24,173 bases of DNA from Psammoneis japonica. Its lineage: Eukaryota. Where the stretch lies: the NCBI GenBank assembly GCA_008632985.1, contig QPGO01000014.1, positions 820,289 through 844,461 on the forward strand. Direction: 5' to 3'. The notes beneath the pieces are model-generated. The model was not told the DNA's origin. It worked only from the letters and a program-made list of their open reading frames with translations, and searched no databases. The translations under genes were made by a program, and so were the position numbers. This document shows positions 1 to 24,173 of this stretch, piece by piece. Positions within the stretch are counted from its first letter, which is position 1. Every line of letters begins with the position of its first letter.

Positions 1-2
1 AT

Positions 3-3000
3 GACGAAACTATCAACATATTATCAAGCCTGGAGAACCTGAAACAAACCAACGGAGATTTCAGCAGCTACACCATTGACACATCAATAGTCACGCTAGC
101 CGATCCCAATCTTGAATCCAAGCTACACAGCTTTAGTGCTTTTATCATGCCGACAATTCAAACATTCTCTCTCAGCCAGCTAGATGGCTGGGGTACTTAT
201 TCACAGGAGGCATTGAGGACTTACGTTGAATGCGGCGGCGTTTTAGTTGCAATGTCAGCACAGACCAACAGTCTTCTTTTTTTAAACACAGTTTTCCCTG
301 GCTGGGACATCGCTGACGTGGGCTACTGTAGTATTGGAGCGACTGTCTCCCTGAATTCCGCCAATGCTGCAGGAACGACGTTTGCCGGGGGACCGAGCTC
401 TGTGACTTGCATCTCCACTACCAAATATCTCTCATGTGGGACTGTCCCTTGCACCCCAATATACGGGACGACGACTTCGACAGTAGTGGCACAGGTTCCC
501 TACGGCGATGGTTACGTTGTTCTTTATTCGTGGAGCTTCTATAACGGTGGCCACGCTATCAATGTTCCGGGCGTTGGCACCCACGTAAACTGCGCCTACA
601 GAAACGACGATTGGGCCACAGAAATCCTTCCTCGTGCTCTTGAGTTTGCTGAACAAGTTGAAGCTCAGAAAACGACATGTCTCTCAGAGAGTCCTTCGGA
701 AGCTCCCAGTTTATCTCCAAGCAATGCCCCGTCTACAATCCCATCGTCTGAGCCAAGTATGGCTCCATCGGTATCTCCATCGTCCGAGCCAAGTGGTTTG
801 CCATCTTTGACACCTTCAACAGAACCTTCTGCTCCCCCCTCAAGAGTTCCAAGTGCGGCTCCAAGTGATTTACCTTCAACCACACCTTCAGGTCAACCTT
901 CGACAGAACCATCTGGCACCCCTTCTGCCATTCCAAGTTCGTCTCCCAGTTATGAACCTTCGACAACTCCATCATCAGAACCAAGTGACACTCCATCGTT
1001 GATGCCTTCAACCAGGCCCTCGACCACCCCGTCTGCTGTACCGAGTGATGTTCCCAGTGATGTTCCTTCGACGATACCTTCAGTCGAACCAAGTGACACC
1101 CCGTCTCTCACCCCATCGACTTCACCGTCTACAATGCCGAGCTCAGCTCCTAGTGATGTGCCTTCAAACGCACCATCAGCGGAACCAAGTGATGTACCTT
1201 CTCTCATCCCATCGACCATGCCATCTATAGCGCCGTCATCAACGCCTTCTTCATTTCCCAGTGGTGCGCCATCGACATCACCGTCGTCTCAACCGAGCGC
1301 AGCTCCAAATAGAGAGCCATCAGCAATACCTTCTGCCCAACCAAGTGCAGTTCCAAGTAGCATGCCCTCTAAAACACCTTCAGAAGAACCAAGTTATATG
1401 CCATCTGTCACCCCATCAACTGAGCCATCTTATGCACCATCGGCAGTTCCAAGTGGGGCTCCCAGTGATGTACCTTCCACAAGTCCATCTTCGGAACCTA
1501 GCAATATCCCATCTTTGAAACCTTCAACATTCCCCTCGGGTACCCCTTCTGCCGTCCCTAGTGCAACTCCCAGTGATGCACCTTCAATGATTCCTTCGAA
1601 CCAACCCAGTGATGCCCCTTCAAGGGTCCCGAGTTTGATGCCAAGTGTTGTCCCGTCGACTAGTCCGTCAGGTCAACCTTCGACAAGCCCGTCAGCGGTA
1701 CCGAGTTCGACACCAAGCGATATCCCGTCAACTAGTCCATCAGCTCAACCAAGTGATGTGCCTTCTGTACAACCGTCTACAGTGCCTTCAAAAAGCCAGT
1801 CAGCGGTCCCGAGTTCGGCACCAAGTGATGTCCCGTCGACTAGTCCATCAGATCAACCAAGTGACGTGCCTTCTGAAACACCGTCTATGATGCCTTCGAC
1901 AAGCCCGTCAGCGGTCCCGAGTTTTGCACCTAGTGATGACCCGTCGACTAGTCCCTCGGGTCAACCTTCGACAAGCCCGTCAGCGGTCCCGAGTTCGACA
2001 CCAAGCGATATCCCGTCAACTAGTCCATCAGCTCAACCAAGTGATGTGCCTTCCATACAACCGTCTACAGTGCCTTCGACAAGCCCGTCAGCGGTCCCGA
2101 GTTTTGCACCAAGTGATGTCCCGTCGACTAGTCCATCTGATCAACCAAGTGACGTGCCTTCTGTGGCACCGTCTACAGTGCCTTCGACAAGCCCGTCAGC
2201 GGTCCCGAGTTCGGTGCCAAGTGCTGTCCCGTCGACTAGTCCATCAGATCAACCAAGTGACGCGCCTTCTGTGACAACATCTACAGTGCCTTCGACAAGC
2301 CCGTCAGCGGTCCCGAGTTCGGCACCAAGTGATGTCCCGTCGACTAGTCCATCAGATCAACCAAGTGATGTGCCTTCTGTGCAACCGTCTACAGTGCCTT
2401 CAACAAGCCCGTCAGCGGTCCCGAGTTTGACACCAAGTGATGTCCCGTCGACTAGTCCATCAGATCAACCAAGTGATGTGCCTTCTGTAAAACCGTCTAC
2501 AGTGCCTTCGACAAGCCCGTCAGCGGTCCCGAGTTCGGCACCAAGTGATGTCCCGTCGAATAGTCCATCAGATCAACCAAGTGATGTGCCATCTGTACAA
2601 CCGTCTTTATTGCCTTCAACAAGCCCGTCATCGGCCCCGAATTCGGCACCAAGCGATGTCCCGTCGACTAGCCCATCAGATCAACCAAGTGATGTGCCTT
2701 CTGTACAACCGTCTACAGTGCCTTCAACAAGCCCGTCAGCGCTCCCGAGTCTGGCACCAAGTGATGTCCCGTCGACTAGTCCATCAGATCAACCAAGTGA
2801 CGTGCCTTCTGTGACACCGTCTATAATGCCTTCGACAAGCCCGTCAGCGGTCCCGAGTTTTGCACCTAGTGATGACCCGTCGACTAGTCCCTCGGGTCAA
2901 CCTTCGACAAGCCCGTCAGCGGTCCCGAGTTCGACACCAAGCGATATCCCGTCAACTAGTCCATCAGCTCAACCAAGTGATGTGCCTTCTGTACAACCGT

Positions 3001-6000
3001 CTACAGTGCCTTCAACAAGCCCATCAGCGGTCCCGAGTTTGGCACCAAGTGATGTCCCGTCGACTAGACCATCAGCTCAACCAAGTGACTTGCCTTCTGT
3101 GACACCGTCTATGGTGCCTTCGACAAGCCCGTCAGCGGTCCCGAGTTCGGTGCCAAGTGCTGTCCCGTCGACTGGTCCATCAGGTCAACCTTCGACAAGC
3201 CCGTCCGCGGTGCCGAGTTCGACACCCAGCGATATCCCATCAACTAGTCCATCAGCTAAACCAAGTGATGTGCCTTCTGTACAACCGTCTACAGTGCCTT
3301 CAACAAGCCCGTCAGCGGTCCCGAGTTTGACACCAAGTGATGTCCCGTCGACTAGTCCATCAGCTCAACCAAGTGACGCGCCTTCTGTGACACTGTCTAT
3401 GGTGCCTTCGACAAGCCCGTCAGCTTTCCCGAGTTCGGTGCCAAGTGCTGTCCCGTCGACTAGTCCATCAGGTCAACCTTCGACAAGCCCGTCCGCGGTA
3501 CCGAGTTCGACACCCAGCGATATCCCATCAACTAGTCCATCGGCTAAACCAAGTGATGTGCCTTCTGTACAACCGTCTGCAGTGCCTTCAACAAGCCCGT
3601 CAGCGGTACCGAGCTTGGCACCAAGTGATGTCCCGTCGACTAGTCCATCAGATCAACCAAGTGACGTGCCTTCTGTGACACCGTCTATGGTGCCTTCGAC
3701 AAGCCCGTCAGCGGTCCCGAGTTCGGTGCCAAGTGCTGTCCCGTCGACTAGTCCATCAGGTCAACCTTCGACAAGCCCGTCCGCGGTACCGAGTTCGTCA
3801 CCAAGCGATATCCCGTCAACTACTCCATCAGCTCAGCCAAGTGACCTGCCTTCTGTGACACCGTCTACAGTGCCTTCGACAAGCCCGTCTGCGGTCCCGA
3901 GTTCTGCGCCCAGCGATGTCCCGTCGACTAGTCCATCGGCTCAACCAAGTGATGTGCCTTCTGTCACACCATCTATGACGCCTTCAATACGCCCATCAGA
4001 AATCCCAAGTTTGGCTCCCAGCAGCATCCCGTCGACTAATCCATCAGCTAAACCAAGTGATGTGCCTTCTGTGATGCCATCATTGGTTCCTTCAAAAAGC
4101 CCATCAGCTGTTCCCAGTGCGGCTCCCAGTGATGTCCCATCAACTGGTCCATCCGTACAACCAAGCAACGTACCTTCTGTCACACCGTCAACAAGCCCAT
4201 CAGCTCTCCCGAGTTCCGCACCCAGTGACATTCCGTCTACGACTCCATCCGCTCGGCCAAGTGATGTACCTTCTGTTGCACCGTCGACCGTGCCTTCAAT
4301 TGGCCCATCATCAGCACCAAGTTCGTCTCCCAGCAATATCCCATCATTGAATCCATCTTCTGAACCGAGTAGGATGCCATCCTTGGCGCCTTCAACTGTT
4401 CCTTCAACAGCACCATCAGCAGTTCCAAGCGCGGTGCCCAGTAATATCCCGTCGACGACTCCATCCGTGCAACCCAGTAGCATCCCTTCTGTTGCACCGT
4501 CACCAGCACCTTCAATAAGCCCATCAGCTACCCCAAGTTCTGCTCCCAGCACTACACCATCCTTAGCGCCATCGAGTGTACCGAGCGCGTTTCCGTCTAG
4601 CTCGCCATCTTCAGAGCCGTCTAGCAGGCCGTCTGCATTTCCTTCGGCGGCGCCATCTTATGTGCCAAGTAGAGTTCCAACGGGAGTTCCTAGCGGCATT
4701 CCTTCCAAGGCCCCATCTCATTTACCCAGTGGTGTGCCATCTGTCTCTCCTTCTGCAGAACCCTCGGAAATGCCGTCAGGGGAACCTAGCAAAGGACCTT
4801 CGACAGCTCCTTCAGGCCTTCCTTCGAATGCGCCCTCCGGCGTTCCAAGTAGTATGCCCTCGGATAGCCCAAGTTCAATCCCGAGTAATGCTCCATCACT
4901 ATTGCCTAGTAATTTGCCGTCCCAAACTCCTTCATCGCTACTTTCGATGACTCCGTCTAATATTCCATCAATGGCACCAAGCGTCTTTCCGTCCATCCAG
5001 CCTTCTCATGACCCTTCCAGCGATCCAACAAGTGCTCCAACTCAGATGACCTCGAGAATGCCATCCGATAGTCCAAGTTCTGCTCCATCCGTCATGCCGA
5101 CCATCGCACCGAGCAGAGAGCCAACCTTGCTTCCAACCTCATCACCGAGCATTTCTCCGTCAAAAGCACCATCCCAAGCCCCCACCCTAGCTCCTTCTCT
5201 GCATCCAAGCAGCGTGCCATCAAGCTTGCCGACAGCGGAACCAAATGCCTCGGTGATATTCCAGATCTCAACGAATGGGACTGAAAATGCGATAATCAAA
5301 GTTGGTGAAACAATAAACTCAACCTACACCATCATCAACAACGGCAATGTGGCTCTTTCGAACATTAATCTCACTGACAACCGTGGCGTAACTCCCACCT
5401 ATCTTTTTGGCGACAATGACAATGACGGAGAAATTGACGTGAATGAAACGTGGGTCTTCGAAGCAATAGAGGTCGCCCAGTTTGGACCGCAGACGATTAC
5501 CGGGGTCGTGTCTGCAAGCATTAACGGACAAAACTTCACTTCGCAATACTCAACTTCATACTTGGGAGGGGTTCCATCTCTGAGCGTCAATCTTTCGACA
5601 TACGACGAGGAAACTCCAAAAGTGAAAGTTGGCGATCCAATCAACACAACTTACACCGTCACCAACAGGGGCAACGTGCCTTTATCGAACATTGATTTTT
5701 CTGACAGTCGAGGCGTGACCCCCACGTTACTTTCAGGGGATACAAACAATAACGAAGAGCTTGACGAGGGCGAAACATGGATATTCCAAGTTATCGAGTT
5801 TGCCCTGTCTGGATCTCAAAACATTACTGGAACAGTAACGGCCGAAGTAAATGGGGAGGTTTTCGAGACACAGTATTCATCTTCCTACATAGGCGCGTCT
5901 CCGTCGCTCAAACTCACTCTCTTGACAAATGGTTTGAATGAAGCGGGACCGATTCCTACTGGCACGGACATGGTTCGGATTTTCCTCGTGGACAACGAAG

Positions 6001-7784
6001 GTGATGTACCGCTTTCCAATATAACAGTCTATGACAATGAAGGAGCCACGCCGAATCGAATCCAGGGTGACGTCAATAAAAACGATTTGCTTGATCTTGA
6101 CGAACAGTGGTATTTGTACAACCCGGCAGGGCTCAACAGGGCCAGTTCATCAACACTGGATTTGCATCGGGCCTTTTTGGTAATGTAGTGGTAAGCGATG
6201 ACGACTCGAGCTCTTACCAAGGAGTGGGAACCGACGCGCCGACGGCTGGGCCCACGACTGCAACGCCAACAGGCTCGCCTTCGCGGCTGCCAACCACGGG
6301 TGAGCCAACCCCCCTTCCTACGATAGACCCCGATCCATCCATCTCTATTCAAGCAACAGGAAATGGCTTTGATATCCTAGTTATTCGCCAAGGCGAGACC
6401 ATTAAATGGAGGTATCGAATCGTCAACACGGGCAACGTTGCCCTGTCCAATGTTGTTGTTACTGGAGGCGCAGATTCGTCCGATCTTGTACTTGGTTCTG
6501 GCGATTTGAATTTCAATAATGAGCTTGATCCTGGCGAAATTTGGGAGTATGATGTTGATGGTGTAGCCGAAATGGTTTGTTTAGCGTCGTGGGAAAGGTT
6601 TCTGCAGAGTACAATGCTGCATCCCTTTCAGCGGTCGACTCGAGTTTGTACTATGGAATAACGCCGGAACCAGAAATTGGCATTCAAGAGGAAGCCGACG
6701 CTGTTCTCAATGTTACAAAGTACACAGTCACAAATAATGGAGAAAGCCCGCTTTCAGATTTGCAATTTACTCCCAAACAAGGTGTAGAACTACCAACATT
6801 GATCTCTGGGGACCTCAATTTTAACGGTGAACTTGATGAGGGTGAGAGTTGGGTATACGAGGCTGCTGGTGTTGCCAGTTACGAAGAAGAGCCGGTTCTT
6901 GTGACTGCCATGGCGGAAGCGGCACGGAGATTATGGCGGTTCCCCTTTCCTACCTACCCGCCGATCCTCCACCCCCACAGAATGCAGGGGTGGAAATAAC
7001 CACCGTCATAAATGGAGAGGATGGTTTGATTGTTCCTGTAGGAGAAGAGTTGATATTTGAGTATTACATCTTCAATTCGGGTGATGCCCCTTTGACCAGC
7101 ATTTCCGTTACGGAGTTGCATGCCGGAGTAAATCCTGATTTGATAAATTCAGACTTAGCTGGTGACAAAAGTAATGTTGCTCTAGAACCGGGCGCAACAT
7201 TGATCTATCAAGCGACTGCAATCGCCCAGGCGGGTCTGCAAGAGAGCGTGGGCGTTGTCACGGCAAGTTACAATGACAATGCAGTGTCCGATCAAGACCT
7301 GAGTTCGTATTTGGGTATTATTGGTGGAGAAGACCAAGGCTGTCAACCAAGCGTTTGGATTAAATCGAAGCAGGCTTGGCAACGCTATCGGCCAAACAAC
7401 AAGTTTGACACGGTGTTTGGTGTCGAGGCCTTTCCTCGCAAGAGCCTCAACAACGTCCTCGAGCAAAGCGGGTCGGGTGCAAAACAGGCACTAGGCAGAC
7501 AGGCTGTGGCTGCGCTTCTAAATTCGGCCAACAACAGGGTTTCTTATGGACTGTCGACCAACCATGTCATTCGTTTGGTCAAGCAAGCGTATGAAGCCCG
7601 AGACTATCATGAGGCAAAAGCGATGCTGAAGCGGCTCAACAAACGGACGTGTCCGTCTCGTATTGGCAGTGAAAATCTCCCGCCCACCCGACGTCCAACT
7701 CCTCGCAGAACCAGGCGACCGCGACGCAATAATCGTTCCAAGGGAGGAAAGGGTGGCAAAGGAGGCGGTGGCCTTCAACGGTAA
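3..7784 (+). CDS. Giant cell-surface/extracellular mucin-like adhesin candidate (>2500 aa, 5' end probably outside the window): N-terminal globular part, ~1500-aa PSxx stalk, six DUF11/DUF7507-like Ig-type repeats, a bacterial-type C-terminal domain and a basic/Gly-Lys tail
   Basis: The frame of ORF 147..6188 is open from base 3 (DETINILSSLENLKQ...), so ATG147 is probably internal. ORFs 6107..6661, 6577..6999 and 6849..7784 continue the same repeat-domain protein if one base is restored at each of ~6110 (tgg[g]ta), ~6572 (gaa[a]at) and ~6919 (gaa[a]gc). Recurrent motifs are Y-x-I/V-x-N-x-G-N-V-x-L-S-N and GDxNxNxELDxGExWxY/F. It ends ...RPTPRRTRRPRRNNRSKGGKGGKGGGGLQR-stop. Confidence 0.85.
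690..5240 (+). repeat. Coding tandem repeat: 12-nt (PSxx) unit with a 108-nt (36-aa) higher-order repeat in the homogeneous core (~1650-3960)
   Basis: Translation is continuous P-S-x-x. The unit PSTSPSAVPSSAPSDVPSTSPSDQPSDVPSVQPSTV recurs, and 'acaagcccgtcagcggtcccgagt' recurs at 108-nt spacing. Shorter PSGQ-containing variants are interspersed. Confidence 0.95.
5250..7320 (+). repeat. Six ~105-110-aa Ig-like (DUF11/DUF7507-type) domain repeats with acidic DxNxNxxLD loops
   Basis: The repeats start near ASVIFQISTNG, PSLSVNLSTYD, PSLKLTLLTNG, PSISIQATGNG, PEIGIQEEA and AGVEITTVING. Each contains NxG(N/D/E)xxLxx(I/V/L) and a (D/E)x(G/N/D)(E/A)x(W/L)x(F/Y) motif. A PT-rich linker lies between repeats 3 and 4. 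Family assignment is by motif recall, not a search. Confidence 0.7.
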
Positions 7785-8068
7785 AATGATGTGTGTTTTT
7801 GTTTTTGCATATCTCCATCTGACTAAGTAACATCTCGGGCATTGCCAATTATTCGAAGAAAGCTGACCATCTGACCATCCAAAGAAGCATAACAGCTAAC
7901 AATAGAATAAACTAAAGGCAATGCAAAGAGAGCATCAGGCAACATTCCAACAACAACAAGGCAGATGCGGCTTACGCTTCGCTTTCTTTCATGTGCGCTC
8001 AATCCGTCTTGGGTGCCCCCCCGCCCCAATCTGCACGCATCCACATGCCGCCGGTGCTGTACCGGGCC

Positions 8069-9615
8069 CAAGGATTTATAAGTCTGTCAGGATGTACAAG
8101 CTCCGGTACAAATCTACGCACGAGCCTGTTGCCATGCGTGGTACGAACACCGTTAAAATTTGTGCTGCGTTTTACGGCAGTCTACGTAGAGCTTCTGACG
8201 GGACGAACTTATCATTTATAAATATTCATGCACAAATATCATAGATACCTCGAAGACGAAACGTGATGGAGGGGAGAAAACAGACGGCACACGAAACGTG
8301 ATGGAGGGGGGATAACAGACGGCACGAAATGTGATGGTGCGGGCGGTGGCGGCGTACGTGGATGAAGACAGAGACGAAATGGAATATCAAATATGGTAGC
8401 TCTAAAATCTGCCGCCGATTGCCAATCAACCCAATGACTGATTGATTGTTGTAATGATGAGTGATGATGTATGCTGCTGTAGTTCGCCAAATTGTCATGT
8501 GTTTCGACAAGCGCTGATTCACGCTAATGATCCACTTTGGGGTCGCCCGCTGGCAAGGATACGCGTGACGCAAAACACACGATGCAAGCGTCTCGTCCAA
8601 AGCATTGTCCATTACTTGAAGCCCGAGAGAAGCACTAAAATTTTATGCATTGCCCCTCATCACTGGCCAAGAATCAAAATAAGACACCACCTAGATGGGA
8701 AAGATAGAGATGGAGAATGATATTGTTAGTTTGTTTGTCATGCCGGTACTGTAAATGCATGATGCATCAATACTGCTTTAAATGTAAACATACCTTATTG
8801 TACACATCCTTCAGAAGTAAACTGCACGAGATTCCAGCCCGCTCGCTCGCATTCCAATCGCAGAGTCTCCACGCCACCAAGATTTACCCCAGTTTTCGGT
8901 CCCCGAACGAGGGAGTACTACTAACCGGCACTCGGCAAGGTCATGGACGTCAATATCCAACCCATTGCACATTATAATTGTCATTATTCGTGAAAGTATC
9001 AACTGTAGCTTGCTTGGTTCAGTCCAAAAGAGAGCGTAGGACACACCACAGCCCCGTTCCGATATAAGGAAGAACATGAGTTGAAAAGAAATGGTGTCGA
9101 CACCGACACGAAACTATGAGATATTGTTCGTCCGTAGGGGTGATACATTGCTCAACAGCTTCTCTATATGAGTTATAAAGACGAACATGTCAAAAAAAAT
9201 GAGTGAGATGCCGAAACAAAAGCACAATATAATTCGATTGCGACAGAGAGCGATAATGAGTCTCGAACCGTGGTGTCAATACAAAATCCTTTTTCCACCT
9301 TACAATTGGCCGCTTACCTTCGAAAAAGCAACATAAGCTGTTTCTATATGGAGATAAAGACTAGTAGATAGCGTTGGTACTGTTGAAAGGATCGTCAATA
9401 GTCTAATAAGCGGCGCTCCGGTTATCATGGTGTGTGGTGCTTTGATGAAAATGATGCGCGATCCCTTGAAAAAATGAGGATATACAAAATATACATAAAT
9501 TTATTTATTTTAACGGCGGAGTTCGCACCGTCAAGATTACTTAGAGGCTGGTGACCACGCATGGCAACACGCGTTCTACGCAGCTTGTACATCCTGACAG
9601 ACTTATAAATCCTTG
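8069..9615. mobile_element. Non-autonomous cut-and-paste DNA transposon (1547 bp), hAT- or P-superfamily-like
   Basis: Perfect 34-bp TIR caaggatttataagtctgtcaggatgtacaagct at 8069-8102, with its reverse complement at 9582-9615. Identical 8-bp TSD accgggcc at 8061-8068 and 9616-9623. Further inverted blocks are tgttgccatgcgtggt (8127-8142 / 9554-9569) and ccgttaaaat (8150-8159 / 9507-9516). No transposase ORF is recognisable. Confidence 0.93.
8256..8340 (+). repeat. Subterminal tandem repeat (~33-35 bp x 2.5) inside the TIR element
   Basis: acgaaa(c/t)gtgatgg starts at 8256, 8291 and 8324. The first two copies continue with ...aacagacggc. Confidence 0.8.
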
Positions 9616-9627
9616 ACCGGGCCAATA

Positions 9628-11030
9628 CATCCAAAAAAATCTACCCTCAGTTCTACCCTGTACCGTAGAGAGTAGTACTCATCCTACGGGGAAGAAGACC
9701 AACCCGTAGCCATCAGTATAGAAGCTACGTGCTAGTAATCAACCTACGCAAACCCCACGCGAGGAGTTGAACCCGAAAAAAAACTCCAAGACGAAGCGAG
9801 CGACGCTCAAAAAACACCGCGCCCTCACCTTGACCATGGCCTTTGAATGGTTGTGTTTGCACTCATTACAAAGCCCGCATTTTGGGCGTTTGATGCTTTT
9901 TTCTGAGGCACAGCTTTTCTCTCACTTTTTCTATTGTTTTGTGGTCGCTCATAGGTCTACCCGGCACCCATTGCAGCGACGGCATGAACACCGCTAAGGA
10001 TCAATATGACTATGGAAAAAAATGATGCTTGCAGTGGATTTGTTGCTGCTCCTCACCTCTTGGGTGTTTCGCGACTTTTGCTCCCAGAGAGGACACTGAC
10101 AGGACTGCCGCGTCTGACACAGTGGCATTCATAATCAAGCTCGGCTTCGGACTGCAAAGGTAAGAACAACAAAATTTGCTAATAATAATGTCGAATATGT
10201 GATGGAAATGTTTGTTTGTTGTACACATCTCATGTTTTGTGCGTTTGATGATTGTCAAGTGTGGCGCAGTTTTTTCCTCACAGTTTCTCCTGTCTCGCCG
10301 TCGCTGACAGGCCCACTCGGCACCCATTGCAGCATAGGTGCCAAGGTGAATACGGACCAAATAGTTATAAAAAAATGTATCTCAAGCCAAGGATGCGGAA
10401 CAATCTATTTAAAGATCAACGGCAGCAACCCTTGGTCGTGCCTTCCGCGCTAGGGAGCAGCTTGTTTTCTTCTCAAGCTGGTGGAAGTGCAATGAGGTGC
10501 TGATTGTTCCTTAGGCTAATGCAATTGTTTAGTAATATTTAAATATAAAATTCACAACAGTAATCTCAAATAGGTGCTTTAGAGCTTGTCAAAGTTGAAA
10601 GTAGTGCAAGTCGTTCGTCTGCTTTCCCACAGGGAGTGTGAAGGTTTCTACTGCACTCAGGACGCCTGTGAGTGCTGCTTGCCATGCCACCATAGATGCA
10701 GTTGGCATTGGTGCAGTTGCCGGGGTTGCATACGGCAACGCTCATGGTTGAGATGCCGCATTGAGACGAGTAGAACTTTCGAGTATTTTTTTTGTTCCTC
10801 CCGTCGCACTCGACATCACGCACCAAGGACAGACTGTTTAGATCGCGCGAAAGGGGCGCGCAGGGTAGAATTTTTGGCTCCGAAAATTCTACTGTACCTT
10901 CTACCTGAGTGGAATAAACAGTGGATGTACGGTAGATCTTTTTAGAAGATGCCAACACCGTATTGACATTTTTACATACGAGAATTCCACTTTCCAGTAG
11001 AAAAATGCTACTTGGGTAGAATTTTGGGTG
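9628..11030. mobile_element. Probable second non-autonomous TIR element (~1.4 kb) with a TA target-site duplication (Tc1/mariner-like ends)
   Basis: The left end ta|catccaaaaaaatctaccc (9626-9646) resembles the reverse complement of the right end gggtagaattttgggtg|ta (11014-11032), which reads ta|cacccaaaattctaccc. Clusters of TCTAC/GTAGA motifs lie at both ends, e.g. ttctaccctg 9651 and cagggtagaa 10861. The TIR is imperfect and no transposase is seen. Confidence 0.5.
9907..10333 (+). repeat. Diverged ~70-bp direct repeat pair
   Basis: 9907-9977 (ggcacagcttttctctcac...gtcgctcataggtctacccggcacccattgcagc) aligns with 10263-10333 (ggcgcagttttttcctcac...gtcgctgacaggcccactcggcacccattgcagc). Confidence 0.7.
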
Positions 11031-11069
11031 TAACGGTGCGGCACATCGAATCTCTAGAGAGCAGAGAGT

Positions 11070-12540
11070 GCGCCTGTGGAGGCCGTCACCAAAATGCAAA
11101 AGGATGCAATGTGTGCAAAACAAGCAGAGCAGCATTGCTGAAATTTTAATTGAATGTGAGCGAGGGAAACACACCTTGTTCCATCCATGAGGCTCAAGAA
11201 TCCATCCGCGGATGACTGCCAGATGTCCCCAATGGGAAGACAGTGGTGTCAGCCTGCCTGTCCTGACTCACACGCCCCACAAGTGCTCGCTCAACCCAAG
11301 TCAGCAGCTGATGTGAGGCAAGATGACTCTGCCACAAACACCTTGCACCACACCACCACCCACAACAAACATCTGAGACAGTCAGAACCCAGTGCAAGCA
11401 TGCAGGCCTGGTGCCAGAGCTCAGGTTCTGAACGTTGCATGTCATCACACCCTTGTGGGCTCCAGCTGTGCAATCACACAAATTCTGAACTGCACACATC
11501 TCACTTTTCACCCCATTTTTCATCTCTTCTTTGACAAAAGACAGTGCGCTGTTGTTTGTTTGCAGGACATTGCAGCCATTGCTGGCAGCAGCACGCTTCT
11601 TGTTTTGTTTGATGATGTTGTTGGCGTGCTCCCAGAGTGTGCTGGTGGCAAAAAGATGTGCAATTTTCTGAGCATCGTTGTGCAACTCTGATTCTCTGTT
11701 TCCAATGAAATGGTGTCATTGGGGAAGTGCAAACAATTGTCAAAAACAAAGAGTTTGAAGTGGAGCAAAAACTTTGTGTGGGTCAAAACACACTTCAAAA
11801 TGTTTTCAATTTGTTGTGTGATGCCAGTGATGGAGCAAATTCACCTTTTTGTTGCTGACAAAACAGTGTTGTTTTGACAAATGGCATGTCATTTTCATTG
11901 TGATGTTTTTTAAATGCATTTGTTGACTTTGTGATGCACAACTGTGCCACCTTGAAGATGTGCACCTCAGCAGCCACGACCCATGCTGTCACAGAACCAC
12001 AGGACAATGTTGGCTGGTGCCACATGTTGGTTTCCGATTTTTAACCTTTTGGGAAAACAGCTTGGCAGCCTCATGTTCTTGACAAGCATTTGTCTTCTAC
12101 CTGCCCTGAGATGACTGCAAAATGATTGGATGAGCCACTGCAATTAGAAAGTTTGTTTCCTCCTCCTGTTGGCACAAACGGTGAGGTGCTCACAATGCTG
12201 CATTTTGACACAACTGAGCAACCACAAAGTCTGCTCAAAATGGCATGATGCAGGGGCAGAAGTCACTGCCACTGCTCCTGCCTGGGTGGACAGTCATTTG
12301 GTTCAGGACAGTGTTGTTCCTTTGTTGTTTGATCCACTTCGGTGGGGCAGCACCGGACAGTGGCACCAACCTTGGCCAATCATCACAACATGTTCCCACT
12401 GCACAATTCTGTGTGTCGCTGGTGCAGGTTAGCGTGTTGCCAGAGTTGCTGGGTAGAAGCATTGCAGCAGCACCTAAAATGTGGACTTTGTTTCTTCTTG
12501 TGTGCCAGGCGCCACGTGTCATTCCAGTCCTTTGCGTGAG
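11070..12540. other. TpA/CpG-depleted, TpG/CpA-enriched hypermutated block (degenerate repeat or pseudogene relic)
   Basis: Manual count gives 8 TpA in 11101-12540, six of them in YTAR context. Overlapping Cys/His-rich, essentially Tyr-free spurious ORFs occur on both strands. Normal TpA density resumes at ~12553. Confidence 0.85.
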
Positions 12541-12653
12541 CTCTGGTGCGAATTATGTTGTGGGTAGTTTTAGTTGTCAAGCACTAACACGCAAAATAAA
12601 GTACCAGGCATTAATTTCTAACCGGCAAGCAAAGGAAAATGTTATTGAGTCTC

Positions 12654-14550
12654 TCAAGGAGAGGCAAAGGTGCTGAAAAATGTTTGCCATTCGGGTTCTG
12701 CCAGAATTGTCTTAGAATCAATCCAACAATAGATTTTCCTGTTGACCTTCTTGTCAAAACGCTTTCGAAGTTTCTCTGGACGTTTCGGATCTGGCGCTCC
12801 CAATTCAGCATGTTGATCCAAGGCAAGTGATTTGGTGAACAAGTCATTTAGAATGCCGTCTTCTGGACAAAGCATGCGCAAATCCAGAGCGGTTTGATTC
12901 ATTTTTTCTTGATGTTTCATTATTGCATTGATAACATTCGGTCGACTCCACAATGTGGTATCAATCAGGCCCGCCCGATTGGCGTCCAATGCCAAACCGC
13001 TGTAATACAGCCAATGAATGTTGCCCTTGTTTTCAACAGATTTTGAGCCTCCTTCAGCGTCACGTCGCATAATTTCCTTGCATGAAGCGGGAGCAGCACC
13101 CTCAAGCATGTCACACACAAATGCCGAACGCAATCCCTTGGGGTTGTTCAAGTCCAGAACTTTGACAGGGAAATACTTTGAAGCCATGTCCACTATAGAA
13201 TCAGTAAACCAGTTGAGCGTCGAGATCCAACCGGTATATACGCCCCAATCGTTGTTTTTGTCTGCAAACAGTGGTTGCACATAATGCTTTTCGCCCTTGT
13301 CGTCTATCCACGGAAACCTTTCGTCATAGCTCAACTCAGATGATTGCCACCAAACAGAGGGCACCCATTCAAAATATGGTCGATAGCCACTAATAATGCT
13401 GACGTCCCAGTCCTCCTTGGTAATTTGATATAGTTTTTCGTACTGTTTTTCATCATGTAATAGGACGATTGAATACCCTTCCTTAGATAGAATGATGTTC
13501 CTGCCGTAGTGTTTAAGATGGTCTAACTCTTTCGCCCAAAGGTCAAAAAAGTTTGATCGTCAAAAGGAATGTTACTCAATTCAGTACCCATGACCGTGCC
13601 ATCCTGAAACGTGTGTTCTTCATTCACATAATGCCAATTGTCTTGTTCCAAGAACCCATGCCAAGCCAATTCGGTCAATGCAGCTTGGACTGTAGTCGTT
13701 CCCGTTTTCGGAGGTCCAACGTGTAAAACAAGTCGTTGCTTTCTTTTGGATTTTGCGACTTCAACCTTGTCACTTGTCTCAAAAGATTGTTCATCCTGAA
13801 TTAGATTTGCATTACTGACAGGCCTCAAATCATTTCGCTTTTGTTTTGGCCGTTCTCGCCACCTATCGTCTCCGGCAATTTCGCATCAAGAGCCATGTTA
13901 GTAGGCGCCCCAGGTGGTGTATCTTGTTCATCTTTTGTCATGGACGGTTTCACGGCTTCTACCGCAACAGCAGGGTTCAAGTCGCTAGCTTCCACAACCG
14001 CGGGGGCAGGAGCACCAAGAGGTGGTGTATCTTGTTCGGATTGTGCGACTTCAACCTTGTCACTTGTCTCAGAAGCTTGTTCATCCTGAGTTGGATTTGT
14101 AGGTACTGCTGCTGCATCACCCGCACGCCTCAAATCGTTTCGATCTTTGTTCTCACCAGCTATCGTCTCTGGTAATTTCGCATCAAGAGCTATGTTGGTA
14201 GGCACATCACGTGGCGTATCTTGCTCGTCTTTTTTCATGGACGTTTTCACGGCTTCCACAACAGCAAGGTTCAAGTTGCGAGCTTCCGCAACCGCGGTTT
14301 GTTCATCCAGTTCCTTTTCTCCAGCTGTCGACTCAGAAGTTGGTGGATCAACGGGGGTATCGCCAATTGCTGCAAAAATCGCTCCGATCTGTTCTGTGGG
14401 ACGCAGGCATGGAAACGAAGGCACAATTGGAGCTCCAGCTTGTAGAACCAATAGCTGAGAGTGCAGGATGATGTGCAGCACAGCACCTGCATATAGCGCC
14501 AAATAAAGAAAGTGTTTCGAGAAACGTCGGTTTGCTGTTTGAAATGTCAT
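12654..14550 (-). CDS. Type II membrane-anchored sulfotransferase-like (P-loop) protein with a duplicated acidic stem; two apparent frameshifts
   Basis: ORF 13825..14550 has an N-terminal hydrophobic anchor (HFLYLALYAGAVLHIILHSQLLVL). ORF 13523..13828 has RLVLHVGPPKTGTTTVQ, a PAPS-binding-loop-like motif. After a shift at the homopolymer ~13545-13550 the frame reads FDLWAKELDHLKHYGRNIILSKEGYS...WDVSIISGYRPYFEWVPSVWWQ and joins ORF 12654..13364. The shift at ~13838 is supported by the intact first repeat copy (ENKDRNDLR). Confidence 0.75.
13750..14300 (-). repeat. Internal ~100-codon tandem duplication in the stem of the sulfotransferase-like gene
   Basis: Two copies of AV.EA..LN.AV.VEAVK.SM.KDEQDTP...PTN.ALDAKLPETI.GEN...RNDLR...QDEQ..ETSDKVEVA.S. 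Confidence 0.85.
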
Positions 14551-15263
14551 GGCTGAACAAGAGGCGTTGACGACAAGAACTCGCCACTCCTCTGCGTTTC
14601 TAAAACTTGCGCTTCCAAGAGCGGTCGGTGTTCACGGTTGCACGCACCCTCCAACCTCCAACCCAATCGCAGAAAGCAGTCCTCTTGCAGATTAACGGCT
14701 AGACGTACACTCGTTATCGATTTTGAATATTACAGTATATCCATTTGGTCAATCAATGTGCTAAGAAATGAATACATATATATCATTTATAACATCTACG
14801 TAAATAATTGTGTCAAATACTATTGAGATGACATTGATTCACAACGTCCGTCACGCGTGCGTCGAACGAGAACTGGTCTTCATTCATCCTGTCTTCGTTG
14901 CGCGTGAACGGAGCACGGAGCGCTTATTAGTACTTGCTTTTTGTGCTACACAGTACACAGTGTAACCGAATGAAACCTTACCGGTGCATGCCATATAACT
15001 TTTGTTGGTCACAATTGGGCACACAAAGTCGGTGAGCGACCAGCGAATTACAGACATAAATGCAATTTGATTGGCTCAAAATACAGCCTGATATGAACTG
15101 AACAACGAGCAGCGCACGAAAGGTGAGTCTTTGCTGGGCGATGATGGACGCGCAGTCTCCTTTTCAACTGCCTTTCTTATAGAAAGGAACCTTATTTTTT
15201 CATTGTTACTTGATCGCTGCTTTTCTAAAACTTGCCGTTTTTTCAAGACATTCTTTTGCGACC
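14551..15263. promoter_or_regulatory. Divergent (head-to-head) intergenic promoter region
   Basis: Lies between the minus-strand ATG at 14550 and the plus-strand ATG at 15264, with an AT-rich core at ~14720-14840. The call is positional inference only. Confidence 0.4.
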
Positions 15264-17189
15264 ATGAGTAATCTTCTTGGCTGCAGAGAACAAAAGACAA
15301 GGAAGCTTACCGCAGACGCTCAACTGCAGTTCGAAAATGAGCAGGCAAGGCTTGTAGCTCGCGAAAAACGCAAAAAAAGTCGAGCTGCAACTGCGACAAG
15401 TATAGCAGCAGGTACAGCTTTAGTTGCGCCGGCTATACGGGACACTGGCTCTAAGAAGAAATCACCCACAAACAGCTCGGTAGTAGACAGCCCCGTTGTA
15501 GTTGATGCATCTGAGGGAAAGAGCTCTGAAGATGATGCTTCTCGGGATGTATCCTCGAACCTAGAAAACGCCTCAAGTGACTTGGGCAAAGGAAGGAGGA
15601 CAAGAAAACTTACCGTTGAAGCGCAGTTGCAACTTGAAAATGAGAAAGAAAGGCTTTTAGCTCGCGAAAAGCGCAAAAAAAGCCGAGCTGCATCTGCGGC
15701 AAGTACAGCAGCAGGTACAGCAGTAGTTGCGCTGTCTATGAGGGACACTGGCTCTGAGAAGAAATCACTCACAAACGGCTTGGTAGTGGACAGCCCCGTT
15801 GTAGTTGATGCATCTGGGGGAAAGAGTTCTAAAGAGGTTGCTTTTCGGGACGTATCCTCGAACCAAGAAAACGCCTCAAATGTCTTGGGCAAAGGGAAGA
15901 GGACAAGAAAGCTTACCGCGGAAGCGCAGTTGCAACTTGAAAATGAGCAGGCACGTCTTGTAGCTCGCGAAAAGCGGAACAAAAGTCGAGCTGCGGCAGG
16001 TACAGCGGGCGGTGGCGGCGTTGACAGTGCTGTCGACGGTGGCGCAAGAGACAATACGGCGAAACTCAGTTCCAGAAAAAGAACTGAATCAGACAGAAGC
16101 CCAGATACCGGAGCGCAGAAGATGCCCGCGTCCAAACGCCAACGCAAAACAGCAAGCGTCAAAAAGCCGCGAAAGACTGCTCCCAAACTAGTCGGAAATA
16201 GTACGACAGAATCGGAGAACGACGAGGGCAGCGAATCCACTTCCAGCGCGAATACACCCCCCGCAGCCGTGGCAACCAACGGGATAACGATTGACTTGTC
16301 GTCAACTCATCAACCAGATCCCATGGTGACGTTGCTCGCTCATGAGAATGCGCTCAAAGCGCAGCGAGACGAATTACAGAGAGAGCATGCCGTTCAGATT
16401 GCTTTTTTGAAGCAAAAGCACCAGGCTGTAATTAATGCACTAAGGGACAAACTCGAGCAACAGGAGTTTGACAAGCGCAGGAAACTAGTGGCGAGAAACG
16501 ACAAACTGCAAGCCGAGCTGGCCGAAAGCAACAAGAAACAAAAGGCGGACGCAAGGAAAGTCAAAAAGATGGAAAGAGAACTCGAGCAGCTAAAAGATGC
16601 AGACAATGGAGATCCGCGAAGGCGAAAGCGCAAACTGAGTGTCAAAAACAGTCAGCTCTGGGACCAGCGATTTGAAGAGCTAAAAGCCTACAAAGCTTCT
16701 CATGGAACCTGCCTCGTACCAACAACACAGTACCCGGAGCTTGGTTATTGGGTTTCTCGGCAAAGGACGAACCAAAAATTGTATGCGAGTGGAAAGGAAT
16801 CCTCAATTACATCCGAACAAATTCAGAAACTAGACAGCATTGGAATGGTTTGGGGGAACCTTCTTCATCGCAGTGTGTCGTGGGAAGAACGGTACCAGCA
16901 ATTACTCGATTACAAGGCAAAACACGGGCATGTCCGTGTTCCTCATTTGCTTAAGGAGCCTCACGGTCTTGGAGAGTTTGTGCAAGCTATGAGGAGCGCG
17001 TACAAGTCTCTAAACAACAATGACTCTACCTCGAAACCGCGGAAAATAACGCCGGAACAAGTGGAGAAGTTGGAAGCAATTGGATTTGAATGGTCCCTTC
17101 GCACGAGGGGTACCAAAGAGAAGCACAGACTTGCCGCGTCACTGGAGGAGTCGCAAGAGATTATGGAGGAACCTTTTCCTTTGCATTGA
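15264..17189 (+). CDS. Helicase-associated (HA, PF03457-like) domain protein with two C-terminal HA domains, a coiled coil and N-terminal repeats; probably nuclear
   Basis: Intact ORF, first ATG at 15264. HA motifs are WDQRFEELKAYKASHGTCLVP...LGYWVSRQR...QIQKLDSIGMVW and WEERYQQLLDYKAKHGHVRVP...LGEFVQAMR...QVEKLEAIGFEW. NLS-like basic runs include PRRRKRK and SKRQRK. No helicase motor motifs are present. Confidence 0.9.
   Translation: MSNLLGCREQKTRKLTADAQLQFENEQARLVAREKRKKSRAATATSIAAGTALVAPAIRDTGSKKKSPTNSSVVDSPVVVDASEGKSSEDDASRDVSSNLENASSDLGKGRRTRKLTVEAQLQLENEKERLLAREKRKKSRAASAASTAAGTAVVALSMRDTGSEKKSLTNGLVVDSPVVVDASGGKSSKEVAFRDVSSNQENASNVLGKGKRTRKLTAEAQLQLENEQARLVAREKRNKSRAAAGTAGGGGVDSAVDGGARDNTAKLSSRKRTESDRSPDTGAQKMPASKRQRKTASVKKPRKTAPKLVGNSTTESENDEGSESTSSANTPPAAVATNGITIDLSSTHQPDPMVTLLAHENALKAQRDELQREHAVQIAFLKQKHQAVINALRDKLEQQEFDKRRKLVARNDKLQAELAESNKKQKADARKVKKMERELEQLKDADNGDPRRRKRKLSVKNSQLWDQRFEELKAYKASHGTCLVPTTQYPELGYWVSRQRTNQKLYASGKESSITSEQIQKLDSIGMVWGNLLHRSVSWEERYQQLLDYKAKHGHVRVPHLLKEPHGLGEFVQAMRSAYKSLNNNDSTSKPRKITPEQVEKLEAIGFEWSLRTRGTKEKHRLAASLEESQEIMEEPFPLH
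15285..15995 (+). repeat. 303-nt (101-aa) tandem repeat x ~2.3 in the N-terminus of the HA gene
   Basis: TRKLTx(E/D)AQLQxENExxRLxAREKRxKSRAA occurs three times, with 'cttaccg' at 15306, 15609 and 15912. Confidence 0.9.
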
Positions 17190-17753
17190 TTGGGTGATGT
17201 ATTTGGAACGGCCAACTGGAACAACGGCTTACGATTCAACGCGTTTTCAACGAGTCGACAGGGAACCCTGGTAGAGTGTTGTGTAATTGGATCGGGGACG
17301 TGTGGGGAAAAACAGTCGAAAAAGGGAGAATGTTGTCCAACGCAGAAATTCTAGAGGCTTTGGGCTAGAAGAGCAAACAGCTTGCAGTTCAATTGAGTAG
17401 CAGCACGGGATTCCATATGTTTTATCGGCTTATGCCTTTGTGCAATTCAATCATAATTGATGCTGGTTGCCCGGAAGAAGAAAACATAGATTTCACGTTG
17501 GAGCCATCGTTTTGCTTGTGTCTCGCTTTCTATGCCTGGTGTTCGTACAATCTCGTTCTCTAGTTGGTTTCATGTTGGCTAAACGTTCGTCCTTGTAATT
17601 GATTGGCTGTGTTCAGGTAAGCGCAAAAGTATTGGGACGACTCGTTTCGAGATTCAGGAGTACACCTGGGCCATCACGCATCGACATGTCTGATTTGAAT
17701 CGAGCACTGCCTCTTTGCTACGTCTGTTTGTACTTCATTTCGTGAACCCGTCG

Positions 17754-19369
17754 TCATTTCCGTTTGCGAAACGACCCTACATTCCAGCTACACTTCAGCT
17801 CTCCTCCGATCCATTTCAAGCTCATCCTCGGCTGCTTCCAGAAAACCACCAAAACTTCGTCATCCTCTTCTTTCTTCAAATCATCAGCTTCACCAAGAGC
17901 CAATAGCTCATCTTCTTCATCATCCGAAAGAACGTCGGAGCCAGGCGGAGCTTTCATGATGCGTTTCGTCTCCTCGAATTCCTCCTGGGCCGTCTCGATC
18001 GCTTCAACAAGACGTTCGTTGCGTTCCTCTAGTGTCATGGCCGCTTCCTCCTCAGCGCGTTTTCTCGTATCAGCTTCATCCGCTTCTTCTCGAGTAAAGC
18101 CTTCATCTGGCAATATGAAATCGTCAATTCTACCTTTAGCAAGATTCTTGTACGATATCGGCATGACATCTAAACAGTACATCCACCTCATGGATGCGGC
18201 ATTCGTCTCGGCGATAAGCGTATTCACAACCAGTGGGTCGTCACCCGCCAAAAGTTTTCATTGTGAAAGGGATCAAGGAATCGCTTGGCAAGATCAAAAG
18301 ACCTTGAAAGCACAATGTCATGAGTCCGGATCCCATGAGAGTCAAAATAGCGACGATCCTCGAGTCACAGCAACAAAGGGATACATCCACAAGACGGCAT
18401 CCACGAGGACTTGGACAAAGTGAGCATACGCAAACGGCATGCGACCCTTGAGAACAGATTCCATCGAATTGCCTTGAGCCCGAATTTCCTGTATTTTGGT
18501 AAGCAAAATTTGTTCAAAACCAAAGCCACCATCAATAATGCCAGCCTTTTGACCTTCCAGTACGAGTCGCAAGATCCACATTAAAACCGCATTGTGACGC
18601 TGATTTGGCGGAATTTTCGCTTCAATCAACAGAGATCGTTCCTGCGTTGTCATGAGTCCTCGTGAAACCATTCGCCTCATCCCTTGAGGCGTCAAGAGTG
18701 GTCGATGCGAGCGAGTCAGAGACGCGTAGACCAATATATTAAAGAGTCGGATATACCGAGCCGTGATTGTCAGGGTCCGTCGAGCATTTTCAGAAAATGT
18801 GGAACTTCCAGGAGGAGTTCATCCGAGCGCTGGCTAAAGCCTGCAAGCGCCAATATCAAATCATTCATTTTCCCTTGCAGAGCTCTACATGTCTGTAGAC
18901 AAGTGCGCCAGATTTTGTAGGACTGATTGACAAAAAAGGTCAACGTGAAAGTCGTCACAGATAATACTTGCATGTAAAGCGAGGAGAATTCTGTCAGAGC
19001 ATAATGAAACAGCGGCGTCCGTTTCATGCACACGTATACCGCAACAGCCCAGAGAGTACCTCGGAGGCAAGAAACCCACGTTTCTGCAAATACGGTTCCT
19101 CTGTATTGACTCCACATGGCTTTACTGGAAGGCTCAAATTGAATCATAATGGGTCGACGGCCACTGGTTCTCAAACAATCATCAAGAATACCATCTAGAA
19201 TTTCTTTGGTAGATGTCTGTTCCATAAGGATTGGCTCTATGTTGAGGACTCGTAAGCTGCTCGAGAGTCGTGACGAGTGACATGTAGAAAAGGCCTCCAC
19301 AGTAGCAGTGCATAGGAGAAGCATCCAAGGCGACATGAACACTCGTAAACGACAACATCGTGCCTTCAT
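17754..19369 (-). CDS. Plastid-targeted bestrophin-like (UPF0187/BST-type) anion channel; several apparent 1-bp frameshifts
   Basis: ATG 19369 gives MKARCCRLRVFMSPWMLLLCTATVEA|FSTCHSSRLSSSLR, a signal peptide + Phe + Ser/Arg transit peptide. Bestrophin-like motifs are TTFTLTFFVNQSYKIWR, ARYIRLFNILVYASL, MPFAYAHFVQVLVD and FQGLFDLAKRFLDPFHNE. The frame is restored by single-base additions at ~18820, ~18358, ~18297 and ~18250. A further one at ~17855 would give the end SFGGFLEAAEDELEMDRRRAEV with a stop at 17788. Confidence 0.82.
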
Positions 19370-20344
19370 TCTTGCTACAACTTGCAACAAACAGAGAGAC
19401 TAAAGACAACACAACATTGGACATTGCGAGAGAACCGAGAACCGAAAAAAAAAAACAAAGAAGATCATGTTGCGGTTTCAGTCACGAGTATCCAAGAGTA
19501 AAATTGCCGTCCTGAGATTTTTTCGAATTCTTGAGCGAAAAATGCATTTTTTGAGTGCAAGCACCTGGCTTTGAGTGCAATCCCCAATGGGAAACAAAAG
19601 CAGGCTGGAACTTGAAATGGAGGTGGCAAGCTTTGGCTTTTGTCACCAAAGGCTTTGTGTGCACTTCAGAGACACAAACCCAAGTTAAGATTGTGTGTTT
19701 GAGCATTTCAAGGCCTCACCATTTTGCCCTTGTCAGCTGTCACTTGTGATTTTCCAGAGGCCCATCTGGTCAAGGTGTTTGGGGGAGCTCCTCAAGGTGA
19801 GCACCATGAGAATTGTGTGCACTGAGCCATCATTCTGAAAAAGCACCTTCATGGCAAGGAAGATCTGTTGCCCCAGGACTTGAAGACACACACACCCAAA
19901 GGCATGCACTGGGTCTAGCGTGGGCCTGCATGTGGCCAACTGCAAGATGCAGTTTGATTGTGAGGCACCACAAGTGCTTGGCGGGGGTTCCGTCTCACAA
20001 AATCATGACAATTGTCAGGCCAGGCCAATTTGCAACCCCGATGGGATGATTCCAAGCTTGCGGGGCAGTGTGTTGCAATGGTGCGTCGCAGCACTTCTGC
20101 TCTTTTTGTTTGTGGTGAAGTGGCAGTTCCAGGTCTGTCACATGCACGGCAATCCCACTGTTGCAAATTAAATTGTCCTGTTGTGATTTCAGTTTGGCTG
20201 TCTGTGAACAACAGGGGAGCTTCGCTTGTTCTTTCCCGTGTTTGTGCTGTGAAGGTCACTCATCTGAGTCTGTGTTGGCCTTGAAGGACCCATTCTTGAT
20301 TGACCCAATGGCGAGTGGCAAGGATTGTTGAGCACAAAAGTCCT

Positions 20345-21211
20345 TCATCCATCCCCTCTGTTTCCAATTCTTTCACCCAACAGGACATTGTTGCAGCCAA
20401 GAAAAAGGGAGCAGCAAGTTTTGGCCACGTCATCGTCCTCCGACACATGGCACGCTTCAACGCTGTCTTTGATTTTCTCACAGAGAGTCTCTGCATGGGC
20501 CACGGCATCATTGCCGACTTGATTGGATTCACCAAGTGGGACAGCCCTGGATGTGATGTTGCTGAAAAAGGAAAGGGTCAAGGATGACAATGCCGCCTCG
20601 GCCAAGTTGGAGCATTTCTTGTTGCTGACACTGGCCCAACAAACGGAAAAAACAGCATCCACCCAGGTGTTCAAGGCGCTCGGATGACTGAATGCATGGC
20701 TCTTGATGCATGTTGCAGCAACAGACTGCATGTCTGTCTCCACCAAGCCACACTCATTTTGACTCCGATGCATCCAAAACCTGTGTAGAATCCAAGCCGT
20801 GTGCAAGATTTCAACACCCTCTTGGAGTCTTTTCATGATCTTGCAACTGTCATCGTGCAAGAGGAGGCAAATTGCATTGTTGAATCCATCGGTGTGGTTT
20901 GCAGCTTGATGGGCAACAGCACCATCCATTTCTTGAGTTGCAAAGTCAAGCTCATCAAAGGTTTCACGTAAATTGTTGAGAGGCATTTGCATGATGCCCT
21001 TCACAGCGAGAACAAGACACTTGGCATTGCATTTGATTTTTTCTTTCATGTGCGGACATGCATGTTTGTGGCCACCACATTCCCAGTCTTGCAACTGACA
21101 CTCTTTTGAGCAGCAGCAAGTGGAATGGCAATTGCTGCATTTGAACCGGCTGGACACCTTGAAGCATCGACAACACTCGGGTGGCACAACCGGCATCAAA
21201 TTCAAGAACAA
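20345..21211 (-). pseudogene. Hypermutated MYND zinc-finger gene relic
   Basis: CCRCFKVSSRFKCSNCHSTCCCSKECQLQDWECGGHKHAC matches the MYND consensus CxxC...CxxC...YCSxxCQxxDW..HK..C, but the conserved Tyr is Cys. There is no Tyr in 288 codons, with excess Cys/His. Confidence 0.8.
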
Positions 21212-21467
21212 ACAAACGTGTTGCGATCATTTGCACTTCAGAATTTTGGATTTCCAAAAAAATCATCGCCGCATCAATTTCAGTGACGACCGTTAAACTG
21301 TGTCCCATTTGCTGTGTTTTGCACATTTTTGAACTTGTTCATGAGAAGTGATGGTCACCATGATGTGATGGTGAAAACAGAAATGCATCTGTGCATTGTG
21401 AATGCTCCCCATGAAGAAACCACAGGTGAATGATCATGGCTTCCCCACTTTTTGCGGGCAGTGGTCA

Positions 21468-22478
21468 TCAACGGATCTTTTGGCATGTCTTTGAAAGAGT
21501 TGAAATCGTTGATGTTGGGTGCCCCCCTTGTTGCATCAACGTCTTCATTTCCATCCATGCGTTTTTTGTGCTAGAGAGCGCACAAAAGAGCAGTTGGCAA
21601 TGTGATTGGCATGCAAAACAGAAGGTTGATGAGTGAATGAGATTGGCGTGACAGTGCAAACAAAATCTGGAGAATTCAGGATGGATTGAAGAATGAAAAG
21701 GACCAAAGCATTGAGAAGCATTCATGCTGGTCAATTCAATGCAGCCATTTGCCAGGTGAGTTTGTGTGAAAAAATGACAACTCCTCTCCAGTGTGCTCAG
21801 AATGCAGACATGAGGAGAAGATGATTTTGTGTTCTCTCTTCCCAAACAAGAAGTCATGGTGCCATCCAAGATTCCATCTGGCAGACCTTGTCTTTTGTTC
21901 ACACTGCCCCAGGAGACCCATGCTCCATTGTTGACACTGCCCGCGCCTGCAATTAGACACATGCAGAGTCATTCAGCTTGACCACCATGTGCGCCAATTC
22001 CAGTTTGCGTGGATCTTTTGCTGCTTTGAAAAATCAAGAATTGCATCTCTCTTCCCAACAAGGGCTTGGGTGCAGCAAAGTGATTCAAAGCAGCGTCAGA
22101 AGCATGGCATGACTCGATGAGCTCGTCCCAATGGGCCTTCTTGGTGCACTCTTGAAATTTCTGGATCTTTTCCCGTGTCCTTTGTTCAGCAGATGACGTT
22201 GTGTTTTCTTTTTCAGTTTCTCTCTCTTCTCAAGTGTCCGAAGGATTTGTTAAAGTTGGAGGCACTTTTTCAAGAATGGACTGTGTCTCCCTCACATTCT
22301 TTCCCAGTTCCCATGCATGATTGATGCTGCACGCTGTCACATTTTGGCTGCACTGTGCTTTGTTCAAACAGCAAAGAGCAAAAGCCACAAAATTGCCAAC
22401 TTGACTGCAATCCTGATTGCAGCTCGATTGCGAACCGCAATCAAAACAATTGCAATCTGCTGATTGTTTGTCTGGCAC
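21468..22478 (-). pseudogene. Second degenerate reading frame of unknown product with in-frame TGA stops
   Basis: ORFs 22230..22478 and 21468..21962 are in the same frame. The gap reads SDT*EERETEKENTTSSAEQRTREKIQKFQECTKKAHWDELIES...GGQAE*LCMCLIAG, which is protein-like with TGA plausibly from CGA. Long open frames are cheap here because TAA/TAG are nearly absent. Confidence 0.4.
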
Positions 22479-22733
22479 TGGTCACAAAGATCACAATCGT
22501 GTTCACAATCAATTGCAATTGATTCGTGTCTAAAATTTTGTTGTGAATCAGGATTTTTGGCAAAAACGGGACCAAAAATCAACCGAAACGTGGTGTTCAT
22601 TCACCAGAAATGCGTTCTTGCATTTGTCAAGTTGTTTTCTCACCATTTGTTGCTGCCATGCCAATGGATCTGATGCTTGGTGCTGAGGTTAGAAAAGTGG
22701 CAGAGAAGTGTCAACACCCATTGGCACAGTGCC

Positions 22734-22932
22734 AATGCTGGGGTTGTCAAAGTCACAGAGTGTGTGGAGTGTGGAGCCCTCAAGAAGAGAGTCAGAGCTG
22801 GAAAATGTGGTGGCTGTTGTGGTTGTTTTGCTCAACAATGCTGGGATTGTCAAAGTCACAGAGTGCATGGGGCCTTTGTGAAGAGAGTCAAAGCTGGAAA
22901 ATGTGATGGCTGTTGCAGCTGTTTTGCTCAAC
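22734..22932 (+). repeat. Tandem duplication (~103 + 96 bp) within the hypermutated block
   Basis: aatgctggg(g/a)ttgtcaaagtcacagagtg...aagagagtca(g/a)agctggaaaatgtg(g/a)tggctgttg..g.tgttttgctcaac at 22734-22836 and 22837-22932. Confidence 0.9.
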
Positions 22933-24173
22933 ATCAAGCATGACATGGAAAAAGCAGCGCATCATCAGGAGCAGCACTTGAAAATGGCAACTTCATTCAG
23001 CCAGGGATGTTGGTCAATGCAAAGTGTCAGAAGTTGGCATCTGCTGCTCCTTGTGATCACCTGCTCCATTTTGTGGGTTTGGCTCATGCAGGTGCACTTC
23101 AAACACAGGAAGGTGAGCCCAAGCAGAAAGCCATGGTCTCATGACATTGGTCTGCGGTGTCAGAGTTGGGCCCACATTTTTAACCCCAAAGCTGCTGAAT
23201 GCAAACAAACCCAAAGTTGGAACAAGCATGTCAACATTGGAGCCAACCACAAGTTGATGCCAGCAAATTTGGGTTTTGGTCCAGGACACGGAGCCTTGCC
23301 CTCATTTTCACAATTTCATGAAGACTTCTCTGACAAAGTCTTTTTGCATGCATGGCCAATCCATCAACATGGGCAACAGGTTCAAAGTTGATGCAGAAAA
23401 AGTTTGTTGTGTTGTGTTGTGTTGCAACAGGTCCAAAGTTGGAAGCAAAGCTGTGAGCTGCAAAAGCGAGCACACAAAATGAAGGCTTGTTTTTCACCTG
23501 CGTTCCAATTTTTTGCTGCAGAGGTGAGCAATGTTCCCAAATGTCTTTGCACTGGGAGCTTTGTCAACATGGAAATGCTGTCATCTTGAACAGCCAAGCA
23601 CTTCTTCACAGATTCCAACAGGTCTGCAGTTCGCAGCTGTTGCAAGACATTGCTTGTTGGCTGAAGGTCTGAAATCCAAGGCAGTGTCTGGAGCCTTGTG
23701 CTGCACATCAGCGGTGGTTTTGGGCTGTTGTCAGTTGGTGCAGCCAAAGGAGGCAAAACACAGGATGTCTCTTTTGTGGAAGCAGCCAGGCAGAAGCCAC
23801 CAAGGAAGAAAACAGTCACTCACCCTCTTGAGGCAACAAGGTTTTTTTCAAAAAGCGAGACAGATCTTGCTTCTGCCACTCTCAAAGTTGTGTCTGAAGC
23901 CCCTGCTGTGAGAACCCAGCCAAGCAAGACAGCTGGAAAAGCCACTTTGGAAAACAACAACAACCAAGCTGGTGCTGCATGAAAAAAACTCTTGGAATGG
24001 AGTGCTTTGTTTTGGCAAGGGGGGGGGGGGCATTCTTTTCTCGTCATTGTTCATGCTGACTTGCCCAAACTGCATGTTTTCCAGCGGCTGCACTTTTTTT
24101 AAATTTTCACTTGTCAAACAACTTGCTTGATGCTGTGCAAAACAAGTGTGCCACCCAGGGCTGGCCAAAGTTG

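Follow-up and report, generated by a model that had tools for sequence, protein, structure and literature searches.

The locus raises the question of why one short island of DNA has lost nearly all of its TpA steps, between an untouched transposon and a gene of normal composition, and of what sets its edges. It lies in a 24,173-nt stretch of contig QPGO01000014.1, referred to here as the window, and island coordinates are window positions. Our main reading, to which we give a probability of roughly 0.7, is that the island is a small silent domain on old repeat DNA, where TpA steps alone are converted from A:T to G:C by a host process.

A dinucleotide count of positions 11070-12540 gave 8 TA in 1,471 bp, an observed/expected ratio (o/e) of 0.08, where 58 would be expected at the window background of 0.58 (Poisson P = 2 × 10−16). 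The island of eight TpA steps described in a first-pass annotation, made from the sequence alone, is thus real; the lowest TA counts in any 1,471-bp stretch were 36 within window positions 1-11000 and 39 within 12600-19400. The same interval held 22 CG (o/e 0.26), 182 TG (1.90) and 167 CA (1.91). GC content was 0.48 in the island and 0.50 outside, so there was no GC shift. Maximum likelihood placed the TA change points at 11056 (support 11036-11171) and 12426 (support 12376-12551). The earlier view of a locally targeted process, rather than an isochore effect, is supported. The CG change points lay inside those for TA, at 11291 and 12336, with wide support. As a whole, the island (11056..12553, no strand assigned) comprises a core at 11295-12335, where TA and CG are both lost, and margins of approximately 240 and 220 bp that are richer in CG. 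Seven CG were kept in the 239 bp of the left margin (P = 0.012 versus the core) and eight in the 218 bp of the right margin (P = 0.003), compared with eight in the 1,040 bp of the core. The edges had been called sharp, which stands for the located TA change points but less so for the margins, where approximately 200-240 bp have lost TA yet hold more CG.

The right part of the island, at 11923..12505 on the forward strand, derives from a non-LTR retrotransposon (LINE), of which it is the decayed 3′ end. It was identified by nhmmer with a profile built from 28 of 30 fetched copies, which matched 12336-12490 at E = 4 × 10−22 and 11940-12317 at E = 2 × 10−9; the island aligns with the last 650 positions of the profile. 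Its right end has 22 matches elsewhere in the 91-Mb genome, nearly all in TpA-poor DNA, and the C-terminal frame of the LINE has at least 86 genome matches, with 84 of 847 candidates scored. Pfam analysis of the family identified an upstream APE endonuclease frame (PF03372, E = 5 × 10−8 in L059), and the decayed frames of L059 gave a weak zf-RVT match (E = 0.04) and no match to RVT_1. Homology among the copies ends at approximately 12500, and the 3′ end is common to 21 loci. The family thus has the features of a LINE, namely an ORF2 with an APE endonuclease, a shared 3′ end with a simple tail, and 5′ truncated copies. A paralogue of the neighbouring gene, on contig C81, is adjoined by the same LINE end within an erased block of its own, so the insertion is older than that duplication. 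One LINE copy, L082 on contig C356, retained much of its TpA (o/e 0.35-0.53), the value being approximately 0.1 in most of the 30 fetched copies.

The remaining erased DNA (11037..11922, no strand assigned) has 2 TA in 865 bp. For these approximately 880 bp, no second match was found in the genome's contigs, a transition-tolerant alignment performed no better than shuffled sequence, tblastx and blastn against 182 fetched loci returned nothing convincing, and Pfam analysis of two frames gave no match. Either this part is a repeat decayed beyond recognition or the domain has taken in host DNA. The supposition that the island is repeat-derived holds at least for the right 580 bp or so, and the LINE ends close to the right edge.

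The left edge of the island coincides with the right end of element B (9616..11036, forward strand), a young non-autonomous DNA transposon with 24 long matches of 77-99% identity. Element B measures approximately 1,670 bp elsewhere and carries a 250-bp deletion in the window copy. It has TA at both junctions, and by this rule we take it to be Tc1/mariner-like. Element A (8069..9615, forward strand), a young non-autonomous element with terminal inverted repeats (TIRs) and an 8-bp target duplication, sits in the left end of B. A full-length relative of A encodes a P-element-type, TNP-like transposase domain (PF21787, E = 1 × 10−7); from the TIRs, the duplication and this transposase, A presumably belongs to the P-element superfamily. 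That relative (L189:5045-9715) has a 1,557-codon frame and normal TpA, and is a candidate for an active P-type transposon that escapes erasure. In the window, 4 of 72 TA sites were lost from B and 1 of 98 from A, so that 3 kb of multi-copy repeat directly adjoining the island is untouched. At the junction itself (11037..11043, no strand assigned), two TA steps present in other copies, as judged from the junction letters of 10 of them, read TG and CA here. The erasure thus acted after insertion or at the insertion site. In the window copy of B, two changes near the edge are common to L096 and L097 and the junction letters are common to L097, so some of these changes may be inherited rather than local. 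The junctions at 11037-11043 and in L093-L104 often place B within a TA-(3 bases)-TA motif, which in our view resembles mariner excision footprints.

To the right, a gene at 12654..14631 on the minus strand has normal TA and CG, consistent with the statement that neighbouring genes are spared. Its frame stops at 12654, 114 bp from 12540, which agrees with the island having been placed close to that stop codon. The gene is present as described; the support for calling it sulfotransferase-like is slight (Sulfotransfer_4 in Pfam, E = 0.01, below the cut-off), with no PDB match and with all atlas leads under 0.9. It is split in three frames, and contigs of sequencing run X1 show one-base indels where the frame breaks, so the splits are probably one-base assembly slips. 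Relative to its paralogue, the gene has changed at 10/39 TA, 8/44 CG and 11/86 AT, a comparison confounded by synonymous sites.

A larger erased block (19500..24173, no strand assigned; 13 TA in 4,633 bp, o/e 0.04) is a repeat mosaic that reaches the contig end. Its TA change point at 19500 (support 19402-19562) lies 131 bp upstream of the ATG, at 19369, of a bestrophin-like gene (18342..19369, minus strand; Pfam Bestrophin, E = 3 × 10−8), as had been proposed. A CpG-rich repeat of approximately 430 bp, found at 22389-22622 and in L031-L044, has copies that lose TA before CG; between L031 and L038, 6/9 TA and 7/54 CG were changed. Two further TpA-poor patches, of approximately 1 kb and 2 kb, lie in L053, 10 kb before the window. 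Imperfect tandem repeats are visible in the translations of window positions 1600-3800.

The copies of element B provided a record of the mutation, and changes were scored against the majority state of the young copies. In the first 1,410 bp, TA had become TG or CA at 52/70 sites in L098, 48/70 in L099 and 51/70 in L100. Other A/T to G/C changes were found at 0/732, 3/733 and 7/733 sites, respectively, giving 151/210 TA sites against 10/2,198 other A/T sites for the three copies pooled. The change is therefore directional and specific to TpA. It is also strand-symmetric, the products in five copies being 130 TG and 126 CA. The base 3′ of the step had a marked effect when each strand was counted (TAC 111/190, TAT 75/170, TAG 44/172, TAA 28/146; P = 5 × 10−15), and of the 21 survivors in the erased DNA of the window, 15 were TTAA or CTAA, versus 120 of 994 in normal DNA. 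CG had decayed at 7/77, 5/77 and 4/77 sites in the same three copies. Simulated CpG decay alone leaves a TA o/e of 0.44, and many LINE copies have a TA o/e of approximately 0.1 with CG at approximately 0.9. The change from TA to TG/CA is thus separate from CpG decay, and the loss of CpG is a second, slower process that lags behind the loss of TA.

As to chemistry, a change from A:T to G:C at TpA that affects both strands and outpaces CpG decay would arise if adenine were deaminated in transiently single-stranded DNA by a TadA/ADAT-type enzyme and the resulting inosine were copied as G. We put this step slightly below an even chance. ADAT2-like and TadA-like genes are among five matches in the genome; ADAT2 and TadA are ordinary, widespread tRNA enzymes, and the local ones would be tied to the erasure only as candidates. 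The preference for TAY at this locus fits such a deaminase, because TadA-derived editors, which likewise convert A to G, are reported to favour a 5′ T and a 3′ pyrimidine (YAY; PMC10188366). The strict TpA specificity seen here is, however, tighter than the YAY preference of these editors, which also hit CA, and the natural substrate of TadA/ADAT is tRNA. Same-strand pairs in heavily erased copies numbered 45/105 (47.5 expected) and 25/53 (22.8 expected); this lack of strand coordination gives no support for long processive deamination tracts. Strand-coordinated bursts were considered from the lightly hit copies, where 6 of 9 close pairs were on one strand, and were discarded, as the heavily hit copies matched chance. 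A further candidate enzyme is suggested by the reading frame of L171:319-1791 (contig C79), in which a cytidine/guanine-deaminase-like domain shares one frame with a 2OG-Fe(II) dioxygenase, an unusual fusion.

A different enzyme could act with the same targeting. A Pol iota-like Y-family polymerase, engaged in short patch synthesis of methylated silent DNA (for example, in the repair of deaminated 5mC), would put G opposite template T just after template A. The 3′ rule, restated as a next template base of G>A>C>T, would suit an enzyme with its best extension on template purines. One genome protein is closest to Pol iota among solved structures (E = 2 × 10−26, versus 2 × 10−14 for kappa and 1 × 10−12 for eta), and two Pol eta-like proteins are also encoded. 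First hits were clustered: among 39 private changes, 9 pairs lay within 30 bp of each other where 2.2 were expected; this suits patch synthesis but may also stem from position effects. Mammalian Pol iota is reported to insert G opposite T more often than A (PMC3031609). Such a polymerase leaves unexplained the untouched other T sites, of which none of 732 had changed in L098, and we regard it as unlikely; a literature search on diatom Pol iota returned nothing useful.

Alternatively, a modified base at TpA in silent DNA, either an oxidised thymine or a modified adenine, could miscode in the way that 5mC does at CpG. TpA is palindromic like CpG, and a loss that is strand-symmetric, domain-bound and not strand-coordinated is what a mark with independent decay would leave. 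We know of no modified-base mark at TpA, and the rate of TpA loss is several-fold above that of CpG decay. No TET/JBP match was found in the genome's contigs, a result that shows little, as the control query was equally without a match. We consider this explanation rather improbable.

The edges were analysed in 43 copies of A and B, with the reference copies left out. TA loss was under 10% in 19 copies, 30% or more in 21 and between these values in 3, and copies 97-99% alike ranged from untouched to approximately 60% erased. The end test was limited to the 21 copies with at least 30% TA loss, which had 29 scorable ends. Beside erased flanks, 22/22 ends were erased (245 sites lost, 33 kept), although these are not all independent, since the pairs L107/L109 and L113/L114 look duplicated. 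Beside normal flanks, 5/7 ends were spared (13 sites lost, 80 kept; P = 2 × 10−4 versus the erased-flank ends). The two erased ends beside normal DNA belong to L108 and L135, with borderline flanks (o/e 0.29 and 0.39). L135 was not taken to prove that a domain can be nucleated by the element itself, erased DNA being present 500-800 bp from its right end. At the B junction, TA was changed in 7/8 cases with an erased flank, including the window copy, and was retained in 12/12 scorable cases with a normal flank; two junctions carrying other changes were not counted. The last 260 bp of L098-L100 kept 53/53 TA, and the first 244 bp of L133 kept 19/19 while 69/79 others were lost. These spared ends face outward-pointing open frames of at least 300 codons that start 33, 263, 45 and 187 bp off. 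The idea that the right end of B or the left end of A contains an intrinsic barrier was rejected, because the same ends are erased wherever the flank is erased, and they are therefore not immune by sequence. Erasure depends on position, not on having copies.

In the reading that we prefer, the target would be silent chromatin, with silent and active judged from open frames. The silent domain would be able to extend across element borders and would stop short of active promoters and gene ends by 100-320 bp or more. An element that has only just inserted would at first be unmarked, leaving a temporary sharp edge such as the left edge of the island. The silent DNA is probably CpG-methylated, because the same DNA later loses CpG. 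Diatom transposons are reported to be methylated by DNMT5 (PMC9998398). Decay of 5mC at CpG and the loss of TpA are common to the same DNA and probably mark the same silent domain; the former, which turns CpG into TG/CA, is slower, lags behind within borders that are narrower, and is unable to deplete TpA. Several copies of one C5-methyltransferase gene (L178-L180; contigs C301 and C297) lie in TpA-erased DNA and are themselves erased, with intact relatives in L175 and L181.

The first-pass annotation had proposed targeting at near-element resolution, guided by homology, small RNA or chromatin. The resolution was not borne out, since the boundary lies approximately 250 bp inside the element in four copies and the left edge of the island is the junction with an untouched young transposon. 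The right edge of the island is near the LINE end; erasure boundaries elsewhere can fall within elements. Among the proposed guides, chromatin fits, DNA homology does not, and small RNA may act as the seed of silencing. A homology-guided process that reads repeats at element resolution, akin to RIP (repeat-induced point mutation), is very unlikely. It is true that the erased DNA is mostly repeat DNA with an edge near the LINE end, that the genome has 27 C5-methyltransferase matches (PF00145, not sorted into families), and that diatoms are reported to carry DNMT4, which is related to RID (PMC9998398). RIP, which depends on RID/DNMT4 in Neurospora and other ascomycetes, also resembles the present process in that dinucleotide-specific transitions saturate transposon DNA and spare genes. 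Its timing is before meiosis. The end test largely refutes homology guidance, however, because near-identical B copies range, depending on location, from untouched through half erased to fully erased and 19 of the 43 copies are nearly untouched, so that near-identical copies do not suffice. Nor do they seem to be required: flanks and junctions are hit, and the left 880 bp, without a detectable homologue, is erased. The polarity is also opposite, as RIP is described as a C to T change that creates TpA and needs duplicated DNA (PMC2621366, PMC7882544), and the island has instead lost TpA (o/e 0.08) with no AT enrichment. Plain CpG decay, isochore structure or the editing of retroelement RNA or cDNA, which would account for the depleted CpG, the excess of TG/CA and the retroelement in part of the island, is scarcely credible and is refuted by the B-copy site counts, the strand balance and the CpG-decay simulation, with GC unchanged and with DNA transposons, junctions and flanks hit on both strands.

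Recent action of the process was apparent between haplotypes. A contig of run X1 covering 11211-13102 differs from the island at 9 letters (8 events), all of them transitions; two are CG/TG, and TG/CA and TG/TA occur once each, the latter in a TAC context. In neighbouring normal DNA, X1 showed 10 differences in 5,877 bp, of which 6 were transversions (P = 0.003). The erasure process still distinguishes haplotypes. X1 and a second run, X2, come from a single sample, from which the assembly itself may have been made; X1 therefore probably represents the second haplotype and does not count as independent support. No empty-site allele was seen in X1 or X2, from this one sample.

In the closest published case, from Bigelowiella natans (Mettrop et al., bioRxiv 10.64898/2026.01.13.699255), integrated NCLDV and virophage DNA is hypermutated at TpA only; a de novo rate approximately 1000-fold above background, active in only some lines, was reported and ADAT2 was proposed as the enzyme without a test. 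The two cases share A:T to G:C change at TpA only, on both strands and confined to regions, together with long-term TpA loss with TG/CA gain and transposable element domains among the TpA-poor genes. Single-copy DNA can also be hit, and the B. natans target is single-copy, which is a further point against a RIP-like process. In our data, the changes were confined to regions of mobile DNA and genes were spared, with no homologue found for the left 880 bp. The island process is a variant of this once-reported B. natans-type hypermutation. It differs from the B. natans process, for which the de novo measurements came from two large viral inserts in a rhizarian and the regional TpA o/e was approximately 0.45; here kilobase-scale LINE and DNA-transposon domains are almost completely erased, the edges are at base level and the 3′ base has an influence. 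Diatoms, stramenopiles and trinucleotide context are not mentioned in the main text of the preprint. No description of TpA erasure in diatoms was found in the literature covered, which leaves out most subscription journals; the accessible portions of PMC10661471 and PMC12344493 added nothing on TpA.

It is tentatively possible, at somewhat less than an even chance, that diatoms and chlorarachniophytes have in common a mutator dedicated to genome defence. Silent chromatin, and not sequence homology, would recruit this mutator, which would convert A:T to G:C at TpA with a preference for TAY, spread over element borders as far as an active promoter and, incidentally, remove mariner-type TA target sites. 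The TA-(3 bases)-TA motif of B is one such target that TpA erasure would remove. If true, this would represent the first natural case of a eukaryote whose own chromosomes are edited under chromatin guidance, either by a DNA adenine editor or by an equivalent based on Pol iota. The B. natans preprint, the sole published case found, leaves open what aims the mutator. The present loci, where a given sequence is erased at some positions and spared at others and boundaries lie approximately 250 bp inside elements by gene starts, amount to a natural experiment that makes the choice between homology and chromatin testable at named loci, and they supply a context fingerprint for enzyme matching and extend the process to a second major lineage. 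Erased DNA also loses TAA and TAG stops and tyrosine codons, which leads to false long reading frames and distorts the dating of transposons.

Run X2 looks like RNA, judging from GT..AG skips at 15120-15244 and 10158-10308. None of its contigs lay on the island or the sulfotransferase-like gene, which gives no evidence either way on their expression. The first skip indicates an intron at the start of a gene at 15183-17189 with two helicase-associated (HA) domains. The second, of 151 bases, falls within element B, and some copy of this non-autonomous element seems to be transcribed and spliced.

Follow-up and report, generated by a model that had tools for sequence, protein, structure and literature searches.

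How does a sharply delimited stretch of nuclear DNA with plenty of A and T come to lose nearly all of its TpA dinucleotides, and in which direction did its sequence change? The locus that raises this question lies at the end of a 24,173-nucleotide region of Psammoneis japonica (the window, i.e., the whole stretch of DNA that was analyzed), where the initial annotation had counted 13 TpA by hand in positions 19501 to 24173, against the few hundred that base composition would predict, and had described ordinary TpA in the adjoining DNA together with reduced CpG and dominant TpG and CpA. The program count returned exactly the same 13 TpA and agreed with the other observations, and a further block of the same kind, absent from that annotation, was found upstream.

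Two TpA-erased blocks with sharp edges

The annotated block (block 2; 19501 to 24173, without strand assignment, and extending past the window end) comprises 4,673 bases, including 1,202 A and 1,283 T, and its 13 TpA compare with 330.0 expected from composition, giving an observed/expected ratio (o/e) of 0.039. Mononucleotide shuffles of the block (n = 2,000) contained 330 TpA on average (standard deviation, 13.5; lowest value, 288), and even if TpA were as frequent as in the remainder of the window (o/e 0.58), 191 would be expected, for which the Poisson probability of 13 or fewer is 5.7e-64. CpG is reduced to 80 occurrences versus 255.7 expected (o/e 0.31), TpG and CpA rise to 522 (o/e 1.67) and 491 (o/e 1.82), respectively, and AA/TT are enriched (o/e 1.37/1.32). 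Outside the blocks, the window is ordinary in all these respects, with o/e values of 0.58 for TA, 0.94 for CG, 1.17 for TG, and 1.20 for CA. The additional block (block 1; 11148 to 12429, likewise without strand assignment) contains 4 TpA versus 88 expected (o/e 0.045; P = 2e-17), with o/e values of 0.22 for CG, 1.94 for TG, and 1.92 for CA.

The left edge of block 2 is sharp, as TpA occurs at 19489 and 19499 and then not again until 19686, and the longest TpA-free runs reach 919, 764, and 617 bases inside the blocks versus at most 145 outside. Furthermore, the o/e values of CpG and TpA covary along the window (Spearman 0.66; 48 windows of 500 bases). Inside the blocks, CpG o/e ranges from 0.07 to 0.57 alongside the gain of TG/CA, and the loss of CpG is less complete than that of TpA. 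The blocks are also without TAA or TAG stops in any frame and hence present long false open frames, which makes TpA-erased DNA of this kind a matter of concern for gene annotation.

Agreement with a DNA read run

The initial annotation had named a base-calling artefact on modified DNA as an outcome that would overturn its reading. We compared the window with a DNA read run (X1) in the form of k-mer contigs; 40 of the 600 differences between the window and X1 are listed. X1 may be the window's own assembly sample, so that it checks the reads and not a second individual, and its platform is not on record. Its contigs match block 2 over 19387 to 20799 and 20773 to 22172 (2.8 kb) with no differing letter; elsewhere, they differ from the window at 8 to 10 sites per contig, and X1 is therefore no copy of the window consensus. 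In block 1, a single contig (11211 to 13102) spans from the block into ordinary DNA, with nine differences in the block 1 part, all of them transitions, and one outside the block. Among the differences listed, block 1 accounts for 9 in 1,219 bases, all transitions, and the flanks for 9 in 4,551 bases (3 transitions and 6 transversions), so that block 1 and the flanks differ both in density (Fisher p = 0.006) and in the share of transitions (p = 0.009), at most a hint of a raised mutation rate in the block.

The two contigs over 19387 to 22172 have depths of 30.5 and 34.6, versus 60 to 69 for neighboring contigs; depth here is not copy number, and the lower values might reflect diverged haplotypes. 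Farther along block 2, more read contigs align over 22299 to 24173 (no strand assigned), the part with the lowest CpG (o/e 0.07 to 0.25), where the summed X1 contig depth, again not a copy number, is 146 to 286 versus 35 to 74 over 19461 to 22298; this greater depth suggests the existence of related copies elsewhere. Diverged read contigs over 20437 to 21067 and 21782 to 22322 are likewise candidate paralogues.

A decayed MYND-finger gene in block 2

An indication of what block 2 once encoded comes from a gene relic on the minus strand (20411 to 21181), whose open frame (20348 to 21226) comprises 293 codons without a single Tyr. A phmmer search with this frame retrieved 61 relatives at E <= 1e-3, 6 of them at E <= 1e-10, and a profile built from 12 relatives matches the relic with an E value of 3.6e-35 over profile positions 51 to 312 of 385; positions 1 to 50 and 313 to 385 were found in no frame, and the relic is not full-length. 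The zf-MYND domain (PF01753) is present in all five of the top five relatives, and the corresponding Pfam model gave no match on the relic frame at E <= 1. The zinc ligands C18, C21, C30, C33, C39, C43, H53, and C57 (seven Cys and one His) are nevertheless invariant, the relic included. By its predicted finger ligands and C-terminal similarity, the relic is a member of the zf-MYND family with a C-terminal domain of approximately 250 residues. No match to the 293-residue frame came from a word-based homologue search, and scans of metagenome contigs with the same frame found three loci, limited to the MYND finger, and no close paralogue; viral contigs yielded 36 giant-virus loci, and in almost all of them the match is confined to the finger.

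All three conserved Tyr columns of the family are changed in the relic, Tyr38 to Cys (TGC) and both Tyr106 and Tyr177 to His (CAT), and Arg173 and Arg244 likewise read Cys (TGC) and His (CAT). Altogether, the invariant or near-invariant residues D19, Y38, K49, R155, D170, R173, and R244 are replaced, and the overall composition is shifted with respect to the mean of the relatives (Tyr, 0 versus 5.3; Cys, 25 versus 11.5; His, 15 versus 5.8; Arg, 9 versus 21.5). The relic departs from the family at 59 conserved columns, 19 of which need a single transition (6 TA to TG/CA, 5 CG to TG/CA, and 8 other), while the remaining 40 need more than one. Since identity to the relatives is approximately 24% and most of these columns are multistep, much of the divergence is ordinary and old. 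The presence of a decayed copy of a MYND-family gene implies that block 2 once had ordinary TA-containing codons.

Direction of change, strand balance, and sequence context

When the blocks are compared with flank rates, the losses of TA and CG equal the gains of TG and CA in both of them (block 2: TA -178, CG -159, TG +157, CA +168; block 1: TA -47, CG -52, TG +63, CA +56). Block 2 contains similar numbers of TG and CA in an interleaved order (runs test z = -0.5) and hence shows no strand bias. Within the same block, a tandem duplication of approximately 100 bases (22733 to 22933, plus strand) allowed us to align two copies, which show 12 transitions among 13 differing positions; three TG-versus-CA doublets, each at the same dinucleotide, account for six of these positions. 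These doublets place the change after the duplication, and as aligned they are readable as independent outcomes at one site. One further TG/CA doublet separates the window from the X1 allele at 11561 to 11562, and, among the differences listed, the alleles differ in place at TA/TG as well as at TG/CA sites. Taken with the relic, these comparisons support a probable direction from a TA-bearing ancestor to TG/CA.

The surviving TpA are unevenly distributed among trinucleotides (ATA/TAT, 0; GTA/TAC, 3; CTA/TAG, 10; TAA/TTA, 21). In particular, 14 of the 17 survivors in the blocks lie in a YTAR context, versus 130 of the 685 TpA elsewhere (Fisher p = 5e-8), which indicates that TAY is the preferred target. 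The strand-symmetric conversion of TpA to TpG/CpA put forward in the initial annotation, operating together with CpG decay, is consistent with the mass balance, the Tyr to Cys/His changes of the relic, the doublets between copies, and the random interleaving of TG and CA. Its placement in repetitive DNA fared less well, as a TIR-bearing element (8069 to 9615) and a stretch with many read contigs aligned (10001 to 10946) both keep ordinary TpA and CpG.

Comparison with known systems

A TpA-restricted hypermutation of integrated viral DNA has been described in the chlorarachniophyte Bigelowiella natans (Mettrop et al., bioRxiv 10.64898/2026.01.13.699255). According to the main text of that preprint, in two hypermutable regions 230 of the 231 single-nucleotide mutations replaced A with G or T with C, each of these at a TpA, and the rate in mutation-accumulation lines was approximately 6e-7 per site per generation, about 1000-fold above background; TpA-poor coding sequences have a mean TpA frequency of 0.0018 and are enriched in a zinc-finger family. 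The same text proposes adenine deamination, without proof, and cites reports of DNA editing by amphioxus and trypanosome ADAT2. The initial annotation had stated that no described pathway with this signature was known to it in diatoms; our literature search found no report of TpA-loss hypermutation in diatoms, in line with the statement as worded, but the mutation class itself had already been measured in B. natans.

As far as that main text describes it, the hypermutation signature of B. natans is matched by the sequence of the window blocks. Both systems convert TpA to TpG/CpA on either strand, and four consecutive 1-kb windows of block 2 (20001 to 24000; Rho_TpA, 0.01 to 0.05; Rho_CpA+TpG, 1.71 to 1.80) pass the B. 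natans cluster cut-offs, while in block 1 only two windows do. However, different from the B. natans NCLDV region, where TpA o/e is 0.45, the window blocks are saturated (0.04), and the loss of CpG coincides with that of TpA, whereas the term CpG is absent from the main text of the preprint, which also reports no YTAR-sparing rule such as that of the window. The B. natans target is integrated viral DNA, whereas the window blocks gave no sign of viral or transposon content, and its mutations were observed de novo, while those of the window are known from sequence comparison. The host is also different; for three open reading frames of the window, no near-identical protein was found (best identities, 33 to 66%). 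As a lead in line with a probable diatom origin, an HA-domain cluster is most frequent in Bacillariophyta (score, 0.81).

Fungal RIP turns CpA into TpA and thereby raises TpA. The window resembles it in showing a regional, sharply bounded transition hypermutation that has ruined a gene copy, with probable related copies elsewhere, but the blocks erase TpA (o/e 0.04; CpA/TpG, 1.82/1.67), with a net change from A:T to G:C; RIP was rejected, as the raised TpA and lowered CpA/TpG that it predicts are the opposite of what block 2 shows. The decay of CpG through 5-methylcytosine is similar in its CG depletion (o/e 0.31 and 0.22 in the blocks) with gain of TG/CA, but cannot remove TpA. In tRNA, TadA/ADAT2 naturally act on A34, which follows the invariant U33 and forms a 5'-UA step with it; the TAY preference has a likeness in the UAC of bacterial tRNA-Arg, and TadA-derived base editors exist. 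The window itself, in contrast, carries no deaminase gene. Retroelement editing by APOBEC/ADAR (PMC4866542) shares the production of clustered transitions in genomic copies by an enzyme, but it is strand specific and tied to reverse transcription, whereas the changes in the window are strand balanced and in place.

Proposed mechanism and alternative explanations

The reading that we favor, with a probability of roughly three in four, is an in-place TpA to TpG/CpA hypermutation of the two blocks, most likely through domain-targeted adenine deamination. In this reading, mutation in place would have struck two stretches of eukaryotic nuclear DNA with sharp boundaries, with nearly every TpA becoming TpG or CpA by A:T to G:C transitions on either strand at random, and with 65 to 90% of the CpG in the blocks also becoming TpG/CpA. 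A putative enzyme, directed to a chromatin domain that bears a mark, would deaminate the adenine of 5'-TA to inosine, to be copied as G, fastest in TAY and slowest in YTAR, while CpG would be lost in the same domain through deamination of methylated cytosine; alternatively, CpG may have been lost from this chromatin through a separate, unrelated process. This form of mutation, locally aimed and barely known, may disable unwanted DNA.

The same in-place conversion could also be thymine sided or repair driven, giving T to C, for instance through 5-hydroxymethyluracil placed at TpA by a TET/JBP-type oxygenase and mispairing with G, or through excision with error-prone patching. Since TpA is self-complementary and TAY reads as RTA on the opposite strand, the same context rule would be expected of a process acting on thymine, and the erasure of TAY with sparing of YTAR reads equally as erasure of RTA; the strand-symmetric outcomes agree with this route, and 5-hydroxymethyluracil is found preferentially at TpA in dinoflagellates. 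We nevertheless consider it unlikely, as the window bears no sign of modified thymine, a WA rule of the Pol-eta type would deplete ApA too, whereas AA/TT are enriched, and the sole experimental study, in its main text, proposes adenine deamination, although itself without proof. Misreading of modified TA and CG as TG/CA by a long-read base caller would produce the same Tyr to Cys/His pattern and mass balance, and the lower X1 depth over 19387 to 22172, with a platform not on record, is compatible with it. An artefact of this kind is very unlikely to explain the loss of TpA, because the X1 contigs reproduce 2.8 kb of the block exactly, bridge block 1 into ordinary DNA, and carry other differences that set them apart from the consensus; moreover, a strand-specific miscall would give CA or TG according to the read strand and not a fixed random interleaving.

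Hyper-editing of RNA from A to I by an ADAR-like, UA-preferring enzyme, followed by reverse transcription and insertion, would find some agreement in the preference of ADARs for U before the edited A (bioRxiv 10.64898/2026.01.13.699255, main text) and in the truncation of the relic, which, as a partial retrocopy might, lacks 50 positions at the start of the family profile and 73 at its end. Edits in a retrocopy are expected on one strand (TA to TG), and an ADAR-type edited retrocopy was rejected in view of the balanced and interleaved 522 TG and 491 CA; furthermore, the erasure spans at least 4.7 kb, including nongenic DNA, and a second block, the differences listed between alleles lie in place, and the loss of CpG would be left unexplained, all of which makes this route highly improbable. 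It is scarcely credible that the composition is native, whether the DNA came from a TA-avoiding foreign source or TA was selected against to avoid a nuclease or insertion site. MYND fingers are indeed found also on giant-virus contigs, but Tyr codons, and with them TA, persist in relatives of the relic at the columns where the window reads Cys or His, the doublets between tandem copies point to a change after duplication, and the loss of seven invariant or near-invariant residues makes selection unlikely. We know of no genome with a TA o/e near 0.04.

Returning to adenine deamination in place, it is possible to hypothesize, although we regard it as doubtful in this full form, that a chromatin-guided, TadA/ADAT-like DNA adenine deaminase pathway acting on 5'-TAY beside cytosine methylation is common to a rhizarian and a stramenopile lineage of SAR, distant from each other, and mirrors fungal RIP in the A:T to G:C direction. 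If so, TpA, along with Tyr codons and TATA-like signals, would be permanently erased from the chosen DNA. So far, there is a single report of targeted A:T to G:C hypermutation in nuclear DNA, the 2026 preprint, which concerns one chlorarachniophyte; a saturated case in another alga, probably unrelated to it, would mean that the process is not peculiar to one species. The window adds two testable handles, namely, the erasure of TAY with sparing of YTAR and the exact colocation with CpG decay, and it makes the enzyme approachable by comparison, through the deaminases or base-modifying enzymes common to the lineages with this footprint.

Other content of the window

In the 115 stop-to-stop frames of at least 45 residues from both blocks, no match at E <= 1 was to a viral or transposon family, and none of the Pfam matches reached the gathering score. 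Matches to S-Me-THD_C (E = 3e-4, 20.6 bits) and DUF5332 (E = 6e-4) in the repetitive stretch 22233 to 22600 were set aside as due to chance or composition. Comparison of both blocks with the window by blastn and tblastx returned the tandem duplicate only, and Rfam and tRNA scans found nothing. As for the remaining read runs, no contigs of X3 were placed on the window, and those of X2 leave parts of block 2 uncovered, which says nothing on expression. X2 resembles spliced RNA, as it skips segments of 151 and 125 bases that have GT..AG borders.

TpA and CpG depletion in two blocks

In the stretch 19501-24173 (block 2, 4673 bases), only 13 TpA were counted against 330.0 expected from base composition (observed/expected ratio, o/e, 0.039), with a reduced CpG content (80 against 255.7, o/e 0.31) and a dominance of TpG (522, o/e 1.67) and CpA (491, o/e 1.82), which confirms the erasure of TpA described in the initial annotation. 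In 2000 mononucleotide shuffles of the block, TpA averaged 330 (sd 13.5, minimum 288), and at the TpA rate of the flanks (o/e 0.58), taken as all of the window outside the blocks, 191 would be expected (Poisson P(<=13) = 5.7e-64). The left edge is sharp, with the last TpA at 19489 and 19499 and the following one at 19686, and the right edge lies beyond the end of the window. Furthermore, we identified an additional block, absent from the initial annotation, at 11148-12429 (block 1), with 4 TpA against 88 (o/e 0.045, P = 2e-17) and o/e values of 0.22 for CpG, 1.94 for TpG and 1.92 for CpA. TpA-free runs extend to 919, 764 and 617 bases within the blocks, compared to at most 145 outside. The loss of CpG is confined to the same blocks (Spearman 0.66 between TpA and CpG o/e, 48 windows), where it is more variable and less complete (o/e 0.07-0.57) than that of TpA.

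Reliability of the bases

If a base caller misread modified TA, the call would depend on the strand being read, CA on one and TG on the other, whereas TG and CA are randomly interleaved in the window. Three coded runs, all from one sample, were considered, and the DNA run X1, in the form of k-mer contigs, was compared with the window over 10001-24173; X1 is possibly the source sample (its platform is unrecorded), so that the comparison tests the reads rather than a second individual. X1 contigs over 19387-20799 and 20773-22172 differ from the window by 0 letters and carry the identical interleaved pattern, and a single contig (11211-13102, 10 differences) joins block 1 to ordinary DNA. Since long contigs show 8-10 differing sites each, X1 does not simply copy the consensus. 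The exact contigs and the random interleaving thus disfavor the base-calling artefact.

Direction of change

When losses and gains were scaled to flank rates, block 2 showed a deficit of 178 TA and 159 CG and an excess of 157 TG and 168 CA; the corresponding figures in block 1 were 47 and 52 lost, 63 and 56 gained. In the tandem duplicate 22733-22837/22836-22933, 12 of the 13 differing positions are transitions, and three TG-versus-CA doublets account for 6 of the 13. Similarly, the X1 allele reads CA at 11561-11562 and TA at 11345, in each case against TG in the window. Such differences between tandem copies and between alleles are independent outcomes at one site. Moreover, all 9 differences between X1 and the window in block 1 (1219 bases) are transitions, compared to 3 transitions and 6 transversions among 9 differences in 4551 bases of the flanks (Fisher p 0.006 for density, 0.009 for the transition share). 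Together with the Tyr columns of the gene relic described below, these observations lend indirect support to the proposed conversion of TpA to TpG or CpA.

Diverged contigs over 20437-21067 and 21782-22322 indicate that related copies exist, and several of their listed differences present TA or CG where the window has CA or TG (21855, 21857, 21864, 22067, 22073). Over 19387-22172, the two exact X1 contigs are of depth 30.5 and 34.6, against 60-69 in neighboring contigs, and more diverged contigs also cover this interval; block 2 may comprise two strongly diverged haplotypes, depth not being equal to copy number.

A decayed zf-MYND family gene in block 2

For the open frame at 20348-21226(-), neither Pfam nor a word-based homologue search gave a match, and a full HMMER search retrieved 61 relatives at E <= 1e-3 (6 at <= 1e-10), with zf-MYND present in all of the top five. 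A profile built from 12 relatives matched 20411-21181(-) with E 3.6e-35 (profile positions 51-312 of 385), and the relic retains 7 Cys and 1 His as ligands of the MYND finger. All three conserved Tyr columns of the family are changed, to Cys (TGC), His (CAT) and His (CAT), while Arg173 is replaced by Cys (TGC) and Arg244 by His (CAT). Tyr is absent from the frame, against a mean of 5.3 in the relatives; Cys (25 against 11.5) and His (15 against 5.8) are in excess, and Arg (9 against 21.5) is in deficit. The relic differs at 59 conserved columns, 19 of which lie a single transition from the family residue (6 TA to TG/CA, 5 CG to TG/CA, 8 other); the remaining 40 need more than one, which makes it also an old, distant family member. 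The Tyr codons of the relatives show that intact homologues do carry TA, at variance with the possibility, raised in the initial annotation, of homologues equally free of TpA.

Beyond this relic, 115 frames of the two blocks yielded no viral or transposon domain. In giant-virus contigs, almost all of the 36 matching loci share the MYND finger only, and the match of three metagenome loci is likewise restricted to it.

Sequence context and spared repeats

The erasure in block 2 is strand symmetric (522 TG versus 491 CA) and shows no strand coordination (runs test z = -0.5). Strand-symmetrized counts over both blocks are 0 for ATA/TAT, 3 for GTA/TAC, 10 for CTA/TAG and 21 for TAA/TTA. In particular, 14 of the 17 surviving TpA occur in YTAR (8 TTAA, 3 TTAG, 2 CTAG and 1 CTAA), compared to 130 of 685 in the rest of the window (Fisher p = 5e-8); resistance is therefore highest at sites without TAY on either strand.

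Some repeats are spared, i.e., an inverted-repeat element (8069-9615) and the stretch 10001-10946, both with ordinary TpA and CpG. The former, whose 37-base inverted repeats (97% complementary) enclose 1473 bases, resembles a small DNA transposon and is TA rich (o/e 0.8-1.1), with normal CpG, having remained unerased at only 1.5 kb from block 1. In the latter, of ordinary TpA, the summed X1 contig depth is very high (1195-1380), and a contig of X2, a run that behaves like spliced RNA, omits 151 bases with GT..AG borders at 10157-10309; the stretch thus resembles a portion of an expressed multicopy gene.

Mechanism and precedent

We consider an in-place, locally targeted hypermutation of TpA to TpG/CpA, accompanied by CpG decay in the same domain, the probable explanation (roughly 75%). 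The chemistry we favor is the deamination of adenine within 5'-TA, which would be carried out by a TadA/ADAT-like enzyme; we infer this enzyme, as well as a targeting signal and a defense role. TadA/ADAT-like enzymes naturally target A34, the base that follows U33, which is invariant; in bacterial tRNA-Arg, the resulting UAC presumably resembles the TAY preference of the blocks. Since RTA and TAY are reverse complements, a route acting on the thymine side would predict an identical context rule; this route appears to us unlikely. The WA rule of Pol-eta fits badly, as ApA/TpT are enriched, and so does an RNA-edited retrocopy, given that the changes are balanced between strands and alleles differ in place.

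Hypermutation on TpA has a precedent in Bigelowiella natans, where, according to a 2026 preprint on a mutation-accumulation experiment (Mettrop et al., bioRxiv 10.64898/2026.01.13.699255), to our knowledge the sole published study of such a signature, two integrated viral regions mutate at a rate of ~6e-7 per site and generation. Of 231 single-nucleotide mutations, 230 are A->G or T->C, every one of these on TpA; moreover, 124 clusters are TpA poor and CpA+TpG rich, and an ADAT2-like enzyme is put forward as a candidate. Four consecutive 1-kb windows (20001-24000) satisfy the cluster cut-offs as set out there. The novelty of kind initially claimed has been overtaken by this preprint; the present blocks are a new, saturated case of a barely described kind of hypermutation, probably in a second major lineage. 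In the literature on diatoms and further algae, we found no report of such TpA hypermutation. The window does not stem from the B. natans reference, given that the best database identities of three window ORFs are only 33-66% and that the proteome of B. natans is public. Different from the main text of the preprint, which mentions neither CpG nor flanking context, our case contributes a context rule and colocated CpG decay.

Other features of the window

With TAA and TAG gone in 19400-24173, TGA is the sole possible stop, and the six frames contain 18 stop-to-stop frames of at least 90 residues on both strands, most of which are surely non-genes; a TpA-erased block is hence a pitfall for gene finders. 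Also in block 2, a run of 12 G (24014-24025) is of uncertain or variable length, since 6 letters are missing at 24025 in one X1 contig.

An open frame of 2061 residues (3-6188, +), starting beyond the window, contains PT-rich repeats (Pfam PT, E 2.7e-80) with periods of 108 and 72 bases and ends with a DUF7507, whose nearest Atlas clusters are bacterial; a second DUF7507 frame lies at 6849-7784. A gene with two helicase-associated domains (15210-17189, +, E 5e-37) includes a tandem repeat at 15296-15994 (303-base unit, 2.3 copies), and 15119-15245 is spliced out in an X2 contig. The protein with these domains is a weak pointer to a diatom host. The skipping of introns bounded by GT..AG in X2 contigs indicates eukaryotic DNA.

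Follow-up and report, generated by a model that had tools for sequence, protein, structure and literature searches.

Two blocks within the 24,173-nucleotide window, by which we mean the whole stretch of DNA analyzed, have lost nearly all of their TpA dinucleotides to TpG or CpA through A:T-to-G:C transitions on both strands, and the few surviving TpA sites are sorted by their flanking bases. We estimate a probability of about 70% that both blocks are DNA hypermutated in place by the host, through a flank-dependent enzyme, likely an adenine deaminase, acting on silenced or foreign DNA. The window contains two TpA-depleted blocks, and the edges of block 1 were taken from the position lists of TA and CG:

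11148..12429, no strand: hypermutated block 1, with four TpA inside (two TTAA, one TTAG, and one CTAC)
19500..24173, no strand: hypermutated block 2, running past the window end, with 13 TpA and TG:CA of 522:491

In 500-bp bins, the observed/expected ratio (O/E) is 0.02–0.19 for TpA and 0.20–0.33 for CpG in block 1 (bins spanning 11001–12500), and 0.00–0.06 and 0.11–0.57, respectively, in block 2. Overall, TpA has fallen to ~3–6% of expectation and CpG to ~30%, while TG/CA is ~1.7-fold higher. Four full consecutive 1-kb intervals from 20001 hold 3, 3, 3, and 1 TA against 65, 75, 76, and 69 expected, with TG and CA raised 1.5–1.9-fold, and the partial last interval (24001–24173) holds 1 against 11. 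A preliminary description of this DNA had placed the depletion at 19681..24105; the depletion itself is borne out, but it begins at ~19500 and reaches the window end.

The direction of change can be read from flank totals. The summed share of N[TA+TG+CA+CG]N does not differ between blocks and background for any of the 16 flank classes; these unchanged pyrimidine–purine totals indicate that TA and CG have turned into TG/CA by transition. Both strands were affected alike in block 2 (TG:CA 522:491; runs z = −0.5; heterogeneity among 300-bp windows p = 0.31), with TG and CA unclustered relative to each other, and two neighboring repeats carry alternative products:

22725..22940, plus strand: tandem duplicate of ~100 bp within block 2, whose copies differ by TG versus CA at the same place

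A T at position −1 is obligatory, as TA is lost and AA, CA, and GA are not; AAN and GAN trinucleotides stay at background level. ApT and ApA also remain common, as had been remarked from the sequence at the outset (both-strand AT, 674 versus 747 in the scaled background; AA/TT, 1106 versus 1012). By read depth, 19.4–22.4 kb is single-copy and 22.4–24.2 kb is multi-copy, and an element of ~30 copies adjoining block 1 is not hypermutated. As block 2 is largely single-copy and this repeated neighbor is untouched, duplication is not the trigger here. Six-frame Pfam scans of both blocks gave no match, including none to a reverse transcriptase, and no relative was found on viral contigs.

All 704 TpA in the window were enumerated. 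The full listing returned exactly the 13 survivors reported earlier for 19681–24105, namely six TTAA, two CTAG, two TTAG, and one each of CTAA, GTAG, and GTAA, together with four in block 1:

19685..19688, no strand: surviving TTAA (TpA at 19686)
20168..20171, no strand: surviving TTAA (TpA at 20169)
21293..21296, no strand: surviving TTAA (TpA at 21294)
22250..22253, no strand: surviving TTAA (TpA at 22251)
23180..23183, no strand: surviving TTAA (TpA at 23181)
24099..24102, no strand: surviving TTAA (TpA at 24100)
11910..11913, no strand: surviving TTAA, block 1
12041..12044, no strand: surviving TTAA, block 1
19915..19918, no strand: surviving CTAG (TpA at 19916)
21571..21574, no strand: surviving CTAG (TpA at 21572)
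21953..21956, no strand: surviving TTAG (TpA at 21954)
22689..22692, no strand: surviving TTAG (TpA at 22690)
12144..12147, no strand: surviving TTAG, block 1
22530..22533, no strand: surviving CTAA (TpA at 22531)
20785..20788, no strand: surviving GTAG, TAC on one strand (TpA at 20786)
20968..20971, no strand: surviving GTAA, TAC on one strand (TpA at 20969)
12097..12100, no strand: surviving CTAC, block 1

Likewise, the earlier count of six YTAR among eight TpA in 11100–12500 was reproduced (11147, 11911, 12042, 12145, 12430, and 12475), the other two being CTAC at 12098 and GTAG at 12454. YTAR accounts for 11 of the 13 survivors versus 129 of 684 TpA (18.9%) elsewhere in the window (binomial p = 5.7e-7), and TTAA alone for 6 of 13 versus 18 of 684 (2.6%; p = 4.9e-7). 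The YTAR excess sharpens to p = 1.7e-7 when the repeat ORF at 1–6188 is removed from the background (16.8% of 493), and pooling both blocks gives 14 YTAR among 17 survivors. The excess therefore does not mirror the unmutated background, a possibility that the preliminary description had itself raised.

A single rule fits all ten NTAN classes: on each strand, A is lost in the order TAT ≥ TAC > TAG >> TAA, the last at a rate of about zero. With expected counts derived from 12 kb of neighboring DNA rather than a known ancestor, and with 17 survivors in all, five classes have no survivor (seen/expected: ATAA 0/39.1, ATAC 0/31.7, ATAG 0/24.8, ATAT 0/18.8, and GTAC 0/21.3), two survive rarely (GTAA 1/31.7 and CTAC 2/35.6), two in part (CTAA 4/24.3 and CTAG 2/9.4), and TTAA is fully spared (8/7.4). 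A half-site fit using two backgrounds gave survival by neighboring base of 0.89–1.05 for A, 0.30–0.33 for G, 0.07 for C, and 0 for T. TAG is thus targeted too, at ~40% of the TAC rate; only TAA is immune, and TTAA, which reads TAA on each strand, is fully spared. The earlier proposal that YTAR as a whole is spared holds for TTAA and fails for CTAG (survival 0.21) and CTAA/TTAG (0.16). The flank preference is supported as neither drift nor a mirror of the background. The binomial, back-mutation, and half-site tests agree on a preference of the mutational process, which upholds that much of the earlier claim of an enzyme-like footprint; the enzyme is our interpretation.

CpG loss in the same blocks follows a different logic. 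There are 96 CpG against 319 expected, with no heterogeneity over ten flank classes (p = 0.83), which makes the loss context-free; ~70% of CpG is gone, again converted to TpG/CpA, and the edges of CpG loss coincide with those of TpA loss. This flank-independent, block-confined pattern suggests methylation-type decay of silenced DNA, with CpG decay itself as the indicator of methylation. CpG methylation of the target DNA would explain why context-free CpG decay is found in these very blocks.

Block 2 contains the remains of a gene:

20348..21226, minus strand: decayed gene, an open frame of 293 codons encoding a MYND zinc finger and then ~250 amino acids

The MYND match of the window copy is weak (E = 0.051; 14.1 bits, cut-off 22.7). 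The gene has 61 homologues at E ≤ 1e-3 (best full-length, 1.7e-15), all from a family met in environmental data only, and zf-MYND scores above the cut-off in all six homologues tested. The decayed copy has no Tyr codon, compared with 2.0% Tyr in 19 homologues, and has Cys and His in excess; columns that are Tyr in the homologues are now Cys or His. The loss of every Tyr from a real gene, together with flank totals like those of the neighboring DNA, fits decay in place rather than a foreign signature or selection.

Which base is changed is a subtler matter. The base that decides could be the 3′ neighbor of the altered A (TAY) or the one two positions 5′ of it (RTA); the two predict equal survivors and different products, and the product evidence is mixed. 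The survivor pattern fits the TAY substrate proposed in the preliminary description, but it fits the mirror RTA equally well. An unlikely alternative, built on this symmetry, is that the changed base is T: an enzyme modifying T in 5′-R-T-A-3′, such as a JBP/TET-type thymine oxidase producing 5-hydroxymethyl- or 5-formyluracil, would mark silent DNA, and the modified T would sometimes be copied as C. TA being self-complementary, T-to-C in RTA and A-to-G in TAY leave identical survivors. In dinoflagellates and kinetoplastids, hydroxymethyluracil and base J are found preferentially at TpA; 5-formyluracil, for its part, mispairs with G. Two Tyr codons conserved in homologues, Tyr106 and Tyr177, have become His in the block 2 gene (cCATc and cCATg), a coding-strand T-to-C beside a 3′ T, as RTA predicts. 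A clear TG gain is limited to one (T..T) of the four YTAY classes, which keeps the product direction mixed. Against a changed T, the T..T flank class gains TG and not CA; Tyr38, invariant in homologues, has become Cys (cTGCt); and base J at telomeres lies in T-J-A, the immune context in the blocks. Polymorphism points the same way. Block 1 differs from a contig of run X1 at nine sites, all transitions, of which three are CpG/TpG and two are TTGC/TTAC, favoring TAY under an assumed polarity:

11345..11345, no strand: polymorphic site, window TTGC, run X1 contig TTAC
11562..11562, no strand: polymorphic site, window TTGC, run X1 contig TTAC

It is somewhat more doubtful still that any TpA is mutable and TTAA is shielded as a four-base duplex word, for instance by a protein bound there or by adenine methylation specific to TTAA, with all other context differences being noise. 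TTAA is indeed the sole class at full survival, and a TTAA-specific term slightly improves the half-site model with one background (likelihood-ratio test p = 0.033), but the term is unneeded with the other (p = 0.115), and contexts other than TTAA also differ, from 0/135.7 in the five zero-survivor classes to 6/33.7 in CTAG plus CTAA/TTAG. Editing at the RNA level is very improbable: a transcript or dsRNA of an element would be hyperedited by an ADAR-like or ADAT-like enzyme and then copied back to DNA. ADAR acts on double-stranded RNA and edits A after A too; in the blocks, AA is untouched and AAN is at background. ADAR-type hyperediting through an RNA copy was rejected on this count and on the absence of one-strand runs, since a single edited RNA would leave its changes on one strand, and those seen here are equal and finely intermixed (522:491, z = −0.5). 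The single-copy depth of 19.4–22.4 kb and the absence of reverse transcriptase matches in the blocks argue the same way. What favors an RNA route is that several RNA editors make A-to-G changes with U at −1, including fungal A-to-G editing (PMC11156358), and a preference of ADAR for a 5′ U is cited in the Discussion of the Bigelowiella natans preprint (bioRxiv 10.64898/2026.01.13.699255). However, UAG and UAA are both described as often edited in fungi (PMC11156358), whereas TAA is immune in the blocks, and the B. natans changes are described as arising during clonal growth, in single-copy DNA that is resident (bioRxiv 10.64898/2026.01.13.699255). Finally, it is barely credible that there is no flank preference at all, the 13 TpA being recent back-mutations of TG/CA or the blocks carrying a donor-genome or selected composition. 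Because the blocks are rich in TTG/CAA, many newly arising TpA would fall in TTAN or NTAA; yet the 1320 TG/CA source sites predict 23.3% YTAR and 7.7% TTAA, against the observed 11/13 and 6/13 (p = 5.4e-6). A donor or selected composition is at odds with flank-class totals equal to those of neighboring DNA and with a real gene stripped of every Tyr.

Returning to hypermutation in place by the host, the process may be rationalized as follows. If the A of each strand is scored independently, loss tracks its neighboring base (T ≥ C > G >> A), so that a TpA with TAA on both strands (TTAA) survives fully and one with TAG in part. The agent would be an enzyme reading three bases, T-A-B (B = not A); the most likely candidate is an adenine deaminase that works on nuclear DNA and converts A to inosine, read as G. 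Targeting would be directed at silenced or foreign DNA that is also CpG-methylated. No deaminase gene lies within the window. More tentatively, and as a possibility we would not bet on, this would be a dedicated nuclear DNA adenine deaminase specific for T-A-(not A), serving genome defense beside CpG methylation in a diatom-like alga, and so outside the single rhizarian from which TpA hypermutation has been described; the sparing of TAA and the strong loss of TAT would then exclude ADAR as well as the housekeeping ADAT2/3 suggested to date, and implicate an enzyme not yet described.

Hypermutation directed at TpA in resident DNA was first reported in 2026. The flank rule, TAT ≥ TAC > TAG >> TAA with TTAA immune, provides a fingerprint for testing candidate enzymes on short oligonucleotides; it argues against ADAR-like editing and, weakly, disfavors ADAT2 as a candidate too. 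If the host is a diatom, the process would not be peculiar to one chlorarachniophyte and would rather be a wider algal genome defense. Such a defense would raise, not lower, GC, and its targets would lose their Tyr codons and their TAA/TAG stops. A natural DNA adenine deaminase with tight context, if real, would be of interest to base-editor engineering.

Among known systems, ADAR, APOBEC3, and AID resemble the process in that these animal deaminases leave clustered transitions of a single type, show a neighbor preference, and are directed against viruses and mobile elements. APOBEC/AID modify C rather than A and leave strand-coordinated runs, and ADAR edits A after A as well; in the blocks, AA is untouched and strand runs are absent. 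As an analogy, TadA and ADAT2–ADAT3 have in common that a T/U directly precedes the target A. The natural site of bacterial TadA is U-A-C-G, and early evolved TadA-derived base editors favored YAC; to our knowledge, eukaryotic ADAT2/3 acts on tRNA sites among which U-A-A occurs and U-A-U does not, opposite to the ranking in the blocks. Our 3′ ranking (T ≥ C > G >> A) would fit the U-A-C of bacterial TadA, and neither eukaryotic ADAT2/3 sites nor the GAA of amphioxus BjADAT2. Amphioxus ADAT2 is capable of deaminating both A and C within DNA; in E. coli, its reported preference is GAA when A is the target and TCG when C is, rather than TA (PMC10354150). Repeat-induced point mutation (RIP) of ascomycete fungi is also a host process that leaves sharp-edged, kb-scale blocks with a single transition type in a dinucleotide context and dead genes. 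RIP, which acts on duplicated DNA, was rejected as the explanation, as block 2 is largely single-copy and the signs of excess and loss are opposite: RIP is described as converting CpA to TpA, with TpA up and GC down (PMC7296669), and here TpA is destroyed.

The closest parallel is TpA-to-TpG/CpA hypermutation in Bigelowiella natans, already published by Mettrop et al. (bioRxiv 10.64898/2026.01.13.699255). In that preprint, a mutation-accumulation experiment found 230 of 231 single-nucleotide mutations in two integrated viral regions to be A-to-G or T-to-C, those 230 all on TpA; clusters of this type are characterized by an ongoing, line-specific rate of ~1e-7 to 1e-6 mutations per site per generation; and the genome holds 124 TpA-poor, CpA+TpG-rich clusters, defined by Rho TpA ≤ 0.43, Rho CpA+TpG ≥ 1.52, and at least three consecutive 1-kb windows (bioRxiv 10.64898/2026.01.13.699255). 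Both of our blocks lie beyond the two Rho cut-offs, and block 2 alone extends over enough consecutive windows, block 1 being ~1.3 kb. Unlike the main text of the preprint, which gives neither, our blocks display a flank rule and CpG loss. TpA O/E is 0.03 here, near completion, versus 0.45 reported for the B. natans NCLDV region; the B. natans regions are described as integrated viral, whereas here there is no viral match and the one recognizable gene is the MYND-finger gene. The named homologues of the window are diatoms and none is Bigelowiella, a lead suggesting that the lineage may differ from B. natans. As described for B. natans, single-copy DNA is hit, the affected genes include a zinc-finger family, and A:T-to-G:C change on TpA yields both TpG and CpA, read here indirectly from flank totals, Tyr-to-Cys/His replacements, and polymorphisms.

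Two stretches of the window are hypermutated at TpA, with 1–6 TpA per kb versus 65–76 expected from base composition. CpG is also reduced in both blocks (7–27 per kb versus 50–60 expected), and TG and CA reach ~1.5–2.0x expectation. In 500-bp bins, the observed/expected ratio (O/E) across 19501–24000 is 0.00–0.06 for TpA and 0.11–0.57 for CpG, compared with 0.36–0.87 and 0.72–1.41, respectively, in the rest of the window, and the edges of TpA and CpG loss coincide within a few tens of bases. A within-window repeat search found no relatedness of the two blocks to each other or to any other part of the window, which therefore provides no ancestral copy.

Features of the window discussed in the text.
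147–6188: open reading frame (ORF) of 2013 codons, with 27 copies of a 108-nt PT repeat and DUF7507 domains at its end
8069–9615 (~8.07–9.62 kb): element bounded by 37-nt terminal inverted repeats (TIRs), 97% complementary
11148–12429: block 1, TpA-hypermutated
15210–17189: ORF with two HA domains preceded by a lysine/glutamate-rich repeat
19500–24173 (window end): block 2, TpA-hypermutated
20348–21226, minus strand: MYND ORF, a decayed open frame of 293 codons within block 2

The 300 bases to the right of block 1 (12430–12730) may be its partly mutated fringe: 7 of their 14 TpA are YTAR (pyrimidine-TA-purine) and 11 of 14 TAR, against a YTAR background of 18.9%. A run of 11 A lies at 19440–19460 within 'gaaccgagaaccgaaaaaaaaaaacaaag', ~40–60 bases left of the block 2 edge.

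The TpA that survive in the blocks are not a random remnant. Recounting 19681–24105 reproduced the preliminary list exactly, with 13 survivors (six TTAA, two CTAG, two TTAG, and one each of CTAA, GTAG, and GTAA), and the 6 of 8 YTAR reported for 11.1–12.5 kb were likewise recovered. Outside the blocks, YTAR makes up 129 of 684 TpA (18.9%) and TTAA 18 of 684 (2.6%), from which the 13 survivors depart strongly (11/13 YTAR, p = 5.7e-7; 6/13 TTAA, p = 4.9e-7). The YTAR skew is independent of the PT-repeat ORF, since excluding 1–6188 lowers the background to 16.8% of 493 TpA and gives p = 1.7e-7. In both blocks combined, YTAR accounts for 14 of 17 survivors. Nor does this excess mirror the unmutated background: back-mutating the 1320 TG/CA sites of the blocks predicts 23.3% YTAR and 7.7% TTAA, from which the 13 survivors differ with p = 5.4e-6. 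ApT and ApA, described earlier as still common, are both at background level, as are the AAN and GAN trinucleotides.

To resolve the flank rule, NTAN counts were grouped into ten strand-symmetric classes, with expected counts scaled to block length.

Surviving TpA in the two blocks by flanking context.
ATAA/TTAT: 0 seen, 39.1 expected
ATAC/GTAT: 0 seen, 31.7 expected
ATAG/CTAT: 0 seen, 24.8 expected
ATAT: 0 seen, 18.8 expected
GTAC: 0 seen, 21.3 expected
GTAA/TTAC: 1 seen, 31.7 expected
CTAC/GTAG: 2 seen, 35.6 expected
CTAA/TTAG: 4 seen, 24.3 expected
CTAG: 2 seen, 9.4 expected
TTAA: 8 seen, 7.4 expected

All ten classes are fitted by a model in which the A of each strand is lost independently, at a rate set by its neighbour. 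Across two choices of background, fitted survival is 0.89–1.05 next to A, 0.30–0.33 next to G, 0.07 next to C, and 0 next to T, corresponding to loss rates at least as high for T as for C (~2.7), lower for G (~1.1), and far lower for A (~0). The rule that TAY is hit hardest and YTAR spared is thus a good first approximation. More precisely, TAG too is attacked and immunity is limited to TAA, which accounts for the full survival of TTAA and of no other context. Alternatively, TTAA could be protected at the level of the duplex; adding a TTAA-specific term to the half-site model gives a slightly better fit (p = 0.033 or 0.115, depending on the background). The data support a real and strong flank rule.

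Several lines of evidence indicate that the blocks were mutated in place. When TA, TG, CA, and CG are added up by flank pair, each of the 16 sums takes an equal share in the blocks and in neighbouring DNA, which is the expected outcome of transitions confined to the pyrimidine-purine core and is hard to explain by foreign composition. The MYND ORF carries a weakly recognisable MYND finger (E = 0.051, under the Pfam cut-off). A word-based protein search with this ORF gave no match; a HMMER scan gave 61 relatives at E <= 1e-3, several spanning residues 16–264, and zf-MYND was confirmed in all six relatives tested. Compared with 19 aligned relatives, the window copy is depleted in Tyr (0% vs. 2.0%) and Arg (3.1% vs. 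7.2%) and enriched in Cys (8.5% vs. 3.2%) and His (5.1% vs. 2.2%); for instance, Tyr38, kept in 19 of 19 relatives, is TGC in the window copy. Within a tandem duplicate at 22725–22940, one copy has TG where the other has CA, as expected if an original TA (or CG) changed on one strand in the first copy and, in an independent event, on the other strand in the second.

The window was also compared, at 80% likeness, with contigs of run X1, the only public DNA sequencing run carrying the locus; no RNA run is listed for it. Block 1 (comparison 11211–13102) shows nine differences in ~0.9 kb, all transitions, of which two are TTGC (window)/TTAC and three CpG/TpG. The normal stretch 14536–18413 differs from one X1 contig by eight other letters and four gaps in 3.9 kb, with transitions making up 4 of the 9 individually listed differences, so divergence is several-fold higher inside block 1. 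Six-frame Pfam searches of both blocks gave nothing credible, S-Me-THD_C being rejected as a sub-threshold match (E = 0.023), and no relative was found among viral contigs. A single-protein scan of metagenome contigs returned three loci, each matching the MYND finger only. One of these, L002 (2120 bases; TpA O/E 0.40, CpG O/E 0.47, TG/CA 1.5), lacks a YTAR bias (10 YTAR among 51 TpA) and was rejected as a replicate; its composition may be ordinary or reflect an early stage of like decay in another organism.

Which base decides is a separate question. Because TA is self-complementary, loss of A before a pyrimidine and loss of A after R-T leave identical survivors, and so does a T-changing chemistry at R-T-A; the products alone differ. 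The preferred substrate had been proposed to be 5'-TAY, and the products are divided on this. In the T..T class, the gain of TG approximates the loss of TA with no gain of CA, which counts for TAY, as do both polymorphic TTGC/TTAC sites and the change of Tyr38 to cTGCt. Tyr106 (14/19 relatives) and Tyr177 (11/19) have become cCATc and cCATg, respectively, and count against it, and the other three YTAY classes have no clear TG excess after allowing for CpG decay. A composition test of product direction speaks against pure RTA, if CpG is assumed to decay equally to TG and CA.

TG and CA occur in nearly the same numbers (522:491) and are mixed on a fine scale (runs z = -0.5; heterogeneity over 300-bp windows, p = 0.31), which speaks against back-copying of one edited RNA and against long one-strand tracts. 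Copy number is not the target mark either. In run X1 contigs, 19.4–22.4 kb is single-copy (depth ~37–74) and 22.4–24.2 kb multi-copy (160–480); the 8.0–11.0 kb around the TIR element reach 1400–2600, versus ~60 for single-copy DNA, and this region is therefore a family of roughly 30 copies. Although it adjoins block 1, it is not TpA-depleted (O/E 0.50–0.87), whereas the single-copy part of block 2 was hit. CpG loss is less complete than TpA loss (96 seen vs. 319 expected) and is evenly spread across the ten NCGN classes (p = 0.83). In this it resembles the usual decay of methylated CpG in silent DNA rather than the work of a dual deaminase favouring TCG.

The window is eukaryote-like in character. 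Six-frame Pfam searches of 6.2–19.5 kb found DUF7507 and HA only, and so gave no conserved gene by which to place the taxon. More DUF7507-like pieces lie in other frames at 6849–7784, downstream of the PT-repeat ORF, with which they may make up one large gene for a surface protein, interrupted by introns or frameshifts. The lysine/glutamate-rich repeat of the HA-domain ORF is encoded by three tandem 303-nt repeats (15283–15994), 78–84% alike. Homologues of the normal genes carry diatom names (Chaetoceros neogracilis, Cyclotella cryptica, Cyclotella atomus, and Epithemia clementina), and Bigelowiella is absent from the named homologues; two bacterial MAG names occur for the low-complexity PT repeat. 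Identity is only 28–48% overall (28–36% for the HA domains), in repeat-rich domains, so the diatom names offer a lead rather than an identification. A diatom host, if true, would mean that a TpA mutator process exists outside Rhizaria.

The observation is confirmed, and the interpretation placed on it is supported in part: the strong flank rule holds; the TAY-versus-RTA assignment and the attribution to TadA are unproven. Bacterial TadA acts on U-A-C. The tRNA substrates of eukaryotic ADAT2/3 include U-A-A and are not known to include U-A-U, and bacterial U-A-C fits the footprint better than these eukaryotic sites. In Bigelowiella natans, the main text of Mettrop et al. (bioRxiv 10.64898/2026.01.13.699255) proposes an ADAT2 homologue as the mutator, citing as precedent amphioxus ADAT2, whose favoured contexts in E. 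coli DNA, according to PMC10354150, are GAA for A and TCG for C and differ from the footprint here. The same preprint reports that 231 of 302 nuclear mutations in mutation-accumulation lines fell in two integrated viral regions, 230 of the 231 being A-to-G or T-to-C and all 230 on TpA, and describes 124 TpA-poor, CpA+TpG-rich genomic clusters. Its main text lacks the words context, trinucleotide, flanking, TTAA, and CpG. In literature outside subscription journals and bioRxiv supplements, it was the only report found of TpA-specific DNA hypermutation, and no report of the depletion signature in diatoms was found. Block 1 carries the same signature as the B. natans clusters, though its length falls short of three 1-kb windows. 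Block 2 falls within their published cut-offs, and therefore this kind of mutator is a known phenomenon; what is new is the flank rule and the escape of TTAA, along with CpG decay coupled to the TpA loss and a possible diatom host.

Follow-up and report, generated by a model that had tools for sequence, protein, structure and literature searches.

The locus and its TpA-poor blocks

The window, by which we mean the whole stretch of 24,173 nucleotides that was analyzed, carries an open reading frame (ORF) for a giant Pro/Ser-rich repeat protein, a gene for a protein with two helicase-associated (HA) domains, a bestrophin-like gene, and two blocks that are poor in both TpA and CpG dinucleotides (Table 1). 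A minus-strand frame within block 2, here called the MYND ORF, is the subject of most of what follows. The window is eukaryotic, and its genes are long and intron-poor. The HA-domain gene has a single named relative, from the diatom Attheya (35% identity), and an ORF at 12657-13559 resembles bacterial sulfotransferase-like clusters in the Atlas, an observation that serves as a lead only.

Table 1 Features of the window and codons of the MYND ORF compared with intact homologue DNA.
Feature	Positions	Strand	Basis or detail
Giant Pro/Ser-rich repeat protein	3-6188	+	ORF
TpA/CpG-erased block 1	11147-12430	.	Dinucleotide rho
Protein with two HA domains	15183-17189	+	Pfam HA, E 5.6e-37
Bestrophin-like gene	18342-19399	-	Pfam
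TpA/CpG-erased block 2	19500-24173	.	Dinucleotide rho; reaches window end
MYND ORF, probable decayed copy of the MYND + C-terminal-domain family	20345-21211	-	288 codons; TGA stop at 20345-20347
MYND zinc finger	21056-21175	-	Pfam zf-MYND; invariant columns of alignment A1
Codon 28, TGC (Cys); Tyr of 'YCS'	21113-21115	-	Homologue DNA TAC/TAT in 5/5
Codon 96, CAT (His); Tyr of G-P-Y-K-A-A	20909-20911	-	Homologue DNA TAC/TAT in 5/5
Codon 132, CAC (His)	20801-20803	-	Homologue DNA TAC/TAT in 3/4, TTC in 1
Codon 162, ACA; Tyr column		-	A single TA step gives no fit
Codon 163, TGC (Cys); Arg invariant in 24 homologues	20708-20710	-	Homologue DNA CGT/CGA in 3/4; CpG->TpG step
Codon 167, CAT (His); Tyr of R-I-K-x-Y-V	20696-20698	-	Homologue DNA TAC/TAT in 3/4
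Codon 220, CCA; Leu column		-	Homologue DNA CTA/TTA/ATA
Codon 234, CAT (His); conserved Arg	20495-20497	-	Homologue DNA CGC/CGT in 4/4; CpG->CpA step

Block 2 starts at about 19500, has a length of at least 4.7 kb and runs past the end of the window. Its 4674 bases contain 13 TA dinucleotides, and its rho values are 0.04 for TA, 0.31 for CG, 1.82 for CA and 1.67 for TG; in the 1-kb windows of 20001-24000 the TA rho lies between 0.01 and 0.05. Block 1, in which no coding content could be recognized, gives values of 0.06 (TA), 0.22 (CG), 1.92 (CA) and 1.93 (TG). The remainder of the window shows rho values of 0.51-0.63 for TA, 0.91-0.98 for CG and 1.11-1.24 for CA/TG, and TpA accounts for 3.6% of its coding-rich normal DNA. 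The 1-kb windows that are low in TA are the same ones that are low in CG, with a CG rho per 1-kb window of 0.13-0.43 in the block versus 0.77-1.09 outside it. The block borders are sharp, and the signature ends abruptly beside the neighboring gene. A search for internal repeats joining block 1 to block 2 found none.

With the adjacent DNA (12431-19499) as reference, block 2 has lost 0.0698 of TA+CG per dinucleotide and gained 0.0702 of TG+CA, at a GC content of 0.468 versus 0.470 in the reference. This near-equality is the bookkeeping expected when TA and CG are both converted to TG/CA through transitions; the CG share of the gain is 0.0369. The non-coding portions of the block are as free of TA as all six reading frames, over which tyrosine is specified by 2 of 9344 codons in 19500-24173 versus 285 of 14134 in neighboring DNA. 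Pfam searches with the ORFs of at least 70 amino acids in both blocks placed 0 of 40 at the cutoff and detected no transposase or viral domain, and 12 ORFs elsewhere in the window likewise gave no transposase or viral domain.

The MYND ORF and its family

The MYND ORF comprises 288 codons when read from a TTG start, 293 from stop to stop and 283 from the first ATG (21196). It encodes 24 Cys, 14 His and no Tyr at all, the last figure agreeing on recount with the original prediction made for this frame. Given that Tyr makes up 1.1-4.0% of the homologues, the probability of finding none in 288 codons is about 0.002; its absence here follows necessarily from the near-absence of TA in the block. 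The frame retains two TA dinucleotides, both inside Leu codons (TTA and CTA), the ORF of an intact homologue having 35-63 TA and 8-14 codons for Tyr.

The Pfam zf-MYND profile (PF01753), aligned to the first 55 residues, is covered from end to end (1-39 of 39) with 14.5 bits and an E value of 0.038, and a Pfam scan of the whole ORF did not match zf-MYND. Two intact members of the family score 35.8 and 36.1 bits, and L005, a third member that is matched in part, reaches 19.9. The ORF shares with PF01753 the C-x2-C...C-x2-C...C-x3-C...H-x3-C spacing and all eight zinc ligands (C8, C11, C20, C23, C29, C33, H43 and C47; seven Cys and one His in canonical spacing). These eight columns are invariant and common to the ORF and 14 homologues in alignment A1, and Q34, W38 and K44 are also retained. 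It differs from PF01753 in a score below the gathering cutoff of 22.7 bits and in carrying Cys in place of a conserved Tyr.

Homology extends well past the finger. phmmer, run exhaustively against 1.84 billion representatives, returned 51 proteins with E <= 1e-3, of which 6 had E <= 1e-10. In the strongest full-length match, query residues 6-254 aligned with residues 50-301 of P0002 (E 3.4e-15), five more full-span matches had E <= 1.6e-11, and several of the matches over query 6-254 are proteins of 350-465 amino acids. In tblastn with all fetched proteins, every family match fell in one and the same frame, 21211-20399, with E values down to 2e-21. Since the matches reach beyond the finger and all lie in one frame, the ORF is, as judged by homology, genuinely related to a eukaryotic family that joins a MYND finger to a C-terminal domain, and is not a chance frame. 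Searches of other kinds were less productive: a word-based protein search with the ORF gave 742 candidates, 0 at E <= 0.01, the word-based search with alignment A1 gave five proteins, none of them named, and the cluster annotation of eight homologues read 'hypothetical protein' or held no name.

As seen in alignment A1, the family consists of an N-terminal MYND finger followed by a helical C-terminal domain of ~300 residues with conserved motifs. The family motifs are YCS, GxY.AA, LFRGQR.EG, R.K.YV.S.P.A..W.DAS and ARD..A.W, and full-length members span 350-465 amino acids. Homology beyond the finger places the MYND ORF in this family, and its motifs and length depart from those of the full-length members. 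A cluster resembling the family in the Atlas is commonest in Bacillariophyta, again as a lead only.

The ORFs of intact family members are free of interruptions and lie in DNA whose TA rho is 0.43-0.63 and whose CG rho is 0.67-1.15. They adjoin genes for PRMT (arginine methyltransferase), zinc ADH, an ABC transporter, parvulin (rotamase) and an FkbM-type methyltransferase. In IMG/VR only 2 loci of 44 candidate stretches were matched, both through the finger alone. With such ordinary neighbors and finger-only viral matches, the family is host-type, judging from gene neighborhoods and database comparison. The claim that a host-type gene, and not only transposase DNA, had been hit is supported in its first half by these intact members, whereas for its second half transposase homology was seen in 0 of the 40 block ORFs. 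A TA rho below 0.2 was found in 0 of 1137 1-kb windows across 80 metagenome MYND loci, so that erasure of TA is no property of MYND genes.

The MYND ORF itself is best explained, at a probability of roughly 0.8, as a decayed and most likely non-functional copy of this host family, lying in a hypermutated block of at least 4.7 kb. It matches 53 of 117 conserved columns, where homologues match 52-83%, and keeps the conserved Arg at one of seven columns. The near-invariant residues D9, Y28, K39, R145, D160 and R163 are gone, and the conserved positions lost or changed comprise F141W, R142M, R145S, D160A, R163C, R200E and D201A. The frame stops around family positions 300-314 out of roughly 380, leaving ~70-100 C-terminal residues missing or untraceable; neither the alignment nor tblastn revealed anything recognizable of the family C-terminal part downstream of the ORF.

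Alternatively, the ORF could be a live, fast-evolving MYND member that tolerates Cys and His at old Tyr sites and whose frame is kept by selection. Such a gene would account for the 283 codons that align with homologues without a stop or frameshift, for the persistence of the eight ligands with Q34, W38 and K44, and for the absence of TGA from its own frame versus 4-13 stops in each of the five remaining frames along this stretch. It is an unlikely explanation in view of the poor match to conserved columns, the lost near-invariant residues, the finger score of 14.5 against a cutoff of 22.7 bits and the early end of the frame. Moreover, a process that yields only TG and CA rarely makes stops. 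Because it erases TAA and TAG, and TGA arises only from CGA or TAA, an open frame says little in favor of function; the ORFs of intact members contain only 3-6 CGA codons each, and dinucleotide-preserving shuffles of the block produced an ORF of at least 293 codons in 5.3% of 300 trials. Since the process ends in TGY and CAY codons, the zinc ligands would survive it. The original prediction was right that the frame stayed open, with no stop across the ORF, but this is expected from a TG/CA-only process and gives no sign of constraint.

Direction of change and differences among copies

The polarity of the substitutions was evaluated by aligning the MYND ORF with 24 homologues and putting each row, that of the ORF included, through an identical leave-one-out test. 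At Tyr-majority columns the ORF has Cys or His in 3 of 3 cases and the homologues in 0 of 71 cells (Fisher p 1.5e-5), so that the homologues do not carry the same Cys/His residues; had they carried them, this would have spoken against the predicted direction. The non-Tyr cells of the homologues at these three columns hold Phe or Trp, with another residue in two cells. DNA of intact homologues was taken from metagenome contigs found in a locus search that was run with a 5-row alignment; 80 loci were kept and five were used (L001, L002, L003, L005 and L007), L004 being left out because its protein is identical to that of L003, and L006 because it repeats part of L005.

In the comparison with this DNA, four of five Tyr columns read TGC, CAT, CAC and CAT in the MYND ORF where TAY predominates in the homologues (Table 1). 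The first of these, residue 28, corresponds to the Tyr in the 'YCS' motif of MYND fingers, which is near-invariant, and its change to Cys had been correctly recognized from the string TCCCSKECQ. The strings WECGGHKHACPH and IKCNAKCLV, which had been thought to hold Cys and His at further Tyr-like positions, are also present in the ORF, but their Cys/His residues fall in columns that vary within the family and are not Tyr columns; the actual further sites of Tyr->His change are residues 96, 132 and 167. Next to the last of these, codon 168 is GCA (Ala), the family consensus being Val.

A single ORF thus displays both Tyr->Cys (A->G on the sense strand) and Tyr->His (the same change on the antisense strand). 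The codon comparison makes it well supported that TAY->TGY/CAY represents loss from a TA-containing ancestor, as had been proposed. A gene family with conserved Tyr and Arg here acts as the outgroup, and the scar can therefore be read as mutation and not as composition. The proposed chemistry, A->G at TpA, holds in that both the TGY and the CAY outcomes occur; it is indistinguishable from T->C at TpA, since the TA dinucleotide is its own complement.

The expectation that TA/CG-type changes would dominate the differences from homologues was not borne out. Among 89 mismatches at 155 conserved columns, one TA/CG step explains 14, another single step 36, and two or more changes are needed for 39. 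The TA/CG-type share (14/89) compares with 20/233 in four intact controls treated alike (p 0.07), and in an earlier count, based on the 24 homologous proteins, 13 of 64 mismatches were of this type and 5 more were partly so. The nearest relatives of the ORF are 23-34% identical to it, so that the differences are for the most part old divergence and the comparison is low in power.

The lack of TA might instead be primary composition, reflecting foreign or viral DNA or selection against TA and not mutation in place. The hypermutable regions of Bigelowiella natans are integrated viruses, according to the available portion of a preprint (10.64898/2026.01.13.699255), and the 40 other block ORFs without a Pfam match at cutoff would suit such an origin. 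It is nevertheless very unlikely. TAY and CGN are replaced by TGY and CAY relative to the 24 homologues, the non-coding DNA and the six frames are equally TA-free, and the loss of TA+CG exactly balances the gain of TG+CA. In addition, intact family members reside in TA-normal host DNA, and the matches in IMG/VR are limited to the finger.

Still less credible is an origin in RNA, by which ADAR-like A-to-I changes at UA were fixed through reverse transcription and the ORF is an edited retro-copy. ADAR prefers a U upstream of the edited A, as stated in the accessible preprint text (10.64898/2026.01.13.699255). The ORF is without introns, an uninformative property given that intact family members are intronless too. 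Editing of a transcript is at odds with the involvement of both strands (CA rho 1.82 and TG rho 1.67) and the occurrence of Tyr->Cys and Tyr->His within one ORF. It is equally at odds with a signature that spans at least 4.7 kb, includes non-coding DNA and ends sharply at the neighbor gene. To our knowledge, ADARs are confined to animals.

Contigs were available from three runs of one sample, which may be the assembly's own source. In run X1, two of these (1412 and 1400 nt) cover 19387-22172 with 0 letters different. This identity, and a pattern that follows codon logic against independent homologues, leave practically no room for the signature being a sequencing or assembly artefact. The two contigs have a depth of 30-35, versus 60 for the flanking single-copy contig, and 22356-24173 is multi-copy, with a summed depth of 146-564 in run X1. 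Other contigs over the ORF and block are 9-14% different, and the flank differs by 0.2% (8/3882 letters). Among the differences listed, 9 of 9 over ~1.2 kb of block 1 are transitions, and 3 of 8 over 3.9 kb of the flanking contig. Also among those listed are two places, 11561-11562 and 22073-22074, at which one copy has TG and another CA at the same dinucleotide, the outcome to be expected from separate hits on an ancestral TA in two copies. The differences between copies hint at independent, possibly recent hits, with the possibility that these contigs represent paralogues. Block 1 is adjoined by a high-copy repeat (10500-11147) whose TA content is normal, and repetition alone is thus no predictor of the signature.

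Run X2 may hold cDNA, and one of its contigs skips 15119-15245 with GT..AG ends. Over the ORF, at 20437-21067, it provides two short contigs of depth 4, with differences of 36/266 and 45/392 letters and no identical contig, and says nothing on silence.

Proposed process and comparison with known systems

The data show that TpA and CpG were converted to TpG/CpA in blocks and on both strands, in a direction that the protein family fixes. The process we propose is a context-specific hypermutation by transitions that acted over 4.7 kb or more. Nearly all TpA would have been changed to TpG or CpA (A:T->G:C on either strand), together with about two thirds of CpG to TpG/CpA. Within a reading frame, Tyr codons (TAY) would end up as codons for Cys (TGY) or His (CAY), as would Arg codons of the type CGY. 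TAA and TAG would be destroyed and TGA could form only from CGA or TAA, which would keep the frame open without selection. The lesion at TpA may be enzymatic, through deamination of adenine to hypoxanthine as proposed for B. natans; equally, the opposite strand may have been damaged at its T, for instance as a modified T that pairs with G. Presumably, CpG was lost by deamination of 5-methylcytosine in silenced DNA. Diatom repeats are CpG-methylated. The trigger may have been the silencing or the repetition of the block, which is partly multi-copy.

The locus is probably a new instance of TpA hypermutation, polarized by an outgroup and found in a second lineage. A broader proposal is that TpA-targeted A:T->G:C hypermutation, measured so far only in a chlorarachniophyte, also works in a diatom-like stramenopile. 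In combination with CpG decay it would convert each TpA and each CpG into TpG/CpA, would reach host-type genes as well as repeats, and may still be active. This proposal is tentative, its chances being in our estimate slightly short of even. TpA hypermutation in diatoms was unreported in the literature searched, which covered few subscription journals, and within that literature the B. natans preprint alone describes the phenomenon.

The rewriting of chosen blocks from TpA to TpG/CpA was described only in 2026 and in one alga, and the present locus would give independent proof, from sequence only, of the direction of mutation. If the host is a diatom-like stramenopile, the process is wider than one lineage and open to study in transformable algae. 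There is also a practical consequence. Long open frames are the default in such blocks, where TAA and TAG cannot exist, and gene callers will predict Cys/His-rich 'proteins' in them that are scars.

Fungal RIP resembles the present case as a blockwise process of transitions in a dinucleotide context that wrecks coding sequence and leaves a sharp-bordered scar, and the block of the window is partly multi-copy. According to the RIPCAL abstract, RIP changes CpA to TpA and enriches TA. In contrast, the window shows the opposite direction (TA rho 0.04, CA/TG 1.67-1.82), and the loss of TA with gain of CA/TG, being of opposite sign, does not fit RIP. One-strand hyperediting of the ADAR type does not fit the enrichment of both TG and CA and the coexistence of Tyr->Cys and Tyr->His. 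The CpG decay of methylated repeats is similar in that the block is low in CG, contains the TG/CA products and shows Arg->Cys/His at CGN codons. However, it accounts for about half of the TG/CA gain and for none of the TA loss.

The closest comparison is with the TpA-targeted hypermutation that strikes integrated viral and other foreign DNA in B. natans, as reported in the available preprint text (10.64898/2026.01.13.699255), where mutation-accumulation lines were used. There, 231 of 302 de novo substitutions fell within two integrated viral regions, and all but one of the 231 were A-to-G or T-to-C, every one at TpA. The genome contains 124 clusters depleted of TpA and enriched in CpA+TpG, a hypermutated cluster being defined by a rho TpA <= 0.43 and a rho CpA+TpG >= 1.52 in at least three consecutive 1-kb windows; the blocks of our window satisfy these cutoffs. 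The TpA-depleted coding sequences of B. natans are enriched for DDE transposase, reverse transcriptase and a zinc-finger Pfam, TpA makes up 4.1% of its coding sequence, and Mettrop et al. proposed an ADAT2-like DNA adenine deaminase as the agent (10.64898/2026.01.13.699255).

The two systems agree in the change at TpA that gives TpG or CpA on either strand, and in the long-term footprint of TpA depletion and CpA+TpG enrichment in 1-kb windows. They also agree in that many affected coding sequences are unannotated and some Pfams are likely of host origin (10.64898/2026.01.13.699255). The lineage is probably different, given the diatom relative of the HA-domain gene, the lead from the Atlas cluster and the long, intron-poor genes, although composition taken by itself (3.6% TpA in coding-rich normal DNA of the window versus 4.1% in coding sequence of B. 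natans) would also suit B. natans. The two systems differ in three further respects. The blocks of the window are depleted of CpG in the same 1-kb windows, whereas the term 'CpG' occurs 0 times in the preprint text available (10.64898/2026.01.13.699255). The only recognizable content of the blocks is a host-type gene and not a virus or transposon, unlike the viral regions that the consulted portion of the preprint describes. Finally, the erasure of TpA in the window is near-complete, with a rho of 0.04 versus 0.45 in the NCLDV region of B. natans, the latter value being that given in the same preprint text (10.64898/2026.01.13.699255).

Depth and divergence in the TpA/CpG-erased blocks

Across 19387-22172, which covers the proximal part of block 2 (19500-24173; TpA and CpG erased, TG and CA enriched), contigs identical to the window have depths of 30.5 and 34.6, about half that of the single-copy flank contig (60.2). 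Other contigs, at depths of about 32-36, carry deletions or replacements at 19541-20067 and 21894-22029. Block 2 may be heterozygous, comprising two strongly diverged haplotypes. The distal portion of the block, 22356-24173, is multi-copy, with a summed depth of 146-564 in contigs of run X1, one of three sequencing runs from a single sample containing the window DNA. A search of this portion for recognisable coding content found none, and it includes a pair of direct repeats.

The segment 10500-11411 is a high-copy repeat, because the summed X1 contig depth there is 542-1268 versus about 60 in the single-copy flanks. TA density within this repeat is normal as far as 11147, the exact start of TA-erased block 1 (11147-12430). 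Pfam searches of its ORFs gave no match. The repeat may have inserted only recently, into a scar that was already old.

A second MYND-like match

A weak MYND-like tblastn match to residues 22-58 of P0027, a protein retrieved by homologue search with the probably decayed MYND ORF (20345-21211, minus strand), lies at 21519-21662 on the minus strand (E 0.008). The sole Pfam hit for this site is DZR (E 0.65). The site may represent a second, further decayed MYND finger.

Repeats and open frames of the window
Feature	Position	Strand	Identity	Context
ORF enclosing the second MYND-like match	21468-21968	-		same block as the main MYND ORF (block 2)
Direct repeat, 96-bp spacing	22772-22837 and 22868-22933		85%	within 22356-24173
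Tandem repeat, 303-bp unit, 2.3 copies	15283-15994		86%	inside the HA-domain protein gene
Pro/Ser-rich repeat open frame, 2061 aa	within 3-7784			runs off the 5' end

Other genes of the window

The gene at 15183-17189 (plus strand) encodes a protein with two helicase-associated (HA) domains, and its tandem repeat codes for repeated coiled segments rich in Lys/Arg. One contig of run X2 omits 125 bases at 15119-15245 bounded by GT..AG; these bases are an intron of the HA-domain gene, and their absence from the contig therefore suggests that run X2, though labelled 'DNA?', contains cDNA.

Several DUF7507 domains, with E values of 5.1e-10 and 3.1e-07, come after the Pro/Ser-rich frame and are scattered across shifted frames. 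This arrangement suggests that 3-7784 encodes a cell-surface protein and contains an intron or frameshifts.

No Pfam family passes the cutoff for the ORFs of 12654-13885 (minus strand), where Sulfotransfer_4 matches weakly (E 0.01). The Atlas feature neighbours of these ORFs are hypothetical bacterial proteins, some with sulfotransferase domains, and the locus may be a bacterial-type sulfotransferase-like gene.
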